Virus record (IMG/VR): IMGVR_UViG_3300042937_001207
Strand: one strand, 5' to 3'
Length of the DNA stretch: 60,576 nucleotides
DNA from: an uncultured virus (IMG/VR IMGVR_UViG_3300042937_001207)
Lineage: Duplodnaviria; Heunggongvirae; Uroviricota; Caudoviricetes
The notes beneath the pieces are model-generated. The model searched no databases. It was not told the origin of the DNA and was given only the letters and a program-made list of their open reading frames with translations. The position numbers and the translations under genes are program-made. Shown here piece after piece: positions 1 through 60,576 of the stretch (within the stretch, counting starts at the first letter, position 1; every line of letters starts with the position of its first letter).

Positions 1-3000
1 AGAAAACAAAATCAAACTAACAATTTTATTGAAGACCTTCAGCCGCTTTCACTAGACGGAGCGTTCAAGACTGCAAAAAGAATCACAGACCTATCAAACG
101 GAAAGATAAACCTTTCGGAACTAGCGGGTGCTCTATATACACCAAACTTTTTTGATGGATGGATGAACCGTGACGGATTGTCGCAGACCTGGGAATCGTA
201 TCTAAAATTCGGCAAAAACTCAAGAACACATGCTGCCCTAAAAAAAATGACACCAGAAAAAAGGTCTCAATTTCTTGGAGTTGACACAGAGATTGCTGAC
301 ATGCTTGTTGCAAGAGCTCAAGAAGATTTCCTGTTATGGACTGATGACTCAGAAGCTTTTTCCGGTGATTTGGTAACCACACTAGAGGAATTGAAGTTGC
401 TAGCTAAGGACGATTCTCTTTTTGACAACCCGAACCCACATCCGAACTACCCACTCCAATGGGGAAATTCAATAGCAAAGTCAGTATCTCACCCGGTAGA
501 GCAATTTATTCATGCTCTATCCCTCAGAGATATGCAACTAAAAGAAATCTGGGAAAACTCTCATACAAATTCAACAAAACGTGCGATAGATGGGCTTCTT
601 GGAGAAAATCTAGAGGGTGCGCGAAGTACAGCATTCAAGATTGCTTCTTATTTACTACCAGGAACCCTGCTATCTGAAATAACGGATAACGAAGATGACG
701 AAATCCCCGCAACAGTCGTTGCCCTAAAGAGACAATTGAACAGATACGACCAAAAAGGCCGTTCCTTTATTGACTACGCCATAATGGCTGACGTTCAAGA
801 AAATAAAAATAAAAATAGCGTTCTTGAAAGAAATGAAAACCTTGTAAATGCTCTTGGAATAATAAGCACGGCTATTAGAACACTTGGCGCATATGGTGAC
901 GAAATAAACACAATCAATGGAAATATAAAAGATGTAAATAATTCCATCGCTTCAGAAATATCTGAAGAAAACGATGAATCTTTTGCAGAACTTGTTGAAA
1001 ACTACATGGATGCAGCCCCATTCGCATGGGGCCCAAGCGGAGCAATGGCAAGGCGCTCTGGCTCGGACTATCCAAGAGAAAAAAGACAGTCTGGAGCATG
1101 GAGCCCTCTTGCTAATTATGCGCAATCAAGCATGTATCTTGATTACAAAAATAGAAGAACAAGAAAAAACCTTGATATATCAAACTCGATAGATGCAAAT
1201 CAATCTGAAATATTTAACGAAATTTCAGAGCTAATGCTAACCCTTAGGGAGCGTGTTTCAAACAACTCACTAAGACTACTTGATTACGCAAAATCATATG
1301 ACCAAAAAACTGGAAATCTAGTTCTTGATTTCTACAACCCAAGAAAGCCTACTTCTGCCCTTGGTGATAGTCCCGGTCTATTAAAATCCATAACAATGCT
1401 ACTAGCCATAGCATCTAATAATGCCAGAAATAATAACGAGCGTTCTGAGGCTAGAAGCATTCTAAACGAACTTCTTGATTGGGCCGAAGTTTACTTGCCA
1501 CAGTATTCCAAAATTAGACCTAAAAATAATAATTCTCTTTCCGAGATGCTTTTAAACGGTCCAGTTGGAAAGCTTGGTGCAAAAGAAGCTTACGATGCGC
1601 TGGAAAACAAAAAATACAAAACACTTAAACAACGACTCCAGGCTTTTGACAATAAGTCCAAAGATATAGTTTTTGACTCAGTTGCAGACAAGAATCCAAG
1701 TTCCAAGCTCAGAGAGCTAGAAACAGAACTTGATGAAATAATCTCGGAAGGCTGGATGAACGAAAGAGTTCTGTCCAGCTTGTTTGAGTCAATTTCGGGT
1801 CACATGGACGATGTATTTGAAGAAGGAATTTCTGAAAGAACAAGAAATCGAATGCGTCCGGTATTTGATGGCTTTGCAAATGCAATGAAGTCCAAGTACA
1901 GCAAGGAATATTCAGAAGCTTTTGGAATGATAAATCTGGATTCAATCCAGAGAAAACGCCGTAGAGCAAATGTCCGGATGTCGCAGGAGACACCAGACTC
2001 TTCTCCTGTCGGCCGAATGGGAAGTGGTTACTCACCCCTAAGATTACCCATAGCAGAAACAAATAAGGATTCCCATTTAAGCGATGAGTTTAAAAAACGA
2101 TGGGCTGATATTGATAAGAGCAATCAGGACGCCGACGAGATACTGAGTTCCCAAAATCCAAAGTTTGAAAACTTTAAAGGCACCGAGCTAACCTTCAATT
2201 GGCAAAATGAAAACTCAAGGTTTTCATACATCAAAAAAGTAGATAAAAACAAGTTAGAGCCGAACTTCATCAAAAAACCAACAGGAGCTAATTTTGTTCC
2301 CACCTTCCAAAAAACCAAAGAATTGTACAGTTCTGGTTTGCTTGAAAAAATTGGCATATACGCAAATAAGCCTGAGGGGCATCCGTTTTTTGTAACTTTT
2401 CATGGTGATAAATTGGTTAAGTTTTCAAGCACCCCAAGCGATGCAAACGCAGATGCAAACTCAATAAAGCAAATCCTTGGGGCAATACACCCAGAATTGA
2501 ACCCAGAAACATTTGAAACAATTTATCAATCATGGATAAGAAACCCATACATAACGATTGCTGACGAAAATGGGAAAAACATTGGTGTTCGACTAGGTCT
2601 TGCTAACAATGATACAAAAATGAGAAACGAGCTACGCAAGCGTGTTCGTGATGTTTATGATTTTGTTTCAAGGTCGACTGGTGGAAAAATACCAAAAGCC
2701 CAGTACCCATTAGAAAAAGAAAATTCAGATGCAACTACCGCAGAATTCCCTTCAACAGCAAAAGCCCTGGCAAATGACTTCATTAGAAGAATACAGCCAT
2801 CGCTTCTTAATAGAGCGCATTCGGTTGATTCTCTGTCTAAACTTTTCAACCAAAATGCGGAAGAAATGGCAATGCCCGAATTACCAAGTCGGGAACAAAT
2901 GCAGAAATATTTACAAGATAATTTCCCTGAAGTACTGCAAAACTTAAAACCAGAATCATCACCATTAGATGGGGTTACTGACGATGAAGTTGCAGAAGCC

Positions 3001-6000
3001 GTTGAAGTAGTTTCGATGCTTAATGATGGAACTCGAGTTTTGAAGTTTGGAGAAATTAAAAAACTTCTCAGTACCAAAGAAAATGGATACGAGCTTTGGA
3101 CAGACGATGCTGTTGATGAGGTTATAAATACGGTTAATCGTTACACAGAGGTAGCTGGTGGTTCTCAATTAATAGATACATCTGCCGCTGGCAAGATGAG
3201 CTCTAGCCCTGAAAATCAGAGCCAAATTCTTAGAGATGAGTTTGAGGCAGCAAGAACTCTTCGCTCAATTCAAAGAGCACAGGACATGACGCCGGAGCAA
3301 GAAAATGAATTTAGAAAAATTCAATGGATGCGCCAGCAACTCGAAGAGATTGTTGAAGAAGATTGGGTTCGATTTGGACCATTTGTCTTAACAAATTCGT
3401 ATAGAGGCATTGCAGAAAAACAATCTGGAAACATGTCATTCCATCTAAGAACTCTGGGGGATAAAACGGTAAAGGCAATGTTTGATGAAATATCATCAAA
3501 ATTTCCAAATGCCGAAAATAAAGAGGCTGTAAAAAATTTTGAATCACAGATTAGGACAGCTCTATCAAAAGCTGCACGTGGTGACGAATTGACGCCGAAG
3601 TACCCAGAATCTTGGCCGCCAGAGCTAATTGAGTCAGACCTTAATGAAATACTCTCACCAAAAGAAATGGCCGCAGTTGCCAAAGTTGAAGACAGTCTTG
3701 ATAGAGAGACACTGCTTTCAATGCTTGGTGGAGAAATTGGAGAGAAAGACGAGACAAGAAAAGAAATACTTAGGATTGTAGGGTCTCTCCCAAAAGTCAG
3801 CGTTCCGGCAAGCAAGGGCTCCCGTGAGCTAATTTCTACTCCAGAGCAGATGGGCCAGAATATATTAATAGAGGCATTTGATGGCACTCCAAAATCAGTG
3901 CAAGATTTGGTTAATTCTTTTTCTGAACAGCAACTTGACGCATTCCGAAAATCAATACAGATTTCATCATATACAAAGGATAGTTTTGACAATCAAAATC
4001 TTCAAATTCAAAGAGCGTCACTCATAAGACAAACTTCTATTGCTGTTGCAAAACTCTCCCAAACAGAAGAGGGCAGAAATAAAATTAGGCAGCAATTGTC
4101 GGCATTTGCAAATGAGCTTCCAGATGGCTCTGATGAGCTGTTAAAAAAAATACAAAACAGCGAAATTCTGGAAGAAGATGTTTACGAGTCTCTTTCTAGA
4201 TATATCCCAGACTCTTCATCAACCCAACCCATAAGTGGCTTGTGGTTCACGTTGGCTGCACCATTATTTTCGGCAAACAACGAAACATCTTCGTCTTTAA
4301 AGGTATCTGAAACGAGCAAAAAAAATCAAGTCGATAGACTCTTCGCAGAAATAGCACTAGTTGAAGAACCTGCTGAAAAAATAAAAACACAACTACAAGA
4401 CTTCGTCGCATTGAATCCAGTTGATGGAATTGGTGCAAGAACTGTTATAACAGAAGCAACTCTTGCAGGAACAACACAAAGCGCTCTTGAAAAAAAACAA
4501 CTAGAGCTAATATCAAAATACGATGGGACATCTGAGTCTGCAAAAGAAATAATTGATTCTTTAACAGATGAACAAATTAAAAAACTTTGGGCAGGATATA
4601 TCTGGCCGACTATTTACAAGGTTAGTGGAACCGGTCCGGGCTCATTAATACGAAAGAAGAGTCAGAAAATTGCTGCTGAACGAACTCAGCAGATACTGAA
4701 CAGACTCGGAGAAAAGTTCAAAAAATCAGTTTATGGTTTGGGCGGTTTTGTTGACGCAGATGGATACTCTGCCGATGATGTAAACATGCTCATCTCTGAG
4801 GCGATAGACGCATCTTTTGGCACAAATATGTTGGAGAATTTAACTACAGAAGATAGAAGTGAGTATGTATCGCTTGTAGATTATTTCCTATCAGGTGGTA
4901 GGTCATTACTTGGGAAAGGCGAATACTCAGAAGCTGTAAGAAAAATCAACCTAGACAAAACACCTTCAGCTATAAAGCGCAGAAAAATACAGCAAATTGA
5001 TGAAGAGATTGCCCAAATCACCGATGGCGCTGGAGACAGGATGGACGATGCCGTCAGAGACCTGCTTGACCAGTACAGGAAAATGTCACCCGAAGAAATC
5101 GAGGCACGACGCCTTGAAGAAGAAGCATTTGAAGCAGAGCGGAGGAGAACACGGCCAGGAAAGTATCAGGTTGGCGGTGGGGATGATTACGAACCAGCTC
5201 CAGAAGATTGGGAAGATGATGGCGAATCAACATCTGCAGTTGGCTCAATGGCCAAGGCTCCAAATACACTCAACGAAAAAGCCAGAGCGCTTCTTGATGC
5301 TGCACTAAACCCCCACAGAAAACACGACGAGGAAGCAAGACTTGAATTTAACAACCTTCATGGAAATGTTTATGACGAACTTGCTTTACAGGGTGTTGAC
5401 ATACCGCTTGGATTTTCTTACGACAAAGCCGAAGATGTTTACATTGACCCAGAACTAGAAAAAATATATGTACGAGCACTAAATTTTTACGCAATTGAAA
5501 ACTACGACGATAGCGAATTTAGAAGACTCAAAAATGGAACACTTCTTTATGTGCCACAACGGTTAATTGGTGGAGAATCTTCAAGCACGGAACAAACAGC
5601 AACCACAGAAGAAGAATACGCTCCATATAACCCAGAAATGGACGAAGACGAATCGCTCAGACCATCAAACTTCAACCCTGAAAATAATGCAGTTGCAAAT
5701 GCCCTTGAGAATAGATACAACTCCTTCATAGGCGGCAACAACAATTATTTCACCAGAGACTGGTTTCATGAAAACGGTAGATATGGAACAGAAGCTGAAA
5801 AATTACTACAAAGCATAAATAACGAGCCTGGCCTTATTGATATGGACAAAGTTTTGATTTATGTCCAAAACCAAAGTGGGTGGATTGAGGGCGAAGACCT
5901 CGAGCAGTCAATTATTGCTGCTAAATCAATATCTTTACCTGTTGTACCAGATAGATACAGGTCCGGTGGTGATGGCTCTAGATTTGGGATGAGTTCTTTT

Positions 6001-9000
6001 GCTTCAGCAAGAAGACTTAGCTCATCAGAAAAATTAGAACTTGATAGACAAAAGAAAATTGCTCGCTCAAAAGCCAAATCAAGCAAAGCACTCAGGGATG
6101 GCTGGTTGAATGATATGACAACTGGTTCAATGCTCGATGAATCAGAAATCGGGCTCAGGGATGGCTATTACCCAGATGCTGTTATATCTGGAATAAAGAC
6201 AGCCTTGCGCGAAAATGGCCAAATAGATAATTTTGACTCAGTGATTAGGGCTGCAAGAAACGCCGCAACAACTCGCTCGCAATCAGAGTCAAGAGTAAAA
6301 GCATTGGCAAGAGTTATTGAAATTACACAAAATTCAGGTGACTTAATTTCTGAAATATACAATATTGACAATGCCATTAACGAGATTGAAGAATCCGAAG
6401 AAAGAACTTCGAGGCAATACCAGGAACGAATTCGTGCCCAGATTCTTTCAAGGGTTAGTGCTACTGCATCAATAATAAAAGCCAGAGATATGTTTATAGC
6501 TGGGCAAAAAGAAAAAATTAGCTCTGGGACAATCTCTCCAAGAGATTATTTAATTTCTATACAGCAATGGGACGCTGAGTATGGTCCGCAAATTCTTCAA
6601 ATGCAAGCTGAAATACAATCATTTTCCACCAAAGCAGAAGCAAGTAGTCGTGCCAGGCAAGATTTATTTGAGCAAAGAGACGAGCTACTTCGGAGGGCCG
6701 AAGAACTAAAAGCGCTAGTTGCTGACTCTGCTCAGTACATGGGTGTTCTCCTAGCTCAGAAAGCAATTAATGACTCAATGAAAAATCTCGCCAACAATGG
6801 CGGAGATGGTGTCATTGGCTCAGGACCTGCTGGGAATATGCGAAGAATCGGGTACACGTTTGGCGAATCTGGAGCAATAAATGGCTTTGATGACTATCTG
6901 AGAAACAACTCAAATATGTACACCCCATTCAATATACCAATGACCAAAAAAGAGAAAGCATTAAGCAATGTGATGCTCTCACAACTGCGTTCTGTAAACG
7001 GGATACAAACTGTTGACCTAATCGAAAATCGTGATAGTTCTTCAAGACAGAGAATCGAGGCTTTTACGCAAAGAGCTCAGACCTCCCCTGTGGGAGCTGT
7101 CAGGACATTGTCTAATCAGACACAGGACATGCCTTCGACCATCAAGAATGTCTTGCAAAATGAATATAATCGCTCAGTCGGTCAAATGCTTGCGTCAGAA
7201 AAAGATAACGACATCCGGAGTTTGATTAATGCTTCATATTCCTCATCTGGAATGCCGTCAAGAACATCGCAAATTCTTGAAGAAATGGACAAAGGCACGG
7301 ATATATATTCGCTAGCAAGAAAAAACAACATACCAATCACTGAGATTTTTTCAATAGCTGCAATAAGGGAGTCATTGTTGGCCAGCGTCAAATATGACAT
7401 TCAAAAACTCACCCTTAATCAGGTTGCTGATAAATATGGTTTTGACAAAACTCGACTTTCAAATGCAGCTGAATCATTTAAAAGAGCTGAAAAATTTAGG
7501 AAATCATACGCCCAAATGCAAAATAGGTTTAATGATTTAATTAAAAACAACACTCTTGCTGAATCGTATGCACTGCTGAACGAAGAATTCCCTGAAATGA
7601 CCAAAGTCAGAGGAATGGGTTCTGCCGGGAAGTTGATAGCCATTAATGATGAATTGATGGAAGAAGTAAAAACCAAAATAGCCAGAGCAATGCGACTTTT
7701 TGATGATTATCCAAACATGAGCGCTCGTGTTGCTTCTGCCCTTACTGGAATTCATCAAGATTCAGCAAAATCTATTTACATGGCAGTAATGAATGACGGG
7801 AATAGGCCTCCTCGCTCAAACAGAAACGCAAAACAGGTTTACTCTGCGCTTCCTGGGGACTGGGACTACATGACATACGGAGAAAGACAGGATTGGCTTT
7901 CCTCGGATGAAGCAAAAGAAAGAATGGGTGAACAGGCTAGAACTTTCGCTCTGCAACGTAATGCAGAAGACATAGAGTCATCTGGTTCTATGGATGGGCC
8001 ATATGGAGCAATGGCTTCAGCTCTGAAAAAAGCAAATCTTGATAAAAACATATACGGAACAAATTCAACCGACGAAAATGGTGTTAGCCCAATATTTGCC
8101 TGGAAAGGCATAAAAGACTCGGATTTGATTAGAACAGGATTTTTGTCAACATCAAAATTTGTTGAATCTTTCCCAAATCTTCAAAATGTTAGCGATGAAA
8201 ATCTTGCCGTGTTTTTGAATACTTCTCCAGCTATAGCAAAAAAACTTAGAAGTGGAAAGTTTAATCTTTCACTAAACGCTGCTAGAAAACTTTCTCACTC
8301 AATAGGCAAGAATCCAGAAAAAATATGGCCTGCATATACTGCGTCCGAGCAGGAAGTCGGTCCTGATGGAGACATACTTTGGATTGCGGGCAACTGGACA
8401 GAAATGAAACCGGTTTTTGAGTCAATCGAATCTGGCCAAAACGATTCCGAAATATCAAACGAGCTTGGACGACTAATTACACCCAAAATGGCTACTGCGA
8501 GAAAACTTGCAGAAAATGGAAAATTAGAAGAATTCTATAATCAAGTTGGCAAAAAAAATCCGAGCGTTGATGAAGCAGCGAAATTTATGTCTTCCAACCT
8601 TCCGGAATCAAGACGAGATACCGTAGCGTCTTTTGCAAGGGCTGGATACACAGAGTCAGAAATTGTTGACACGACTGGATTTAATCCAAATACCGTAAGA
8701 AACATATTGCATGAACTCAGGAAATCTGGGATAGCTCCGACTTCTGTCGGCTCGCAAGAATGGGTTGCAAAGAATAGAAAATCAATCCTTGAAGATATTG
8801 CATCTGGAATGTCAAAGAGGCAAGCAATGCGCAAATACGGTATAGGCGCAGCTGCATTGAATTCAATAATTCAGCCAACCGCAGAAAGTTCAGAACCTAG
8901 ACAGTCTTTTAGAAACGCATATGAAGCTATGTCTTCTGGTCCAGTTGGCGCCATGGCCAGCAGAAGAATATCAGAAGATGCTTCTCAAGCAAATGGTCCA

Positions 9001-12000
9001 ACTCCAGAATGGGACTCAGACAGTCCTGAGGTTAGAGTTTTCCTACCAGAAACACCTCCAGTCGTAGTTGGAAATCCATTTTATGGCCCGTATGAAGCAC
9101 GTCGCTTCTCTGATGGTGCGCAGAAAGACCAAGAAGCTTTGGCTAGGTGGTTCTCAGGGCTAGGAGATTTGCTTAAATACCACATTTCGGGCGGACAGCT
9201 TTACGAGGCAACAATCGGACCAGATGAAGACTCCCCGTCTGTCTTTCCAGAATTAGAAAATTCAAAAACTAAAAAAGTAAATGAAATGATTAATGAGGGA
9301 CAGTTCCCTGGATTAATCAGGTCAATGCGTCACATAATGCGCGAATCATACAATCAGATGCTTGTTGAGCAAGAAATTGCTGAAGATTTTGGACAAAATT
9401 CATACTCTGAAAGTGAAGATGACGCAATTGAATTTGAATCAGGATTTATTGATGCAGAGTCAATAATGTCAATTGATAGCCCTATAGCAAAAGACATACT
9501 TGCGGTTTATAGAGCGCTTGGGAGAAGCACATCTGGTTTTGTAAAAGGTGACTCAAAATGGATTAACGATGTTGTTCGTTTGATGTCTAGAGATTCAGAG
9601 CTTGAGCGAATTGGTCTTAACGAAGATTCCAAAAATAGAATAAACGATTGGATGAGAAGAGCCACAAGCAGAGAGTTCAAAGCTGCCCAGGCAATGTCAT
9701 CAATACACTCAATGATGATTGATGCTGTAAACGATATAAATCGAGCAATGTATCCAATCTCTCAATTCACGGATAGAACAGTCGCTGACGACCAGATGCT
9801 TGCATGGTATCTAGATAGAATTTTCAAAGCAATATACGACGAGTCGTCTGTTTCTAGTTTTGTACTTGAAGACATGTCTAGAGAAAAAGGTGCAGACTTT
9901 GTTCAACTTAATCCAGAACAAACCGAAAGATGGTACGACTCTGTCAAAGATTTGTCGGACACAATGGCTGCGCTTTTTGCAGACGCAATTGAATTTTCTT
10001 CAGTTAATTCAAAAATATCAGACGACTCATTTGACATGCTTTCGGTTGCACCGAGAAAAGCAGCAGATGGAAGATTCTCAATTTATGGCCCTGATATCGT
10101 TTACAGTGGGTTTGAAGATTCAAGACCCTATAACAAAAATGTTAAATGGTTTGCTCAACCTGGAGCAGAACAACAGGTTGAGTCATTGTATGAAATGTAT
10201 GAAAAATCACCAGATGTTTACTGGTGGCAAGATAGTAGTGGCAATATATCAACCGATGAGCCAATAACCACAAAAGACATTCTGTCAATGGATTCAGGAG
10301 AAGAATTTTCTAGGTACATCAAGATACTTACAGAATCTCTTTCTGCATCACCAGATGAAGATGCAGCAAATGTTCTTAGAAAACTATTCGGAGTGACTCT
10401 TTCTGATGGTGTTTCCTTAAACAAGGAAGAGTTGGCTCTTGCAAAAGCATACTCACAGCTAAACGGGTTTTTGCGTTCAGAGGTTGATGCTCTTAAGGAG
10501 AACAAAACTAGAGTCTCTGAAAATATGACCATGTCTTCATATTTCCCATGGGTGAACTGGTCAAATTCCTCCGACGCCTATCCAGTAATTTCTGGAGATA
10601 TCCAGTCAATGCTGACACCGAAACAAGCAGAACGTTTTGACAAGATAAATTCTTTTACAGAGGAAAAAGTAAATTCTCTTAACGACGACGCTCGTGCAAC
10701 ATACGCACGGTATCTTGAATCGCAAAAAAATACAACCGCTATTAATAACTTGCGAAGAACTCAGGGGACATTTAGCGAAGTAATGCGCCCGATAGACCGA
10801 GTTAATGAAGAAATAGCAAAGCTTAGAGAAAATCGTGAGTACTCTATAAAAGCAATAGAAATTCTTGGAGCGCTAAACGGTTTTGCACAAGAAATTGGAG
10901 CTGAAGAAATAGCCAACGACATTGATATTCTCACCATGAAAGTTATTAATGCTCTTGATACCAATGACAAAAATGCCGCATTTACAACGATAAGAGACTT
11001 TGCATCATCTGTAATATCGGACAAATTTGGTGAATATTTGAACTTTTTTGATTCAGCAATAAGCGTTGGTGACGCATTTGAAAAAGTTGCACAATTTATA
11101 AAAGCTGAAGACAAAAAAACAAGAAGAAACTCCTTGATGTCAAGGTATAAGCGAGAAGTTATTGATTCAATACCTGAGTCAGTTTTGTCCTCTTCAAGAA
11201 AGTCCAAAAATGTTAAAACATTTGATTCTTGGTTAAATGAAAATGGCTACGAAGATTTGACATATGAGTTTTATTCATCAGCTGACGATATACCAAAAAA
11301 TTTCTTTAGTGAGTCATCTCCGAATGAAGACAATAGAATTGTTCCACCCGGTGATGGCCCAGTTGGGAAAATGGCCTTAAATCGATACACAAAACCAAAT
11401 ATTCTTTCTGTTGTACATGCTCACGAAGAAGCAAAGCTTGGAAACTCAAGCGAAGTTACTATTCCTCACTTGCTGTTGGGTCTAGCAAGAGAAAATATTG
11501 GGAAAAAGTCTGTCAATCAAAGTATTGCAGGCAGAGTTCTCGCAAGACTCGGAATAAATGTAAACGAATTGCGTGATGCAATAAACAATACTGTAGCCAA
11601 AAGCTCAGATGAGAATTCAGACAAAGTTATTGCTTTGAGCTTTGGTGCAAGAAAAACAATGATTAACTCTGTTAAAGAAGCACTCAATCGTGGAGAGAAC
11701 ATAATTGACACAGAGCACTTAATCGCTTCTATTGCAAAAACAGACGACGGCAGAGATGACGGACTGTCAAGCATTCTGGAATCTCTTGGAACTAACAAGT
11801 CTGAGCTTTTGGCCGAGAGTATTTCAACTATGAAGCGATTCTCGATGGGTTCATTCCCGAACGAGCGTGGTCCTGTTGGAAAAATGGGAGTTGCTAGAGA
11901 GCAGATTCTTCAAAAAGATAGAGAAATTGAAGCACTTAGGGCAGAAGTTAATTCGTCAAACCTTTGGTTCAATAGAGATAGAAATCCAGGAATTAGAAAC

Positions 12001-14127
12001 AACACTGCGTCAGACGCAGAGCAGGTTAATGAGCTGAAAAGACTCCTTGACCTGTATGTTTCTGGATTAGCAGACAAGAGCATACCCGCCTACGACTTTA
12101 GGGAAGGTATTTCTCCTTTTTCTGCAGATGCGATAATGCCAACAAACTCATCGATTATCTATGGCGAAATAGGCGAAGAACCATCAGACATAATCGGAGC
12201 AATCGCATATCGCTCAAATTTCATAGAAGCAATGGTTGACAGAGCCGGCAAAAACTACAAAGAATACACGGACACGATAGCTAAAGCAAAATCAATTTTT
12301 AATAACAATCAACACATCGAGCTGTTTGACGAAGATTCTCCGGCTGGAAGAATGAGCACTTTTGATGGATTAATAAAATCTTTTGAGGGTATTTATGGAA
12401 TGCCAGAAATGCAACCTCAAGATGAATACTATGAAAAAGTATATGGACCTAGAGACATTGCTTCTGACTCAATCAGAAGAGCTGCTTATGTGCAGTCCAA
12501 TTACTCTCCTCTAGATTTAAGCAACAATCTCACATCTGGTGATGATGCAGATATTGAGTGGTCAACAAACAACTGGTCTTTGGCAAAAGACAAGTTCATG
12601 GAAGCTTCGGACGCTGTTATTGTAAGAATGCAGAACAATGACTTGCGCTCAGCAGAAGTTCTCATGATTGACAGGAAAAGCGGCCCTTTTACAAACTCCA
12701 AAGCACTTGTTGGCGGCTTACGCGACGGCAGCGAAGACTACATGACCACAGCAACTAGAGAAGGTCTCGAAGAGGTTGGAATAGACCTTGATTCATCAAT
12801 TGATTCAAGGCCACTTGGAATTATTTCGTCACCAGATTGGGACCCTAGATTTGTTAAGGGAAGCAGAATTGGTGCTGGACTGTTTATAGTTCCATGGGAT
12901 TCAAATGTTACTGCTGCCTCAGATGCAAAAGCAGCAAACTGGGTTTCTCTTGAAGAAATTGCTCGTGGTAAATATCCATTAGCTTTTGGACATGCAGAAT
13001 GGTTGAGAAGAGCTGTTGCAAAAATGGGCAAAGATTATGAAGGCTCAAATTCCGCAGACCCATTCAGTGATTTGAGAATGTCAATGGCAATGAGACTTAA
13101 TCTTTTGGCAAAAGCACAAAGATTAAGAAATCAAAGAATAATAGCTAGAATAAATAAAGTTCGTGCAGAAAAAAATGCTGAACAATTTTTGCCAAACGAC
13201 AAGATGCCTCACCCAATGATGCCGTGGGGCGCTGAATTTAAGAGCGACTCATGGAGCCCAGACGGCCCCGTAGGTCGTTCTGCTGGACCATCCCGTCCAG
13301 TAGTAGACAAGTCTTTAGCACAAGACTTAAATCTTCTTGATTATCAATCTGGGTACTCAATAGACGAACTTAGTTCCCCTTCGCCTGTTTCCACATCTCA
13401 AAAATACAGACTTAATGGGAATAGGGTTTCAGACGACAGGTATAACGGTCTTTGGGTTCCATACATTGAAAACAGCATCGCTCGAGTAGCAAAACCAGAA
13501 CTGAGAGATGACACAGAGCAACCTACTGTTTTTGTTCTTGGTGGGTCTTCTGGAACCGGCAAAACAGTTGCAAGAAGCACCAATTTTTCAGGAATACCGT
13601 CGTACCAGGATGCTGTTGTTGTTGACCCAGACGATGCAAAAATGATTATGCCAGAAGCTCGTTACTGGTTTGAAAAAAGACTCCCTGATGCTGCAAATCT
13701 TACTCACTCAGAGTCGAGAGCAATAGCAGCATCATTGATGAGAAGAGCTGCGTCTGAAGGTGTTGATATTACATACGACACCAGTGGACAGTTCAATGAT
13801 GGTAATCGTGACCTTATTGACTGGAAAAACTCCGGTTATAAAATAGTTGCACACTACTTCTTCTCACCAGATGATGTTATCGCTCAGAGAAACAAAGAAA
13901 GATTTGAAAGAACTGGAAGAATGGTTCCGGACTGGATTCCTCCAGCAATAAATAGAAACCTATACTTCCAGCTTCCTAGTCTAGACCCGTTCTTTGATGA
14001 GCTATTCATTTATGACACAACAGGCGACCCAATGAATCCAGTGATGATTGCCAGACGTGCAATAAATGAACAACTCGAAATAATGGACCCAAAACTGTTT
14101 GATTTTGCCAACTTCAACAAAAATTAA
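1..14127 (+). CDS. Giant multidomain protein (>4,700 aa, 5'-truncated by the window), probable virion/head-associated polyprotein with HTH, Clp-N, Nudix and zeta-toxin-like modules
   Basis: Frame 1 has no stop from base 1 to the listed Met at 163, so the true start lies upstream. The recurring linker (G/S)P(V/A)G(K/R/A)M separates recognisable C-terminal domains. The ORF lies just upstream of the major capsid gene. Confidence 0.85.
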   Translation, partial: RKQNQTNNFIEDLQPLSLDGAFKTAKRITDLSNGKINLSELAGALYTPNFFDGWMNRDGLSQTWESYLKFGKNSRTHAALKKMTPEKRSQFLGVDTEIADMLVARAQEDFLLWTDDSEAFSGDLVTTLEELKLLAKDDSLFDNPNPHPNYPLQWGNSIAKSVSHPVEQFIHALSLRDMQLKEIWENSHTNSTKRAIDGLLGENLEGARSTAFKIASYLLPGTLLSEITDNEDDEIPATVVALKRQLNRYDQKGRSFIDYAIMADVQENKNKNSVLERNENLVNALGIISTAIRTLGAYGDEINTINGNIKDVNNSIASEISEENDESFAELVENYMDAAPFAWGPSGAMARRSGSDYPREKRQSGAWSPLANYAQSSMYLDYKNRRTRKNLDISNSIDANQSEIFNEISELMLTLRERVSNNSLRLLDYAKSYDQKTGNLVLDFYNPRKPTSALGDSPGLLKSITMLLAIASNNARNNNERSEARSILNELLDWAEVYLPQYSKIRPKNNNSLSEMLLNGPVGKLGAKEAYDALENKKYKTLKQRLQAFDNKSKDIVFDSVADKNPSSKLRELETELDEIISEGWMNERVLSSLFESISGHMDDVFEEGISERTRNRMRPVFDGFANAMKSKYSKEYSEAFGMINLDSIQRKRRRANVRMSQETPDSSPVGRMGSGYSPLRLPIAETNKDSHLSDEFKKRWADIDKSNQDADEILSSQNPKFENFKGTELTFNWQNENSRFSYIKKVDKNKLEPNFIKKPTGANFVPTFQKTKELYSSGLLEKIGIYANKPEGHPFFVTFHGDKLVKFSSTPSDANADANSIKQILGAIHPELNPETFETIYQSWIRNPYITIADENGKNIGVRLGLANNDTKMRNELRKRVRDVYDFVSRSTGGKIPKAQYPLEKENSDATTAEFPSTAKALANDFIRRIQPSLLNRAHSVDSLSKLFNQNAEEMAMPELPSREQMQKYLQDNFPEVLQNLKPESSPLDGVTDDEVAEAVEVVSMLNDGTRVLKFGEIKKLLSTKENGYELWTDDAVDEVINTVNRYTEVAGGSQLIDTSAAGKMSSSPENQSQILRDEFEAARTLRSIQRAQDMTPEQENEFRKIQWMRQQLEEIVEEDWVRFGPFVLTNSYRGIAEKQSGNMSFHLRTLGDKTVKAMFDEISSKFPNAENKEAVKNFESQIRTALSKAARGDELTPKYPESWPPELIESDLNEILSPKEMAAVAKVEDSLDRETLLSMLGGEIGEKDETRKEILRIVGSLPKVSVPASKGSRELISTPEQMGQNILIEAFDGTPKSVQDLVNSFSEQQLDAFRKSIQISSYTKDSFDNQNLQIQRASLIRQTSIAVAKLSQTEEGRNKIRQQLSAFANELPDGSDELLKKIQNSEILEEDVYESLSRYIPDSSSTQPISGLWFTLAAPLFSANNETSSSLKVSETSKKNQVDRLFAEIALVEEPAEKIKTQLQDFVALNPVDGIGARTVITEATLAGTTQSALEKKQLELISKYDGTSESAKEIIDSLTDEQIKKLWAGYIWPTIYKVSGTGPGSLIRKKSQKIAAERTQQILNRLGEKFKKSVYGLGGFVDADGYSADDVNMLISEAIDASFGTNMLENLTTEDRSEYVSLVDYFLSGGRSLLGKGEYSEAVRKINLDKTPSAIKRRKIQQIDEEIAQITDGAGDRMDDAVRDLLDQYRKMSPEEIEARRLEEEAFEAERRRTRPGKYQVGGGDDYEPAPEDWEDDGESTSAVGSMAKAPNTLNEKARALLDAALNPHRKHDEEARLEFNNLHGNVYDELALQGVDIPLGFSYDKAEDVYIDPELEKIYVRALNFYAIENYDDSEFRRLKNGTLLYVPQRLIGGESSSTEQTATTEEEYAPYNPEMDEDESLRPSNFNPENNAVANALENRYNSFIGGNNNYFTRDWFHENGRYGTEAEKLLQSINNEPGLIDMDKVLIYVQNQSGWIEGEDLEQSIIAAKSISLPVVPDRYRSGGDGSRFGMSSFASARRLSSSEKLELDRQKKIARSKAKSSKALRDGWLNDMTTGSMLDESEIGLRDGYYPDAVISGIKTALRENGQIDNFDSVIRAARNAATTRSQSESRVKALARVIEITQNSGDLISEIYNIDNAINEIEESEERTSRQYQERIRAQILSRVSATASIIKARDMFIAGQKEKISSGTISPRDYLISIQQWDAEYGPQILQMQAEIQSFSTKAEASSRARQDLFEQRDELLRRAEELKALVADSAQYMGVLLAQKAINDSMKNLANNGGDGVIGSGPAGNMRRIGYTFGESGAINGFDDYLRNNSNMYTPFNIPMTKKEKALSNVMLSQLRSVNGIQTVDLIENRDSSSRQRIEAFTQRAQTSPVGAVRTLSNQTQDMPSTIKNVLQNEYNRSVGQMLASEKDNDIRSLINASYSSSGMPSRTSQILEEMDKGTDIYSLARKNNIPITEIFSIAAIRESLLASVKYDIQKLTLNQVADKYGFDKTRLSNAAESFKRAEKFRKSYAQMQNRFNDLIKNNTLAESYALLNEEFPEMTKVRGMGSAGKLIAINDELMEEVKTKIARAMRLFDDYPNMSARVASALTGIHQDSAKSIYMAVMNDGNRPPRSNRNAKQVYSALPGDWDYMTYGERQDWLSSDEAKERMGEQARTFALQRNAEDIESSGSMDGPYGAMASALKKANLDKNIYGTNSTDENGVSPIFAWKGIKDSDLIRTGFLSTSKFVESFPNLQNVSDENLAVFLNTSPAIAKKLRSGKFNLSLNAARKLSHSIGKNPEKIWPAYTASEQEVGPDGDILWIAGNWTEMKPVFESIESGQNDSEISNELGRLITPKMATARKLAENGKLEEFYNQVGKKNPSVDEAAKFMSSNLPESRRDTVASFARAGYTESEIVDTTGFNPNTVRNILHELRKSGIAPTSVGSQEWVAKNRKSILEDIASGMSKRQAMRKYGIGAAALNSIIQPTAESSEPRQSFRNAYEAMSSGPVGAMASRRISEDASQANGPTPEWDSDSPEVRVFLPETPPVVVGNPFYGPYEARRFSDGAQKDQEALARWFSGLGDLLKYHISGGQLYEATIGPDEDSPSVFPELENSKTKKVNEMINEGQFPGLIRSMRHIMRESYNQMLVEQEIAEDFGQNSYSESEDDAIEFESGFIDAESIMSIDSPIAKDILAVYRALGRSTSGFVKGDSKWINDVVRLMSRDSELERIGLNEDSKNRINDWMRRATSREFKAAQAMSSIHSMMIDAVNDINRAMYPISQFTDRTVADDQMLAWYLDRIFKAIYDESSVSSFVLEDMSREKGADFVQLNPEQTERWYDSVKDLSDTMAALFADAIEFSSVNSKISDDSFDMLSVAPRKAADGRFSIYGPDIVYSGFEDSRPYNKNVKWFAQPGAEQQVESLYEMYEKSPDVYWWQDSSGNISTDEPITTKDILSMDSGEEFSRYIKILTESLSASPDEDAANVLRKLFGVTLSDGVSLNKEELALAKAYSQLNGFLRSEVDALKENKTRVSENMTMSSYFPWVNWSNSSDAYPVISGDIQSMLTPKQAERFDKINSFTEEKVNSLNDDARATYARYLESQKNTTAINNLRRTQGTFSEVMRPIDRVNEEIAKLRENREYSIKAIEILGALNGFAQEIGAEEIANDIDILTMKVINALDTNDKNAAFTTIRDFASSVISDKFGEYLNFFDSAISVGDAFEKVAQFIKAEDKKTRRNSLMSRYKREVIDSIPESVLSSSRKSKNVKTFDSWLNENGYEDLTYEFYSSADDIPKNFFSESSPNEDNRIVPPGDGPVGKMALNRYTKPNILSVVHAHEEAKLGNSSEVTIPHLLLGLARENIGKKSVNQSIAGRVLARLGINVNELRDAINNTVAKSSDENSDKVIALSFGARKTMINSVKEALNRGENIIDTEHLIASIAKTDDGRDDGLSSILESLGTNKSELLAESISTMKRFSMGSFPNERGPVGKMGVAREQILQKDREIEALRAEVNSSNLWFNRDRNPGIRNNTASDAEQVNELKRLLDLYVSGLADKSIPAYDFREGISPFSADAIMPTNSSIIYGEIGEEPSDIIGAIAYRSNFIEAMVDRAGKNYKEYTDTIAKAKSIFNNNQHIELFDEDSPAGRMSTFDGLIKSFEGIYGMPEMQPQDEYYEKVYGPRDIASDSIRRAAYVQSNYSPLDLSNNLTSGDDADIEWSTNNWSLAKDKFMEASDAVIVRMQNNDLRSAEVLMIDRKSGPFTNSKALVGGLRDGSEDYMTTATREGLEEVGIDLDSSIDSRPLGIISSPDWDPRFVKGSRIGAGLFIVPWDSNVTAASDAKAANWVSLEEIARGKYPLAFGHAEWLRRAVAKMGKDYEGSNSADPFSDLRMSMAMRLNLLAKAQRLRNQRIIARINKVRAEKNAEQFLPNDKMPHPMMPWGAEFKSDSWSPDGPVGRSAGPSRPVVDKSLAQDLNLLDYQSGYSIDELSSPSPVSTSQKYRLNGNRVSDDRYNGLWVPYIENSIARVAKPELRDDTEQPTVFVLGGSSGTGKTVARSTNFSGIPSYQDAVVVDPDDAKMIMPEARYWFEKRLPDAANLTHSESRAIAASLMRRAASEGVDITYDTSGQFNDGNRDLIDWKNSGYKIVAHYFFSPDDVIAQRNKERFERTGRMVPDWIPPAINRNLYFQLPSLDPFFDELFIYDTTGDPMNPVMIARRAINEQLEIMDPKLFDFANFNKN
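7270..8880 (+). other. Cluster of helix-turn-helix-like segments within the giant ORF
   Basis: Segments LTLNQVADKYGFDKTRLS, MSARVASALTGIHQDSAKSI, DENLAVFLNTSPAIAKKLRSGKFNLSLNAARKLSHSIGKNPEKIW (XRE-like), GYTESEIVDTTGFNPNTVRNILHEL and GMSKRQAMRKYGIGAAALNSII. Confidence 0.55.
11371..11835 (+). other. Clp N-terminal repeat (ClpC/ClpB N-domain-like) module within the giant ORF
   Basis: Two repeats, AHEEAKLGNSSEVTIPHLLLGL and SVKEALNRGENIIDTEHLIASI, match the ClpC-N pattern A.EEA......I..EHLLLGL; VLARLGINVNELR also fits. Confidence 0.8.
12600..13020 (+). other. Nudix hydrolase module (ADP-ribose pyrophosphatase/NrtR-like) within the giant ORF
   Basis: Nudix box GGLRDGSEDYMTTATREGLEEVGI, plus DAVI..VLMIDR, DWDPR, ASDAKAANW and LAFGHAEWL. 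Confidence 0.85.
13500..14127 (+). other. Zeta-toxin-like P-loop kinase module at the C-terminus of the giant ORF
   Basis: VFVLGGSSGTGKT Walker A, VVVDPDDAK, THSES, ITYDTSG, RFERTGRMVP. Confidence 0.8.
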
Positions 14128-14148
14128 GCAAACTGATAGGATTAACAT

Positions 14149-14355
14149 ATGTCAAAAATGAACAGCTACGGCAATCCAAAGGCACGTCAAGGGATAACCC
14201 CAATCGAGGCTCTTTTGATGGCTGCAATAAATGGATACTCACTTGAGGAAGCCGGTCTTGCTGATAGTGAGGAAAATAGGGAATGGCTAAAAATGGCTAA
14301 TTCAAGCGTTGCTGAAGCCAAAAAAATTGGCGCAATAATTGACATACCATCCTAG
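14149..14355 (+). CDS. Small hypothetical protein with its own leaderless promoter
   Basis: 68 aa ORF; TAGGAT -10 box 6 nt upstream of the ATG. Confidence 0.65.
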   Translation: MSKMNSYGNPKARQGITPIEALLMAAINGYSLEEAGLADSEENREWLKMANSSVAEAKKIGAIIDIPS

Positions 14356-14483
14356 TGATGTACATTCCCTACATTACTTTTTGGCGTGTTAAATTTGTAA
14401 CTAAGGCATAAGACGCTGGGTGCTTACCTGAGCAGTGTTGACGCAAACAATTTCAAAATCAAAATTCCAAACAGGAGAAAAAA

Positions 14484-15803
14484 ATGTCATTCGACGATTC
14501 ACGTTTAAGAGAACTCCAAGGAGCTCTCAGAGAAAAAATGGCCGACAACAAGACGATTGCTGACTCATTCAGAGTTGACAACGGTACAGTTGTTGTGTCG
14601 CAAGAGCAGAAGTCAGCCTTTGATAAGAACATGGGCGACATCCGCGAAATCAAGAGCCTCATCGAGGGCCTTGAGTCAATGAAGGGTGTCCAGGAATGGG
14701 GCTCGCAACAATCATCTGACTCTGTAGCAGCAGCTGCAGCAGCAGGCGCATCGATGTCACAATCAGAGCGTCGTGTGAGTGTTGGGGACGCATTCGTTAA
14801 CTCGGCTGAGTTCAAGTCGCTTCAGGGTGGAAAGAATGGCGCAAACATGCCATCAGCTTTCCAGATGAATGCTTCGCTAACTGGCTACGGTGTTAAGGAC
14901 GTTTACTCGGCATTGCCATCAGGCACTCCTAGCTCGTTCGGAACCATTCAGCGCGATGCAATTGTTACGCCTCCAATGCGTACCAAGCGTGTTCGTGACT
15001 TGTTCCCAGTCCGCACAACTTCAGCAGCTGTCATTGAATACTTCCAGCACCTTGGCTTCACGTCAACTGGTGGCGGTACAAACAGTGCATCGTCTGTTGC
15101 AGAGCGCTCAGGTAACAACTTTGGTCCAAAGCCACAGTCAAGCTTTGTATTTGTTGGCCAACAGGCTCCAGTACGCACGCTTGCCCACTGGGAAGCAGCA
15201 CACAGAAACGTTCTTGCCGATGAGCCACAACTACGCTCAATCATCGACAACGAGTTGATGTACGGTCTCCGTCTTCAGGAAGACTCACAAATCCTCAATG
15301 GCGATGGAACTGGCGAAAACCTTACTGGTGTTCTTCAGACCTCGGGTATCCAGAGCTACGACTGGTCAGATGGCGAAACATTGCCAGTGGCAGACACAAT
15401 GGCAGATGCGATTCGTCGTGCTGCAACATTGTCCTTCTTGGCATACTACGAGCCAACTGGCGTTGTTCTTAACCCGCTTGACTGGGAAAAGATTGAAACG
15501 ACAAAGGATGAAAACGGCCAGTACTTGGTCGCGATTTCCGTAGCTCTCGGCGGCGAGCCAAGAGTATGGAGAATCCCAGTCGTGGAGACACCAGCAATCG
15601 CAGAAGGCACAGCACTTGTTGGAGCATTCGGTACCGGAGCACAGTTGTATGACCGTGAGCAGGCATCGATTCGCATCAGCGAACAGCACAGCGACTTCTT
15701 CGTAAGAAACGCAGTTGTCATCTTGGCTGAACAGCGTTTGGCACTTGCTGTCAAGCGTCCAGAGGCGTTCGTGAAGATTAACTTCGACAACGCACCTAGC
15801 TGA
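14484..15803 (+). CDS. Major capsid protein, HK97 fold
   Basis: N-terminal coiled-coil delta domain; LRSIIDNELMYGL..QEDSQILNGDGTGENLTG, VLNPLDW..KDENGQYL, DFFVRNAVVILAEQRLALAVKRPEAFV; AGGAG RBS. Confidence 0.95.
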   Translation: MSFDDSRLRELQGALREKMADNKTIADSFRVDNGTVVVSQEQKSAFDKNMGDIREIKSLIEGLESMKGVQEWGSQQSSDSVAAAAAAGASMSQSERRVSVGDAFVNSAEFKSLQGGKNGANMPSAFQMNASLTGYGVKDVYSALPSGTPSSFGTIQRDAIVTPPMRTKRVRDLFPVRTTSAAVIEYFQHLGFTSTGGGTNSASSVAERSGNNFGPKPQSSFVFVGQQAPVRTLAHWEAAHRNVLADEPQLRSIIDNELMYGLRLQEDSQILNGDGTGENLTGVLQTSGIQSYDWSDGETLPVADTMADAIRRAATLSFLAYYEPTGVVLNPLDWEKIETTKDENGQYLVAISVALGGEPRVWRIPVVETPAIAEGTALVGAFGTGAQLYDREQASIRISEQHSDFFVRNAVVILAEQRLALAVKRPEAFVKINFDNAPS

Positions 15804-15821
15804 TAACAAGCTATTAAGCTG

Positions 15822-15860
15822 AAACCCCGCTCATTCCGAAAGGTTTGAGCGGGGTTTTTG
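15822..15860 (+). terminator. Rho-independent terminator after the capsid gene
   Basis: AAACCCCGCTCA...TGAGCGGGGTTT stem followed by a T run. Confidence 0.85.
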
Positions 15861-15882
15861 CTTTATATGGGATAATGAGAGT

Positions 15883-16266
15883 ATGGACAATCCAATTTTA
15901 AAACTTATACAAAGCTTGGTAAACGGCGAAAGCTCAATTCTTGTTGAGATGGAAAAAGAAAAGCCAAAACCAAAACTTGCGGCCGAAGAAGCAGAGTTGG
16001 CTGATTCATTGTTGAAAATTGCCCAGAAGTATGGGAAGTTCAATGAAGACGAAACAGGTATATGGGCCGGCTATGTTGACGCAAGAGAAAATGAAGTTGC
16101 TCAAATAGGAGTTAAGTGCGCAAATTGTGCTCTATACGAAGGTAACGGTTCGTGCAAAATAATCGCCCAAAGCGTTGAGCCAAATGGCAGATGCAGATTT
16201 GCGGTCATACCTGATGGTGTTGTAAGTGGAATAGTTGATGGAATGATAAAGAAGGTTAAAAAATAA
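15883..16266 (+). CDS. Hypothetical protein with HiPIP-like Cys motif
   Basis: KCANCALY...SCKII..SVEPNGRC resembles the CxxC...C...GxC spacing of HiPIP-like proteins. Confidence 0.55.
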   Translation: MDNPILKLIQSLVNGESSILVEMEKEKPKPKLAAEEAELADSLLKIAQKYGKFNEDETGIWAGYVDARENEVAQIGVKCANCALYEGNGSCKIIAQSVEPNGRCRFAVIPDGVVSGIVDGMIKKVKK

Positions 16267-16667
16267 TGGAAAGATTTTGGTATGGAGCTACTGTCCTTAA
16301 TGTCGTAGACGGCGACACCGTTGACCTTATGGTCGACCTAGGGTTCAGCGTGCATCACAAGATTCGTGTTCGCTTATACGGAGTCAACACTCCTGAATCA
16401 AGAACGAAAGACCTTGCAGAAAAAGAATTGGGATTAAAGGCTAAGTCATTCACTAAGGATTGGCTGACGAATCATAAATGGGTTTTCGTAAATACAATCC
16501 CAGACAAAAATGACAAGTATGGACGTGTTCTTGCAAAAATATATAGCTCGGACAAAATAGAAGACCCATCTACGGCTTGTCTAAATAAAGACATAATCCA
16601 GTCTGGCTATGCTCGTGAGTACTTTGGTGTAGGTGACAAAACCTGGGCCGAGTTCAAAGCAAAATAA
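16266..16667 (+). CDS. Thermonuclease (SNase-like)
   Basis: VVDGDTVD, RVRLYGVNTPE, DKYGRVLA. Confidence 0.92.
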   Translation: MERFWYGATVLNVVDGDTVDLMVDLGFSVHHKIRVRLYGVNTPESRTKDLAEKELGLKAKSFTKDWLTNHKWVFVNTIPDKNDKYGRVLAKIYSSDKIEDPSTACLNKDIIQSGYAREYFGVGDKTWAEFKAK

Positions 16668-16681
16668 GATAGTATTTTGCA

Positions 16682-16957
16682 ATGGACAACAACAGAGACA
16701 CACAGGATTCGATTGCGGATTTGACGCAAAAAATAGAAGCGCTACAGTCAGAAGTAGACCGTATGCGCGCGATTATGAATCAGCAAAATCAGCCCAAACC
16801 ATATACCGTTACACTGACCCCAAACTCAACAGACAGCCTTACGGAGCTAGTAAAGCCTGTTGCAAGACGTATCTCGGATATTGGCCTACCTTCTATTTCA
16901 AAAATATTTGGCGGAACATTAGCCTCAGATATAGAAACTAAAGATATAAAAAAATAA
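16682..16957 (+). CDS. Hypothetical protein (N-terminal coiled coil)
   Basis: 91 aa ORF in operon-like arrangement. Confidence 0.6.
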   Translation: MDNNRDTQDSIADLTQKIEALQSEVDRMRAIMNQQNQPKPYTVTLTPNSTDSLTELVKPVARRISDIGLPSISKIFGGTLASDIETKDIKK

Positions 16958-16974
16958 GTATTAATGTTTCAATA

Positions 16975-18249
16975 CTAGATAGACCTATCGGCTATTGACC
17001 TATTCTCCACAGGCTCAAGCCTTCCATTGTGCTTTGCTTGCCCGTCTTTTCTAACCCATGTCATTCCGTATGTTGTGTCCAGTGTTTCTGGACCCTCCCT
17101 GCGCAATAGCCTTTCTGCCATTGACTGGAAAGTTGGGTCATCGCTGAGGTTCAGATACGCATTGTGCGACCATGGAAGGTCGTAGAAAGCAGGGGCATTA
17201 ACCAGCAGTGCTCCAGCCGTATTCCAGTGCTCCTCAATTCTTGGGTTCTCATTAACGATGGCTCCAGATAGGCAGTATGCGGGAACGTCCATTCCGACCA
17301 ACGGCCTATTTACCTCAAGCATTTTTTCTATTGTTGAAGCATCAAGAGACATATCAGAATCTATATATAGAACTGCGGAATAATTAACCACCCCATAGTT
17401 CAATTCCGTACAGCTTTCTCCCCAGTGATGCCCGCTGGTCACCCTGTGTCTTTGAGCAAACTCTCTTATAAGGTTTCTGCCTGTTTCTATTCGAATCCAT
17501 CTATTTCCAGAATTAACTTGAGCCTGCATATCGTTTATTGAGTATGTCCAGTAATCTCCATTGACTTCTCGTAACGCTTCGATTACTTCGGCAAATGGCT
17601 CTATGCCCCTATTGTCTAACTCAAAGGCAGCAAACCACTTAACATTTGGGAATCTTCTTGAAATTTCTACTTTGTCTGCAAGCCAATCAAGATGCTCTTT
17701 TGCATCACACTTCCAGGCTACTAGTGGTGTTCCGATTACAAAATGCTTATCGTAATCAATTGGTTTGAATACTGGTGAATCGGGTGTTTTTATTTCTGGT
17801 TTATTCAGCTCTGCAATAAAGTCTGAACAGACACCGGCGAATTGGGTTTTCCAGCCAGAGTTAATTTCCCACCAAGAAAGTTCTGGTAAAACTTTAATGC
17901 ATTTAGTTGAGGTTGATTTCTTGCCCGGATAAGCCCAAACATAACCCCTGCTTGTAATCGTGTAATCGTCTGTGTCGTGAAAAAAACAATGTAAATCGTG
18001 TTGCATTGCAAAACTCAACGCTTCTTTGTTTTTGCAATGAATCCATATTTGGTTAGTTCTATCAATTAACCATTCTTTTGGTACGGAATACTGGGGTCCG
18101 TCGTGTCCAAGGAAAAGTCCAGAATCATTAGCCCACAGGTCAACTTCAACATCAAATCCACTGGCTATTGCGGCCTCTATGTATTGTGGATTATTTTCAA
18201 GTTCTGGTTTTGGGCCGTTTAAATTGCCTCTATGAGATATATAAATCAT
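16975..18249 (-). CDS. Fusion of a GDPD/PLC-like phosphodiesterase domain and a glycosyltransferase-like domain
   Basis: N-terminal ISHRGN..ENNP..GFDVEVD..LGHD..WIHCKN; C-terminal RIETGRN, LYIDSD (DxD), SDDP. Confidence 0.7.
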   Translation of the reverse strand: MIYISHRGNLNGPKPELENNPQYIEAAIASGFDVEVDLWANDSGLFLGHDGPQYSVPKEWLIDRTNQIWIHCKNKEALSFAMQHDLHCFFHDTDDYTITSRGYVWAYPGKKSTSTKCIKVLPELSWWEINSGWKTQFAGVCSDFIAELNKPEIKTPDSPVFKPIDYDKHFVIGTPLVAWKCDAKEHLDWLADKVEISRRFPNVKWFAAFELDNRGIEPFAEVIEALREVNGDYWTYSINDMQAQVNSGNRWIRIETGRNLIREFAQRHRVTSGHHWGESCTELNYGVVNYSAVLYIDSDMSLDASTIEKMLEVNRPLVGMDVPAYCLSGAIVNENPRIEEHWNTAGALLVNAPAFYDLPWSHNAYLNLSDDPTFQSMAERLLRREGPETLDTTYGMTWVRKDGQAKHNGRLEPVENRSIADRSI

Positions 18250-18848
18250 AAAATCCTTGTGAAATGGATGTCCGCTTCCTTGCCTACATTGTCAGGGACA
18301 ACACTACATGAGAAACTATTTGCCTCTAGCCAAGCGACGATATCTTCTACTCTGTTTTCTTGAGTTTTATATAGGTCGACTGTATAAGCGCCTTCGCACT
18401 TGCCCTTTAAAACAATCCCTATTTTTTCGCCAAGGCTCTTCAAAACTCTAAAATCGTTACCCTGAGCATCAACCCATAGGTAGTCAATTTTTTCAATTCC
18501 ATTGTCAATTATGAAAGTATCAAGTCTTGTTGTTTGAACTTCGGCAGTGTGGGTTACCTGGAAGTCTGGTCTACCTTCCCATTTCTCGTGAATATCATCG
18601 GCAAATTCGTACAGAGAAGAACACCCCCAATCTCCGCCACCAGCAATATTGAAAACTTTTGTTGTTTCCTCAATATCTACCGCCTTGCCAATAAGGTGGA
18701 AATTGCTATCCTCCTTGAACCTATTTGACAAATGCTCTATTAGTTCTGGGGTTGGCTCAAAGGCCCAGACTTCATTATTTTTATCATTGATAAAATGCGC
18801 TGTGTCATTTCCATAGTTTGCACCGACCTCAACAATTATAGATTTCAT
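18246..18848 (-). CDS. FkbM-family SAM-dependent methyltransferase
   Basis: IVEVGANYG, WAFEP, RLDTF...IDYLWVDAQGND; start reassigned to the ATGA overlap at 18848. Confidence 0.88.
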   Translation of the reverse strand: MKSIIVEVGANYGNDTAHFINDKNNEVWAFEPTPELIEHLSNRFKEDSNFHLIGKAVDIEETTKVFNIAGGGDWGCSSLYEFADDIHEKWEGRPDFQVTHTAEVQTTRLDTFIIDNGIEKIDYLWVDAQGNDFRVLKSLGEKIGIVLKGKCEGAYTVDLYKTQENRVEDIVAWLEANSFSCSVVPDNVGKEADIHFTRIL

Positions 18849-20218
18849 TTGTTGTTCTCTAAGTAGTAATTGAGGTCTTCTGGCGTTCCGATTCCCCACA
18901 TCTTAGGGACTTCTTTAATTCGTATCTTTTTACCGTCCTGGATTGCTTCATTAAATACCGGGCAGACATAGAACTCATTATTTGTTCTAATATCTTTTTC
19001 AATCATTTGATTTGCATATTTGACATAATCCGAGCCGTGCTTCCAGTAGTAAATGCCAACCGTTGCATTGTCTGAAATTGGATTTTTTTCTGCCACCTCT
19101 GTTACAAGACCATCATCACCGAGCTTTGCATAAGACCATTTTGGATGGGTCGCCTTGAACGTGAGGATTCCACCGTCAATACCCTCGGCTCCAAATGCAT
19201 ACAAGCAATCATTGCTACTCCACTCAACTATTTGGTCGGAGTTTGCCATCAATAATGGTTCCTCATTATCAATCAATCCAGATGCCAGCAAGGTTGTACA
19301 TGCGGCCCCCTCTGTCATTCCATCAACCAAAACAATGTCGCACCCAGGCTTAATGAGACCTAGGACTTGTTTTAAGTTATATTTCTCGTAGTGTTCTTTT
19401 TGCACCAAGAAAATAAAATGAGCATCAATATTTAGGTTCTCAACTACGACCTGAATCATTGGCTTGCCATTTACCTCAATCAATGGTTTTGGAAATGTAT
19501 AACCAGCCTGTGCGAAGCGTGAACCAGCCCCCGCCATCGGTATCAAAACATTCATCTTTTCATTCCTCCATGCAACAGGCTTTTTGCCCCTTGTCTCAAT
19601 TTCTTCAACGAAGCGTAGTAGGCGCTCCTTAATAAGGTCATCAGCATTCTTGATTGCATGGAGGTTTGCTCCAGAGCTGAGCGCTCCCTCTCTGCCAACA
19701 TGTGAATCCTCAATAATTATAGTATTTGCTGGGCTTGCATCCAGCGAGACCATGCACTGCCAGTACATCTCTGGATGTGGCTTATGGTTCCTTACATCCT
19801 CGTTGCTCATGATGTAGCTCACATACTTAAGTACCCCGATTGCGTCAAGCGCCGTTATCACGGTGTCTCTTATGGCATTTGAGGCAACAGCAATCCGCCA
19901 CCCTTTTTCCTTGAGGGTCTGCATTATGTCAATCGCTACATAGTTTTTTGGGAAGTCTGCAAGTATCTTCAATGTTGCTTTTTGTTTATCTTCCCAGACT
20001 TGTTGATGCATTGATTCCGGAAGACCTTTTTCTTCTGTAAGCATCTTTAGCTTGGTTGTCGTCCCTAATCCGTCGTATTTTGACAGATGCTCTTCTTGGG
20101 AAATTATGTATTCTTTTCCAACCCTGCTCAGGGCGATATTGAGAGAATCATAGTGGACTTCTCTTGACTCAATTAAAACTCCATCAAGGTCAAAGATAAT
20201 AAGAAAGTTATTTTTCAT
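18845..20218 (-). CDS. HAD phosphatase fused to a sugar nucleotidyltransferase
   Basis: IFDLDGVL, KPHPE and EDS..G HAD motifs; IPMAGAGSRF..PKPLI, EKNPIS, NEFYVCP and GTPEDL; start reassigned to 20218. Confidence 0.9.
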   Translation of the reverse strand: MKNNFLIIFDLDGVLIESREVHYDSLNIALSRVGKEYIISQEEHLSKYDGLGTTTKLKMLTEEKGLPESMHQQVWEDKQKATLKILADFPKNYVAIDIMQTLKEKGWRIAVASNAIRDTVITALDAIGVLKYVSYIMSNEDVRNHKPHPEMYWQCMVSLDASPANTIIIEDSHVGREGALSSGANLHAIKNADDLIKERLLRFVEEIETRGKKPVAWRNEKMNVLIPMAGAGSRFAQAGYTFPKPLIEVNGKPMIQVVVENLNIDAHFIFLVQKEHYEKYNLKQVLGLIKPGCDIVLVDGMTEGAACTTLLASGLIDNEEPLLMANSDQIVEWSSNDCLYAFGAEGIDGGILTFKATHPKWSYAKLGDDGLVTEVAEKNPISDNATVGIYYWKHGSDYVKYANQMIEKDIRTNNEFYVCPVFNEAIQDGKKIRIKEVPKMWGIGTPEDLNYYLENNK

Positions 20219-20864
20219 CTGGATTAGGTCCTGCGTGCCTGTGCCATTTATTGTGACGAACAATGCTTTTTCCATTGCATTTCATTACATACTTGTCGCG
20301 GACTCGCATTGACCACTCAACATCTTCTGCTTCGTTCCATCCACGTGATTCGTCAAGAGGTTCTTCAATCATCACATGTTTTTTTACTATAAAAAAACCG
20401 CCCGATATATACATGTACTGAGTTTGGGTCCAGTCGTTGTAGTCAAGTGACCATGCCCGACCGTGATTAGGCTTGTCCCAGAGAGACCAGTCCATAGGAT
20501 TTCTGGCTCCATTTATTAGATACTGCGGGCATGAGCAAATATCCCAGTCCGTACCAAATGACTTAAACTCCTCATACCAGCTTGCGTCAAATAGGTGGTA
20601 ATCGTGCATCAGCACGATATTCTCGTACGTTGAATTCTGGGCAAGGATGTTTTTCTTCCTAGTAATCCACTTTGGTTTTACCGATTCGTCAAAGTCAATT
20701 TTTACAACCTCAGGGCCATCAACACCAGATGAGTCACCACCACCAACAATCAGTATTTCAAAACTGGGAATTTTTAGACTTTGAATATTTTTTACTATTT
20801 CGTTGAGACGCTGTTTATCTTCGTAAACTGTAATTATCCCAAACGTGAAAGATATATCACTCAT
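20208..20864 (-). CDS. Glycosyltransferase, GT-A fold (family 2-like)
   Basis: ITRKKNI, LMHDY, GGFFIVKK, EDVEWSMR. Confidence 0.7.
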   Translation of the reverse strand: MSDISFTFGIITVYEDKQRLNEIVKNIQSLKIPSFEILIVGGGDSSGVDGPEVVKIDFDESVKPKWITRKKNILAQNSTYENIVLMHDYHLFDASWYEEFKSFGTDWDICSCPQYLINGARNPMDWSLWDKPNHGRAWSLDYNDWTQTQYMYISGGFFIVKKHVMIEEPLDESRGWNEAEDVEWSMRVRDKYVMKCNGKSIVRHNKWHRHAGPNPDEK

Positions 20865-20871
20865 AATACTT

Positions 20872-21969
20872 CTACATGCTGTCCAAGATAAATTTTAGTG
20901 TCGAGTCCCACTCTGGTGCTCTAGCTTTGACGGTAAAATTTTTTAAGTTTTCTAAATTAATTTCTGCATCGTCAATTCTCTTTTGAGGGTCACGCAGCTC
21001 ATTAAAGTGATACTCCCAGTCTTCCCAGTTGTGCGCAATTCGACCTATTCCCGCTTTTGCTAGTTCTAGGTATTCCGGGGACGGAGAAGCAATGAACGGA
21101 ACGCCAGCGGCAGCGTACTCAAGGCCTTTTATGTACGATTTTGCATCGTTAAATTTAACTGGGCTCAGTGGCACTAAGCCAATGTCAATATGCTTGAACA
21201 GTTTAGGATAATCACTAATTGGCAACATGTGTGAAACACTGCAATGCATAACATGCACTCCGGCCAACTCATGAGCAAGTGGCGCATTGTCTGTATGCCC
21301 AGAGTGATGAAACTTTAACTTATTTTTTTGTATATATTTACCAAATTTTGGCCCCAATACCTCAAGGTCGTTTGACCTCCATGGAGTTGCCCCCACCCAA
21401 CCGATTGTAGGGTTCCAGGTATCTCTAACTTTTCTCTTTACCCATCTATCTAAATCTATTCCGTTTCTAACCATAAAAACATTTTTATGGAATTGTTTGT
21501 AGTAATCCAGTAGAAATGGAGTGGATACAATAAGGGCATCGGCTTGTTCTATTATTTTTGCATAGTGCCCTCTGTTTACTTCTGGATTTTTTTTGGGGTC
21601 AGTTGTTTCAAATGCTCTATTGGTTGGCTCTAAGCCGTCAAACCAGTCGTCAATATCTACTATTATCTTTTGACCCAATTCTTTGGCAATTGGCATAAAA
21701 TCGGCAAAAGTTTTATGCATTATTAACTTTAAGATTATTAAATCCCAGCCGTGTATTGCTTTATCATCCTCTATAAGCAAACCAATACCTTTTGATTGAT
21801 TCAAACCAGGCAGTCCAAGACCGCAAACCCAGTTATAATCTTTCTGCAACTCGTCCATTGGCAGTTTGCACCTGTAATGAGCGCAGCCGTTTGGCTGGAT
21901 TGGCTGCAAACCGAAAGACCAATCAGTGGTCAAAAAAGCGGCCGTAGGTCTTCTTACTTCTTCGGTCAT
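20872..21969 (-). CDS. Glycosyltransferase, GT-B fold (family 1/4-like)
   Basis: DIDDWF, VSTPFL, RNGID, IGWVG, DIGLVPL..FNDAKSYIKGLEYAAAGVPFIAS. Confidence 0.85.
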   Translation of the reverse strand: MTEEVRRPTAAFLTTDWSFGLQPIQPNGCAHYRCKLPMDELQKDYNWVCGLGLPGLNQSKGIGLLIEDDKAIHGWDLIILKLIMHKTFADFMPIAKELGQKIIVDIDDWFDGLEPTNRAFETTDPKKNPEVNRGHYAKIIEQADALIVSTPFLLDYYKQFHKNVFMVRNGIDLDRWVKRKVRDTWNPTIGWVGATPWRSNDLEVLGPKFGKYIQKNKLKFHHSGHTDNAPLAHELAGVHVMHCSVSHMLPISDYPKLFKHIDIGLVPLSPVKFNDAKSYIKGLEYAAAGVPFIASPSPEYLELAKAGIGRIAHNWEDWEYHFNELRDPQKRIDDAEINLENLKNFTVKARAPEWDSTLKFILDSM

Positions 21970-22415
21970 TGGATAGATTCTAGTACAAGCTTGTAGGGGT
22001 TGATTTGATGGGGCCAGAAATAAGGAATTGATGGATTAACTTCCCCAAACAAAGGGATGTAATATTCTGGTAATTTACGTACGAGATTAGACTTGTGACT
22101 TTCATGTATGCGCTCATCACCAATCCATGGAGGTAGAGCATCAAAGCTTGGTTCCACCAACGATGAAATTTTATCTAGGCATGTATCCTTGTACCCACGA
22201 GCAATCCACGCTTTGCAGATTTCTACTCCGTAGGCTGAAAGCGCAGACTCAAAACCTACCCACATTTTTACAGCTGGGTGGCTTTTCCATCCGTATTCTG
22301 GGTCAAGTAAGCTTTTGAGGATTTGCAGTGTCTCTACGCGCTGTTTGCCGAGTCGCCTGTAGTCGAGTACTGATGCCGATTCCTCAAAACTTGGATATGG
22401 TAAAAATGTTTGCAT
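21966..22415 (-). CDS. MSMEG_6728-family / pyrimidine-dimer DNA glycosylase-like protein
   Basis: MQTFLPY..LDYRRLGKQRVE..QIL, HPAVKMW, W..RGYKDT, H.SH.SNL.RK..Y; leaderless TACTAT-N6-ATG. Confidence 0.85.
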   Translation of the reverse strand: MQTFLPYPSFEESASVLDYRRLGKQRVETLQILKSLLDPEYGWKSHPAVKMWVGFESALSAYGVEICKAWIARGYKDTCLDKISSLVEPSFDALPPWIGDERIHESHKSNLVRKLPEYYIPLFGEVNPSIPYFWPHQINPYKLVLESIQ

Positions 22416-22459
22416 AAATAGATAGTACCCTTGCATCATGAGAATTTCAATGGATTTTT

Positions 22460-22903
22460 ATGGAAATTAATAAAAAAAGTGCTCCCCAAAATAGTGTTGT
22501 TGACATAATAAGACAGGGTCAATGGGGTGGTGTTGTATACCTTCATAAGCTTTCCTGTGGCCATCTTGAGCCACGAAAGAGGCCGGCAAAGACCGAAAAG
22601 ATTGCATGTTCAATGTGCGTCAAAGCCTCAACATTTACAAAAATGTCAGCTGAGTTTATTAGAACAGGTGTGGGGTACGAAGGATACGACGAAATAGAGG
22701 TAGAAGAGAACCAGTCTGAGGTTTTGCTTTCATCACTCCAGGAAGAGGTCTCTAGGATGCGCGTGCATATAGCAAAAAAGCTACAGCTACTACCAGACGA
22801 CATAATCATACACATTGAAGAATCTGAAGATGGTTCAAATATTAGTGGCGGCTCTATCTTTCTTGATAGAGACTCGCTATTTAGACTTTCCGAAGAGGGT
22901 TAG
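22460..22903 (+). CDS. Hypothetical protein (possible Zn ribbon)
   Basis: 147 aa; LSCGH...CSMC. Confidence 0.6.
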   Translation: MEINKKSAPQNSVVDIIRQGQWGGVVYLHKLSCGHLEPRKRPAKTEKIACSMCVKASTFTKMSAEFIRTGVGYEGYDEIEVEENQSEVLLSSLQEEVSRMRVHIAKKLQLLPDDIIIHIEESEDGSNISGGSIFLDRDSLFRLSEEG

Positions 22904-23112
22904 TCAGCATCATCAATAATTGTTTTTTTCTTCTTTTTCCCAACAGGACCATACAGGTCATGAGTTCTCTGTGGATGACCCAAGGGTAGTCGAAGTCTTT
23001 TTTTGCCGGCTTTTGTACCAGCAACGGTTTCGACTTCTTTGGTTATCGGGTTAATTCTGGTTCTGCCTGATGATTTTGAATTGTTATTTGCCACAAGTGA
23101 ATAGTAACCCAA
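22900..23112 (-). CDS. Small basic hypothetical protein
   Basis: ORF of about 60-70 aa; start uncertain. Confidence 0.45.
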   Translation of the reverse strand: MGYYSLVANNNSKSSGRTRINPITKEVETVAGTKAGKKRLRLPLGHPQRTHDLYGPVGKKKKKTIIDDAD

Positions 23113-23130
23113 CGCAAGTAGTACTGGTTG

Positions 23131-23712
23131 CTACTTGCTCTTTTTGCACCTGTGGGCGTGTTCCGGACCCCATGCACATGGGTCCCATGGGTCCCATCCG
23201 GCAAGCTTGAATAGCTCTCGCCCGACTTTTAGGTTGTTTACAGGGTCAAGAAGGTCTTCCTGCGTGCAGAATCCAAATTGGACGCACGCAATGGCGTTCT
23301 TGTTCCGGCTCAGGTCCCAGTTTACTCCGTTGATTTGCAGGAGGCCCGAATCTGACTTATTTGTTGCTTTGGTATACCCGGTGATATTGCAGTTCTTATC
23401 AACGATGGAGCTGCCGATGCGGTTTGGGCAGCCACCAGACTCGCGGAGGACGATTTTCTTGAGCTTCGGTATCTGTTTTGCCGGCCAACCAACGCTTAGA
23501 GCCATTTCATCAAGCCATGAAACATCGCCATGGGTGAACTTTACTGCCTCAAAACTGCTGATTTCGTTACTCTTTTCGCGCTGAATCAACGCTGCAGATT
23601 CACGGCCAATGCTTGCATATGGAGCTTTTGCCTCCATTGCATTTACTACCGAGACCCCTACCTGGGCGATAACCATAAAAAAAATAGCGTAAATTCCAGT
23701 TTTGACGTTCAA
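23131..23712 (-). CDS. Secreted lytic transglycosylase (SLT/lysozyme-like)
   Basis: N-terminal signal-like hydrophobic segment; RESGG catalytic Glu, DSGLLQIN, LLDPVNNL, GWDPW; AAGGAG RBS before the TTG. Confidence 0.8.
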   Translation of the reverse strand: MNVKTGIYAIFFMVIAQVGVSVVNAMEAKAPYASIGRESAALIQREKSNEISSFEAVKFTHGDVSWLDEMALSVGWPAKQIPKLKKIVLRESGGCPNRIGSSIVDKNCNITGYTKATNKSDSGLLQINGVNWDLSRNKNAIACVQFGFCTQEDLLDPVNNLKVGRELFKLAGWDPWDPCAWGPEHAHRCKKSK

Positions 23713-23810
23713 GTTTGACTCCTTGGTTAGGTGTGTAGGACGTAGAGACGATGCAACCCCAGTGGGGACCTATCTCAGTTTGAAAAAACCCTTCGTGTAT
23801 CCATACATCA

Positions 23811-23840
23811 ATTATAGCCTTTTGTGGAATCTTTCCGCAA
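23811..23840 (-). promoter_or_regulatory. Sigma70-type promoter for the transglycosylase gene
   Basis: TTGCGG-N18-TATAAT on the minus strand. Confidence 0.5.
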
Positions 23841-23994
23841 TTTTACTGAAGTTTTGAGAAAATAAAATCCTTACCAACAAAGGGTTTTAAGGGTTTTGGT
23901 TAAAAAAATATATTTTTGGTGCGATTTTGCGGTCGTATTGTTCGTATTTGCACCAATGACCAAGAACTCTTGAGCGTCGACCGATAGGAGAAAA

Positions 23995-24393
23995 TTACTC
24001 TTCTATTTTATTTTTTACCTGGGAGTACTTTGCGTAATGAAGAGTTCTCTCTGCATATTCAGGATTTAGTGTTTTAAACCAGTTTCCAACCGACCTCATT
24101 AGAACCCCCGGTTTGCCGGTTGCCTCGCATGTCCTGCCTGCAATTTCCTCGTACCTCGCAACGACAGCGTCCATCTCGTCACGTAAGCCTGGATTTGAAG
24201 ACTGGAAATAGTACCTAAGCCCACCAAATTTTTCTTTTACCTGGAACAAGTCGTATTTTGGGTCAATTTTGGATAGCTCTTTATCGCAATCAATAATCAA
24301 TTGATACCAGCCCTCGTCGACTTCTATCCGAGAGTAATAGGGGGGTTTTATCTTCTTTGCTAGTTCTTCTACATGTTTACTTAAGTCATTCAT
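23995..24393 (-). CDS. Conserved phage hypothetical protein
   Basis: GWYQLI..QVKEKFGGLRYY..TCE..G.PG motif typical of phage proteins. Confidence 0.7.
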   Translation of the reverse strand: MNDLSKHVEELAKKIKPPYYSRIEVDEGWYQLIIDCDKELSKIDPKYDLFQVKEKFGGLRYYFQSSNPGLRDEMDAVVARYEEIAGRTCEATGKPGVLMRSVGNWFKTLNPEYAERTLHYAKYSQVKNKIEE

Positions 24394-24402
24394 AAAGCTC
24401 CC

Positions 24403-24684
24403 TTACCTGATTACCTTTACACCGCGTTTTGTACGCTCGCGTTGTCGCTGTCTATGCGAAAGTCCACCCCATATTCCCTGAACGCCCATGAATTGCAATG
24501 AAAAATTTAGACAGTCGTTTTTTGAATTGCAAGAATTGCAAATCTCAACAGCTTTCTCACTATTGAGCTTATCCTGCCCCCCAGCATGTTTTTCTGGAAA
24601 CCACCAATCCGTTGGAAATCCCCTGCAGGCACCGTCAAAACTTGGAACCGGAATATTTGCGTTTAAAAGGTCAATGTCATACAT
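24403..24684 (-). CDS. whiB: WhiB-family transcription factor
   Basis: GAC..WWFPE..AVEICNSC....CL..GIWGGLS..QR. Confidence 0.92.
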   Translation of the reverse strand: MYDIDLLNANIPVPSFDGACRGFPTDWWFPEKHAGGQDKLNSEKAVEICNSCNSKNDCLNFSLQFMGVQGIWGGLSHRQRQRERTKRGVKVIR

Positions 24685-24958
24685 TTTTATTGTTTGAATC
24701 TTTCATTCGTCCCCTGACCTTGTCGTACAAACCGCTTCTGATGTCATCATAGACCTCGGCGGCATATTCTGGATGCCCCAAATCAAGGGCAAGAATTTTT
24801 GCAGTTTTTTCCCAGTCGCTAACCGTCTTGCGTAAAAGCTCAATCTCTGCAATTGCTTCGTCGGCGTCAGACCAAAATAGTCTATGTTTCAATCTCTTGA
24901 CAATGTCCTCAATCATTTTTAGACATACCTTTTGTTTTTCGGGCAATGATTTTTTCAA
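24677..24958 (-). CDS. Hypothetical protein
   Basis: DIVKRL...EAIAEIELLR motif; start probably at the internal Met. Confidence 0.55.
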   Translation of the reverse strand: MKKSLPEKQKVCLKMIEDIVKRLKHRLFWSDADEAIAEIELLRKTVSDWEKTAKILALDLGHPEYAAEVYDDIRSGLYDKVRGRMKDSNNKNV

Positions 24959-25190
24959 TTTTTTTTCTTATTTTTGACATTTCGTTCCATATTCTGTCAA
25001 ATTGTTCTTTTTCGTTGCGAGTTACTGCAACGCAATTGTCTTCAATTTTTGGAATAAATTGCTGAATTTCTTTTGACAAAACAACATGTTGCTCACGGAG
25101 GGAGATTATTTTTTTTCTAGATTTCTCATCAACATCTATTTTTTCAATGTCTTTTATCACTGTCCAAAAATTTATTCTGCCTATATTCAT
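24909..25190 (-). CDS. Hypothetical protein
   Basis: 93 aa ORF with GGAG RBS. Confidence 0.55.
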   Translation of the reverse strand: MNIGRINFWTVIKDIEKIDVDEKSRKKIISLREQHVVLSKEIQQFIPKIEDNCVAVTRNEKEQFDRIWNEMSKIRKKIEKIIARKTKGMSKND

Positions 25191-25211
25191 ACATCCTCCG
25201 TTGGTGCGTTG

Positions 25212-25284
<73 letters not shown>

Positions 25285-25464
25285 GATTCAATCTTGCTCT
25301 TCATTTTTGGGTTCAGGTGCGCAGTCTTCTTCTTGTTCTAAATAATAAATTTGTTCTTGCCCGCCAAGAGACGTTCGCTCAACATTTATTATTTTTTGAA
25401 TTATTTTTTTTATTTCTGCCACCATAGTCCACACAGTAGAACAAAGTTTTACAAAAGTCAAGAC

Positions 25465-27393
25465 CTACTTGATTGGACAGGCTCCTGTTGAGCAGTCATC
25501 TAGGGCCAGTGCATCCCCAAATGCTGCATCCTGCAATGGAACAAAGAAATCAATTTTTGAGAGCAGTTTCTCGTAGGCCTCTTTTGCCACTTCCTCGTAA
25601 GGAGGCAATGGAAAGTTGTGGTCTGCGTGGAGAAGGAATGAAACGGACTTTACACCCTTGTCATAATTCCTGGACAGCCAGTCTTTGATTGAGTCAAGCT
25701 CTTCCTTGCGGTAGTAGACAGTCACAGATACAGCGTTGTCAGCCCAAATTGTCTGCATTTTCTTAACCCACTCAAGTTGCTCAACTGCAGTCATGGCTGA
25801 TGCGAGGACAGCACTTTCTGGAGACTTGCATGGGAATTCAACAACATATCGAGTGTGGTCTTCTCGGCCGTCGATACCAATGTCCCAAACGACCTTGTAC
25901 CCACGCTTGCGACAGGCATCAACCAACGGGTCCGAGGAGCCAAAGCGAACACGCCTGATGTAGAAAGGGGCAAATGCTGGATGAATGCCCGGAGTCACTC
26001 CAGGAAGCAGTGAGAGCGTTCCAGATGGCTGGACAGTCGTCAGACGGACGGATTCAGGGAAATCATGCTCAGATGAATAAGCAGCGTCTACGGACCGCAG
26101 GTAGCTATAGCCACCAGACAGCCAACTAATCTGCTCTTCTGAACACTGGAGAACTCCGGTAATACTCTGTCCAAGTCGTGCGTTTTTCGTAACCATAGTT
26201 ACGGTTTTTTCGTATGGATAGTTCATTCGCGTAATGTGCTTTTGGGTCATGTACAGAAGTTTGGACACAGAATGAAGCTGTTCTTCTGACTCAATGTTTG
26301 GCAGGAAGATTGTTGACAGGTTGCACGACTCTCCGTCGCCTAGTGCAATTTCTGCGCATGGATTAAAGCCCTCAATCGTTGGGTCTGGGCGCTTTTCTCC
26401 CAAGCGACCGTACTGGCGTGCAAGCTTGCGATTAACAAGACCGTATGGCTCTCCAGTTCCGTCATAGCCCTTCCAAAGCTCAGGCATGATTTCATCGTAG
26501 GCATCTGCATAGATTGAGTTGTTTGAGTTTGCTCGCCATGCCGGAACATTCCCTGATGCCCAGTTCTTTGCACGAATAAAAAGCACATCGTCTGGGTCAC
26601 CAATTGCAATTTGGGCTGAACGACGTGAGGAGCCAGAGACAACGATGCGACCAATGATGTTGCAAATATCAAGCACATCGATTGAACGGAGCTTCTTACC
26701 TTCACGATTCTGCATCACCTTTGAGATGTCTGCAATTCCGTCAATAAGTGCACCAGGGCCAGATGCAGTGCCTCCAAATGTCTTCAGCGGTGCGCCGTAT
26801 TCACGAATAAGAATCGTGGAGTACGAAAAAGACTTTCCGGTGTCAAAATAAGACTTAAGGACTGCATGGAGGAGTCGTTTCCAGCCTTGACGTGAATCCG
26901 GAACAATGATGTCCGCATCGTTGGAACGCTCATGAACGATTGACACTCCGGACTTTACCTTTGGCAAGTCGTGAATCTTTGAACGCTCAACGGAGAAGCC
27001 AACTCCGCCACCAAGCATCAAATACTCAAACAGAAGTTCAAAGTCTTCAATTTTTTCGATGTTTGTGAAGTAGCAATTATTCAATGATGAACCACTGAAC
27101 TTCTTAACCAATGGGGTTCCGAGCTGCCAAAGGGCGCGTCCAGAAAAAGAACAACGAAGATTGAACATGTGGTCAAACAGTTCTTCCGCTTCGTCTTTTG
27201 TGTAAGGAACGCCAATTTCAATAGCGCCGTCGATTACGCGAGTGATTGTCTCTAACCATGTCTCGTTTCGTCCGAGCTCTTCAATCCTGCGGCTATAGGT
27301 TCGGAGGTAAACAACCTCGCCAAGGCCACCAAAACCCCAAGGCGGTGTTTTGGTCTTGTACGGAAAAAGAAATTCTTCGGAAAAAATTGACAT
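25465..27393 (-). CDS. nrdJ: Class II (adenosylcobalamin-dependent) ribonucleotide reductase
   Basis: RTYSR..ETW, SGRALW, NNC, GGGVG, NPCAEI catalytic motif, TVQPSGTLS, C-terminal CSTGACP. Confidence 0.93.
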   Translation of the reverse strand: MSIFSEEFLFPYKTKTPPWGFGGLGEVVYLRTYSRRIEELGRNETWLETITRVIDGAIEIGVPYTKDEAEELFDHMFNLRCSFSGRALWQLGTPLVKKFSGSSLNNCYFTNIEKIEDFELLFEYLMLGGGVGFSVERSKIHDLPKVKSGVSIVHERSNDADIIVPDSRQGWKRLLHAVLKSYFDTGKSFSYSTILIREYGAPLKTFGGTASGPGALIDGIADISKVMQNREGKKLRSIDVLDICNIIGRIVVSGSSRRSAQIAIGDPDDVLFIRAKNWASGNVPAWRANSNNSIYADAYDEIMPELWKGYDGTGEPYGLVNRKLARQYGRLGEKRPDPTIEGFNPCAEIALGDGESCNLSTIFLPNIESEEQLHSVSKLLYMTQKHITRMNYPYEKTVTMVTKNARLGQSITGVLQCSEEQISWLSGGYSYLRSVDAAYSSEHDFPESVRLTTVQPSGTLSLLPGVTPGIHPAFAPFYIRRVRFGSSDPLVDACRKRGYKVVWDIGIDGREDHTRYVVEFPCKSPESAVLASAMTAVEQLEWVKKMQTIWADNAVSVTVYYRKEELDSIKDWLSRNYDKGVKSVSFLLHADHNFPLPPYEEVAKEAYEKLLSKIDFFVPLQDAAFGDALALDDCSTGACPIK

Positions 27394-27460
27394 TAGGTGC
27401 CCCTCTGGTTGTTAGGGGAACGATAATACACCCCTTTGCATGAAAACAACTGTCAATTTA

Positions 27461-27790
27461 TTAAATAATCCCAAGTTCTTTTGCACGTGCGACTGTGACA
27501 TATGAACCCTTTTTCACAATAATCACTCGTGCTGTTGTGAACGGGGTTATCTGTCGGTTTTCGTAAATTGTTTCTTCAACTAATATTTTTTGAACATCTT
27601 TAAAAGATTCAAGCGTTTCTGTTGCGAATGCAATTTCGACTTTTCCATGACTTTCTGGCGAGCAATCTCCAGTTGGGTGACCACAAACAATACAGGGCGA
27701 CCTATCTGCTCTGTGTATAGGTATTCCATCAGCTGTCTCGTCAGTTCTTGAAAAAATACTGAAGCTTGATGAATAAAAAGAATCGCTCAC
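27461..27790 (-). CDS. Hypothetical protein
   Basis: CIVCGHPTGDC; leaderless TAACAT-N6-GTG. Confidence 0.65.
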   Translation of the reverse strand: MSDSFYSSSFSIFSRTDETADGIPIHRADRSPCIVCGHPTGDCSPESHGKVEIAFATETLESFKDVQKILVEETIYENRQITPFTTARVIIVKKGSYVTVARAKELGII

Positions 27791-28053
27791 ACAAAGATGT
27801 TACCACCATTCAAAAGTAAGGCTTAAAAATCAAGAACGAGGGAAACGGCGGCCACACCCAAATCAATGTCAGATAGATTAATCCGAGGTTTCCGGACCAC
27901 CACAAATTAGGGGGGCTACCAAAAAATCGGAACTAGCCATACGGCATACCCATATAGAAAAAGGGAACTGTCCTTCGCAAAATTTTTTTCTAGGACCCTC
28001 TTTTTCAGATAAATCTATTTCAAATGAGATGATGCCTGCTATATATTAGGGCT

Positions 28054-28488
28054 ATGACAAATCAGTACTGGCTAGCGACATACCCGGACCTAATCGAGGG
28101 AATCGAGAATGATGGGATAACAGAGTTCAACGAAGACGATGGCAAATACTTCTTGACTATGTTTGAAAGCGACTATGACGCAGCCGTGATGGTTGCTGTT
28201 TTTGATGGCAAACGAATGGTTGGATTTCAAGAAGCGGACATCAACGGCCGTAAGTATCAGATGCCGGCATATGTCACATTCACAGAAGCTATATGCGTTG
28301 AAGTAGATGTCAACAAGCTTGTAGAAGAAGGTATCGCAACTGTTACTGAAACAGAAATGTTTGACGTACCTGCATACATAATCACAACAGACTCCCCCCT
28401 AATAAAAGCAGAGAACATCATCAACAAGTCAATCGTCTCTATAAAAGATAAGCGCATTCCTGGTCTAAAGGAGAAGTTCATAAAATGA
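28054..28488 (+). CDS. Hypothetical acidic protein
   Basis: 144 aa; leaderless TATATT-N6-ATG. Confidence 0.7.
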   Translation: MTNQYWLATYPDLIEGIENDGITEFNEDDGKYFLTMFESDYDAAVMVAVFDGKRMVGFQEADINGRKYQMPAYVTFTEAICVEVDVNKLVEEGIATVTETEMFDVPAYIITTDSPLIKAENIINKSIVSIKDKRIPGLKEKFIK

Positions 28489-28711
28489 ACCGAAGTAAAT
28501 TCATTGATGTAGCTCTATTGGCCGCAACCATTTTAGGAATTCTTATTGCCGGCATGAGGCTTACCAAGAACATCCAACTGCGTACACCTTCAGATAAATC
28601 TATGTGGGAATAGCGGCTTCAAACACTGTCGTATAGCTACACACACACTTCCGGGCTGCGCAAAAAGTTCGAGCGCCCTTGACTATTTGAGACACTATTT
28701 TTCTATCTCGC

Positions 28712-28825
28712 ACCTTGTTGCTTGCCTTGTCACCTAATCACTTGTCACCTTGTCACCTAAACCCTCGCCTTGTGTCTCTCTTTGTCTCTCTAATCGCTTG
28801 TCACCTTGTCGCTTGACTTGTCTCT
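28712..28825. repeat. Low-complexity short repeats (CTTGTCACC / CCTTG / TGTCTCT)
   Basis: Many imperfect tandem copies in non-coding DNA. Confidence 0.8.
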
Positions 28826-28889
28826 ATATATAGGTATCTAGTGCCATAAATACCCCTTGTGATATATCTAAAGTATTTTCTAATATAAC

Positions 28890-28919
28890 TTGACAATATC
28901 CCACAAGTACCCCTATACT
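28890..28919 (+). promoter_or_regulatory. Strong sigma70-type promoter
   Basis: TTGACA-N18-TATACT followed by an AAGGAG RBS. Confidence 0.8.
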
Positions 28920-28962
28920 GATATTTGTAAGGCACAAGCCCTACCAAAACAAGGAGATAGAT

Positions 28963-29163
28963 ATGAATTACAAAATGGCAGAGACAAAAGTAAGAGTAAA
29001 AGGACTACCAACGGCGGTTTATGCCACTGGCAACCAAGTCCATATCTGGATAGCAAGCCCAACTGGTGACAGTTCAGACAGTTTCCAATACTCAATTCCT
29101 TGCCTTAGCGAGACACAAGCCGAGCAAGTAGCGACAGAGTGGAATAACCTACTTAGCAAGTAG
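28963..29163 (+). CDS. Small hypothetical (early-type) protein
   Basis: Has its own promoter, AAGGAG RBS and terminator. Confidence 0.75.
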   Translation: MNYKMAETKVRVKGLPTAVYATGNQVHIWIASPTGDSSDSFQYSIPCLSETQAEQVATEWNNLLSK

Positions 29164-29174
29164 TCAAGCGTTAC

Positions 29175-29215
29175 AAATAGCCACCTAGCACCCCTCGCTA
29201 GGTGGCTATTTTTTT
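29175..29215 (+). terminator. Rho-independent terminator
   Basis: AAATAGCCACCTAGC...GCTAGGTGGCTATTT followed by a T run. Confidence 0.9.
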
Positions 29216-29401
29216 GCCCTGTATGCCTTGCCTCGCCTAGCCCCTTACCTTGTTGCCTTGCCTTGCCCCTTGCCTTGCCTTGTGCCTTGCCCCTTGCCTT
29301 GCCTTGTGCCTTGACTATCGCTATGGGCTACCTATCCGCCACCCATACCCGATAGAGACAGACAGACAGACAGACAGAGAGACAGAGAGACAGAGAGAGA
29401 C
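29216..29401. repeat. GCCTT(G/GT) tandem repeats followed by a GACA/GAGA microsatellite
   Basis: tgccttgtgccttgcccc runs at 29216-29312; agacagacagagagac at 29352-29401. Confidence 0.85.
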
Positions 29402-29407
29402 AATGCT

Positions 29408-29436
29408 TGACATAGTTCCACCTATGCCCTAAGGTG
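29408..29436 (+). promoter_or_regulatory. Sigma70-type promoter
   Basis: TTGACA-N17-TAAGGT, then an AACAAGGAGATA leader like that of 28963. Confidence 0.65.
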
Positions 29437-29467
29437 TAATCACAAGCAACTAACAAGGAGATACACA

Positions 29468-29710
29468 ATGAAAAGAATAATGGCAGTATTCATAGCAGTA
29501 GGATTAGGACTAGGTATCTACTCTTTCACTAGAGAGAGTGGATACACTTGCCCTAGTAGTCCAGTATTGGTATCGCAAGGCGATACGATTACGGGCTTAG
29601 TACACGCCCTATGCGAAGGCAATACACGCCGAGCCATAGACGATACCTATGAGATATATGGCAGTCTCATTATGCCTAGCCAGCAGATATACCTACCAAG
29701 TAGCAAGTAG
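29468..29710 (+). CDS. Small membrane-anchored LysM-like protein
   Basis: N-terminal TM segment; VLVSQGDTITGL...LIMPSQQIYLP LysM-like pattern. Confidence 0.65.
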   Translation: MKRIMAVFIAVGLGLGIYSFTRESGYTCPSSPVLVSQGDTITGLVHALCEGNTRRAIDDTYEIYGSLIMPSQQIYLPSSK

Positions 29711-29916
29711 CAGTAGATGGAGAGAGTGTCATAATCGGCACTCTCTCCAACTGCTAAACCTTGACGGCAGGCGTACCACCCCGAACGCCTGCCGTCGCTT
29801 GGTTGTCACTAATAAAGCGCCACACGAAGCATTAGTGAGGAGAAAGGAAATAGAAAACCTCACCAACGAGATTAGATTAGCAAAAGATTATCCCACCTAG
29901 CGAAAGTGGCTACGGG

Positions 29917-30558
29917 CTAAACAAATGACCTAGTCGAGAAGCCTTTAGCAAGTAAGCCAAATACAAGCGCACCGTAGAAGTCGTCTGACGCTATCCACAT
30001 GACCTCGTCATCTGGTTGCTCAACTGGAAGCCTTAGTGCTGTGTGGAATAGGAGTGGATACATACTCTCCTCGTTGCGCACCATCATTCTGCCTGGTACG
30101 AACACTTCCTCGTGCCACACCATCTTTCTTGGCACATCATAGGAGTATCCCTTGCTGACAAATGAGACTTCGTCATTTTGCACATGGGTGACTGTTATGC
30201 ACTCGTTTACTGCCCTATTGCCTATAGCGAACTCTTTGGCAAGGCTCTTTCCGTCTGTGTCTGCTGGACTAGAACTGACATAGCCCTCAGCGACCATTGA
30301 GATAGCATCTACGCCCCAGCCCTGTCGAAGTATGGCAACTGCGTCGGAGATGGCTGTAAAGCGCTCGTATGCCGTCTTACGCTGTACTGCGTCGGTCATC
30401 TGAGACACGACACAGAGAGATGACCCTCGCCAGCCGTATAGGACCTGATTTATGTCCTCGCCTATCCCGCTCTCTGCGACCATCTCGTTTTTGGCCTCTA
30501 CAGCGGTAGCCAGAACCATAGCCAGTTTGAGCATTCTGCTGTCGTAGTCGTTCTCCAC
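29917..30558 (-). CDS. Hypothetical protein
   Basis: 213 aa; leaderless TAGCAT-N6-GTG. Confidence 0.7.
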   Translation of the reverse strand: MENDYDSRMLKLAMVLATAVEAKNEMVAESGIGEDINQVLYGWRGSSLCVVSQMTDAVQRKTAYERFTAISDAVAILRQGWGVDAISMVAEGYVSSSPADTDGKSLAKEFAIGNRAVNECITVTHVQNDEVSFVSKGYSYDVPRKMVWHEEVFVPGRMMVRNEESMYPLLFHTALRLPVEQPDDEVMWIASDDFYGALVFGLLAKGFSTRSFV

Positions 30559-30637
30559 GACCCAATGCTAGAGCTTAAAATCCGGCACGGGTAGCACTTA
30601 CACCACAGAGCGATATCACCTGACTAGTATTTGCCCT

Positions 30638-30874
30638 ATGACACAGAAAAAGAAAGCACCAAACAAGAAGAAGCCAGCAGCTGCAAAAAAGGCTGCTCCG
30701 AAGAAGGCTGCACCAAAAAAGAAGCCAGTTCAGGAGAAGCTTGCAAGTATCCCTCAGCCAACACAACAAGACGTTAAAGAATTTCAAGTTGTGATTGAAG
30801 AGCTCAAGGATGTTCGTGAAGCAATTGCCAAGACTTCGTTCTTTGGCCGACTCACCAAGTGGTTTAGAAGCTAA
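30638..30874 (+). CDS. Small Lys/Ala/Pro-rich histone-like protein
   Basis: KKKPAAAKKAAPKKAAPKKKP; leaderless TAGTAT-N7-ATG. Confidence 0.65.
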   Translation: MTQKKKAPNKKKPAAAKKAAPKKAAPKKKPVQEKLASIPQPTQQDVKEFQVVIEELKDVREAIAKTSFFGRLTKWFRS

Positions 30875-31194
30875 TTAGCGTTAGCCATTTCGTGCGCACC
30901 TAGAAACGGTGCAACACGCAAACCAAAAGATGAGAGACGCCACTTAGTTAGTCCGACTTTGTCTATTTGTTCAAACACCCCACGGGATGTCAGCTCAGAT
31001 AGCAAGGTCGCTAACTCGTTGCCATCCTCAAACATCACAGAGTTGTGCGCCAGAACATCATCAAGAGTAAATGAACTAGCTCGACGTTGCTTGACAAGCA
31101 AACCGTAGTACACGCACATACGCATTTTCTTGTTTTCGTATATTGCTTCGGCAGCATTCATCTCGTTAATCCAGCGCGTCATATTCCCATTCAT
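30871..31194 (-). CDS. Hypothetical protein (possible winged helix)
   Basis: LSELTSRGVFEQ..KWRLSSFG. Confidence 0.5.
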   Translation of the reverse strand: MNGNMTRWINEMNAAEAIYENKKMRMCVYYGLLVKQRRASSFTLDDVLAHNSVMFEDGNELATLLSELTSRGVFEQIDKVGLTKWRLSSFGLRVAPFLGAHEMANAN

Positions 31195-31543
31195 TCTGTT
31201 TGGCTTTGTTGCGAGACTTTAGCTCGTTTGACCGCATGTTTGAAGCTTTTGCATCAATATGTTTCTTGCGATGTGTCTCTCCAAGAGCAATCAATGCATA
31301 CTTACCCCATTCGGTGATTTTGTATAAAGACACACCATTAAGAATGCGACTTTCAATAAAGTCATTCCTCTCTAATGTTTCCATAGTTCGGTCAATGTCC
31401 TTCATCCACTCACGACGGTTCAATTGAAAATTAAAATACTGCTCACGGGTGAACCATCCATCTTTCATCTTCGCATAGCAAAGAATCACATATGGCTTAC
31501 CGCCATGCTTCATGTAGTTATTTGGGTTTTTGTTTTTGTTCAT
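31166..31543 (-). CDS. Hypothetical protein (winged-helix-like)
   Basis: METLERNDFIESR...YKITEWGK. Confidence 0.6.
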   Translation of the reverse strand: MNKNKNPNNYMKHGGKPYVILCYAKMKDGWFTREQYFNFQLNRREWMKDIDRTMETLERNDFIESRILNGVSLYKITEWGKYALIALGETHRKKHIDAKASNMRSNELKSRNKAKQNEWEYDALD

Positions 31544-31545
31544 AG

Positions 31546-31622
31546 TGCCCTCGGTTGGATTTGAACCAACGTGTCACCAACTACGGTTTCTACACCTTAT
31601 AAGAGTGGGCCGATACGAGGGC
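31546..31622 (-). tRNA. Atypical tRNA-like element lacking a D-arm, anticodon TAT (Ile), long variable arm
   Basis: Perfect acceptor stem GCCCTCG/CGAGGGC plus A discriminator; T-arm GTTGG-TTCAAAT-CCAAC; anticodon loop CTTATAA; only 7 nt between the acceptor and anticodon stems. Confidence 0.6.
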
Positions 31623-31678
31623 TGAATGGACAACCACCTGTACATCGTTCCCACTAATGCCAGGTGACTACCCAATCG

Positions 31679-31912
31679 TTACTTACTTATCTTGTTCTTT
31701 GAAGTCTTTAACGACTCAAGCTCAACTGAGAACAGACCTGCAAACTCATCAGAGTAGCGATGTTGCAAAACAAGTGCGGCCCTACGGCGTGCCTCCTGTC
31801 GCAGTCGATTCTGTTCCTTTTGCAATTCAATTCGTCGTTGCTTTTCATCTGCAGGCAATGGCTTCCGGCCACGCTTGGTATTGCCTTGAACGAGCTTCTT
31901 GTATTCGCTCAT
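31679..31912 (-). CDS. Small basic hypothetical protein
   Basis: KRGRKP motif; AAAGGGA RBS. Confidence 0.6.
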   Translation of the reverse strand: MSEYKKLVQGNTKRGRKPLPADEKQRRIELQKEQNRLRQEARRRAALVLQHRYSDEFAGLFSVELESLKTSKNKISK

Positions 31913-31990
31913 CTTGTCCCTTTCGTTTCGGCATTAATTACTGAATCAATATAAATGCTCACGGGCAATAAATCAACCCCAAAAATAATG

Positions 31991-32019
31991 TTGACAAAAT
32001 AAAATCCCCCCTGTATAGT
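31991..32019 (+). promoter_or_regulatory. Strong sigma70-type promoter
   Basis: TTGACA-N17-TATAGT. Confidence 0.8.
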
Positions 32020-32061
32020 TCAGTCAACCCAATTAAATACACCTACATAAAAAGGAAGCTT

Positions 32062-32313
32062 ATGGCATCAAGGAATCACGGCAATAAGGTAGTCAAAGAG
32101 CTGTTCAGGCAGCTCTCAGCTCTTGGATTCATTATTGAACACAAGGGAAGCACTGGATATAAAATCACACCACCACCAAGCATCCATGGTCCTGTCTATT
32201 ACACCCATGGCACGCCACAGGCTGTAAAGCCAATCCTCAACCAGTTCCGCAAAATCTATGGAGTTTCACTCCATGACCCAGCGAAGCCACCAAAGAGCAA
32301 GGCTAAGCAATGA
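32062..32313 (+). CDS. Small protein, possibly HicA-like fold
   Basis: KELFRQLSALGFIIEHKGSTGYKITPP..YYTHGTP; AAGGA RBS. Confidence 0.5.
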   Translation: MASRNHGNKVVKELFRQLSALGFIIEHKGSTGYKITPPPSIHGPVYYTHGTPQAVKPILNQFRKIYGVSLHDPAKPPKSKAKQ

Positions 32314-32774
32314 GTAATGCTGACATCCCATCAAAGAAGTTCAACTTCTCAAACGATTTAGCCTACGGGCATATGGGTGAGTCTGTAATTAAAGACTTCC
32401 TCGAATCACTTGAGCAAGGAGACTTTGAAGTAAAGACCGACAGGTTTAGGAATGGGAACATGGCTGTTGAGCTATACCAGAATCCACGACGACAGCTTGA
32501 CCAAGACCAAAATCAAGTTTGGGTTGCAAGCGGACTAAACATCACCACTGCCAAATGGTGGGTGTATCAGTTCACTCTTGGTGAATCGTTCATTATCGTC
32601 TCGGTTAAACGTCTTCGCAATTTCATAAACATGAATTCTGGGGACTTCAACGAGAACACATTTACGCCATTCGCACCAAAGAGTGACAATCCGGCTATGG
32701 GCTTTGTATTGAAGCCGCATCATATCAATGACATGATGATTAACCCTAAGTACGACGAAATGCCCGGAGGCTGA
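32310..32774 (+). CDS. PD-(D/E)XK nuclease-like phage protein
   Basis: DL.YG..GE, FEVKTD..GNMAVE, SGL..T.AKWW. Confidence 0.6.
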   Translation: MSNADIPSKKFNFSNDLAYGHMGESVIKDFLESLEQGDFEVKTDRFRNGNMAVELYQNPRRQLDQDQNQVWVASGLNITTAKWWVYQFTLGESFIIVSVKRLRNFINMNSGDFNENTFTPFAPKSDNPAMGFVLKPHHINDMMINPKYDEMPGG

Positions 32775-32775
32775 T

Positions 32776-33198
32776 ATGTCGGTAACAAACACAGACCAAC
32801 ATGACAATCATGTATGCGACGAATGCCACCGGCCAATCCTCCTGTTTATGCCAGAACGCTACAAAGAGGACGGGTACAAACAAATCATTGGTGGCATGTG
32901 CTTTGACGCAAGTGGCGACTATGCAGAGTTCAATGACACATCTCAGTACTGGTTAACCAACACATGGGTTAACGGTTACATCTGCTTGTGCCATGACTGC
33001 ACTGCTCGTTTATGGTCAGTGCTACCTAGGGCTATGAGCAGGTTTGGAAAGCCGCTCCACTTTGCAATTGACCCTGATAGCGAATTGCCTTGTTGCAGGT
33101 GGGGGTGGACCTGGCGTATGGTTGACGGGGTTAGGAAGCTATTCCGCTCAGGACCAGACGGTCTTGAGTGGGAACAAGTAGAAGATGCAGGGAGTTAG
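32776..33198 (+). CDS. Hypothetical Cys-rich protein
   Basis: CDEC...LCHDC. Confidence 0.6.
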   Translation: MSVTNTDQHDNHVCDECHRPILLFMPERYKEDGYKQIIGGMCFDASGDYAEFNDTSQYWLTNTWVNGYICLCHDCTARLWSVLPRAMSRFGKPLHFAIDPDSELPCCRWGWTWRMVDGVRKLFRSGPDGLEWEQVEDAGS

Positions 33199-33412
33199 AA
33201 ATGGGCAACGTAAGCAACGAGGAAGCAGACTACGGGTACGCACAGTACCAAGATTTCAAAATGCAACAAGAGGAGCTTGGTTACTATGCCGGAGAACAAC
33301 AAGACGAAGACATTCACAATCAAGGTGAACCGCCTAAGTGACGACATCCTTACATCTATGCATTCTGATGAAGAGCTAATATTCCTACTATTGCAAAAAG
33401 GCGGAATGATGA

Positions 33413-34207
33413 GTGTCTCGGCGGTTAAGGAAAATGAATAAAGCTGTTTCGATATACAAGAACTTTATTACGGGCTCAATACCGCCCACTCCGATATCAC
33501 TTGATGTTGATTCAGAGCTTTTTACTGATTGCGATGAGAAGCTTCTTGAATATGCAGGCTCGATTGGCCAACCAATCGGTTACCAGCAAGAACAAAAAGG
33601 TTCTCTTGTTCAGAACATATTCCCAATAAAACAAACCGAGGCCATGCAAATATCAAGTAGTTCCAAAGTTGAGCTTGGTTTGCATACGGAAACAGCTTTT
33701 CATCCATACAAGCCGGACATCGTTGTTTTGCTTTGTGTTCGTGGAGACCCCACGGGCATTACGACCATCTCTGAAGCTGCAGATGTGGTTTCAAAGCTTG
33801 ATAAGCATGTAATCAATGAGCTGTGCAAGCCGAACTTCTTGACATCGTTAGACCCAAGTTTCATGCTTGAAGGAGAACAGGATGCCTCAATACCAATTAC
33901 GGTTTTAAACAATACAGATGGTCAGTGGCATCTCGTGTACGACGAAACACTCGTGACAGGCACAACAGACGAAGCTGCGCATGCTTTGGTTCATCTAAAA
34001 AAAGCTATTCGAGAGTCAGTGGTTGACTACATACTTGATACGGGTGACTTGATGCTCATCAATAACAATATGGCAGTGCATGGACGCAAGCCTTTTGTTG
34101 CCAGGTACGACGGAACCGATAGATGGTTAAAGCGAGTTCTAATAAGAACAAAAAATACACCTTCGAGTGACATCGAAGGAAATGTAATCAATACTAAGTT
34201 TTATTAA
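33413..34207 (+). CDS. TauD/clavaminate-synthase-like 2OG-Fe(II) dioxygenase
   Basis: LHTETAFH (HxE), PD.VVLLCVR, GDLMLINN..AVHGR.PF.ARYDGTDRWLKR. Confidence 0.9.
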   Translation: MSRRLRKMNKAVSIYKNFITGSIPPTPISLDVDSELFTDCDEKLLEYAGSIGQPIGYQQEQKGSLVQNIFPIKQTEAMQISSSSKVELGLHTETAFHPYKPDIVVLLCVRGDPTGITTISEAADVVSKLDKHVINELCKPNFLTSLDPSFMLEGEQDASIPITVLNNTDGQWHLVYDETLVTGTTDEAAHALVHLKKAIRESVVDYILDTGDLMLINNNMAVHGRKPFVARYDGTDRWLKRVLIRTKNTPSSDIEGNVINTKFY

Positions 34208-34548
34208 ACGGTTAATCTCTTCCCACACTTCATGCATCTCTGCATCCACGGGTAAATCTTTCTTTGTTCCATTGGATGTTGGCACTCTGTTGTTCCGGCA
34301 GCCTTATTGCATACATCTCTAACAAACTCAGCAAGAGAGATGCCCAGCTCTGCAGCAGCTGTCTTCCATCTTTCGTGGTCTTCATCTGTTGCCCTAATCA
34401 ATACCTGCTTATTCGCTGGTAGACCGGGCTTAGAGCCGGTGTTTGGCTTACGGGTTAGTTCTTCCATCTTCATCACACCATCAACGGCGGCCTGGATGTT
34501 GTCCTGAATCTCGTACTCTTCTTCGCTGGGCAGTCTGGGTTCATTCAT
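34204..34548 (-). CDS. Ribbon-helix-helix DNA-binding protein
   Basis: QVLIRATDEDHERWKTAAAELGISLAEFVRDVC; start uncertain (the ORF extends to 34731). Confidence 0.65.
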   Translation of the reverse strand: MNEPRLPSEEEYEIQDNIQAAVDGVMKMEELTRKPNTGSKPGLPANKQVLIRATDEDHERWKTAAAELGISLAEFVRDVCNKAAGTTECQHPMEQRKIYPWMQRCMKCGKRLTV

Positions 34549-34693
34549 AGATATAAAAACTACATCATGAACATGAAGTTTTGGCAGTTCTTTGTTTTTA
34601 CTCAAACCTTTGAACTTATTACCAACACTAAGAAATCCTTTGGCAATGCTTCTCTCCACTTTATCCACTTCCTTGACTACAAGAGATACGGGC

Positions 34694-35317
34694 CTATGCC
34701 TGAGTTCCGTCAGATACGGTTTCCTCAGCATCTATTATCTCTCCATCTTCTATTGCAGGTTCATCAAGTATTGAGTTAATCACATCCGATGGCAACACAC
34801 CGCTTCGGCCCATTATCTCCAAGAGCTTACGGGCTTCTGACTCAGGAGAGAATTGACTTGTAGTACTTACATCTATAACGCCAGAAAGCGTAGACCTAAC
34901 ATTAACCTGCGAATTGACATCCATTTGTATGTTGAGATTTGTTTGTTCCATGCCAAGAAGTCTTGAGCGTCTGTCCATTATCGAAAGAACCTGCTGGATT
35001 GCCTTTAGGTCTGGCTCAGCAGTTACCTGCGTTCCGTCGTCCATTTCAATCTTTCGGTGTTGAGTCATGGGCCAGATAGCGGACTGAAGAGAATCAAGTC
35101 TTTCAAGCTCCATTCTGAGAAGCTCTGGATATGCAACAAGGGCTTCTGAGTTGAGCTTTTCAAGCTGTCTTCTTATTGCAGTACCTACAGCACGACTCGT
35201 CATGCCGAACCTACGGGCTATCTCGGTATGGGTAACTCCAGCTTGTCTTAGCTTGAATATACGCAAGTCTCTTTCAGCAAGAAACTCCCTTGTCAGCCCA
35301 CCTTCGTTTTTAGACAC
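34694..35317 (-). CDS. HTH DNA-binding protein, possible terminase small subunit
   Basis: LRQAGVTHTEIARRFG HTH; ELERLD.LQ.AIW..DLKAI..VLSIMDRRSRLLG pattern of actinophage HTH/TerS-like proteins. Confidence 0.6.
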   Translation of the reverse strand: MSKNEGGLTREFLAERDLRIFKLRQAGVTHTEIARRFGMTSRAVGTAIRRQLEKLNSEALVAYPELLRMELERLDSLQSAIWPMTQHRKIEMDDGTQVTAEPDLKAIQQVLSIMDRRSRLLGMEQTNLNIQMDVNSQVNVRSTLSGVIDVSTTSQFSPESEARKLLEIMGRSGVLPSDVINSILDEPAIEDGEIIDAEETVSDGTQA

Positions 35318-37066
35318 TCATCCAGCTTTCATGTATTCAAGAACTTCAAACGGGAACATCTTCCCACGTTTCATTTTAGTAGGCCACGGGCGCTCATCGC
35401 GGCCACCCCTAAAGTGTCTCACATCGTAGACATATCCCTCCATTGATGTTGGGTCGGGCTGCAATGAGATACCAAATTCAGGCCAACGAGACCACACTGC
35501 TGAACCAAACGGCCGAAGCTCGCGGGTTGTAAGGCTTGTGCCAAGTGGGGCGTGATGCTCGAGCCACAGCGCACATCCGAACTGGTCCCTGATGTAGTCA
35601 AGAAAGCGAGCCACCTCTACGGCTACAGCTTCGCTAGTCCTATTACCAGAGTCAATGAACGACTTGTACAACGGCCCAATCACAAGCAAGTCGGGCTTTG
35701 TGCGCTCTACTGTCTCCTCAACCAAAAGCCTGTCAGAAACGCTCAGGAGGTCAATTCCGGCTGGTTTAATCAACAGATGAGCCTCTACTTGCTCAATACG
35801 CCTGCCATTCATCAGTTGCGTACGGGCTATAGCTGCATTCATAATGCTACGAGATGTGCGTCGGATAATTCGCTCTGGGTTCTCAAGGTCAATTGTCAAT
35901 GTCCTAATTGGAGGCATTGATTGGTATGTGAATGGATTGACTCCGGCCGCCGAGAGAATGGCCACCTGACGGGCAAGCATTGTCTTACCAACACCTTCGG
36001 CCGCAACTACGATTACTCGCTCTTTCCGCTCAAGCAGACCTGGTATTACCCAATCAAAGCTGTCGTTGTCTGTTTCGGAAATAAAACTTTCCCAATTAAC
36101 AAGGCGTCCAGTATCTGTTCGCTCAGTGATGGTCATTGATGTAAGAGCAATGCTTGCACGATTGAGCTTTTGGGAGTCACTCAAATTCTCTGAATCAAAG
36201 ATGTCGTTAATCTTTACAAGAATTGAATCCATCTGAGATGGTTCTTCTTCTTTTTCCTCTACGGGTGATTCCACATAGTCGGACAGGGGAATGAAATCGT
36301 CAAAAGTCTTTCCGGCAGCAAGGTGGTCGTATGTGTCTTTGCCTGAAGCCGGCAACCATACACCTCCGGTACACCCAGCTTCGTCTAGCTTTACACGAAC
36401 ATCCATAGCGAAAGACTTACCAACATCATCGTTGTCAGAAACAATTTCGACATGGGCTCCTGCAAGAGTCTTTGTAAATCCATCCTCCCATTTGTTCCTA
36501 CCTGCACCACCCGGGCCAGTTGTGGCAATAATTCCTAGCTCAATAAGCGCATCTGCATCTTTCTCACCCTCAACAACCCAAATCGGGTCATTGTTCTTCA
36601 CTCCCTCAATGACTGCGGGGAGGTTGTACAGAATCTTGCTGATTCCAGAGAGCGAGTAAAGCCAATCTCCACTTTTTTCTGGGTTGGGGCGACGCTGAAG
36701 GAAAGACTTTGTTCCGTCTTCACGCAAGAACCGTTGCTTCTCGTACGCAAGCTCTCCATCAGCATCAATGTATTTGTAAGTTTTTACAAGCCGCTGTTTT
36801 GGTTTGCTGTTCTTGTCAAATGTCGAAGATGGGGGGAATAAGTCTTTCTGCGTCAAACCAACAGCATCGCAAATCTCAGCGGCGCTACACGGTTTGCCTC
36901 TGTGGCAGTAAACAACAACCTTCCCATTGTCATCTTTTATTGACAAGGAAGGATTGTTGTCATCGTTCCTGCACGGGCACCTAGCTTGCCACTGGCCGTC
37001 TCCACCACGTACGCCCTGCAACTTGCCAAGGAAATTTGAAACTGTCGGGGATGATATGTAAGTCAT
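35318..37066 (-). CDS. DNA primase-helicase (Zn finger, TOPRIM, RepA/AAA_25 helicase)
   Basis: ARCPC..DD.NPSL..CH..C; VVEGEKDAD, DNDDVG; AAEGVGKT Walker A, IDLEN, LEHH, GSAVW. Confidence 0.9.
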   Translation of the reverse strand: MTYISSPTVSNFLGKLQGVRGGDGQWQARCPCRNDDNNPSLSIKDDNGKVVVYCHRGKPCSAAEICDAVGLTQKDLFPPSSTFDKNSKPKQRLVKTYKYIDADGELAYEKQRFLREDGTKSFLQRRPNPEKSGDWLYSLSGISKILYNLPAVIEGVKNNDPIWVVEGEKDADALIELGIIATTGPGGAGRNKWEDGFTKTLAGAHVEIVSDNDDVGKSFAMDVRVKLDEAGCTGGVWLPASGKDTYDHLAAGKTFDDFIPLSDYVESPVEEKEEEPSQMDSILVKINDIFDSENLSDSQKLNRASIALTSMTITERTDTGRLVNWESFISETDNDSFDWVIPGLLERKERVIVVAAEGVGKTMLARQVAILSAAGVNPFTYQSMPPIRTLTIDLENPERIIRRTSRSIMNAAIARTQLMNGRRIEQVEAHLLIKPAGIDLLSVSDRLLVEETVERTKPDLLVIGPLYKSFIDSGNRTSEAVAVEVARFLDYIRDQFGCALWLEHHAPLGTSLTTRELRPFGSAVWSRWPEFGISLQPDPTSMEGYVYDVRHFRGGRDERPWPTKMKRGKMFPFEVLEYMKAG

Positions 37067-37419
37067 TATGTGCTCATTAGGTTCTGGAGTCTGATTGTCT
37101 CATCGTATCGGCGTGTTTTGAAACTCATCTTCTGTCGGAGGAATTTTCGTTGGCTTTCTGTCATACCTCCCCATATTCCAAAAGGCTCCCACTCCATTGA
37201 GTAAGTAAGGCATTCCATCTGTATTGGGCATATGGCACAGATGCTTTTAGCTTTATTTATCTTCTCAATCTCTTCTTTCCCTATGGGCGAATCTGGGAAA
37301 AACCATTCTGTTGGATGAGACGTGCATGCTCCACCTTTGGGGAAATCTGGTGGACCTAAAAGGTTTAGCGATTCATGTCTGCCGTTGAACTGCTGATTCT
37401 TTTTTTCATCCAAAGTCAT
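37066..37419 (-). CDS. whiB: WhiB-family transcription factor
   Basis: GAC..WFFP..AKSICAICPIQMECL..GIWGGMTESQR. Confidence 0.93.
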   Translation of the reverse strand: MTLDEKKNQQFNGRHESLNLLGPPDFPKGGACTSHPTEWFFPDSPIGKEEIEKINKAKSICAICPIQMECLTYSMEWEPFGIWGGMTESQRKFLRQKMSFKTRRYDETIRLQNLMST

Positions 37420-37433
37420 GGACAGAAAGAGTA

Positions 37434-38000
37434 TTACTTACTGAACCTCGCGTCAAGTGCTTTCCATGATGACCAAAGAAATTTCCTGATTGAAGCTCTG
37501 GTTTTATCATCTCTGCCGTATGGAGCTGCGATTTGTTGTGTTGCTAAATCCATGGCTCGACCTGAGATGTATGCGACTTTGTAAATAGCTTCTTGCCACT
37601 CATCGCTGTTCTTGACTTTTTCCCATGCGTATGGGTCAAATTTATTATATTTATTAATCATTTCGTCATCAACATTTGCCCGAGAGCCCATTATCTCCAT
37701 GTGCCATCCGGTTGCTTTTTCAATTGCAAACAAAAGCTGTATGACCCCACGGTCTCCTTCTGTATCTTTCAGCTCTTGCACCATTCGATTGAACTTTCGT
37801 TCAGAAATCATCTGACAATAGACATCAAGCATGTTTGAGTAGTCAGTTGCTTCGGCCATAAACGGGTTATCGCTTGGGTCTTGAAATGAAGAATCTTCAA
37901 TCATCTCTTGTATTGCATCAAGATAATCAGCTTCTGCAGCTATCGGGTCAACTTCAGAATAATCTTCAAATTCTTCGTCCATTGGTTCCCAGTCTTCCAT
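37434..38000 (-). CDS. Hypothetical acidic protein
   Basis: 188 aa, translationally coupled to neighbours. Confidence 0.7.
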   Translation of the reverse strand: MEDWEPMDEEFEDYSEVDPIAAEADYLDAIQEMIEDSSFQDPSDNPFMAEATDYSNMLDVYCQMISERKFNRMVQELKDTEGDRGVIQLLFAIEKATGWHMEIMGSRANVDDEMINKYNKFDPYAWEKVKNSDEWQEAIYKVAYISGRAMDLATQQIAAPYGRDDKTRASIRKFLWSSWKALDARFSK

Positions 38001-38002
38001 TT

Positions 38003-39022
38003 CTATGTGCCCAACAATGCTTTTTGTACTGCTAATTTCTTTTTTGTTGCAGAGGAATTTTCATCCATACTCGCTATTGCAAGTTCTTCCGGACTAGTGA
38101 ATCTGTAGTGGTCTAAGTATTCACAAACAGCATTATATACAGACCATGCGTTGTATCCATACCCGGCAGCATTTCTTTCGTTTTTATAAATCGAGTTGAT
38201 TGCATCTTCAATTGAATTGCGATGCTCTCTTTGTCTTTTTGTTTCAGCTTTTTGATACGGAGCTACTATCTTTAACACTGAATCAGGTACAGCAGATACG
38301 GGTGTCTTTATTGAAAGCAATTGCTCAGCGCTACGGGTGAATTCGTCAGCCCATCTTGTAGATATCTCAAGAACTTCTTGTGCATCGTCAATGATTGTGT
38401 CTACATTTCTTGTATGTCTTGCTGTAAAGACCCTTCTTGCTGTTCTTTCGCCAAGCACCACAGTGTTGTTGCATACTGCTCTTATTTCAGTGTTTGAATA
38501 TCTGATTGGCCACACTCCGTCATGACCTGCTGATATGACCAAGTATCTATCAAGCTTGTCGTTGACTCCTGCCGCATCAAGAACCAATGGACCAAGGTCT
38601 ATCGTTGCGAAGAATCTTGAACCGCCTTTCAGGCACCCACAGGTATCTACAACAGCATCACCCTTTGAGGCTCCCACAACTGCGAGAGCTCTTTCTAAGA
38701 CCTCGCTGTTCTGTCTGACCTCATATCTTGTCCCTACTGTTGCAAGGGAATCAAAAGAACCATCAAAATTCTGCCTAAGAGTTGCTCTACTGTCATTGAT
38801 GATGACTGCTGAGCCGTCTGAGTTTCTAATAAGCTCTCCTGAGTCGTCAACAGCTGCAACCTTGGTGAGGACAACATCGTAGTTTGCGCTGGCGGCTTCA
38901 AGCATCGCCTCCATCGTCTGGAGCCCTCTCATGGGCGTCCCAAGTCGATGCCAAGGCACCTGACGGTCGTTGTAGGCCATCCGAATCCGACCATTTTTGG
39001 TTTTATCTAGTTCGTGAGCCAT
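38003..39022 (-). CDS. DUF932/DUF945 phage/plasmid-like protein
   Basis: MAHE..PWHRLG, VG.RY.V.QN, G.L.GG.RFF, HDG, RAVCNNT, RHT, W.VYNAV.EYLDH. Confidence 0.88.
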   Translation of the reverse strand: MAHELDKTKNGRIRMAYNDRQVPWHRLGTPMRGLQTMEAMLEAASANYDVVLTKVAAVDDSGELIRNSDGSAVIINDSRATLRQNFDGSFDSLATVGTRYEVRQNSEVLERALAVVGASKGDAVVDTCGCLKGGSRFFATIDLGPLVLDAAGVNDKLDRYLVISAGHDGVWPIRYSNTEIRAVCNNTVVLGERTARRVFTARHTRNVDTIIDDAQEVLEISTRWADEFTRSAEQLLSIKTPVSAVPDSVLKIVAPYQKAETKRQREHRNSIEDAINSIYKNERNAAGYGYNAWSVYNAVCEYLDHYRFTSPEELAIASMDENSSATKKKLAVQKALLGT

Positions 39023-39103
39023 TTTTCCTCCACTTAATTATCGCACAGCCACACTTTAGTAAAAATACTTGCAATTCCAGAAAAGCGGCTGTACTCTTTT
39101 GCC

Positions 39104-39763
39104 ATGACAACAATTTACCCCCCAAAAACCCAAGAATTCCTCACTAAATTTTCAGACCAAGCAATCCAGATGATGATGGCAACCAAGCTTCTGGGTAGCA
39201 AGGTGGACAAGGGACCCGTGGACACCCCAGCAGTCCTGTTCTATGCGGTTCCTAGCAAAGACAACCCACTTGAAGAAGAAGTGGGCGTTGTGCAGATTGA
39301 CCCAGAAGATGGTGCTCCTGGTGACCATATTTTTGATTGGCTCATGAACGTTTATAAAGATGTTTTGGTGGCCCCAATATGGGGTGGAATCATTTCTGAT
39401 GTAGTTGCATTTGTCGGCGGCAAGAATGAAGACGACTCTCTTAGCCAGATGAAAAAAATGAAAGAAAAATACCCAGACAAGAACCTGCAACAGATTTTCA
39501 ACGAAAACCCACTAGAAAGTTCGCTTTCTGAGGGCTTATCAACAGTCATCTTTGACAGTTGTGGCAATCTCGCTACAAACTTCACTTCCTACAAGTACTC
39601 GGACGCCGGAACTCCAGTGTTTGATTTTAATAAAAGTGAATTTGCTGGCTCCATGTTCGGCAGTCAAGCTGAATCTTTCTTAAACCAAAAACTTACTTCT
39701 CAGATTATGGCTTTTATTGTTGCTGTTGAAGTTGCAGAAAGCACTAGGCAATATGCAGAATAA
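39104..39763 (+). CDS. Hypothetical protein
   Basis: 219 aa; promoter TTGCAA-N17-TACTCT-N6-ATG (leaderless). Confidence 0.7.
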   Translation: MTTIYPPKTQEFLTKFSDQAIQMMMATKLLGSKVDKGPVDTPAVLFYAVPSKDNPLEEEVGVVQIDPEDGAPGDHIFDWLMNVYKDVLVAPIWGGIISDVVAFVGGKNEDDSLSQMKKMKEKYPDKNLQQIFNENPLESSLSEGLSTVIFDSCGNLATNFTSYKYSDAGTPVFDFNKSEFAGSMFGSQAESFLNQKLTSQIMAFIVAVEVAESTRQYAE

Positions 39764-39992
39764 TAAAGCCCACATTGACTCAGTTCTAGCTCAGTCCGCA
39801 CATGTTCTCCGACGTGTTGCTGTTATACGAGACCACGGGTTTGCCTTTGATGCAGAAACATCAATTCTTGTAGACCAAACAATAAAAATGCTTGATGAAG
39901 CATTCAATGAAGAACCAAGTCAAAGCAATGGTTACAATGACTATGACACAGGACCGCATTGTGACGGAATGAAGATTAGGAAAAATCGATGA
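39753..39992 (+). CDS. Hypothetical protein
   Basis: Overlaps the flanking genes. Confidence 0.55.
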   Translation: MQNNKAHIDSVLAQSAHVLRRVAVIRDHGFAFDAETSILVDQTIKMLDEAFNEEPSQSNGYNDYDTGPHCDGMKIRKNR

Positions 39993-40321
39993 TATTTTCA
40001 TTTGAGTTTAACTTGTCTAAACTCCAAGCAGAATTAATCACTGAAGCATTGCTTGGAATGATTAATGCAGGTAAGCGGCTTGCTGTTGCAATTGACGAAA
40101 ACGGAGATTTAAAAACTACACTCAATGGTCGTTCGTTGAGCGAAAATGAAAAATCTCAATTAGTTGTTGCCTTTCATCAAGCTAACTCAATACTCGCAGA
40201 CATTGAACAAATTGAAGAAGAAGAGAATCGGGTCGAAGCAGAGAAAAGCATTTCTGGAGTTGTTGAAGGTTTTTATGACATGCTTCAGTCACCAGAGAAT
40301 CCCCCACCCTTCAACTTGTAA
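39989..40321 (+). CDS. Hypothetical protein
   Basis: ATGA overlap; 110 aa. Confidence 0.6.
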   Translation: MIFSFEFNLSKLQAELITEALLGMINAGKRLAVAIDENGDLKTTLNGRSLSENEKSQLVVAFHQANSILADIEQIEEEENRVEAEKSISGVVEGFYDMLQSPENPPPFNL

Positions 40322-40695
40322 ATTCCGTTTTCTAGGTCATTACCCAATGACTCCCTCCACCTAAAGCTGAACTCCTTATGGGTCTCATGGCTCTTTGGTG
40401 AGAAGTCAAATGAGTTATTAGCCTCCTCAACAGAAACCGCCTCTTCATCTATCAGGCCATGTTTTAGGTAAAGGTCCTTAAGTGCTTCGTCTGGTGTGTT
40501 ACCTACACCAATCATCTTTGATTCTTCTGAATCCCAGAAGTCCAATGCATCACAATCGTCTCCGTGTATGTAGGCCTCTAGGGCTTCTGACTCACCCGAA
40601 TACTCTGCTATGGCAAACCACTTTCCACCTTCGTAAACACCGGAATATCGTGCCTCTCTTATGACTACTGGGTAAAGAGATATTTCGTCACTCAT
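40285..40695 (-). CDS. Hypothetical phage protein
   Basis: YP.VI...[15 protein letters not shown]...[11 protein letters not shown]; start reassigned. Confidence 0.7.
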
Positions 40696-41026
40696 CTTCG
40701 TATGACTCAGCTGATAGAACTTTTTCAAGTTCTGTGATAATGAAGTCTGGTCCGGCAGCTCCAACTATTGTTGAAACAACTTCGCCATCAGCAAATATCA
40801 AAAGAGTTGGGATGCTCATCACATTGAAGCGCTTTGCTAGGTCTGGGTTCTTGTCGACATCAGATTTAACAAACCGTATTAGACCTTCATAAGCAGTACT
40901 CAGCTCTTCAAGCAATGGAGCCATGTATTGGCACGGTCCACACCATGTAGCCCAAATATCAAGGACCATTGGCGTAGGTCTCTCCGTGAGGACTGCGTCA
41001 AACTCTTGTTGCGTGATTTCTCTCAT
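40688..41026 (-). CDS. trxA: Thioredoxin
   Basis: [26 protein letters not shown]; leaderless TACAAT-N6-ATG. Confidence 0.93.
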
Positions 41027-41131
41027 ATATCTATTGTATTCCTTATTGTTCCACCTGTGAATATGCCTTACGGGTTGCAACAGGCCAGTGGAGTGTGTAT
41101 ATTGACTCAACACCCGTATTAAAGGAGCTTT

Positions 41132-41362
41132 ATGATTTACTCAGGCGATACCTGGCGTTCAGCACGTGCGTGCATTAGTGCAAATACGCTCACATTCTTC
41201 CCGCGCAATCGCAAACAGCGCCTTGAAGCTCTTGGTTATTGTGGAATTTGCCTTGTTCGTGGAGAGTGCCTCAAGTATGCTCTTGATAATTCAATTGAGT
41301 TTGGCATCTACGGGGGAAAGACTGAAGACGAGCGAAAAATCTTGTTGCGTCGCAGGCGATGA
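41132..41362 (+). CDS. whiB: WhiB-family transcription factor
   Basis: [32 protein letters not shown]. Confidence 0.92.
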
Positions 41363-43296
41363 ACGAAAAACGACTCTGGCTAAATGACGACCATCTAGTA
41401 ATCGACTTTCCATACGACCCAGACGAGGTCGCAGCGATTAAGAAGATACCTGGGGCTAAATGGGACAAGCTCGCCCGTGTTTGGCGTGCTCCTGCTACAT
41501 CTCTTTCTGAAATTAGAGATTTTGCAATCCTTCATGACTTTGAAGTTGAAACATCAATAATGCTTTTTGATGAACCAAAACGATTGAACAAGTCATTTGG
41601 CATGTGGAGCGACGATATCTGGATTTATCTTGGCTTTAATTACGACCAAGTAAAAGTTCGCTCAGTAAAACAACTCCCAGGTGTTACATGGGATTCAAAG
41701 TCAAAAGCATGGAGAGTGCCTAGAACGGCTGTTCGTGAAGCAATTCAATGGGCTGCAATCTTTAAAATAGATGTACCGGCTGAACTACATCTTGATGCGG
41801 AAGAGTTTGCTGAGGTTAGTAAAAAACGAGCAGATGCATCACGGGCTCATAGTGCCGTGCTGTTAGTGCCAAACATTTCTGGCTCACTACTTCCATATCA
41901 AATGGCTGGAGTCTCCTATGCTCATCAGACAAGAAGGTGCTTCATTGCTGATGACATGGGTCTTGGGAAAACACTGCAAGCATTGGCAACACTTGAGTAC
42001 TCTGCTTCGCTTGGAGAAGATGTATACCCAGCAATAGTTATGTGTCCGTCAAATCTTGTTCTTAACTGGAAGTCAGAAGTAGAAAAATGGATACCATCTA
42101 GAAAAGCAAGCGTTGTAGTTGACCGCTCAACCTTTCCGAGCGAAGAGCACGACATAGTAGTTATTGGGTATGCAAACATAAGCCATTGGGTGAAGAGTTT
42201 AAAAGGTTACAAATCTCTTATTTGCGATGAATCTCACTACCTCAAAACACCAACAGCACAGCGCACAAAAGCTGCAATAAAGATTTCAAAAACAATAAAA
42301 TCTGGTTTGGTTCTATGTCTAACCGGTACACCAGTGACGAACAGGCCAGCAGAGTACGCAAGTCAATTAGACATCATTGGCAGGCTTAACGAGCTTGGTG
42401 GCACCTGGGGCTTCTATAGACGCTATTGCGGAGCTTTTAAAGACAAATGGGGACATTGGAATACATCCGGTGCTACAAACTTAGAGGAACTCAATGAGAT
42501 ACTTCGCTCACTTTGTTACATACGACGCACAAAGGAACAAGTGCTTCCAGAACTGCCAGATGTAATCCATGATAAGCATGTTATTAATCTCTCAGATAAG
42601 CATCGAGCTGAATATAAAAAAGCTGAAGACGATATTGTTGAATACCTTGTTCAGCGAGCAAAAGAGATTGCTTTAGAAATCGGAAAATCTCCTTATTCGG
42701 CTGCGGTTGTAGCAAAAATAAAAGCCGAGTCAAATGTTCACTTGGTCAAACTTTCTGTATTACGTAGGTTGGCAGCAAAAGGGAAGATGGAATCAATTAA
42801 AGAATGGGTGCAGACTCAGGTGGAAGCTGGTGAGAAAGTTGTAATTGCTGCTCACCATCGTGATGTAGTTGACTATTTGGCTAATGAGTTTGGTGGTTTA
42901 AAAATACAGGGTGGGATGGATGTTGAAGATGTTGAGAAGGCAAAGAAGATGTTCCAAAACCTGTCCACCGAAGAAGCCCCTGTAATAGTCCTGTCAATGC
43001 AAGCAGCCAAGACCGGCCACACTCTAACCGCTGCTCAAAAAGTGCTGTTCGTGGAGCTCCCATGGACTCCGGCTGATGTTGACCAGCTCTATAGTCGATG
43101 TCACAGACTTGGGCAAAAAGGCTCAGTGATGGTTACATATGCTATAGCGGTTGACACAGTTGATGAACAAATCTATGACTTGATACAGTCAAAGCGCCAC
43201 ATCGTTAATGCGGCCGTAGATGGTTCGTATGGTGAAGAAAGCGAGTCGTCTAGCCAGCTTGTTCTTGACTACCTAAAACGAGGTTTCAACCGCTAA
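41359..43296 (+). CDS. SNF2-family helicase (HARP/SMARCAL1-like)
   Basis: Two N-terminal F.Y....V..IK.IPG..WD...K.W repeats; ADDMGLGKT, DESH, LTGTP, GHTLTAA, W.P....Q..SRCHRLGQ. Confidence 0.92.
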   Translation: MNEKRLWLNDDHLVIDFPYDPDEVAAIKKIPGAKWDKLARVWRAPATSLSEIRDFAILHDFEVETSIMLFDEPKRLNKSFGMWSDDIWIYLGFNYDQVKVRSVKQLPGVTWDSKSKAWRVPRTAVREAIQWAAIFKIDVPAELHLDAEEFAEVSKKRADASRAHSAVLLVPNISGSLLPYQMAGVSYAHQTRRCFIADDMGLGKTLQALATLEYSASLGEDVYPAIVMCPSNLVLNWKSEVEKWIPSRKASVVVDRSTFPSEEHDIVVIGYANISHWVKSLKGYKSLICDESHYLKTPTAQRTKAAIKISKTIKSGLVLCLTGTPVTNRPAEYASQLDIIGRLNELGGTWGFYRRYCGAFKDKWGHWNTSGATNLEELNEILRSLCYIRRTKEQVLPELPDVIHDKHVINLSDKHRAEYKKAEDDIVEYLVQRAKEIALEIGKSPYSAAVVAKIKAESNVHLVKLSVLRRLAAKGKMESIKEWVQTQVEAGEKVVIAAHHRDVVDYLANEFGGLKIQGGMDVEDVEKAKKMFQNLSTEEAPVIVLSMQAAKTGHTLTAAQKVLFVELPWTPADVDQLYSRCHRLGQKGSVMVTYAIAVDTVDEQIYDLIQSKRHIVNAAVDGSYGEESESSSQLVLDYLKRGFNR

Positions 43297-43455
43297 TCAC
43301 TTTTAGACACTGCTTGCAAGTGACTAAATCTTTGTTATAAGTGACAATGTAGGTTGCATCTTGAAGTCCGCATGATGTCAAATAGAACGGCAGACCGTGC
43401 CAACCATTTCCGTTGTGCACTAAATCACGCGTCGGCGTGTCTGGTACTTCTTCTA

Positions 43456-43995
43456 TTATTTTAGCTCCAGCATGAATGTGTCTGATTCCCACATAATACC
43501 AATGGCTGCGTAGCCAATTACATCCATAACATTGTCTTGGATTGATTCATTGTTGGGTGTTGAGTTGTTCTCTATGAGGTTCTCAAGTCTGGCAACTTTG
43601 TCATGAACTCTGACCATAAGGCCGGCTCTACCGAAACGCTGAATGTTTGAGTGGCCGTAGTCATGTTGCTTCCGGCACAAAACCTCATGCACATAAGGAA
43701 TGGTTAGATTGAATCCAAGAGAATAAGCCAGCATGTTTGCAAGCCTTCCTATTGACTTCCATTCACTTGAAGCATTCTTCTTGTCGTCGTAAAACATCTC
43801 ATTGATAAAAATATCAAGATGGGTTCGGAGCATCTTTACGGTTGCGTTGCTCGATTCGTCAAAAGAAGAAACCAGCCTCAATATAGTGTCACCAACAAAA
43901 CTCAATTCTTCATCTGCAGGAAGTATTTTTTTTAGTGCTAGCAATGATGCGTCATTCCATGTTCGTGGCAATTCACTAACTGATTGTTGATTCAT
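43456..43995 (-). CDS. Nucleotide-modification-associated domain protein (DUF1599-like)
   Basis: RKQHDYG..NI..GLMVRVHDKVARL..NESIQDNVMDVIGY. Confidence 0.75.
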   Translation of the reverse strand: MNQQSVSELPRTWNDASLLALKKILPADEELSFVGDTILRLVSSFDESSNATVKMLRTHLDIFINEMFYDDKKNASSEWKSIGRLANMLAYSLGFNLTIPYVHEVLCRKQHDYGHSNIQRFGRAGLMVRVHDKVARLENLIENNSTPNNESIQDNVMDVIGYAAIGIMWESDTFMLELK

Positions 43996-45367
43996 CCAAT
44001 ACTCCTTTAAAAATTTTTCCAAGCCATTCTGCTACTGGTGCAGCTACTCCGTTACCGGTTTGCTTATACCTAGCTGTATCGGGCTGTTCTTTTCCGTCTG
44101 CACGCCATCTGGTGTGGTCCACGGGCCAGCCCATCAAAATCTCACATTCTTTTGGCAAAAGGCGTCTAACCACCATGTTCTGCAACACCCCGGTTGACTG
44201 TTTTGTACCAGCCCTGATTGCATGATGTATGCCGCCGTCAATAAGCTTGTCGTTGTATTCATCGTAAGCAATTGCATCAATGACAAGGTTTTCACCCCTG
44301 CTTGACGGCACTCCACCGTCGCCACCACTACGAAGTGTCATTGCTATCCCGTCATTGAGTTCTTCGTTTTGTGCGACCATTGGAGTGTTTAGGCCACCAG
44401 TGCCCATAAACGCAGTCAATGTGTTGATGGTGTCGCCCTGCAAGCGAACCCCATCCTGTCTGTGCGGGTGGAACACTATTGGTGAATCATCGTTTTCGTA
44501 AGCAACACTTGGTGACTGCTGTGTAGCTTTGAGTGTTGGTGAATGGTCTGTAAATACATTTGCATTTGAGCCGAATTGGGTGTCAAAGGAATAAACTTCT
44601 TCATTTGTAACAATTGTTCCAGGGCCTTTTGCGTCACGGGCTCGCAATGTTAGAGCTTTGTCGGTTTCTTGCCATTTAGCAAAACCGCTGTTCTCAAATG
44701 CTAGGACTCCCTGTTCGCTACTGCTTCCAGTGCTTGACGAAGCTTTTCCGGCAACTTCTTGTTTCGCCTGTCTGCCCTTCTGAGAATGCCTTCGCATGCC
44801 CTCTTGGACAGGTAGTAACGGGAGGGGACTTCGCTCTGCGGCACCAATATCGTATGTAGCACACACGAAGATGCGGCGCCGTCGCTGGGCGATTCCGTAG
44901 TACTGAGCATCAAGGATTGCCCAGTCAAGCGCCACGCACCCTGATTTGGCCATTTCATCGAGGACGACCCCAAAGTCAGCACCCTTGTTGGAAGTAAGTG
45001 CTCCGGGAACGTTTTCCCAGATTGCGAGTCGTGGGTATTGTCCATTTGTTGCATCACGCATCTCCTTGATAATTCTTATTGCTTCATGAAATAAACCAGA
45101 GCGCTCACCAGAGAGGCCTTTTCGGACGCCAGCCACGGAGAGGTCCTGGCACGGGCTACCGAAGTTTATGCAGTCAACTGGTTCTATTTCATTGCCTTTA
45201 ACATCTCTAACATCAAGATATTTAGGGATGTCTGGCCAGTGTTTCTTAAGTATCTGCTGGCATGCGGGGTCCCATTCAACTTGCCACCGGCATTGCCAGT
45301 CGGCGGCTTCAAACCCAAGGTCGAAACCGCCGACTCCGGCGAAGAGGCTGCCAAATGTCAGGCTCAG
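43976..45367 (-). CDS. DNA (cytosine-5) methyltransferase, probable CTG start
   Basis: The frame extends upstream of the listed ORF to give motif I SLFAGVGGFD, VEWD, motif IV GSPCQDLS, ENVPG, QRRRRIF, and motif X RYKQTGNGV; the CTG overlaps the ssb TGA. Confidence 0.9.
   Translation of the reverse strand: MSLTFGSLFAGVGGFDLGFEAADWQCRWQVEWDPACQQILKKHWPDIPKYLDVRDVKGNEIEPVDCINFGSPCQDLSVAGVRKGLSGERSGLFHEAIRIIKEMRDATNGQYPRLAIWENVPGALTSNKGADFGVVLDEMAKSGCVALDWAILDAQYYGIAQRRRRIFVCATYDIGAAERSPLPLLPVQEGMRRHSQKGRQAKQEVAGKASSSTGSSSEQGVLAFENSGFAKWQETDKALTLRARDAKGPGTIVTNEEVYSFDTQFGSNANVFTDHSPTLKATQQSPSVAYENDDSPIVFHPHRQDGVRLQGDTINTLTAFMGTGGLNTPMVAQNEELNDGIAMTLRSGGDGGVPSSRGENLVIDAIAYDEYNDKLIDGGIHHAIRAGTKQSTGVLQNMVVRRLLPKECEILMGWPVDHTRWRADGKEQPDTARYKQTGNGVAAPVAEWLGKIFKGVLDESTIS
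44701..45057 (-). CDS. Nested alternate-frame ORF inside the methyltransferase (beta-subunit-like)
   Basis: 118 aa with L..IL....VPSRYYLSKRACEGILRRA.RR.K.LP..L..ALE; GGAG RBS upstream. Confidence 0.6.
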   Translation of the reverse strand: MMQQMDNTHDSQSGKTFPEHLLPTRVLTLGSSSMKWPNQGAWRLTGQSLMLSTTESPSDGAASSCVLHTILVPQSEVPSRYYLSKRACEGILRRADRRNKKLPEKLRQALEAVANRES

Positions 45368-45843
45368 AAAGGCTCTTCCCCGAATGAATCAAAGTCATTG
45401 CGGGTTGTAGCTGGACGAGCGCCTGCTCGTGCTGGTGCTTTCTGTGCAGGACGAGCGTTGACAGGGTTGCCAGAAGCATTCTCTGCCTTTGCTTTGCGCT
45501 GCAATGTCTCAATGTTGCGAACAGAAATACCGATTTCGTCTGCAAGAACGTTCACTGCTGAACGCTTCTTACCTGTTTCTTTGTCGTCCCATGTTTCTTG
45601 CTCAAGACGACCGGTCACGGTCACACGAATTCCCTTTTCAAGAACTCGTACTGCATCTTCGGCAAGGTTTCGCCATGCGATTACATTGAAGTAGGAAGTC
45701 TTTTCCTGCTTTTCGCCCTTGGCGTCTGTCCAGAAGTTATTGACTGCTACGGAAAAAGAAAGCTTTCCTGCTCCTGAGTCAAAATAACGGATTTCTGGGT
45801 CCGCCGTTAGGTTCCCGGTTATTGTTACTGGCGCTGATGACAT
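45364..45843 (-). CDS. ssb: Single-stranded DNA-binding protein
   Basis: ITGNLTADPE, VIAWRNLAE, VTVTGRLEQ, acidic tail EEPF; AAGGAG RBS. Confidence 0.96.
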   Translation of the reverse strand: MSSAPVTITGNLTADPEIRYFDSGAGKLSFSVAVNNFWTDAKGEKQEKTSYFNVIAWRNLAEDAVRVLEKGIRVTVTGRLEQETWDDKETGKKRSAVNVLADEIGISVRNIETLQRKAKAENASGNPVNARPAQKAPARAGARPATTRNDFDSFGEEPF

Positions 45844-45912
45844 GTTCGTATTCTCCTTGTGTTGAGTTGATTATCGCCAAAAGCAGCTTATCACCCATGA
45901 TAGGCTCTGTCA

Positions 45913-46131
45913 ATGGCTACTAATCCTTTTGAAATAAGGCTTTCGTTAACCAATGCGATTGCCAATTCGCTGTTTGATATTGCTTTTGACCAAAGCTTAT
46001 CCGACGCTGAGCTTAAACAGCAACTTGAAGACTACAAAGATGTTGCGGCAATGATTCTTGAAGACCTTGGATGTGAAGTCCTTGAACTCAAAGAAGGAAA
46101 GATGATTTGCTCCTTCAGTCCACAAAAATAA
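45913..46131 (+). CDS. Small hypothetical protein
   Basis: 72 aa; leaderless TAGGCT-N6-ATG. Confidence 0.65.
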   Translation: MATNPFEIRLSLTNAIANSLFDIAFDQSLSDAELKQQLEDYKDVAAMILEDLGCEVLELKEGKMICSFSPQK

Positions 46132-46133
46132 TA

Positions 46134-49100
46134 CGGGACTAGTAAGTGACAGGAGTAAATTGAAGCGCAGAAGAAGCGAAGCGACTGGTATTCCAAAGAA
46201 ATACGGAAGGCCCCATTTACTCCATTTACGAATGGCTGTAGGCCGAAGGCCGTAAGCCTGAAGAGCGAGCAGCGTTAAATGGATAAATGGAGGGAGTATT
46301 GCTTTGGAATGCGAGCAAGCAATTTCGCCGTGGACTTTTATTCAAATATATTCGGGACTAAAAACTGGGTAAGCATTTGCGTACGAAGTCGAAATGCTGC
46401 GCAGCTGTTTAGGGTGTTGTGCACGCCCAGCGTGCAAGCGAAGCGTCATAAGCCCTAATAGCGAAGCAACAGTTCGACTGTATGCAATGCGGTAATTGTG
46501 ATGAGACTAAATACGGGACTAATAACTGCTGGGAGCAAACAGCGAAGTTGCTTTCTTTTTGAGCATGGCGGGAGCGAGAAGGTTCCAGGAGCGGAGTTAT
46601 TTTACGATTAAAGAATTTAAGGGAACAAGCGAGGATGCGAGCGTTGAAGGACGAGAAGCTTGAATGCAAACAGTAAAAGTTCGGGACTAGAGACCATTCA
46701 AGCGGTGAGTCGTTTGAGGCGAGCTGCGATGCGCAGTGTACTTAAAGGATTTAAGAGTGAGATAACGAGCATTCTGGAATTTCGAGCGTTCGCCGAGTGA
46801 GAAAAGAAGCACGAGCACAAGTTGTGATTTTTGTAGCAAGCGAAGCTTGCGGGACTATAGAGAATGTTTTATAAGCAATGTTTAACAAACAGCTTTACGA
46901 AGTGAAACCGGGCAGCTGCTGAAGGTTGGTGGTAGCTCTTTTGCGGACACCACCGGAAGCATCTGCTGGTGAGCGAGTAGGCGTGGACTTTTATTTATCA
47001 AAAAAAAACGGGACTAATAACCACATGGTTAGGCATGTGCCTGTTTTGAAAAGGAGTGGAGCGACTGTTGGTTTTTAAAGTTTACGGAAGAGGCTCTTTT
47101 TGTCTTTTTTGAGCGAGGCACGAGCGAAAGCGACGCTTGCGGAGCGGTAAAAAGAAAAAAAGAGAGGGAGTAAAATTTAACAAACCATGAAAAACGGCAC
47201 TGCCGGGAGTTGTTAGATAAATTATTACGGGACTTACTTCTATAAGCCAACAAGCATTGCGTCTTTCTGTTCGATGTGAATGAGCGTGCTGGTAACGAGG
47301 TACGAAGTTACGCAAAGCGAAAGAACAACGAAAAAGAAAACGCATGCGGTAGCTTTTATTTGAAACGCATCGGGACTAAAAACCAACAACAACGAGCATT
47401 CCGAACGAAGCCAGAGTAGCCGCCGAGGCTTCCCGTAGTTTGCGTAGGGAGCCTGGCGTCTACCTGGCAAGCGAGGAGGCGAAGTGAAGCTTTATGTTTG
47501 CCTTTACGGGACTAGTTTTTGCGAGCGAGCAAGCATTGCATTTTCGTTCGACTCGGAGTGAGCGTGCTGTTCCGAGGTACGAAGGAACGCAAAGCGAACG
47601 TAGGTCGAAAAGAAAATGTATGCGGTGAGTGAGTACTAAGAAAAACGGGACTTATATGTTGCAGGACTGTTTGACGAGTCGCATAGCGACGAAGTGTTAT
47701 TTTGTGTACCCAGAAGGAGGAGTAAGGTATGCGTAGGGAGATGCGAAGCAACGAAGTGCGACAGCAATTCGGCGCTAGCATAAGCGAAGCGACCTTGCGA
47801 CCGAACTTCTGGGGTAGCAAAATACACGAGAAGCGTTGCGACGAGGCGAATGTCCGGGATGTCGCAATCAAAGATAGATATTTATTGAAGTCTCGGGACT
47901 CAGTAGTTGTTGAATCAATGATGTATTTCTTTCCTTCAAACAGCTTAGACAGATAAGAAATCTAGGCGATTCTAGAGAAGCGAAGCGAAGCTACGAATCG
48001 ACGGTTACCGGGTTCAAAAGCGGAGGGTTGTTGAGACCGAGCAGCGGTCGAAAACATCCGTAGCGTTGAACTCGGTAAAGATTTCGTATATGGATAAGCG
48101 GGAACCATTCATTCAATGTCCGTACGGGGCTGAAAACCTAAACAGTTATACCCGTTATCCGGGATGAGGAAGCGTACTTCCCACGGCCCCCCGCTCAGCG
48201 AGCACGAAATCATTTTTGATTTCGATGCCTCGCTCCGTGGGAATTCGCTGGTGCCAAAGTTGTTAGATAAATCTGCACGGGACTTGATAACAAGATTTTG
48301 TAGCACCACGGGTGGAGCGATGACTTGAGTGCGAGTATCGCTGTAGTGGAGCGGGTAAATCGATGAAGCTAGCGAGCGATTTTTGTGCAACAAAATGAAG
48401 CGAGCGTTGCTGAAGAGATTTCTCGCGTAACGGAAGTGGACGAGCGACTCAGTCAGAGCGTAACTCCGTTGGTGGTGCAAAATCTGGTGAGCTTTATACA
48501 GCTTTCTACGGGGCTTAAGAACAAATCCGGGCGTTCGTTTCTTTCTGTGAACCAGAGGTAGTGAGCAACGGTCAAGCCTCTTGACGAAGCGAAGGCGATG
48601 CAGCGCAATCGGTTGCGTCGGCTCGCTAAATGAGTTAGCGATGACTAATCAATCATCTGTCGGATAATCGGGACTAGAGACTTGATGCCGGGAAGAAGCT
48701 AAATCATTTAGTGATGCGTAAGCAACGATTGAGCTGACGGAGACGAGCCAGAAGTCAAGGGCTTGCAGTTGCGAACGGTCTCTGGAGAACAGAAGAACGA
48801 ACATGGTAATTAATCGGGACTATAAAGTTCTTTCTTTTATCAGTAAGGGTTAGTTATCTCGACCGAGCGAGTGTGCTGCGACGTTTCGGTGCGAGGAGTT
48901 CGGATTACTCCGAAACCGAGCATCGAGCGGAGCATCACGTGAGCGAGAGAGAGTAACGGTGGTTGTCCGGTGGATATTTACGGGACTAATAAGTAGCGAG
49001 CAGTTTCTGAGTACGCAACATTCAAAAGCGTAGTGAAGCATTTTCTGGATTGGAGACATCGCTAGGTACACGAAGGAGTGATGTTTGTGTTCGGACTTGC

Positions 49101-50743
49101 CGAAATACCAATCTATTGGTATGAGGTTGGTGGTCCGCAGGACTCACCAATCCGACAAGCAAACTGAAGCGACTGAAGTGTCCGCAGTGATGTCGGAGAG
49201 CCAGAATTGCGAACTTAGCGTTGAATGTGGAGTACTCGGAACGCAAGCGGTGACTGTTATTCAATTACCTACGGGACTAAAGAGTCTGAACAAGAGCGCT
49301 CTTCTGGGGCTATCCAGTAGCCAAGCGCAGCCTCGTGCGTGCGTGGGCAGCATGCCCTTGCGTGCACGGGCGAAGCGGGCGGTTGGATAGAAACAGAAAG
49401 TGCGTCTACCGGAGTTGTGTTCTTACTTATTGCGGGACTAGTGAATAGCGATGTTTCTCTTTTTGCGCAAGAAGCCTGCGGAGCGAGCAGTTCCTGAATC
49501 GTAGCCATGGCCGAGGTGGACGAATGAGCGATGTTTGTTGTACGGGCTTGACTACATATCGAAGCAGGATTCGATATGTAGTTTGGCGGTTCGTAGAACT
49601 CGCCAATCCGGGAAACAAACTGAAGCGATTGAAGTACCCGACGCTATGGCGGAGAGGCAGGATTGCGAGAGTAGCGAGGCTGTTTGCGGGAAAAGGAACA
49701 AGCGGGGATAGTTATTCAATAATCAATCGGGACTAATAAGCGTGCGCATTTCGCGTAGGAAACGGAGCTCGTGACGTAGCTTCGTGGAGCGCGGAAGTTC
49801 CTTCAAGCGAACACGAGCGGAGCACGAGCGGTGTTTCCGAGAGAATGCGGTAACCAAACAAATTACTAGGTCAATGTTATTAAGGTCGGGACTAATTACC
49901 AATTTAGGCAAGTAAGCCATTTCATTGACTGAACAACCGTGAGCGAAGCTTTCCCAGGCCGAGGCACGAGCGCCGGGAAGCGGAGCGGTCGGTAGTGAAG
50001 TCATGAATGGCGTCGGTTAGTGCGATTGGTGGCTGAGCATGGCGTAGAAGGCAAGCGAAGTACTTGCCGACGCGTGATAACGCATCGGTGCACCGAAGAC
50101 GAGCCGCTTGTCGGCAGCGGATTCGAGTGCATACGAAGCGAGCCTGCGAAGCCGTGCTGTGACACCAAGCAAGCACGACAGTTGTCATGGGGGCTTCGGG
50201 ACTAAAAAGTAATTACAGGTAATCAATATTTCCGGGTGTTGAGACATTTCATCGCGCAACCAGCACCGAAGCGGAAAAACTGCTTGTAGCGAAGCGGAAA
50301 GCGTTTTGTAGCGGTGGTGCAGGTGGAGCGTGAATGTCGACAAAGCGAGATAAGACCGAGCCTTGGTGGAGCGAGGAACCCAGGTGAAGCCAAGACGAAG
50401 TCTGGCGTAATCTGGGCTGCGAAGCGGAGCCAGTGTGAGGGTGAAATTGAGCGTGGATTGTTATGTCGGTCATCGGGACTAATAAATAACGATTGCGGCT
50501 GTCGAATAGTTATTTCATCCGCAGAACCACCCGTAGTGAGAAAACTGATGAGCACATTTATGGGCGAAATCGTTTTCGAACGGGGGGTGGTGAGCGGTGA
50601 ATAACGTCAAGCGCAATAAAACTGAGCCCAAGGTGGAGCGAGAAGCCGGGCGCTGCCACGCCGAAGGGTGGCCGCGTCTGGATACGAAGCGCAACCTGAG
50701 GCGAGGTTGCAATGGAGCAGGGACTGTGATTAGAGTCGGGACT
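46134..50743 (+). repeat. Non-coding array of 24 co-oriented CGGG(A/G)CT motifs separated by 136-310 bp structured units
   Basis: CGGGACT at 46134, 46353, 46514, 46682, 46850, 47009, 47228, 47371, 47507, 47646, 47894, 48278, 48669, 48815, 48981, 49272, 49433, 49728, 49887, 50197, 50474 and 50737; CGGGGCT at 48125 and 48509; long inverted repeats in the units examined; no credible CDS. Confidence 0.92.
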
Positions 50744-50806
50744 GAAAGACATGCAGCAGCAGGGCTGTTCTACCTATTAGTATCTCTTTCGCCAGGATGG
50801 AGAAAA

Positions 50807-51040
50807 ATGATGCAAAATGAAATGACTATGACACGCAGAAAAAGTAAACCACAGTCCCGTACGGAATTATGGCGTTGCCCCAACTGCGGGCATGAGGTTA
50901 GTATTGGCGTTCCTGCAATGCAAGCGTCCTGCAGTAATAAAGAAAAGCACACTTCTAGCACTGTTGAGATGGAATTAGTCCATTCTTTTTGGGATGACAA
51001 CATCAATGGTCGGAACGTCAAGTTTTATGAGCGCTCCTAA
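50807..51040 (+). CDS. Small Zn-ribbon protein
   Basis: WRCPNCGH...CSN..KH; GGAGA RBS. Confidence 0.55.
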   Translation: MMQNEMTMTRRKSKPQSRTELWRCPNCGHEVSIGVPAMQASCSNKEKHTSSTVEMELVHSFWDDNINGRNVKFYERS

Positions 51041-51162
51041 GCCCCGCCCGACTTCTTCGCAAGCCATCTCCAGGCAATAAAATAAGCCAAACCCCATACG
51101 GGACTCCAGACCGGTTTTCCCGGGGTTTTCAAAAGCAAAAAACAAATGACGGTGGCGGATGA
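51040..51162 (+). repeat. Tripartite intergenic element, copy 1
   Basis: AGCCCCGC at 51040, CGGGACT at 51099, ATGACGGTGGCGGATGA at 51146. Confidence 0.8.
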
Positions 51163-51218
51163 GAAATATTCTGCCTTGGGGGTTGCAAGCCGCAAGTATC
51201 CTCGCTACTATTCACCCC

Positions 51219-51428
51219 ATGCAAACCAAGCGGATTGAGCAGCTCGCAGTAGGGAACATCTTTACTTGGGCTTTTCACGAGCACTATCGGGTAACTGAAA
51301 TCAAAGCACCGACACGCAGCAACGGCAGCACTTATCTGCTCAGCTATGTCGGTCTAGAAACTGGAACCAAAGTTCTTGACCGCAAGATGCCTAAAAAATC
51401 AATCTGCGAATTCATCAAAGGGGAATAG
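51219..51428 (+). CDS. Hypothetical protein
   Basis: Promoter TTGCAA-N17-TACTAT-N7-ATG. Confidence 0.6.
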   Translation: MQTKRIEQLAVGNIFTWAFHEHYRVTEIKAPTRSNGSTYLLSYVGLETGTKVLDRKMPKKSICEFIKGE

Positions 51429-51430
51429 CA

Positions 51431-51601
51431 ATGGCTAAGAAACCACTTTACAAAAAAACAGTTATTTCAGGAAAGAAGTTCCGCAAGGCGTTGTACGAGT
51501 TTCTGCCTACAGCAGACATCGAGCACGACAACGAGGGCCAGGTAATTATTTACACAGGTCTCACCGAGGGAAACGGTGACAACTACGTACTTATTGACTA
51601 G
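51431..51601 (+). CDS. Small hypothetical protein (56 aa, not in the ORF track)
   Basis: MAKKPLYKK..DNEGQVIIYTGL; AGGGGAA RBS. Confidence 0.55.
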   Translation: MAKKPLYKKTVISGKKFRKALYEFLPTADIEHDNEGQVIIYTGLTEGNGDNYVLID

Positions 51602-51649
51602 AATAAAAATCACCCACTAAAAAATCAATTACTAAAAAAAGGAAACATC

Positions 51650-52126
51650 ATGAAAAGCAATTTAGAGCTGACAGAAGCTGCAACAGAAATTTTCAATGAC
51701 TTGGCTAACTGGCCGGGTCTTACAAAGTCCACGTGCCATATTTTCAAGAGCCGTGACGGGCAACTGGTGACACTTGGTGTCTACGGTGATATCTATGTTG
51801 GTTTGGAAAACATCGCCAACGAGACCGACGAAGAAACACTTCACGACTTCGAGTTTCTTGGAGTTGAAACCTCTGGCTGGGCAGCTCCTATTCGGGAAGG
51901 GGGCGACGATGACATCATCCCTAGCAGGCACCCAGAACGTCGTCGAGTGCGTATGTTGAGTGTTATTGACCGGACATGCCGCATTGCTTCGGTGATGAGC
52001 CTTGACGACGACGGAGAAATTCTTACCGACCTTGCAGGGAGTGGAAGCCTTGCTGATGCATTGCGTCTCGTGATGGCAAATGTCCTTGCAGCGGAAAGCA
52101 TCACTGCGGCTTGGGCAACAAAATGA
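51650..52126 (+). CDS. Hypothetical phage protein
   Basis: GWAAP..PS.HPERRRVR..GSGSLADAL; AAGGA RBS. Confidence 0.7.
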   Translation: MKSNLELTEAATEIFNDLANWPGLTKSTCHIFKSRDGQLVTLGVYGDIYVGLENIANETDEETLHDFEFLGVETSGWAAPIREGGDDDIIPSRHPERRRVRMLSVIDRTCRIASVMSLDDDGEILTDLAGSGSLADALRLVMANVLAAESITAAWATK

Positions 52127-52392
52127 GGTTGACACTCACGGTAAGCATGTTCAAGTTCGTTTGGGACGGCGGTCCGTACTGCAACATCTCCCACATCAAA
52201 GCTCCCTTGAAGCCGTTTACACAAATCCGGCTATGGGACATCGAGACAGCAAAAAGCATGATTGGAGAAATTGGGCAGCAGGGCACGGCAGAGCGTTTTG
52301 CTGTGAAGTGCAACGATTGGATTTCAACCGAAGCTTTTGATTGGCTTCGTTCTGGTGAACTTTCTATTCACATCATGGAGAATGCATCATGA
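52123..52392 (+). CDS. Hypothetical protein
   Basis: ATGA overlaps on both sides. Confidence 0.55.
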   Translation: MRLTLTVSMFKFVWDGGPYCNISHIKAPLKPFTQIRLWDIETAKSMIGEIGQQGTAERFAVKCNDWISTEAFDWLRSGELSIHIMENAS

Positions 52393-52673
52393 GTACAAAC
52401 ATTGGGTATGTGGTCAACAAGTACACGGGAGAAGCCTGTCCACTTGAACGGGTTCTTATTGTTGGCTCGACGGGTGAAGCTTCTGCTTACAGGAAAGACA
52501 ACGGTATTCGTCTTGGAGGTGATAAGCATGTCGTTGTTGTTGGAAAAGACGATACGTCTGAAGGAATGTACAACCACCCTGCGTGGCGAGCAAAAATGAT
52601 GCTTGTTGCCGGCCAGGCTGGCTTGCCGCTCTCTGCCTCGTGGGGAATTATGAGCATGACGAGGAGTAAGTAA
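52389..52673 (+). CDS. Hypothetical protein
   Basis: GGAG RBS; translationally coupled. Confidence 0.55.
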   Translation: MSTNIGYVVNKYTGEACPLERVLIVGSTGEASAYRKDNGIRLGGDKHVVVVGKDDTSEGMYNHPAWRAKMMLVAGQAGLPLSASWGIMSMTRSK

Positions 52674-53174
52674 ATGGGTTACACGCACTACACGGACAGG
52701 CCTGTCGGTAATCATGGAACAGCAGAAATGTTTGGGAAGCTTGCACTAGATGCAAAGCTGATTTGCGAGCACGCACAATCCATGGGCATTCGCCTGGCAG
52801 GACCTTTTGGAGAGGTCGGAACATCACCTGAATTTACCGAGGGTTATTTTGCTTTCAATGGTGAGGACGGCCCTGACGGTGATTTGTCGCACGAGACATT
52901 CCGGTGGGAAGCAAATCCCGTTCAGCCTGAGTGGCGGCAAGACGAGTTGTTCTATTTTGACTTTTGCAAAACAAATCAGAAACCGTACGATGCGGTAGTT
53001 ACAGCTATCCTTATTCGAGCAAAAGTAATCTACGGTAAATTGCTGCAGGTAAGTTCTGACGGAGAATGGACAGGAGACCAACTGTCGTGGGGTACATGGG
53101 CCTCAGGGAGGGCGCTATATGAAGAGGTATTCAACATCGAGGCTCCTTGCCCGTTCGTCCGGACTGAGGTTTAG
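52674..53174 (+). CDS. Conserved phage hypothetical protein
   Basis: MGYTHY..FNG..HETF..FCKT..KPYD.VVTA.L..VSSDG. Confidence 0.75.
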   Translation: MGYTHYTDRPVGNHGTAEMFGKLALDAKLICEHAQSMGIRLAGPFGEVGTSPEFTEGYFAFNGEDGPDGDLSHETFRWEANPVQPEWRQDELFYFDFCKTNQKPYDAVVTAILIRAKVIYGKLLQVSSDGEWTGDQLSWGTWASGRALYEEVFNIEAPCPFVRTEV

Positions 53175-53442
53175 GTTGTATGCAATCGTCGTCCTGTTGA
53201 TTATTTTCTGCGTATTCAACTAAAAAAGTTTGTCCATCGGTATTTCTTGATGCTTTACTTCTACACAAATTTTGTGTGCGTATAGAAAAAGTTCATCAAT
53301 ACTCTTTGCTCCGGAAATGCTACCGCACGGTAACCATGCTCTCACTAGACGCATCGTTGATTTACTTGTAGTGTCAACAGGGTTGCCACAGAAGTTACAA
53401 GGGACTAAACCTGACATTCAAACACTCTACATCGGAGGATGC

Positions 53443-53646
53443 ATGCCTTACAAGGATAAATCAAAACATTTAGAGTGGCAGCGTGAAAACCGAGAGAATA
53501 CATTCGCCAAAAAGCTTCGCAGGCGTGAATACGAACGAGAACGAAAGCGCCGCAAGAGGCTTGAGCAGATAAATTCTCTTCCTGAACCTGAGCGAAGCAA
53601 AAAGCTGGCCAAACTCAGGGGACCATACTCACGAAGCCTGTTATAA
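53443..53646 (+). CDS. Small basic hypothetical protein
   Basis: MPYKD..; GGAGG RBS. Confidence 0.55.
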   Translation: MPYKDKSKHLEWQRENRENTFAKKLRRREYERERKRRKRLEQINSLPEPERSKKLAKLRGPYSRSLL

Positions 53647-53655
53647 ACACTATTC

Positions 53656-54431
53656 AGCCCCGCTCCGCTCTTCTCTCTGCCGGCCGGTGCGCACGTAGAG
53701 CTATTTAGCCCCGCCCCCCACTTTCCCCCCAGCCCCAGACCCCTAGAAACAACTTTCGGGACTGCGTTTCGCTCTTTGCGACGACTTGATGACGGTGGCG
53801 GATGACGTGAGCTGCTTGCTCGACGTGGAAAAGTAAAACTTCCAGGCCAAAACTTCAGCTCAGCTCTTCGACTGCAGCTCCCGGGAATCAAACCAGAAAG
53901 GCAATTAGAAGCTATTCAGCCCCGCACGCAATCTTCTGAAGCGCGACATCCGGAATCTTGTGATTAAACCCCCTTCGGGACTGCAGTCCTTGAAATCAGC
54001 TTTTGATGACGGTGTCGGATGAGATTTGACTGGGCAGCTCGTTCGACCAGGAAGAAATAAAAAAATCTTTTTGTTGAGGTTGCTTTTTATCGTAGCTCTG
54101 GTTAATATGTCCATACCTACCTAAGGAGCTTCTATGCATAGAAGATAATCAGGGGGGTCGTTCTACCGAAAGGGTGAGCGGCCCCCCTTTTTTTATGCCT
54201 TTTTTCTGTTTCCTTCTCACGGTAAAAATCCTGCAAAAACTTGCAATTCTCTAGGACCCGGGTAACAGCTCATCAAAAGCTAAGTTTCAAGCTTTACAGC
54301 CCCGCCTCCCTCTACGTTGGCATTTTATCTCTTCGATGGCAGCACGAGTCGATGTCTGTGCATAAAACAAACAGCGGGACTGCAGGGTTTGGAATTATTG
54401 GACATTTTTGATGACGGTGGCGGATGACGTG
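53656..54431 (+). repeat. Tripartite intergenic elements, copies 2-4
   Basis: AGCCCCGC at 53656, 53707, 53918 and 54298; CGGGACTGC at 53757, 53976 and 54375; TGATGACGGTG(G/T)CGGATGA at about 53787, 54004 and 54409. Confidence 0.85.
54080..54195 (+). other. Promoter-RBS-minigene-terminator unit (MHRR*)
   Basis: TTGCTT-N17-TAATAT; AAGGAG at 54123; ATG CAT AGA AGA TAA at 54134-54148; GGGGGTCG...CGGCCCCC hairpin followed by a T run. Confidence 0.55.
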
Positions 54432-54614
54432 GCCACCCGGGTAGCTCAGCAAATAATTTTGCTTCGCTCGGCACCGTGGACCAGTTTTTCAGGTCTTGAT
54501 AGTGGACCAGTTTTTCAGGTCAAAAAAAAACAAAAAATGTTTGGAAATGTTTGCCTTGTTGGTTGTAAGCCGCTACTATGTACCCCATCAAGTACATCTA
54601 TTAAAGGAGGGCTC

Positions 54615-54896
54615 ATGGGCCGTAAGTATATTGAAGACCTTATTGAAGAGGGGTGGAGGCTCGACTTGGATTCGCTGATTGCAATCCATCTGTCAAACAA
54701 CCATTATCCAAGTGTTCCAGCAGTCATGGTTAAGCCATGCAAGGAAGCAATCCTCCACGCTGAGCAGGAAGCTCTCCATGAGCTTGTACAGCTCCCAGCT
54801 GGCGTCATGTGGCGCAACCAGACCTCCATTAAGGCTGGAACCCTCATGGACGCATTCCACCTGTGGTCATTCCTTGACCAAGTCCAGGAGGCGTAA
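54615..54896 (+). CDS. Hypothetical phage protein
   Basis: HL..NHYP.VP..MV.PC.EAI..HL..F; AAGGAGG RBS. Confidence 0.7.
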   Translation: MGRKYIEDLIEEGWRLDLDSLIAIHLSNNHYPSVPAVMVKPCKEAILHAEQEALHELVQLPAGVMWRNQTSIKAGTLMDAFHLWSFLDQVQEA

Positions 54897-54898
54897 TC

Positions 54899-55189
54899 AT
54901 GTGGGAAGACGTTGAAAAAGCAACAATGAGCGCACTGCTCATCTCTTGGGATTCATGCCACAAGATTTACCTCGCTATGGACGCTGAACAAGCTGCCTGG
55001 TTTGAGAGGAACTACACGGAAGAAAACAATTCAGTTTCTTTTCGTGGCGCTCCTTGGGAGATGTATGAGAAAATTCAGGAGTGGTGGGATGTCTCATGTT
55101 CACTCCGCTTCATCTCAGCTGTATGGACCGATAACGACAATCCAAATGATGGTTTCATTAGCTTGATTCCACAGTTCGCAGGAGTGTGA
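54899..55189 (+). CDS. Hypothetical phage protein
   Basis: WDSCHKIYLAMD..WW..SC.LRFI; GGAGG RBS. Confidence 0.7.
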   Translation: MWEDVEKATMSALLISWDSCHKIYLAMDAEQAAWFERNYTEENNSVSFRGAPWEMYEKIQEWWDVSCSLRFISAVWTDNDNPNDGFISLIPQFAGV

Positions 55190-55190
55190 A

Positions 55191-55430
55191 ATGACTATTT
55201 ACCATGTAACAAACCGTGAATCTCGCCTGCAGACGCAGGACCGCTACATTGTCTACAACTTGACCAAAGAGCTTCCAGTCGAGTGGAAGTACTGGACCGT
55301 TGACCAACAGGGTTACTGGCTCAACGAAAACGCCGAGTTCATCAGTGACTCTTTCTCCGATGTTGAGCTGGAGGATATGGAAGAAGACACAATCCATATT
55401 GAAAAAGACGAACTGCAAGGGGACCTCTAA
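55191..55430 (+). CDS. Hypothetical protein
   Basis: AGGAG RBS. Confidence 0.65.
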   Translation: MTIYHVTNRESRLQTQDRYIVYNLTKELPVEWKYWTVDQQGYWLNENAEFISDSFSDVELEDMEEDTIHIEKDELQGDL

Positions 55431-55599
55431 TGGACCTCTCCGTTCACAGGGCAATCTTTATCGCAACCAGCCTCTCGACCGTCCTGATGGCCTGGATGGC
55501 ATTTGCCGCCCCGGTTATTACTTCAAAAGAAATTGTTTGGAGTTGCATTATTGCTGGGGCACATGTAGTATCTGGTTATCAGTTATTAAAGGAGTTCAA

Positions 55600-55950
55600 A
55601 TGAAATCAGTTAAATCGGTTGAAGAGTCAAGGGAAGAAGCTGTAGAGCTTTGCTTGTTTGCTGAAAACGATAGCCGTTGTTATCACAACTACTTAGTGCC
55701 GGCATTCAAGAACCAGCAACGTCACTATGACCGTAATCTGAAAAAAGGAGTAGAGAGCAACTTCGACCTTACCGTTTTACTTTTCACGCACACCATGAAG
55801 CTTTGCGCGCAGGAATATTGCCGTCAACATGGTTCGCCAACTGTTAAGTGGCATGAAGTCTTCGATGTGCTTACACGAATTTACGCTGCTCGTCACTTCG
55901 CAGAATATTTCGTTGCAGAATACAACGCAGGAAATCGGTGGGAAATCTAA
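55600..55950 (+). CDS. Hypothetical protein
   Basis: AAGGAG RBS; EL.LFAEND motif. Confidence 0.7.
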   Translation: MKSVKSVEESREEAVELCLFAENDSRCYHNYLVPAFKNQQRHYDRNLKKGVESNFDLTVLLFTHTMKLCAQEYCRQHGSPTVKWHEVFDVLTRIYAARHFAEYFVAEYNAGNRWEI

Positions 55951-56126
55951 TGCAGAAGTATTCAATCAATATTGAGTTCTCTACTGACAGGCCAATGACG
56001 GACGACGAAATTGCTGCCATGGAGACTGCTGTTTATGTTCAGGTATCTGAGCCAAGTGGATTAGACGGCGACAAACGTGCCGGCTTCAACACACGAACAG
56101 TTGAAATCACGGTAAACGAGCTTTAA
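55950..56126 (+). CDS. Small hypothetical protein
   Basis: TAATG overlap. Confidence 0.55.
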   Translation: MQKYSINIEFSTDRPMTDDEIAAMETAVYVQVSEPSGLDGDKRAGFNTRTVEITVNEL

Positions 56127-56175
56127 AGGTTTCTGGCCACTAGGTCAGGATTAACAAATAAAACAAGGAGAAAAA

Positions 56176-56388
56176 ATGCAATCACGCATCAAAAAAGTTG
56201 CATCACGCATCAAGTCAAATCGCATGGAGGCTGGGTTGACACAACAGCAGCTTGCCGATTTCGCTGGCGTGGACCGCAAAACAATTAACCGCATCGAGAA
56301 TGGACACTTCTCCCCAAACATCGAGACGCTTCTTCGTATCTCAGTTGCTTTCGGAGTCAAGCCAGAAAGCCTTCTCGCTGGCGTTTAA
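56176..56388 (+). CDS. XRE-family HTH transcriptional regulator
   Basis: R...GLTQQQLADFAGVDRKTINRIENG..SPNIETL.RI; AAGGAG RBS. Confidence 0.92.
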   Translation: MQSRIKKVASRIKSNRMEAGLTQQQLADFAGVDRKTINRIENGHFSPNIETLLRISVAFGVKPESLLAGV

Positions 56389-56489
56389 TGCAGGCGCTAG
56401 TAGTTCTGCTCATTCTGTGGGTGCTCTTCTTATGAGGAGCACCCACTTTTTGGTTGTGTTACCACTTACAAGTCGTTAGGATTTAAATT

Positions 56490-56717
56490 ATGAAAGAATC
56501 AGTTACTAAACCAACAAAACTCTCAAAAGAGTTCTTAATTGCATTCAATGAGTACATTCTTGCTGGCTACAAGCTCCTGGATGCTTGGCAGTCGCTCGAC
56601 GAGAATCAGCTCGAGATGGTTAACAGCGATGTTTTCCCATTCAACATGTCTTTTGATGAGTACTTAGCCACAATGGCAAGCAACAAGTTTCGTTTAGAAA
56701 AGGAAAGCAGCTTCTAA
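56490..56717 (+). CDS. Hypothetical protein
   Basis: 75 aa; FPFNMSFDE. Confidence 0.6.
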   Translation: MKESVTKPTKLSKEFLIAFNEYILAGYKLLDAWQSLDENQLEMVNSDVFPFNMSFDEYLATMASNKFRLEKESSF

Positions 56718-56935
56718 TGGAAAAACAAGTTATACGCACCTACTCACGTTCTGAACAAGTAGAGATGAACTCTGCTGTAGGAAAAGTTGGTGAAGTTTCC
56801 ATCGAGGAGCTTCTCGTTGGAGTAAAAATCGTAAATGAGCGCTTTCGCTACGGCCATTACGATGTTCTCGTATCTCCGCTCATCGGCAAAGGTGAGAAGT
56901 GGGTTGAATTCCACAAAGTTAGGGTAAAAAGCTAA
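56717..56935 (+). CDS. Hypothetical protein
   Basis: TAATG overlap; RYG..D.LV.PL.G.GEKWV. Confidence 0.65.
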   Translation: MEKQVIRTYSRSEQVEMNSAVGKVGEVSIEELLVGVKIVNERFRYGHYDVLVSPLIGKGEKWVEFHKVRVKS

Positions 56936-57576
56936 AAAGGTATCGTTTTGAGTACTTTTTAGTCTTCCCGGGGTACTTCTCAGCAAAAATTACGCTTTTT
57001 AAATACTTTTACATGTTCTGGCCGTACTTTGTAGCCCCGCTTACGCGTTTTACCGTACTATTGATGTGTTCTGACGGTACCGGATGAGGAGTTTGAAATG
57101 AGTTTTTTAGATGCTTGGCGGCTTCTTGGTGTATTTATTATCTTCGCACTGCTTCTGGTCTCTTTTTTTGGTGGTTAGACGCCGGGCCGGCTTTCTCGAC
57201 CAATACCTACCGAAAAGAGCTTCCGAATGGGAGAAAACCGTACCCGACTTGCCAGGAGGGGGCCCCTGGCCGGCTTAAATACTACATCAAAAAGATTTCA
57301 GTCCCGTGCTTGACCGGATTCTGATTACGCGCTACGGTTCACCGCAAAAAGTAGTACATCGTGATTTACTTCTACGGATGTTAAAACGTTTCCTTCGACA
57401 AAGGTTTACTTCTCTCGCGTGATACTGATTCGGTAGTCAAATCAATGTTCAATAAACTTGGCACGGTGGTTGATGACCTCGTTACTCCTGTAGATAGACC
57501 AGTAAAAACGTTTGTACTACAAAGGGTTTGTGAACAAGCAGTTGCTTTTTTGCAAATGTCGCGCCAGGATGTTTTC

Positions 57577-57963
57577 ATGAATGAAAATTTGTTTGGTTTT
57601 GATGAGCCGGCAGCGCCCCGGGAAACAAAATCAAAGAAATCAAAACGTGCGAAGTCAAAGCTTGTAAGCCCCGCTGAGATTCAACAGGTTTTCGATGAAT
57701 GGCTACGGTGGTGTAAGACAAGCAGCCGGGGTGTTCGGCCGAAGCTTTCAGAAGAACGAAGCATAATTATCGGCTCTGCGATTTATGATTACGGATTAAC
57801 TGATTGTTTGCTTGCGGTTCAAGGCTGCAGCTTGTCTTCTTGGCACATGGGAGAAAATCCAACAGGAACCAGGTACGACGATATTGAATTAATCCTTCGT
57901 GATGCAAAGCACGTCGAGCGATTTGCCGGCCTGGCAGCTGCAGAAGAAGCTAAAAACGATTGA
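57577..57963 (+). CDS. Phage replication-initiator C-terminal-like protein
   Basis: VFDEW..KLSEER..I..AI..YG...C..AV.GC..S.WHMGEN..G..YDDIELILRDA.HVERF; start uncertain (ORF open from 57445). Confidence 0.6.
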   Translation: MNENLFGFDEPAAPRETKSKKSKRAKSKLVSPAEIQQVFDEWLRWCKTSSRGVRPKLSEERSIIIGSAIYDYGLTDCLLAVQGCSLSSWHMGENPTGTRYDDIELILRDAKHVERFAGLAAAEEAKND

Positions 57964-58110
57964 CAAAGCTTTTAAGCCCCGCTACAATTACCGGATGGCC
58001 AAAGATGACGTGCAGATTCAAGTCGGGACTGCACAGTCTGCTGGTATTCAGTTGTCGGGACTGCATACCAGCTGGCCGAGGTCTTTTTTGATGACGGCGG
58101 CGTATGAGCT
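57960..58110 (+). promoter_or_regulatory. Promoter with AGCCCCGC in its spacer, followed by a tripartite element
   Basis: TTGACA-N17(containing AGCCCCGC)-TACAAT; CGGGACTGCA at 58024 and 58056; TGATGACGGCGGCGTATGA at about 58089. Confidence 0.7.
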
Positions 58111-58205
58111 CGACGCGAGAGGTTGCAACGAATGAGGATTTCTAGTGTTGTGCTTATTCTTGCCTACACATATGCCCTGTATGCGCTGACGCGGAAGAAG
58201 AGCCG

Positions 58206-58682
58206 ATGACTCGTAACGATGTGGCGGCAATACTCCTCCATGTTTTCAACGCGTGGAACAACCAAGTCCCCCAAGTAGAGAAGCGCTACAAAGAACTCCT
58301 CAGCACCTGGGAACAAATCTTGGGTGATTTGACGGTGGAGGAAGTGAACGGAGCTGTACGGACTCTTATAGCTCTTGACAGGGCCAATATGCCCAGACCA
58401 GGGACAATACGCCGGGAAGCTCTCTCAAAGCGTCTGGACGCTCCTCCGGCAGCTTGGGAAGCTTGGGTCAAGCTGCGAGAACTGGGAGAAGGCGTAAACA
58501 GCGGAACCCAGTCTTTAGCGTCGGTGGGGGAAGTCCACGAGGTCCTTCGGAAAACAATCATCCGCCTGGGAGGGAGTCAAGCGTTTACACTCGCTACCAA
58601 CGGAGACCGACAATTCTTCATCGAAGCTTTTTCCCAGGAAGCTTCTCGGTGGGAGGAAGAGAACTACAGCACTCATGGCTAA
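58206..58682 (+). CDS. Helicase loader/inhibitor-like protein (G39P-like)
   Basis: MTRNDVAAIL...W..ILGDL..EEV..AV..LI.....P.PG.IR, A.EAW; follows the initiator-like gene. Confidence 0.6.
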   Translation: MTRNDVAAILLHVFNAWNNQVPQVEKRYKELLSTWEQILGDLTVEEVNGAVRTLIALDRANMPRPGTIRREALSKRLDAPPAAWEAWVKLRELGEGVNSGTQSLASVGEVHEVLRKTIIRLGGSQAFTLATNGDRQFFIEAFSQEASRWEEENYSTHG

Positions 58683-58857
58683 GAACGGAAGACCACCAAA
58701 AGCTACTGCCGGCAAGTGGGCCGCAGTTACAATGCGCGTGCCGGCCGAATTCAAGAACCACATCATCGAAGTCTCTGATGGCTACGACATGACCATCACC
58801 GAATACATCAAAAGTCTGATTGAGCGCGATGCCCCATTTACCAGTAAGAGCAGGTGA
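58675..58857 (+). CDS. Ribbon-helix-helix protein
   Basis: GRPP..VTMRVPAEFK.......MTITEYIKSLIERD. Confidence 0.7.
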   Translation: MAKNGRPPKATAGKWAAVTMRVPAEFKNHIIEVSDGYDMTITEYIKSLIERDAPFTSKSR

Positions 58858-59173
58858 CGACGACGGGGAGTACAACCTCGTCATCAGAATGTCCGGGAAG
58901 CTCAAGAACCAGATAATTGATATCTGCGAAGCAAACCACACATCTATTAACAACTGGGCCCTAGGGGTCATCTACGGTGCCGTAAGAGCCGGCAGAGGAC
59001 TACCGATAGCACCGGAACCAGTAGCTCCACCGCCTGGAACGATTGAGCAGATACGCGCGTACCTCGACGGCGAGCGGCTCATCATGCCTTGTGGTAAGTC
59101 CCGCTGCGATATTCAGCTGGAGCTCGTCGGTGGATTAGAATTCTGCAGCACGTGTGGTGTTCGCACCAGATGA
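58829..59173 (+). CDS. Ribbon-helix-helix protein with C-terminal Cys motif
   Basis: NLVIRMSGKLK........SINNW; PCG..C...FCSTCG. Confidence 0.6.
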   Translation: MPHLPVRAGDDDGEYNLVIRMSGKLKNQIIDICEANHTSINNWALGVIYGAVRAGRGLPIAPEPVAPPPGTIEQIRAYLDGERLIMPCGKSRCDIQLELVGGLEFCSTCGVRTR

Positions 59174-59247
59174 GCGTCGATAGCTCAATCGGATAGAGCA
59201 ACAGACTTCTAATCTGTAGGTTGTAGGTTCGATTCCTACTCGACGCG
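59174..59247 (+). tRNA. tRNA-Arg(TCT)
   Basis: GCGTCGA..AGCTCAATCGGATAGAGC ACAGA-CTTCTAA-TCTGT..GTAGG-TTCGATT-CCTAC TCGACGC G. Confidence 0.95.
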
Positions 59248-59262
59248 CTGTAATTGTAAGTC

Positions 59263-59291
59263 TTGACAGTAATACTTACTATTGCTATGCT
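59263..59291 (+). promoter_or_regulatory. Promoter upstream of tRNA-Asn
   Basis: TTGACA-N17-TATGCT. Confidence 0.7.
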
Positions 59292-59352
59292 TCCCTATGA
59301 GGGGGCTGTGTGTATAACGCGCCTTAAACGACACTGTGGTGTGCCCTCGCTT

Positions 59353-59428
59353 TGGCGAGTAGCTCAGCTGGCAGAGCAGCGGACTGTTAATCCGCTTGTC
59401 GTAGGTTCGAGCCCTACCTCGCCAGCCA
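59353..59428 (+). tRNA. tRNA-Asn(GTT) with encoded CCA
   Basis: TGGCGAG..GCGGA-CTGTTAA-TCCGC..GTAGG-TTCGAGC-CCTAC CTCGCCA G CCA. Confidence 0.95.
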
Positions 59429-59446
59429 GTGATGTAAAATAAAAGA

Positions 59447-59839
59447 ATGTCCGAGCAAAACAATCAAAATGAAACCTGGGGAACATACAAGGGCGAGATT
59501 AAGGGTTTTCGTTTTGAAAACTCAGAAACAAAACGTCTTGGTCCACCTATCGGCGGAAGTGGTGTCCAATCCGAAATTGACAGAGACTCTGACGGGAATA
59601 TAGGGGATGGAACCCCTGATGAAAGACCAGCCCCAAAGAAGGGCCCATCGAAGAACCCGCCCAAAGTTAGACGCATAGACGGGAAGTGGCAACCACAAAA
59701 ACCATCACCATATAAGCCTGGATACATTCTTGAAGACCGCAAAGGGAACCTCAATCGATACAACGGTAATCCACCAAAGAATAAAAAATACTTTAGAGAA
59801 AAACTTGATGGCAGCCTTCAGGAATTTGGTACAGCCTAG
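59447..59839 (+). CDS. Hypothetical Pro/Lys-rich protein
   Basis: Leaderless TAAAAT-N6-ATG; DRDSDGNIGDGTPDERP. Confidence 0.6.
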   Translation: MSEQNNQNETWGTYKGEIKGFRFENSETKRLGPPIGGSGVQSEIDRDSDGNIGDGTPDERPAPKKGPSKNPPKVRRIDGKWQPQKPSPYKPGYILEDRKGNLNRYNGNPPKNKKYFREKLDGSLQEFGTA

Positions 59840-60070
59840 AACGGGCTCTCAGTCTTCTTCTTCTTCTTTCTCACCGCATACAGGGTAGACCGGTATAAAC
59901 GGGCACCTGCATGGCAATCCTGGAAGCAGCATACTTTTCCTCACGTAGATTTATTACGACTTGTACTTATTGTCGCATAGATTTAGTCGCACACAAAATG
60001 CAAATACAAAACTAGGGGTAAGCAACAAAAATCTGACACGGCGGCTTACTTTTCGTCCCCAATTTGTCTT

Positions 60071-60325
60071 TTACTTGCTCGGCAACCCATCTGGTCGTAC
60101 GAACTGCAATCGCCAGTTCTTCTGTTCAAACTCGAGCGTCTTCTCATACGCATTCTTAAGTCGCTCAAAAGCTTCCTTCGTCTCTGCATACTCCGATGTT
60201 CCGTTCCTCTGGCTCATCTTAAGTTCAGCCATCTTGGCTGTAAGCAACCTGCACAGCATCTTGTACTGGTACTCATTCATTACAACCGGCACTACATGAT
60301 TCTTCTTGCTCATTAGTCGTTCCAC
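60071..60325 (-). CDS. Hypothetical protein
   Basis: About 80 aa, coupled to the whiB stop. Confidence 0.55.
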   Translation of the reverse strand: MERLMSKKNHVVPVVMNEYQYKMLCRLLTAKMAELKMSQRNGTSEYAETKEAFERLKNAYEKTLEFEQKNWRLQFVRPDGLPSK

Positions 60326-60573
60326 ATCTGGCTAAGCGTTGGCTTAGTAGGTGCGATTCCTCTCCTTCTTTGTTCGGCCGCTAATTGTCTTGATGTCATC
60401 CCTGCCCATACCCCGTGCATGTCAGCAGGTGGAAACTCTAGTGCATACTCCAGGCACTGTGGTCGAACAGTGCAGTACGCACACATCTCCCTAGCCCCCT
60501 GAATGTAACTAATGTCCTTGTGTCCTTTAGGAAACATCTCGTTAGTACGACCCTTGCATCTTGCTAGGTCCAT
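60313..60573 (-). CDS. whiB: WhiB-family transcription factor (may start beyond the window)
   Basis: ARC..MFP..AREMCAYCTVRPQCLEYAL..GVWAGMTSRQ. Confidence 0.9.
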   Translation of the reverse strand: MDLARCKGRTNEMFPKGHKDISYIQGAREMCAYCTVRPQCLEYALEFPPADMHGVWAGMTSRQLAAEQRRRGIAPTKPTLSQMWND

Positions 60574-60576
60574 CCA

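Follow-up and report, generated by a model that had tools for sequence, protein, structure and literature searches.

The DNA analysed here, a 60,576-nt stretch from an uncultured virus assigned to the Caudoviricetes (the window), contains a gene-free array of 23 hairpin modules that begins 290 nt downstream of ssb (Table 1). Its other neighbours are a 72-aa ORF and small ORFs without matches. The heptamer CGGG(A/G)CT occurs 24 times between positions 46134 and 50743, 22 times as CGGGACT and twice as CGGGGCT (48125 and 48509), always on the + strand and never on the - strand. These figures are the same as those of a preliminary description of the locus, and the heptamer-to-heptamer intervals of 136-310 nt, 13 of 23 of which measure 136-170 nt, also agree with the spacing given there (136-310 bp, mostly 140-170). 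Over the whole window and both strands, CGGGRCT was counted 42 times as compared to 6.91 ± 2.54 expected from 100 dinucleotide shuffles, none of which reached 42. Of the 24 heptamers of the preliminary description, 23 head a hairpin unit, whereas the 24th (50737) heads a small gene. The heptamer also recurs on the + strand downstream of 46134-50743.

The extended motif can be written approximately as W-CGGGACT-[A/C]-NNN-A-[G/C]-[T/C], with an A at position +11 in 20 of the 24 window sites; a second clade of relatives has this A in 17 of 19 sites. Upstream of the heptamer, around -17..-12, there is a weak block of 0.7 bit at most. The sequence common to the units is limited to 7-14 nt, and they are mutually dissimilar except for two paralogue pairs. 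The array has a GC skew of about +0.2 and strand-specific AGCGA, GAAGC and CGAAG words: AGCGA is found 48 times, its reverse complement 5 times, and GCGAAGC is enriched (13 vs 0.4 expected).

Table 1. Features of the heptamer-bordered array and its surroundings (window coordinates).
Feature	Position	Strand	Basis or remark
72-aa acidic ORF, stop 2 nt before the first heptamer	45913..46131	+	sole array-adjoining gene kept in both clades
Non-coding array of 23 hairpin modules, each opened by a heptamer	46134..50736	+	motif, spacing, folding, covariation, non-coding tests
Array heptamer starts, part 1	46134, 46353, 46514, 46682, 46850, 47009, 47228, 47371	+	
Array heptamer starts, part 2	47507, 47646, 47894, 48125, 48278, 48509, 48669, 48815	+	
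Array heptamer starts, part 3	48981, 49272, 49433, 49728, 49887, 50197, 50474	+	
Unit 1, single long imperfect hairpin	46134..46352	+	RNA z -3.76; consensus fold of 62 pairs, 7 changed on both sides
Paralogue of 47507-47645, GCAT...ATGCGGT closing stem	47228..47370	+	repeats D9, D11
Paralogue of 47228-47370	47507..47645	+	repeats, stem replacement
Best-supported unit, 74-pair rod	47646..47893	+	RNA z -5.87; covariation
Long unit, 291 nt, paralogue of 49433-49727	48981..49271	+	RNA z -7.31; repeat D3; 20 compensatory cells at 8 pairs
Long unit, 295 nt	49433..49727	+	RNA z -9.04; 24 compensatory cells at 10 pairs
24th heptamer, then small protein-coding gene with its start placed by eye near 50808; end of array	50737..51040	+	3-periodicity
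Forward heptamer in gap ahead of gene 51159-51428	51099..51105	+	motif count
Three forward heptamers (53757, 53976, 54375) in gap 53647-54407	53757..54381	+	motif count
Reverse-oriented variant CGGGGCT + NAAWAGCT, just past + strand gene-run ends	57975..57981	-	motif count
Further reverse-oriented variants	51040, 53656, 53707, 53918, 54298	-	
Two forward heptamers (58024, 58056) in gap ahead of gene 58206-58682	58024..58062	+	motif count

No credible protein is encoded by the array, in line with the preliminary description. The 3-periodicity of substitutions, which a gene-bearing control displays, is absent from all 23 units; 197 of the 207 indels in the unit alignments are not multiples of 3 (10 are), and none of 12 array ORFs matched Pfam or PHROG. 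One frame of the - strand has few stops (29 in 1536 codons) because this strand is pyrimidine-rich, and ORFs reach up to 123 aa. In the gene ending at 51040, substitutions are 3-periodic (59/31/26, p<0.001); its zinc-ribbon match is weak and below the cut-off. Searched against 4227 Rfam models, the array gave no family match even at E-values up to 10, with chance-level scores only. The matches above the Rfam gathering threshold in the window are three tRNAs, all outside the array.

Folding was assessed with RNA and DNA energy parameters against shuffled sequences, as the preliminary description had proposed. The mean RNA z-score on the + strand is -2.99 (24 intervals) as compared to -0.33 ± 1.1 for 22 coding controls, and 16 of the 23 units have z < -2. 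Equally strong values were obtained with DNA parameters (-3.11 on the + and -2.55 on the - strand). Three of the 23 units (46514, 46682 and 48669) show neither a significant z-score nor covariation, with 0, 3 and 0 compensatory cells, respectively. The pairing of TATTCCAAAG with CTTTGGAATG proposed earlier for unit 46134 falls inside inverted repeat I1, and the stem CCATTTA/TAAATGG is present in the consensus fold of this unit together with GTATTCC/GGAATGC. The stems proposed for unit 46353 were likewise recovered in its consensus fold, and the GCAT...ATGCGGT closure is present in units 46353, 47228, 47507 and 49728.

The 24 unit alignments used for covariation analysis contain 4-8 distinct, closely related sequences each. 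They yielded 300 cells changed on both sides (139 pairs), 372 changed on one side and 152 broken, whereas a control in which the partners were slid by 2 gave 30, 166 and 228, respectively. Both sides have changed at 19 of the 74 pairs of unit 47646, in which 96.7% of the alignment cells are paired as compared to 35-43% in slid controls; on four of five measures the observed value was reached by none of 500 shuffles, and on further pair types by 42 of 500. Relatives and the paralogue carry GTGAC/GTCAC and GTAAC/GTTAC in place of the inner stem GTTCC/GGAAC of unit 47507-47645, and the eight members of this family score 144-162 bits with its covariance model (R1). It is the shape of the modules, rather than their sequence, that is preserved via compensatory substitution.

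This shape is that of a long rod, for the most part unbranched, with short helices of about 4 bp on average; only 4 of 311 helices have at least 10 bp. Among the symmetric internal loops (38 of 3x3 and 26 of 2x2), G/A accounts for 166 of 315 opposed bases. In the consensus folds, symmetric purine loops of the GA/GA and GNA/GNA type, in which G-A pairs are possible, link the helices, and the GCGAAGC-type words mostly oppose another purine stretch in such loops instead of forming mini-hairpins. In 10 of the 23 units, a distance of 20-26 nt separates the end of the main hairpin from the next heptamer, and several hairpin ends are followed by T-rich tracts. In folds restricted to Watson-Crick pairs, variants to G.T were found in 316 cells (170 pairs) as compared to 189 cells (92 pairs) for variants to A.C; flanked 1x1 mismatches are G.T in 16 and A.C in 3 cases, and G.U makes up 10.8% of the MFE pairs. 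Because variants favour G.T over A.C, it is the + strand that folds on its own. As G.T is tolerated in DNA too, this asymmetry indicates single-strandedness alone and not RNA.

Similar arrays, whose presence in related phages had been named earlier as a check, were found in every sufficiently long close relative, namely in 18 of the 18 loci that extend to the array position and have a helicase identity of at least 70%, and in the second clade. The latter has 29 heptamers, the same purine words and a mean z-score of -2.37 in an array of about 7 kb (about 4.6 kb here) without sequence similarity to the present one. The counterpart of the 72-aa ORF in L021 (16178-16405, 50% identity) ends 1 nt short of where the L021 array opens with its first heptamer. 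The homologues of the 72-aa ORF are hypothetical proteins only, and those in L057 and L071 stand without an array. Relative L006 lacks exactly unit 47228-47370 and L007 exactly 48278-48814, and both junctions lie on the heptamer with a 7-nt overlap. Whole-unit gain and loss ending at heptamers is the behaviour of a recombination-cassette array, one of the roles considered earlier. A dedicated recombinase was not found, and neither the flanking ORFs nor 117 ORFs of the complete 174-kb relative G002 have an integrase among their Pfam or PHROG matches. The gains and losses fit ordinary recombination between copies of the common motif, for which a dedicated recombinase is not needed.

Outside the array, all seven forward heptamers lie in gaps between genes, which by our own gene calls make up about 29% of 50744-60576. 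The three heptamers at 53757, 53976 and 54375 are each followed after 20-26 nt by the box TTGATGACGGTGGCGGATGA, and downstream cassettes at 53.6-58.2 kb are bordered by the heptamer and carry ORFs. In G002, 34 of 35 heptamer sites lie within 0.7-12.5 kb, a region of about 12 kb; one site elsewhere compares with 14.8, 13.1, 7.3 and 6.2 expected under Markov orders 1-4, a depletion that depends on the background model. The reverse-oriented variant after gene-run ends shows the same pattern in G002; a simple promoter does not account for it.

The array is not enriched in sigma-70-like sites, which number 7 vs 8.7 in shuffles, with none in register with the heptamers, or in intrinsic terminators (9 vs 10.0); the heptamer itself matches none of the promoter types tested. 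Neither a phage RNA polymerase nor a sigma factor was identified by Pfam among the flanking ORFs, the 117 ORFs of G002 and a giant ORF, whose domains are ClpC-N, NUDIX and zeta-kinase-like only. In a search with PF00940 all control genomes went unmatched too, hence this search is uninformative on RNA polymerase. A 207-aa protein with an N-terminal HTH has no sequence match to a solved repressor; it has 1983 homologues at E<=0.001, with identities down to about 60% among the 120 matches listed.

The core of the preliminary description, namely that folded nucleic-acid modules with one recognition site apiece form a functional array, is supported by the z-scores, the compensatory evolution, the distribution and the non-coding status. 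Beyond this, we consider it probable that the locus is an array of structured-RNA modules, each with its own expression signal. Expressed RNA modules are favoured because the fold is specific for the strand of the flanking genes and because the heptamer also heads neighbouring gene runs. Since the heptamer heads these runs and is rare elsewhere in the genome, it is read as a cassette-level expression signal. We infer that RNA is the folded molecule and that its expression is driven or bounded by the heptamer. In this proposal, 23 independent hairpin modules of 136-310 nt would fold from the + strand alone and would most likely be transcribed into structured RNAs co-directionally with the small genes of early type that flank the array, each module being opened by the clade-specific CGGGACT. 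The heptamer would most likely be a DNA-level promoter or operator for some factor and, less likely, an RNA-level processing or binding site. The array has evolved by unit duplication, by whole-unit loss through recombination at the common heptamer and by compensatory substitution.

An unlikely alternative is one long early transcript, perhaps starting before the 72-aa ORF, in which an endoribonuclease would cleave, or an RNA-binding protein bind, at the heptamer; the product would be a processed multi-RNA precursor or a sponge with 24 sites between protective hairpins. Unit borders without sigma-70-type promoters or terminators agree with this, as does the 72-aa ORF, whose stop lies about 2 nt upstream of the first heptamer in either clade. 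Six nucleotides before the ATG of this ORF there is moreover, by eye, a possible host-type extended -10 (TG-n-TAGGCT, 45898..45906, + strand), which the sigma-70 scan did not list; transcription from it would enter the array. In local folding, the least paired bases are those that follow the heptamer (+7..+11, 0.63-0.70), but accessibility is not predicted for the heptamer: all seven of its bases are unpaired with a median probability of 0.011 as compared to 0.007 for all positions. A signal acting in RNA only would also leave the rarity of the motif elsewhere on both strands and the reverse-oriented variant kept past gene runs unexplained, and no nuclease candidate was found.

That the + strand folds as single-stranded DNA, providing priming or assembly sites, single-strand promoters or replication-time recombination sites beside ssb, helicase and primase genes, appears to us more doubtful still. 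The DNA-parameter z-scores match the RNA ones in strength, the strand asymmetry needs a single strand only, ssb is close by, and the enriched GCGAAGC-type words are able to form stable DNA mini-hairpins. However, these words mostly lie in symmetric internal loops, the array is in line with the flanking genes on their sense strand, and its heading heptamer is common to protein-coding gene runs. The cumulative GC-skew extremes of G002 are at 97 kb and 47 kb, away from the array, and neither they nor the spacing support the multi-site origin beside ssb considered earlier; an iteron-type origin is ruled out on the same grounds. Rolling-circle or HUH-type proteins and RNA-polymerase domains are absent from the Pfam matches of the 117 G002 ORFs and the giant ORF.

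It is very unlikely that the units are terminator-plus-promoter border cassettes that have lost their genes, with hairpins serving as terminators or insulators, or the row as an RNA polymerase sink, and the RNA itself being functionless. Such cassettes have a precedent in the promoter-early stem-loops (PeSLs) of T4-type phages, described as composite motifs of terminator and promoter with a role in mediating indels in hyperplastic regions (PMC4122927). The fixed distance between hairpin end and next heptamer in 10 of the 23 units, the T-rich tracts, the indels ending at the heptamer and the small-gene cassettes downstream bordered by the same heptamer would fit. A terminator does not require a rod of 90-280 nt, however; the sequence and shape of each unit are kept by compensatory change in relatives, the purine-loop style recurs in a clade of unrelated sequence, and the scan gave no excess of terminators. 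Readings of the region as protein-coding genes, decayed or unusual, or as an array of CRISPR or integron type can practically be dismissed: the stop-poor - strand frame and the ORFs of up to 123 aa stand against the lack of 3-periodicity, the indel lengths, the unmatched ORFs, the short common repeat and the missing reverse heptamers. The earlier exclusion of a CRISPR, of simple tandem repeats and of classical iterons is borne out. A CRISPR array, with near-identical direct repeats of about 23-50 nt and unique spacers of similar length, is ruled out by the common sequence of 7-14 nt and the unit lengths of 136-310 nt, and an integron (attC) array by the absence of reverse-complement heptamers, and thus of inverted core sites, inside the array and by the lack of an integrase among the matches given above.

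Returning to the structured-RNA modules, the short helices and G-A loops, with shape kept but not sequence, point to recognition by shape. One guess is that the rods act by shape and copy number, e.g. as decoys for a protein binding double-stranded or structured RNA. Spelled out in full, and doubtful in this form, lake actinophages would possess two to three dozen rods, diverse in sequence, zipped by G-A pairs and each expressed independently, as a battery of shape and dosage decoys co-activated with early genes by a private heptamer. The rods would bind to, but escape cutting or sensing by, a host protein that recognises structured or double-stranded RNA, e.g. a defence enzyme that senses RNA or a nuclease of the RNase III type. 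If true, the battery would serve as an RNA device for host takeover or anti-defence, without a described phage counterpart. If the modules are RNAs at all, about 4.6 kb (about 7 kb in the second clade) would be devoted to two to three dozen folded RNAs without an Rfam family, which would be among the densest non-coding RNA loci known in any phage. In phages of abundant freshwater actinobacteria, the private heptamer that also marks early gene runs hints at an expression signal not characterised so far. The 23 putative RNAs, the one heptamer and the one 72-aa neighbour are testable objects that bear on phage takeover of streamlined hosts.

The array resembles the PeSL cassettes in its short conserved signal and stem-loop at small-cassette borders in a variable early region, in indels between relatives that end at the signal (here the L006 and L007 deletions) and in the composite arrangement of hairpin end and heptamer, the latter standing at all 24 borders. 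PeSL cassettes of T4-type phages are also the subject of PMC2839356. Unlike the PeSL cassettes, which carry small ORFs and whose signal is an early promoter of the host sigma-70 type, the array consists of 23 consecutive gene-free cassettes in which the conserved cargo is the hairpin itself, and the heptamer, a putative promoter, is not sigma-70-like. Stoperators of cluster A mycobacteriophages are described as intergenic 13-mers spread genome-wide; they share with the heptamer a short asymmetric site present in more than 20 copies in an actinobacterial phage with an orientation that follows transcription (PMC9283540). In contrast, the sites here lie within about 12 kb and alternate with long hairpins. 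Stoperators have a cognate two-domain repressor, and for the 207-aa HTH protein no match to a solved repressor was found.

Sponge RNAs of the CsrB/RsmZ type and adenovirus VA RNA place many copies of a short motif, or an imperfect duplex, in one locus and act by titration. The many motif and duplex copies at the present locus suggest titration as well, whereas there is no sequence or Rfam relation and the units are all different. Type III toxin-antitoxin (ToxI) arrays consist of near-identical repeats of about 36 nt beside an endoribonuclease toxin gene. Tandem units bounded by a fixed short site are common to both, but the dissimilar units (the two paralogue pairs aside) and the lack of a toxin neighbour rule such an array out. 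GCGNAGC-type DNA mini-hairpins are known, as are hairpin promoters and priming signals on single-stranded DNA; words of this type are enriched on one strand here, but mostly in internal loops of long rods. N4-type hairpin promoters have a short stem and a 3-nt loop and go along with a virion RNA polymerase gene, and no such polymerase was identified among the Pfam matches of the ORFs covered, the giant ORF included. GOLLD and ROOL are large ornate phage RNAs, 6S and Ms1 are rod-like RNAs, and some of these lie near tRNA genes. The array would share with them a phage-borne or rod-shaped structured RNA of titrating or unassigned function, but it is modular instead of one large RNA and matches none of the Rfam models. 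Judged from its sequence, it most likely represents an uncatalogued set of small structured RNAs.

Folding of the 23 hairpin units of the array (46134-50736, plus strand; each unit is headed by the heptamer CGGG(A/G)CT, or CGGGRCT, and named by its heptamer start) was compared with that of shuffled sequence. Over 24 intervals the mean z-score of the RNA folding energy was -2.99 for the plus and -2.43 for the minus strand, as compared to -0.33 ± 1.1 for 22 coding controls, and 16 of the 23 units lie below -2, the best at -7.3 and -9.0. Four of the seven units that are non-significant by energy (46850, 47228, 48509 and 49728) do have compensatory changes; 46514, 46682 and 48669 show essentially none. 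Using the helicase, 80 related loci were retrieved; where the helicase is 91-93% identical, the arrays are syntenic, with about 75-93% DNA identity. Across 24 unit alignments, each of 4-8 distinct sequences, the consensus structures contained 300 cells in which both sides of a pair were altered with pairing kept (double changes, at 139 pairs); a change on one side only occurred 372 times, and pairing was broken 152 times. When the 3' partner was slid by two columns as a control, these numbers were 30, 166 and 228. Unit 46134 has double changes at 7 of 62 pairs and unit 47646 at 19 of 74. In the latter, 96.7% of the cells are paired as compared to 35-43% in slid controls, and the observed value was reached by none of 500 shuffles on four of five measures and by 42 of 500 for further pair types. 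The folds are kept by selection, and both the z-scores and the double changes bear out the preliminary description of the region as a functional array of folded nucleic-acid modules. Compensatory change would maintain the folds of the individual units.

In most units (20 of 23) the fold is a single long rod bearing 1-3 hairpin loops. The helices are short (mean 3.9 bp; 10 bp or more in 4 of 311) and are interrupted by symmetric loops of the 1x1 (n=42), 2x2 (n=26) and 3x3 (n=38) type. Within symmetric loops G stands against A in 166 of 315 opposed bases, and GA/GA and GNA/GNA types recur. These recurrent loops account for the purine words enriched in the array over its reverse complement (AGCGA, 48 vs 5; AAGCG, 41 vs 2; GCGAAGC, 13 vs 0); overall, the array is 58% purine with a GC skew near +0.2. 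The distance from the end of the main hairpin to the next heptamer is 20-26 nt in 10 of 23 units. By eye, about half of the borders show a CGG/CGT-containing closing element near -24 and then a T-rich, TGTTAT-like stretch that is weak in the logo. A covariance model (R1) recovered 8 family members plus 16 weak matches (10-21 bits), all on the plus strand within arrays; the weak matches show common border and closing features, not clear homology.

As first described, 24 heptamers lie in 46134-50743, all on the plus strand (22 CGGGACT, 2 CGGGGCT), at a spacing of 136-310 nt; 13 of 23 intervals measure 136-170 nt, in keeping with the 140-170 initially reported as most frequent. The window contains 42 CGGGRCT sites as compared to 6.9 ± 2.5 in shuffles. 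The conserved core is longer than the heptamer, CGGGACT-[A/C]-NNN-A-[G/C]-[T/C]. In 59 ungapped orthologous comparisons the most conserved positions include the heptamer (0.97-1.00), the A at +11 (0.98) and a block from -36 to -25, the upstream values being biased upward because only pairs with at least 60% upstream identity were retained.

Beyond the units, seven forward heptamers are present (50737, 51099, 53757, 53976, 54375, 58024 and 58056). All seven head gene runs and lie in gaps between plus-strand gene calls, which by our own calls make up about 29% of 50744-60576. The last five read CGGGACTGC, and a conserved 20-nt box, TTGATGACGGTGGCGGATGA, follows at four places. The ATG of this box opens a 162-aa ORF at 54408 and ORFs of 7-15 codons only at the other three; the boxes may be a leader element, or what cassette swapping has left behind. 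In the same region, within the 53647-54407 gap, a strong G/C hairpin with a T-run behind it was seen by eye at about 54151-54197 (plus strand); it looks like an intrinsic terminator and is absent from the list of the terminator scan. A reverse heptamer variant, always CGGGGCT, follows gene runs, with the forward CGGGACT 43-70 nt further on, and this pattern recurs in G002, the complete relative used for whole-genome comparisons (173,962 bp; its ends overlap by 123 bp). There, 34 of 35 heptamers are located within 0.7-12.5 kb, and the other 159 kb contain one, as compared to 14.8, 13.1, 7.3 and 6.2 expected from Markov models of order 1-4. By its confinement and its position at the heads of gene runs, the heptamer behaves, as judged from the sequence, like a potent, locally used signal marking the heads of expression units.

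The data are best accounted for, with moderate probability in our view, by a row of RNA modules that fold independently and are each headed by a signal of their own. Our guess is that the rods act by shape and dosage, in a decoy or titration role, because shape and not sequence is conserved, the helices are short and interrupted by G-A oppositions, and the copy number is high. That the heptamer instead works at the RNA level within one long transcript is conceivable, if doubtful; the accessibility of the heptamer in local RNA folding does not differ from background.

A further reading, that the array is folded single-stranded DNA, appears unlikely. Mean z-scores with DNA parameters (-3.11 and -2.55) match those obtained for RNA, and the energies therefore cannot separate the two. 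Starting from Watson-Crick-only structures, variants convert pairs to G.T 316 times (170 pairs) and to A.C 189 times (92 pairs); isolated mismatches within helices are G.T in 16 and A.C in 3 cases, and G.U makes up 10.8% of the pairs in the minimum free energy structures. This bias of G.T over A.C indicates that the plus strand folds as a single strand, which is compatible with RNA transcribed in the same sense as the flanking genes, but also with plus-strand DNA. GC skew, proposed earlier as a check for a replication origin, was dropped as an origin marker, its feature at the array being no more than local. Three other ideas were also dropped. Nothing points to recognition of the region by the neighbouring C5 methyltransferase, and Rfam gave no sign of self-cleaving ribozymes. 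A role as a Chi-like shield was given up as well, the ends of the genome being undefined with just the 123-bp overlap.

Very unlikely, in our view, is an array of gene-less terminator/promoter cassettes. Neither sigma-70 promoters nor intrinsic terminators are enriched; the heptamer does not resemble a sigma-70 promoter. Neither a phage RNA polymerase nor a sigma factor turned up in domain searches of the window, the giant ORF and G002. The lack of a match to T7-type RNA polymerase (PF00940) in G002 is uninformative, as 14 of 14 control genomes also had none. For a 207-aa protein that carries an HTH at its N-terminus, metagenomes yielded 1983 homologues, which places its gene in the core set of a very large lake-phage group; as the heptamer binder it was rejected, being conserved too widely to be specific.

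A coding or CRISPR/integron-like array can practically be set aside: one minus-strand frame has a low stop count because of composition, and 3-periodic substitution is seen in no unit out of 23 (p > 0.1 throughout), whereas the 24th interval with its real small gene does show it (59/31/26, p<0.001). Of 207 indels that separate the relatives, no more than 10 have a length divisible by three, the 12 longest ORFs of the array have no Pfam or PHROG match, and read-through codes were ruled out, all three stop codons being frequent on the plus strand. The array is non-coding, and the initial statement that it encodes no credible protein stands. Rfam models had no match in the array at the gathering threshold, nor any when E values up to 10 were allowed, ARAGORN predicted no tRNA or tmRNA, and blastn with 11-base words found no match in the phage GenBank collection. 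A three-heptamer pattern scan of viral contigs returned 73 stretches, in which real arrays are confined to this phage group, the others examined being ordinary tandem, coding or CRISPR-like repeats; among the matches listed from at least 121 stretches in genome contigs, none resembles the array. The scans also caught arrays with a period of about 72-73 nt, CGGGACT in the repeats and variable sequence between them, which are probably CRISPR arrays unrelated to that of the phage.

The preliminary description had made its reading depend on similar arrays in related phages. All 18 loci that extend to the position and have a helicase identity of 70% or more carry one; loci at 67% or less have no same-strand run of more than five heptamers. 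Locus L006 lacks exactly unit 47228-47370 and L007 exactly 48278-48814, both junctions lying on the shared heptamer. Other relatives have 28-29 heptamers as compared to 25 in the window counted alike (24 of the array plus 51099), and two paralogue pairs occur in the window (47228/47507 and 48981/49433). The array would grow by duplication of units and lose whole units at the shared heptamer.

In a second clade (70% helicase identity; L020, L021, L299, L304, L305) the array sits at the corresponding position, immediately behind a homologue of the 72-aa ORF that ends 2 nt before the first heptamer (45913-46131, plus strand). It comprises 29 heptamers over about 7 kb with the same purine words and a mean z of -2.37; its units have no DNA similarity to those of the window. 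The arrays of contigs L298, L299, L304 and L305 are 99.9-100% identical. In L299 (7576-9515), paralogous units stand in reversed order and the same orientation (7576 with 9387, 7945 with 8976, 8416 with 8770), which would fit shuffling of single units and not block duplication. The distant relatives L055 and L080 (56-60% helicase identity) have no array; their heptamers form inverted pairs, AGYCCCG-N18-21-CGGGRCT (11 in L055), partly inside coding sequence and partly beside intrinsic terminators. The 72-aa ORF has nine close homologues only, all hypothetical; relatives of it in L057 and L071 have no array alongside, and scans with its alignment recovered the same two array clades only.

The window belongs to an uncultured phage of lake water. 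The 24 sequencing runs listed as containing it are all lake-water metagenomes, with no RNA run among them. The window encodes an HK97-type capsid protein, SNF2-type helicase, primase-helicase, SSB, class II ribonucleotide reductase, thioredoxin, C5 DNA methyltransferase and WhiB; G002 shares these genes and in addition has portal, terminase, Rad52, RuvC and numerous 2OG oxygenases. In the giant ORF, 5,345 aa in G002, the only recognisable domains are of the ClpC-N-terminal-like, NUDIX and zeta-toxin-like kinase types and lie close to the C-terminus. An actinobacterial host seems likely from WhiB and the ClpC1-like domain.

Coordinates of features in the window and in related or unrelated contigs
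Feature	Position	Strand	Remarks
Giant ORF	1-14127	+	open at window start, >4,650 aa; adjoins capsid gene
tRNA genes (Met, Arg, Asn)	25211-25284 (-); 59174-59248 (+); 59353-59428 (+)		
207-aa protein, N-terminal HTH	34694-35317	-	Sigma70_r4_2-type match at residues 13-55; adjoins primase-helicase gene
WhiB gene	37066-37419	-	
20-nt box TTGATGACGGTGGCGGATGA	53786-53805, 54003-54022, 54408-54427, 58088-58107 (variant)	+	20-26 nt downstream of CGGGACTGC
Reverse variant CGGGGCT + NAAWAGCT	51040, 53656, 53707, 53918, 54298, 57975	-	directly after stops of plus-strand gene runs
Inverted heptamer pairs (examples)	L080 411-436, 1022-1046; L055 10473-10506		L055 pair within helicase gene
Arrays with period of about 72-73 nt and CGGGACT	viral contigs L114, L116, L118, L125; cyanobacterial genomes L208, L214, L241, L257		probable CRISPR arrays

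Our literature search found no description of such an array. In the accessible part of a 2023 catalogue of candidate structured viral RNAs (PMC10690425), whose supplementary tables could list single units, the words 'tandem', 'array' and 'hairpin' do not occur. With the stoperators of cluster A mycobacteriophages, as far as the available part of PMC9283540 describes them, the heptamer shares an asymmetric, oriented site in many copies, whereas its distribution differs. Among described architectures, the PeSL cassette of T4-type phages comes nearest (in the part of PMC4122927 available); it differs from the phage array in the gene-less cargo and the promoter type but has the border logic in common with it.

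Follow-up and report, generated by a model that had tools for sequence, protein, structure and literature searches.

A row of predicted, covarying hairpin units bounded by CGGGACT in the genome of an uncultured actinobacterial phage

The window analysed here is a stretch of 60,576 nucleotides from the genome of an uncultured actinobacterial phage (IMG/VR record IMGVR_UViG_3300042937_001207). Positions 46134-50736 of its + strand hold 21 hairpin units without ORFs, set in a 4.6-kb row that adjoins replication genes, namely a helicase, a primase-helicase and a replication-initiator-like ORF. The units directly abut, with no ORFs in between, and their predicted hairpins are imperfect rods of ~100-350 nt that fall into 20 families, mutually unrelated in sequence. 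The ORFs flanking the array (45239-46131 and from 50807 on) lie on the + strand, which is the strand on which most of the rods fold best. The features referred to below are as follows.

46134..50736, + strand: array of 21 units, every unit opening with CGGGACT; delimited by motif map, folds, families, covariation and the absence of coding periodicity
46134, 46353, 46514, 46682, 46850, 47009, 47228, 47371, 47507, 47646, 47894, 48278, 48669, 48815, 48981, 49272, 49433, 49728, 49887, 50197 and 50474, + strand: unit starts
47228..47370, + strand: unit A; CGGGACT at 47228-47234, predicted rod at ~47250-47350, apical loop GAGGTACGAA at 47297-47306
47371..47506, + strand: unit between A and B and unrelated to them, with its own GC-rich hairpin (z -2.99)
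47507..47645, + strand: unit B; CGGGACT at 47507-47513, predicted rod at ~47529-47626, apical loop at 47574-47583
47646..47652, + strand: CGGGACT closing unit B and opening the next unit
48981..49271, + strand: rod of 291 nt, forked at the apex, and one of the two members of a second paralogous pair
49433..49727, + strand: the other member of this second pair, with a length of 295 nt (z -8.87)
50737..51040, + strand: first protein-coding unit 3' of the array; CGGGACT at 50737, followed by GGAG and by the ATG (50807) of a small zinc-ribbon-like protein that ends at 51040
51099..58062, + strand: further CGGGACT copies among small genes (51099, 53757, 53976, 54375, 58024 and 58056), each 30-48 nt 5' of an invariant ATGACGG-GG-ATGA box

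An earlier note on this DNA had proposed that units A and B are paralogous and that their stems carry compensatory base changes. The blocks it listed as shared, CAAGCATTGC, TGAGCGTGCTG, GAGGTACGAAG, CGCAAAGCGAA and ATGCGGT, are present in both units at the places claimed, the pairwise alignment has a mean column identity of 83%, and the same imperfect hairpin of ~100 nt is predicted for both. All three stem replacements proved to be real: GTAAC/GTTAC is replaced by GTTCC/GGAAC, TGCGT/ACGCA by TGCAT/ATGTA (with one G.U pair), and TTCGATGT/ACAACGAA, which contains one A.A mismatch, by TTCGACT/GGTCGAA. Units A and B are diverged duplicates of one ancestral hairpin unit.

The family was then represented by an alignment (A4) of 10 members, 9 of them distinct, taken from the window and five related loci. 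In A4, which was fitted to a model built from those same sequences and represents about four lineages plus one old duplication, standard pairs occupy 96.5% of 288 cells, compared with 20.0-52.3% when the partners are slid by one to three columns. Two-sided changes are found at 9 of the 32 stem pairs, a count reached by 4 of 500 shuffles, and in 27 cells against a shuffled mean of 8.9 (0/500 reach 27); the covariation score is 0.322, against 0.144 in the shuffled alignments (0/500). A plain MAFFT alignment of seven sequences (A2) gave two-sided changes at 5/32 pairs. Folding stability is weak in unit A (z -0.65; 48 of 200 shuffles equally stable) and moderate in unit B (z -2.72; 1 of 200). The suggestion that selection acts on secondary structure is supported in this family, as covariation persists with orthologues of related uncultured phages added. 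The apex described as invariant is not strictly so: orthologues carry GAGGTACGAA, AAGGCACGAA or GAGGAACGA. The loop core AGG-ACGA is kept while its closing stem is swapped, the apical stem occurring in four complementary versions (GTTCC/GGAAC, GTAAC/GTTAC, GTGAC/GTCAC and GTGCA/TGCAC).

Structural selection was also upheld for the second paralogous family and across the array. In the second family, a MAFFT alignment unfitted to structure has two-sided changes at 24 of 69 pairs, and 97.5% of cells pair as opposed to 35-46% when slid. Over all 20 families, two-sided compensation affects 139 of 1078 predicted pairs versus 21 of 1077 after a one-column slide; the homologues used are close (80-99.9% identity), so that these covariation counts rest on few independent lineages. 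Judged by covariation, the predicted fold of the array is under selection, and three units (46514, 46682 and 48669) have no stability signal (z -0.26 to +0.98). The fold belongs to the + strand: its cells contain 616 G.U pairs and 52 A.C combinations, as compared with 329 and 117 for a minus-strand fold, and the consensus energy favours the + strand in 18/20 families.

Hidden coding or an alternative genetic code was considered for the array and rejected, since all six frames are crowded with stops and the substitutions lack a period of three; freeing any single stop codon produces no long + strand frame. With 20 tests allowed for, none of the 19 hairpin families had 3-periodic substitution (the lowest p being 0.035). 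The protein-coding unit behind the array, used as a contrast, was periodic (p 0.0003), third codon positions taking 39 of the 58 substitutions in the gene at 50807-51040. The semi-conserved elements AATAAC and GTTATT being reverse-complementary to each other, a closing stem had looked possible between the bases 3' of one CGGGACT and those 5' of the next. It was rejected as a general feature, the matched flanks having a mean pairing energy of -6.6 kcal/mol and unmatched flanks -7.1 kcal/mol (p 0.87).

The array rods have 55 predicted internal loops of the form G(N)A/G(N)A, compared with 3.2 in shuffled sequences (at most 5 among 12 shuffles), and these purine loops are found on one strand only. 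The earlier note regarded conserved purine-rich loops as probable recognition elements. The conservation part of this proposal fits the alignments, in that the AGG-ACGA core is kept and variable columns make up 40% of unpaired purines and 37% of paired positions as against 64% of unpaired pyrimidines and spacers. Most of the purine blocks are not free loops, as 62 of the 78 purine motifs in minimum-energy folds face a second purine motif across the rod. From the sequence, a role of the purine loops as recognition elements may be proposed. Local mini-hairpins of the d(GCGNAGC)/GCGAAGC type, with a 2-bp stem and a GNA triloop, were also tried as an explanation of these motifs and rejected: only 4 of the 78 instances fold locally, and some of the purine partners, such as GCGAGG opposite CCGAGC, are unable to form a local hairpin.

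The heptamer CGGGACT is present in 32 copies in the window (3.4 expected) and sits in a short A/T-rich linker ahead of every rod. It is invariant in all 23 copies of the array region, 22 of them having a pyrimidine at +13 and 18 a purine at +14. In a complete relative of 173,962 bp (G002), all 25 copies lie inside 12.5 kb and 22 are co-oriented. CGGGACT has no likeness to a sigma-70 promoter, and sigma-70-like promoters are not enriched between 45800 and 51400 (3 against 4.6 expected), with none at unit boundaries. An upstream -35-like GTTAT/TTTAT accompanies ~13 of the 23 copies, a weak signal of variable spacing. Searches of G002 with Sigma70_r2 and RNA_pol_Rpb2_6 gave no match. Canonical terminator-like sites are not enriched in the array region (4 against 6.1 expected), and only about one third of the units have a U-run at the 3' end, hence the units may not be separate transcripts. 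On balance we lean towards CGGGACT being a promoter or start signal. Within the explanation proposed below it would most likely be a phage-specific transcription start signal and, less likely, a processing site within a read-through transcript.

We propose that each unit is read from the + strand to give a rod hairpin RNA of ~100-350 nt, in which purine-purine internal loops of the G(N)A/G(N)A form would interrupt the Watson-Crick and G.U helices. Accumulating early in infection, the rods would act in trans, with the purine loops and conserved apical loops serving as protein-binding platforms in the manner of a decoy, sponge or scaffold. For the array as a whole, a battery of CGGGACT-bounded structured RNAs of the + strand, probably trans-acting protein-binding platforms, is a reading to which we give about even chances; the narrower claim that the rods act in trans as protein decoys or scaffolds is speculative and put forward tentatively.

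The behaviour of the units among relatives bears on this explanation. A search with the flanking protein retrieved eight relatives, all close, and pattern scans of metagenomes and genomes yielded at least three short true relatives among the 244 loci listed. Comparison of the window DNA with a phage database gave no match, and Brevibacterium phage Cantare, whose capsid protein is 48% identical, has no non-coding gap above ~330 bp within 45-90.7 kb. The presence, order and copy number of units differ among at least six related contigs, the junctions falling on CGGGACT, and the gain, loss, duplication and transposition of units take place exactly at this motif. A mosaic breakpoint marks the start of the array in genomes whose upstream sequence is otherwise ~99.9% identical. 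The array consists of non-coding units behaving as cassettes bounded by CGGGACT.

Such turnover at a repeated boundary, together with the mosaic breakpoint and the position of the array directly 5' of small, co-oriented genes bearing this motif too, would also suit cis-acting regulatory cassettes with no trans product, whose promoter and hairpin terminate, insulate, stabilise or time the downstream early genes and promote modular recombination. A precedent exists in the promoter-early stem-loop (PeSL) cassettes of T4-type phages, in which a promoter and a stem-loop terminator shuffle genes (Arbiol et al. 2010, PMC2839356). PeSLs resemble the array in combining a short repeated control signal with a stem-loop, in being co-oriented and in lying in a plastic early region, and modular shuffling among relatives at the repeated element is found in both. 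The two also differ: PeSLs have a strong sigma-70-like early promoter, whereas CGGGACT has no sigma-70 match; their stem-loops are short intrinsic terminators, whereas the array has long rods of which about one third have a U-run; and they flank small non-essential genes, whereas here the cargo is the hairpin itself, with no conserved ORF. Units without gene cargo argue against the cis-acting explanation, as does the lack of enrichment of sigma-70 promoters and canonical terminators. Rods of 100-350 nt in 20 families, with compensatory change and conserved purine loops, go far beyond the need of a terminator or insulator, and a shared boundary of only 7 invariant bases is a poor substrate for homologous recombination. 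We regard cis-acting cassettes as rather unlikely.

Improbable, in our judgement, is a second alternative, according to which the units are hairpins of single-stranded DNA that fold during replication, injection or packaging and serve as sites of priming, recombination or protein loading. Known signals of this kind include integron attC arrays, G4/ssi priming sites and the promoter hairpins of the N4 virion polymerase. Rows of strand-specific imperfect hairpins that are diverse in sequence and conserved in structure, with GNA purine motifs, are common to attC arrays and the phage array, and sheared G.A pairs and GNA motifs are very stable in DNA too. The neighbouring helicase, primase-helicase and replication-initiator-like ORF would suit a role in replication. 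With DNA energy parameters the two focal units adopt the same fold, with similar z-scores on both strands, so thermodynamics cannot separate RNA from single-stranded DNA. The phage hairpins are nevertheless several times longer than those of such signals, with no gene cassettes between them, frequent G.U pairs and a fold on the strand that is sense for the genes to either side. G.U (in DNA, G.T) accounts for 616 of 5661 paired cells and stays at fixed positions, which is usual in RNA and costly in DNA. Unlike the d(GCGAAGC)-type mini-hairpins of ssi and N4 sites, the purine motifs of the array pair across the rod, and CGGGACT also precedes ordinary genes. The complete relative gave no Phage_integrase match of the kind that an integron IntI would produce (the control matched 14/14 genomes), no RVT_1 match of the kind that a retron msr-msd system would produce (the control matched in 3 genomes), and no Y1 transposase (Y1_Tnp). 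The folded molecule is likely to be RNA.

Selfish or neutral palindromic repeats of the MITE-like kind, spreading in a plastic region with pairing kept only for mobility through inverted ends, would account for the differing copy numbers of units and for their duplication or movement between relatives, yet this is highly improbable given the strand-asymmetric pairing (many G.U, few A.C, purine loops on one strand) where either strand of a DNA palindrome would fold equally well, the 20 sequence-unrelated families with a common loop architecture, the constraint on loop purines and the failure to find a transposase or recombinase in the complete relative.

Returning to structured RNAs of the + strand, comparison with known families was carried out with Rfam. 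At gathering level the whole window contains three tRNAs only, all outside the array. At E values up to 5 the array gave three chance-level matches, the best at 19.6 bits, and no match to the 6S, Ms1, CsrB/RsmZ or VA RNAs. Within the scope of Rfam, the array matches no described RNA family. Unit B resembles the glnA glutamine riboswitch (RF01739) in the UCGUUC...GAAGGAACGCA of the family consensus, and this candidate was rejected on its score (19.2 bits, gathering score 35) and on covariation. The P1 helix of RF01739 (CGUUC/GAACG) is formed only in unit B and its nearest orthologues and is absent from unit A and from the GTGAC/GTCAC and GTGCA/TGCAC variants; in unit A and in the orthologues it is the local apical stem with which the GAAG-N-ACGC side covaries.

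RNAs that act as protein sponges or decoys include the CsrB/RsmZ family, adenovirus VA RNA and the 6S and Ms1 RNAs, and of these VA, 6S and Ms1 are rod-shaped. The putative array RNAs would be similar in being abundant by design and in carrying repeated structural motifs that could hold proteins, and their rods are like those of VA, 6S and Ms1. They differ in that the repeated motif of CsrB/RsmZ is a GGA hairpin loop and here a G(N)A/G(N)A internal loop, in that the large central bubble of 6S is absent from the array folds, and in that the array comprises 21 different genes in a row and not one. Genes of the L7Ae and RNase III types were searched for in G002 and none was found.

To our knowledge, the non-coding RNAs of phages are few and mostly single genes. 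The array is a conserved row of ~20 different covarying rods with a common purine-loop architecture and its own boundary signal, absent from Rfam; no similar row of covarying rods was found in the portions of text that full-text literature searches return. Should the rods be RNAs that act early as decoys or scaffolds, they would represent a new phage route to host takeover or disarming and a set of ready-made natural RNA modules with tandem G.A pairs as their basis. A cautious reading still leaves cassette shuffling in which an RNA structure, not a gene, is the cargo. In the most far-reaching form of the proposal, which we consider doubtful, a lytic actinophage would spend ~3% of its genome on over 20 different early tandem-G.A rod RNAs, a decoy battery sequestering an RNA-binding immune sensor, a nuclease or the transcription machinery of the host. 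The battery would be the bacterial-virus counterpart of adenovirus VA and herpesvirus EBER RNAs, made of swappable cassettes with apices exchanged in patches under host pressure.

Antisense targets of the conserved apical loop of units A and B were sought across the window. Leaving aside these two loops, 7 near-matches occur with two mismatches or fewer, the expectation for all matches being 2.35, and the best of them, at 24147, has a single mismatch; the result is unconvincing. The apical stem-loop of unit B (47571-47586) is exchanged as a patch between genomes that are otherwise 99.9% identical. Two near-identical genomes have 7 differences in 7,960 bases, and 6 of the 7 are within one 16-nt apex, a distribution that points to the apical stem-loop of unit B as a probable site of rapid change.

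The earlier note had listed sequence blocks common to two units of the array, 47228 and 47507 (named, like all units, by start coordinate), and three stem replacements between them. Every listed block was present in 47228-47370 and 47507-47645, whose alignment has a mean column identity of 83%, and the three replacements are real. Folding gave one long imperfect hairpin, here termed a rod, for each unit; stability by itself did not stand out in unit 47228 (z -0.65) and was moderate in unit 47507 (z -2.72). A covariance model built from 7 members of this focal family retrieved 10 members, 9 of which are distinct, in the window plus five related loci. In the resulting alignment, which is fitted to its model and holds few independent lineages, 96.5% of 288 cells were paired as against 20-52% with slid partners, 9 of 32 pairs were two-sided (both bases changed, pairing kept) and the covariation score was 0.322 compared to 0.144 in shuffles (reached by 0 of 500). 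The apical stem occurs in four complementary versions, GTTCC/GGAAC, GTAAC/GTTAC, GTGAC/GTCAC and GTGCA/TGCAC, across which the loop core AGG-ACGA is kept.

The same pattern extends over the array. From 46134 to 50474, 21 + strand copies of CGGGACT each head an ORF-free unit of 136-391 nt; most units form long rods (lowest z -8.9) and the free energy is lower on the + strand in all 21. We excised 297 units (115 distinct) from 13 loci on related contigs and these fell into 20 families, every one including a window unit. Covariation was assessed with MAFFT alignments and RNAalifold. On the + strand, the 20 families gave 1078 pairs, of which 386 were variable, 240 were variable yet standard in all sequences and 139 were two-sided, dropping to 21 once partners were slid by one column. 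The consensus energy was better for the + strand in 18 families. A second paralogous pair, units 48981 and 49433, had 24 of 69 pairs two-sided in an alignment unfitted to structure. Substitution in the hairpin families is not 3-periodic, and that in the first coding unit (50737) is. Unit 48278 (48278-48668) is the only hairpin family hinting at periodicity, with 18, 37 and 32 substitutions in the three phases (p 0.035, short of significance when 20 tests are allowed for), and might contain a small ORF.

We favour RNA as the folded molecule because the strand that folds is also the sense strand for the genes on either flank, G.U pairs are frequent (616 cells vs 52 A.C cells on the + strand) and at fixed positions, ordinary genes also carry the boundary motif, and the array region is G-rich and C-poor. 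The hairpins could instead act as single-stranded DNA, since DNA energy parameters gave an identical fold for the focal units.

The rods share a loop architecture. GAAGCG, GAGCGA, GCGAAG and similar hexamers are enriched 10-20x, and their purine blocks oppose one another in the folds, forming 55 G(N)A/G(N)A internal loops vs 3.2 in dinucleotide shuffles. Cross-rod pairing accounts for 62 of the 78 purine motif instances, local mini-hairpins for only 4. The simplest form of the motif is a (GAAGC)x3 micro-repeat at 47977-47991 within unit 47894, which the minimum-energy fold shows partly as a local GCGAAGC mini-hairpin. Over 46134-50736, single-U bulges are enriched in the 5' arm (32 vs 4.4 in shuffles) and not in the 3' arm (6 vs 4.8), mostly where a shorter A-run opposes a U-run. 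Unpaired purine columns are about as constant as paired columns (40% and 37% variable), as against 64% variable for unpaired pyrimidines and spacers.

The window contains 32 copies of CGGGACT (3.4 expected), and the 7-mer is the same in all 23 copies of the array region. A or T stands before it and A-R-W-R-A after it, with a pyrimidine at +13 and a purine at +14. Small + strand genes behind the array also have it upstream. In the complete relative G002, all 25 copies lie inside 12.5 kb and 22 are co-oriented. A phage-specific start signal is, by a modest lead over even chances, our reading of this motif; a promoter search rejected a sigma-70 promoter, no canonical terminators were found behind the rods, and searches of G002 revealed neither a sigma factor nor a subunit of a multisubunit polymerase. 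Tentatively, it could be a site for processing or protein binding in the single-stranded linkers of a read-through transcript; a site acting at the DNA level seems unlikely. Among the small genes, the motif is part of a five-fold module:
51039-51165, first copy
53700-53806, second copy
53913-54022, third copy
54297-54428, fourth copy
57974-58106, fifth copy
The module order is AGCCCCGC, 55-80 nt, CGGGACT(G/C)C, 20-40 nt and an invariant ATGACGG-GG-ATGA box. In 4 of 5 copies, the frame starting at the ATG of this box is tiny (7-29 codons) and not conserved. The module may be a leader RNA or control site.

A set of trans-acting RNAs, serving as decoy, sponge or scaffold for proteins, would explain the rods best, because these twenty are conserved, mutually different and alike in loop chemistry, take up about 3% of the genome and open an early-looking gene block. 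Their purine-purine and apical loops would be presented to proteins in trans. The main rival is that the rods are purely cis-acting, as insulator, stabiliser or timer. A defining test spoke against each of the retron, integron, transposon and riboswitch readings.

Unit content varies among relatives: unit 47228 is missing in two lineages, with the insertion/deletion junction exactly at CGGGACT, others have duplicated a three-unit block that includes the focal family, some have unit 50474 at a different place, and G002 is without several units. Units are gained, lost, duplicated and moved at CGGGACT, and the focal paralogues are therefore segmental duplicates that diverged with compensation. 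The nearest design is the PeSL cassettes of T4-type phages (PMC2839356), which likewise shuffle units at a repeated signal; the array differs from them in having another signal, no genes and, for cargo, long rods that covary. The array matches no Rfam family, and nothing similar was found in the full-text literature as represented by titles and abstract openings. Two contigs are near-identical to the window upstream of the array and diverge sharply from 46078 on; a mosaic breakpoint lies there in comparison with the related contigs L160, L161 and L154, which nearly match the window upstream, with strong divergence that begins as ORF 45913-46131 ends and continues through the first array units. 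In comparisons with L135 and L056, 7 of 7,960 bases distinguish one contig from the window (99.9% identity). Six of the 7 fall within 47571-47586, the 16-nt apical stem-loop of unit 47507, with stem complementarity kept, which looks like short-patch replacement or a hot spot, unlike scattered mutation.

The window is part of an uncultured tailed phage, encoding a ribonucleotide reductase, primase-helicase, helicase, methyltransferase and major head protein; G002 (173,962 bp) has the same region at about 86% identity. Further features are:
163-14127, + strand, giant ORF of at least 4654 aa (frame open to base 1) adjoining the major head protein gene, with Clp_N (3753-3809), NUDIX (4151-4283) and Zeta-toxin-like kinase (4448-4590) domains
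60313-60573, - strand, gene for a WhiB-family transcription factor (Pfam E 6e-12), which marks actinobacterial phages
25211-25284, - strand, tRNA Met-CAT
59174-59248, + strand, tRNA Arg-TCT
59353-59428, + strand, tRNA Asn-GTT
Pfam and PDB sequence searches found no polymerase domain in the giant ORF; its product is likely to be a multi-domain protein that belongs to the virion or is injected. The WhiB-family gene and the capsid protein, 48% identical to Brevibacterium and Gordonia phage counterparts, point to a probable actinobacterial host. Two of the three tRNA genes lie directly behind the early-looking gene block.

Follow-up and report, generated by a model that had tools for sequence, protein, structure and literature searches.

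Natural single-stranded DNAs (ssDNAs) that function through complex folds are few: msDNA, origins, attC sites and telomeres. Retron msDNA and CRISPR, TIGR and other RNA arrays are small structured nucleic acids from compact non-coding loci, and the ssi, sso and Frpo elements sit on DNA that passes through a single-stranded stage of the life cycle; Frpo folds on the strand that is the template for ssb. DNA mini-hairpins follow a stem rule, given for the GAAA loop in the section cited, by which GC and CC stems qualify and CG and GG stems do not (PMC13037366, section 2.3), with melting quoted at 39 °C for the RNA octamer versus 76.5 °C (PMC13037366). Among DNA GNA triplets, a middle G is described as preferring duplex GNA/GNA loops and a middle C as preferring apices (PMC11014236), and phage DNA with motif-linked nicks is a known phenomenon (PMC11780129).

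The array described here suggests an undescribed route by which a dsDNA phage makes or exposes structured DNA strands. Neither such an array nor its region-confined heptamer is described in the literature searched, and this would hold even if the units acted as RNA or as ssDNA used in place.

Organization of the array

The array occupies positions 46134-50743 (+ strand, 4610 nt) of the window, the whole analysed stretch of 60,576 nt, which derives from a large freshwater bacterial virus (a tailed dsDNA phage) with WhiB. It comprises 23 structured non-coding units, 129-303 nt long, and 24 separating copies of CGGG[A/G]CT in AT-rich linkers, all on the + strand and none on the - strand. These heptamers start at 46134, 46353, 46514, 46682, 46850, 47009, 47228, 47371, 47507, 47646, 47894, 48125, 48278, 48509, 48669, 48815, 48981, 49272, 49433, 49728, 49887, 50197, 50474 and 50737. 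The CGGGRCT separator, the organising feature of the array, was overlooked in the preliminary description, which correctly recognized an array but gave it too narrow an extent (46241..50670); the five hairpins that it quoted (46241, 46741, 49133, 49345 and 49589) are exact in coordinates and letters. AT content is 69-72 % in the flanks versus 48 % in the unit cores, and the unpaired probability is 0.53 for the heptamer versus 0.36 for comparison. The array is non-coding in all six frames, with stop-free stretches of at most 95-179 codons. An Rfam search of it gave no matches at the gathering threshold or at E ≤ 1, and blastn of the units against 72,556 plasmids and 50,697 phages gave none at E 0.01.

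All units lie on the + strand. Units 1-8 (families 1-8) are at 46141..46352, 46360..46513, 46521..46681, 46689..46849, 46857..47008, 47016..47227, 47235..47370 and 47378..47506; unit 1 contains the GGCC-GAA-GGCC hairpin at 46241, unit 2 is a rod with a C[GCA]G/C[GAA]G loop, and the predicted folds of units 3 and 4 are weak, unit 3 having no two-sided changes and unit 4 containing CTTAAA-GGA-TTTAAG at 46741. Unit 9 (47514..47645) is a family 7 paralogue with 79 % identity to unit 7 over 107 nt. Units 10-17 (families 9-16) follow at 47653..47893, 47901..48124, 48132..48277, 48285..48508, 48516..48668, 48676..48814, 48822..48980 and 48988..49271. The last of these is a branched rod containing GTCC-GCA-GGAC at 49133, and its family 16 paralogue, unit 19 (49440..49727; 72 % identity), has GTTC-GTA-GAAC at 49589. 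Between them lies unit 18 (family 17, 49279..49432), with GGGCA-GCA-TGCCC at 49345, and units 20-23 (families 18-21) are at 49735..49886, 49894..50196, 50204..50473 and 50481..50736.

Folding and covariation

Covariation shows that the + strand of the units is under selection to fold as a single strand. In family 16, 26 of 71 pairs have changed on both sides, a value reached by none of 500 shuffles and compared with 0-5 in slid controls; across the 21 families, and counted without a shuffle control, such changes affect 118 of 881 consensus pairs. The units form long imperfect or branched rods with sheared G.A motifs, and the opposite strand folds worse in 21 of 23 cases. The longest uninterrupted helix measures 6-9 bp in 22 units and 13 bp in one.

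The choice between RNA and DNA is not made by folding energy, with z ≤ -2 for 18/23 units using RNA parameters versus 16/23 using DNA parameters, and we count the equally good folding of the + strand with RNA energies against a nicked-ssDNA origin. Structured small RNAs, produced by read-through of an upstream gene or with the heptamer as a phage promoter or processing site, would fit the covariation and one-strand folding equally, as well as the 7-11 % share of G-T/G-U pairs; such RNAs are nevertheless fairly unlikely, in view of the loops and of the heptamer distribution described below.

Loop classes on the folded strand

Loops on perfect stems were counted within 46134-50743 against dinucleotide and trinucleotide shuffles. 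The proposed excess of GNA loops over background was borne out: GNA triloops on stems of at least 4 bp number 11, versus 1.5 and 1.6 in the respective shuffles (0/200 equal it), and on stems of at least 5 bp there are 5 versus 0.3 expected. The reverse-strand equivalent TNC occurs once (0.7 expected), triloops other than GNA are not enriched (16 versus 14.7) and GNRA tetraloops are absent (1.0 expected). GCGAAGC words are indeed abundant, with 13 copies on the + strand and none on the - strand (46100-50800), and GCGNAGC occurs 21 times on the + strand and once on the - strand (3.3 expected). The earlier picture of mini-hairpins at apices was too simple, however, as GNA loops, although enriched, account for 6-9 of about 40-50 predicted apices, and the flanks on both sides of 10-14 of the 21 GCGNAGC words pair elsewhere, these words forming one strand of a GNA/GNA internal loop. 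GNA/GNA accounts for 19 of the 25 3x3 internal loops, and 16 of the 19 have Y..R on each strand (0.3 in shuffles); no Y[GNA]R/Y[GNA]R loop is present on the reverse strand of the array.

The composition of these loops also bears on the nucleic acid concerned. The closing pair is C-G in 32/50 GNA hairpins, and the middle base is G 29 and C 6 times in internal loops versus G 4 and C 7 times at apices (Fisher p 0.006; p 0.08, non-significant, when G is set against every other base). Enrichment is seen for GC-GNA-GC (21 versus 7.2) and CC-GNA-GG (3 versus 0.9), and again in the array of locus L051 (27 versus 7.5 and 9 versus 2.1), with none on CG- and GG-stems. The L051 array is unrelated in sequence, and has 8 apical GNA loops versus 1.8 and no GNRA versus 1.1; a looser enumeration there gave no GNA/GNA excess (6 versus 6.7), which we count against the DNA reading. 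In a 174-kb relative, tiles with at least two such loops make up 6/30 on the array strand versus 0/2866 elsewhere.

E. coli rRNA, the sole RNA control for loop classes, is the opposite of the array, with GNA 1 versus 1.4, GNRA 13 versus 3.0 and wobble stems. RNA also has sheared G.A tandems and purine-rich 3x3 loops, and this favours RNA to the extent that 4/17 rRNA 3x3 loops are GNA/GNA, one of them Y..R. Among the ssDNA controls, GNA loops in leading-strand intergenic regions give a small, weak signal in F (4 versus 0.5) and ColIb (3 versus 0.5) and none in pUB110 and pIJ101, and the plasmid control set has no Y..R GNA/GNA loops. Changes within hairpin GNA loops over 39 sites fall 5 times on G, 4 on A and 16 on N, while 304 control GNA sites have 77 at G and 90 at A. 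The loop shared by 49133 and 49589 keeps C-GNA-G in 10/10 rows with N as C, T or A; that at 46241 is AAA in L036 and missing in two paralogues, that at 46741 is AGA in L034 and L036, and that at 49345 differs in L038. Because the loops obey DNA rules, the folds are probably used as DNA.

The preliminary description had the + strand acting as ssDNA or as an extruded cruciform. The former is the better-supported reading, and the latter is unsupported because 22/23 units are without an uninterrupted helix of more than 9 bp and the - strand is without the motifs. Extrusion from a supercoiled duplex, as cruciforms or as hairpin promoters of the N4 type, would explain the GNA-capped hairpins, and mini-hairpins are described in N4 promoters (PMC13037366), but the short helices and the pyrimidine mismatches that the opposite strand would hold make extrusion very improbable, and no genes follow the hairpins. 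The analogy to N4 promoters is weakened in that no virion RNA polymerase was matched among the proteins of the window and the complete relative G002 (Pfam, PHROGs and NCBIfam), in which several giant proteins have long family-less stretches. An N4 hairpin promoter was also judged unlikely on the grounds that the hairpins sit within longer rods in an array without coding capacity.

The heptamer as a DNA-level site

The heptamer is a position-restricted DNA-level site. Five related genomes have all or nearly all of their copies within a single region of 12-29 kb (34/35 in G002, 45/45 in G003, 49/49 in G007, 18/20 in G004 and 11/11 in G011), with partial confinement in G009 and none in G005, G008 and G010. 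Outside the region CGGGRC is depleted in G003 (sense 1 versus 21.5, antisense 2 versus 11.8), and inside it CGGGRCT is enriched on both strands (10 versus 1.6 and 12 versus 2.2). By strand the counts are 21 versus 24 in G003 and 24 versus 25 in G007, so the heptamer is on both strands there, and the folded strand is always the one that reads CGGGRCT at both unit ends. That antisense heptamers are likewise avoided or enriched is unlike an RNase site, and the array has no excess of promoters (4 versus 5.6) or terminators; these points, like the lack of any Rfam match, argue against RNA.

Close inverted heptamer pairs are back-to-back in 88 cases and face-to-face in one, with peaks at 24-25, 33-34 and 53-54. 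Such a bias would be expected of nicks if extension from two facing ones broke the DNA, although non-facing sites would suit promoters too, as well as primers passing each other. If the folds are DNA, it is slightly better than even that nicking or cutting takes place at the heptamer on a specific strand. The spacing of the inverted pairs is in helical phase, and several HTH proteins are conserved in the phage family, as would fit an array serving as a stoperator- or iteron-like sponge for a phage duplex-DNA-binding protein with the spacers secondary; this is highly improbable, since it leaves the covarying, strand-specific spacer folds unexplained and the array spacings are without helical period (p 0.13-0.94).

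Directly 3' of the array, at 51099..51162 (+), lies the first element that joins a heptamer to a B-box (CGGGACT ... GACGGTGGCGGATGA). Others on the + strand are at 53757..53805, 53976..54022 (a variant) and 54375..54427, and at 58024..58107 two heptamers, the second in a hairpin loop, are combined with a B-box between initiator-like and loader-like genes. In 177/177 cases, from 30 loci that partly overlap, the B-box is on one strand and directed towards the initiator, independently of the direction of the downstream gene (opposite 75, same 44, none 58). The replication-initiator-like gene (57577..57963, +; phrog_16167, E 1.9e-10) bounds the heptamer region at one end, and the region starts at such a gene in G002, G003 and G004.

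These features bring in a second use of ssDNA, in which the strand folds in place while transiently unwound by replication, end resection or a helicase and nothing is released, the heptamer and adjacent fold together signalling priming or loading, as at G4 ori-c, RSF1010 ssiA/ssiB, sso or Frpo, and the heptamer being recognized by a phage primase-helicase or an initiator. We consider this unlikely, if worth serious weight. The DNA-type loops apply to it equally, the units are strand-specific imperfect stem-loops within the 40-300 nt typical of ssi, sso and Frpo, and in the array, as in Frpo, the strand that folds serves as template for ssb. The G4 and ssiA priming sites, moreover, are described as carrying mini-hairpins and being poor binders of SSB (PMC13037366, sections 4.1-4.2). 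Against it, array heptamers have no B-box, promoters are not in excess, units have no blastn match to known ssi, sso or Frpo (plasmids and phages, E 0.01), and it leaves unexplained both a succession of 23-28 different folds and the solitary units, which have a boundary at each end and lie on either strand.

Units in related phages

Whole units have been gained, lost, duplicated and moved among related loci, which are non-independent samples, and the boundaries are the heptamers. Unit 7 is missing from L034 and L036, units 13-15 are missing en bloc in L036, and units 7-8 are skipped in contigs of runs X7 and X9. Unit 23 is missing from L036 and lies between families 16 and 17 in L034, L038 and L047; the moved unit has its 3' half in common with its new neighbour, and therefore homologous recombination suffices. 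Alternatively, a hairpin could bring 7-9-nt direct repeats close enough for slippage, which would also remove whole units.

This modularity is what would be expected of mobile ORF-less cassettes recombining as folded ssDNA in the manner of attC sites or REPINs, with the heptamer as crossover core, and attC is described as acting as folded ssDNA with motifs that can resemble RNA (PMC5737381). Such cassettes are nonetheless improbable, as the inverse core is found inside 0/23 units, the heptamer is mostly unpaired, unit order is otherwise fixed with gain lacking polarity, and no integrase or HUH transposase was found; profile scans of G002 gave no tyrosine integrase, though the host could provide one.

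In other clades, units occur singly between two heptamers in direct orientation, and they fold on the heptamer strand, which is the B-box strand in L320, L321 and L366 and the opposite strand in L312; they hold 7 GNA loops versus 0.4 in shuffles and none on the reverse strand (9 units, partly homologous). In L051, L320, L321, the L312 mini-array and the window alike, a gene running in the direction of the units ends in a stop codon ahead of them, so that read-through would yield RNA, but no co-oriented gene lies upstream of the first L366 unit.

Neighbouring genes and a possible mechanism

A 72-aa ORF of no known family (45913..46131, +) stops 2 nt 5' of the first heptamer, and divergent from the array is an SSB gene (45364-45843, -; PF00436, E 1.9e-27). 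The SSB and a helicase of the SNF2 family (41359-43296, +) are nearby, as first reported, although its HARP-like N-terminus is no more than a lead (Atlas score 0.89; 21 % of the cluster have HARP). They are weak evidence for ssDNA because relatives without the array carry them too. Searches of the window and G002 gave no named-family nickase, HUH protein, reverse transcriptase or integrase, and neither a DNA nor an RNA polymerase; the one match when 204 ORFs were scanned for a simple HUH motif was in a 1459-aa tail-region protein without an HUH family match. PF00078 reverse transcriptase occurs in 0/5 records (three complete), versus 3/14 control rings.

Our preferred reading, held tentatively and at a little under even probability, is that the units are discrete structured ssDNAs, nick-bounded and displaced, with ends set by CGGGRCT. 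The heptamer would be cut on one strand by a putative phage enzyme, and a strand-displacing polymerase extending from the nick, or a phage helicase, would free the piece up to the next site as a nuclease-resistant ssDNA of 130-470 nt. The diverse, fast-changing folds might then serve early in infection as ligands of DNA-binding proteins from host or phage, whether as decoys or as scaffolds, possible targets being ssDNA sensors, SSB-dependent defences, primase and polymerase; this is the weakest step of the mechanism. That a family of large freshwater actinobacterial phages nicks out up to about 28 different ssDNA aptamers for this use, free of reverse transcriptase and evolving by whole units, is rather doubtful as a complete statement; it places the nick motif in the early/origin region. 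If true, the genome would encode a whole library of differently folded ssDNAs, and these would constitute a phage product of a new class.

Comparison with known systems

Like retrons, CRISPR, TIGR and other RNA arrays, the locus is compact, non-coding and composed of small structured elements. Unlike a retron, however, it has no reverse transcriptase, and unlike CRISPR and TIGR it has a repeat of 7 nt, no Cas-like or repeat-processing gene that we could find, and spacers that, instead of being captured, are conserved and structured. Folded ssDNA units, a 7-bp core and modular gain and loss are shared with integrase-less integron attC arrays (PMC5737381), but the present array lacks ORFs, inverse core and integrase, and its core is mostly unpaired. 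The likeness to G4 ori-c and RSF1010 ssiA (PMC13037366), and to sso, Frpo and the ColIb ssi, lies in strand-specific imperfect GNA stem-loops of comparable length near ssb. The leading strands of F and ColIb have a weaker version of the loop bias; whereas ssi, sso and Frpo are single or near-identical repeats, here 23-28 different heptamer-bounded units lie in tandem in a tailed dsDNA phage.

The d(GCGNAGC) mini-hairpins and GNA/GNA zippers described in DNA share with the array its loop words, its GC/CC stem preference, its C-G closing pair and its placing of a middle G in duplex loops and a middle C at apices (PMC13037366, PMC3201870, PMC11014236), and the T[GGA]A/T[GGA]A loop occurs in solitary units. 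In those sources they are structural motifs and not a system, while here they are components of dozens of different folds of 130-470 nt, and the array thus supplies natural covariation data on sheared G.A DNA motifs hitherto studied mainly in oligonucleotides. The nicks of T5, phiKMV-like phages, tf and Rembedalsseter resemble the heptamer in that the motif is short and asymmetric, is strongly selected for position and occurs both within genes and outside them (PMC11780129). The heptamer differs from T5-type motifs in being region-confined and in back-to-back pairs, and its nicks are predicted; its presence on both strands in G003, where known nick motifs are on one (PMC11780129), we count against the nicked-ssDNA reading. 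The account of known phage nicks cited here reports no structured spacers between them (PMC11780129), whereas such spacers are present in this array, which offers a testable use for motif-linked phage nicks, whose function that account leaves open.

The phage and its relatives

The window comes from the genome of a large tailed phage and carries genes for a capsid protein, WhiB, SSB, a C5 methylase, an SNF2 helicase, a primase-helicase and ribonucleotide reductase, and three tRNAs. Since a WhiB gene is present, the host may be actinobacterial; a scan of genome contigs for the heptamer CGGG[A/G]CT followed by the B-box motif (see below) offered no clue to the host, its 18 single matches falling in unrelated taxa. 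The sequencing runs that contain the phage are of lake-water DNA, with no RNA runs among those listed. Whole-genome gene content was taken from the complete relative G002 (174 kb), whose SSB is 98 % identical to that of the window and which also encodes a tail sheath, terminase and portal. Its replication genes include one with an initiator-like C-terminal domain, a loader-like gene and a Toprim primase-helicase, and no DNA polymerase was found in this myovirus-like genome.

Several other features of these genomes deserve mention. Window 163-14127 encodes a 4654-aa protein (5345 aa in G002) that combines Clp_N, NUDIX, Zeta-toxin and HTH domains, and other giant proteins are encoded near the portal gene, among them a fusion of a prohead protease with HTH repeats. 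A ParB-like and PAPS-reductase pair (G002:C1:102708-104647), kept in the relatives G003-G005, is possibly a DNA modification system, and about a dozen 2OG-Fe(II) oxygenase genes are clustered at G002:C1:131697-154953. Outside 28.4-57.1 kb, the G003 genome strongly avoids GGCGCC, CTGCAG, GCGCGC and GGCC-containing words, which are likely to be host restriction sites.

Organization and turnover of the array

The array (46134-50743, +) contains 24 copies of the heptamer, every one on the + strand, spaced 136-310 nt apart with no helical periodicity. The linkers around them are AT-rich and mostly unpaired, and the 23 units between are predicted to form long imperfect or branched rods, with fold z-scores of -2 or below for 16 under a DNA model and 18 under an RNA model; units 3, 4, 7 and 15 fold weakly under both. 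The region, with a G skew near +0.2, is non-coding and matches no Rfam family, and sequence scans found promoters and terminators at chance level.

The same array adjoins ssb in the close relatives L034, L036, L038 and L047 (ssb DNA 89-91 % identical), and at the equivalent place L050 and L051 carry a second array with 28 exact CGGGACT sites and units lacking homology to those of the window. The units sort into 21 families of fixed order, and relatives differ by whole units with boundaries at the heptamer, the changes being a one-unit loss, loss of a three-unit block, an extra unit, duplications and one relocation. In each of four DNA runs the contigs, which carry no information on molecule ends or strands, contain the array, and in two of the four they skip units 7-8; nine letters fit either side of the junction. 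Short-repeat slippage and enzyme action account for whole-unit gain and loss equally well.

Searches of plasmid and phage records returned no similar DNA. A metagenome scan gave 123 stretches; of the 80 listed with their flanks, those with at least five heptamers include only two that match the array, L210 and L211, the rest being unrelated repeats, and a second scan of viral sequences by spacing returned the L051 contig as its sole match. One metagenome contig, L129, carries an unrelated tandem array, REP-like, whose repeats of 88-91 nt start with the same heptamer and have GCA-type loops and GTAG words.

The units are selected to fold, probably as DNA

Comparison of related units shows that the + strand is under selection for a single-strand fold. 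Of the 71 pairs in family 16 (units 17 and 19), 26 show two-sided change, against 0-5 for slid structures, and none of 500 shuffles reached this number; the structure was built from the same, related rows that were tested. Across the 21 family alignments, 118 of 881 consensus pairs show two-sided change, 120 one-sided change and 74 are broken in some row, a count that includes no control. The G and A of hairpin GNA loops (G-any-A) are conserved in these alignments and the N is variable.

The preliminary description proposed that GNA triloops mark the array as folded single-stranded DNA, and the five hairpins that it quoted are all present. With perfect stems of at least 4 bp, 46134-50743 contains 11 GNA triloops, whereas 200 dinucleotide shuffles average 1.5 and never reach 11; the reverse-strand equivalent occurs once, GNRA tetraloops are absent (1.0 expected), UNCG loops number 2 (0.3 expected) and the remaining triloops are at chance. 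The L051 array is similar (GNA 8 against 1.8 expected, GNRA 0 against 1.1), and E. coli rRNA shows the opposite (GNA 1 against 1.4, GNRA 3 against 0.9, or 13 against 3.0 with wobble stems). Leading-strand spacers of the F and ColIb plasmids have 4 and 3 GNA loops, each against 0.5; pIJ101 and pUB110 were unusable as single-stranded DNA controls. The GCGNAGC words are strand-biased (21 on +, 1 on -), and most sit in internal loops rather than forming mini-hairpin apices.

GC-GNA-GC and CC-GNA-GG stems are enriched and CG- and GG-stems are not, as has been described for GAAA-loop DNA mini-hairpins (PMC13037366, section 2.3; PMC3201870); the mini-hairpin octamer described there melts at 39 °C as RNA and 76.5 °C as DNA. 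GNA/GNA makes up 19 of 25 3x3 internal loops, 16 of them with a pyrimidine before and a purine after on both strands (shuffles 0.3, reverse strand 0), and GA/GA makes up 16 of 35 2x2 loops; these figures rest on the 3x3/2x2 count, a separate structure-free enumeration being noisy, with some loops counted twice. Any middle pair occurs in the GNA/GNA loops, G.G included, and K-turn-like 2x5 loops are rare (two). The same loop count gave 12 of 20 in L051 and 4 of 17 in rRNA tiles, one with the pyrimidine/purine context. The middle base is G 29 times and C 6 times in duplex loops against 4 and 7 at apices (P=0.006; P=0.08 for G versus all others), the preference reported for DNA GNA triplets (PMC11014236).

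Thus loop class, stem rule, internal loops and middle base favour DNA in the two arrays, and the fold of the units is probably used in that form. The alternative, that the units are RNA, draws on the facts that RNA energies fold them equally well, that GNA apices are a minority of predicted apices, that several units come after a co-oriented stop codon, and that the controls for the DNA tests are few, the plasmid ones being weak. Purine-rich sheared loops also occur in RNA, and folded-DNA motifs of this sort are described as hard to assign computationally (PMC5737381).

Heptamer distribution and polarity

Heptamers are confined to one region in several related genomes: 34 of 35 lie within 12 kb in G002, 45 of 45 and 49 of 49 within 28.5 kb in G003 and G007, 18 of 20 within 20 kb in G004 and 11 of 11 within 9 kb in the incomplete G011. 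Confinement is partial in G009 and absent in G005, G008 and G010. The region begins at the initiator-like gene in G002, G003 and G004. Relative to codon shuffles, CGGGRC is depleted outside the region, on the coding as on the non-coding strand, and CGGGRCT is enriched on both strands inside the G003 region. Among inverted pairs at most 60 nt apart in 14 related sequences, 88 are back-to-back and one is face-to-face, with spacing peaks that differ by about one helical turn. Seven heptamers, three leftward and then four rightward, lie just upstream of the initiator-like gene at G003:C1:28527-28800, resembling an origin or loading site.

Many clades have a second motif, GACGGTGGCGKATGA (the B-box), 29-49 nt downstream of the heptamer; array sites lack it. 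This bipartite element (window 51099-58107; loci L295-L366) often has its heptamer in a hairpin loop and reaches at most 13 copies per 20 kb in relatives. The B-box lies on one strand in 177 of 177 cases (30 loci), always pointing towards the initiator-like gene regardless of the direction of neighbouring genes. Because of the regional confinement, the depletion and enrichment on both strands, the orientation of pairs and the one-strand B-box, we conclude that the heptamer acts at the DNA level, with polarity.

In clades that lack the array (L320, L321, L366, L409 and L414), pairs of direct heptamers enclose single structured units, 126-202 nt long, and in L312 heptamer-bracketed units occupy the strand opposite its B-boxes. 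Since these solitary units share the loop bias of the array, on the heptamer strand, the array is an expansion of a heptamer-unit-heptamer module. In G002, tiles with at least two such loops occur on the array strand alone. At L320:6246-9350 and L366:7629-11554, segments of about 200-220 nt, which contain T- and A-tracts and have short words in common, lie between a back-to-back pair and a hairpin heptamer with B-box; they show no GNA bias and represent another type of unit bounded by heptamers. For the 111-aa protein encoded beside the L320 units, neither the window nor G002-G005 contains a homologue.

A possible mechanism

The fold sits on the heptamer strand independently of the direction of the region, with a heptamer at both unit ends, and for these reasons the simplest account may be that the heptamer is nicked and the strand between sites displaced as discrete single-stranded DNA. 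The scarcity of facing pairs fits such nicking, because the duplex would break if a strand were extended towards a facing nick. As the folds are diverse and fast-changing, the released units might bind proteins as ligands, for example as decoys. The main rival among DNA-level readings is that the units are priming signals used in place, which would account for the initiator link and for B-box polarity, leaving unexplained why the units are so many and so varied. Extruded cruciforms, also put forward in the preliminary description, are unlikely given the folding and helix-length results.

Profile scans of the G002 and window proteins found no HUH protein, integrase, reverse transcriptase, or DNA or RNA polymerase. 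As a candidate nickase, the DUF932 protein gave a model of pLDDT 70.7, a best VIA Z of 6.3 and no Foldseek match at E≤0.001. A 72-aa ORF belongs to no family (best Atlas score 0.75). The 207-aa HTH protein (34694-35317, -) presumably resembles actinophage small terminases by motif; its gene is far from the large terminase gene, and its homologues are not so named.

Comparison with known systems

By the features tested, the array is not a member of the N4 promoters, attC arrays, retrons or any Rfam family. The window's DUF932, methylase, SSB and weak NikA-like match (38003-39022, 43976-45843 and 34204-34731, all -) resemble the gene complement of the leading region of the F plasmid, and the heptamer resembles motif-linked phage nicks (PMC11780129; cf. 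PMC3517423). No array of this kind is described in the literature searched, most subscription papers lying outside the search. The molecule is probably DNA, and the array, which uses known DNA motifs, is likened in action to the folded single-stranded DNA of ssi, sso and Frpo elements.
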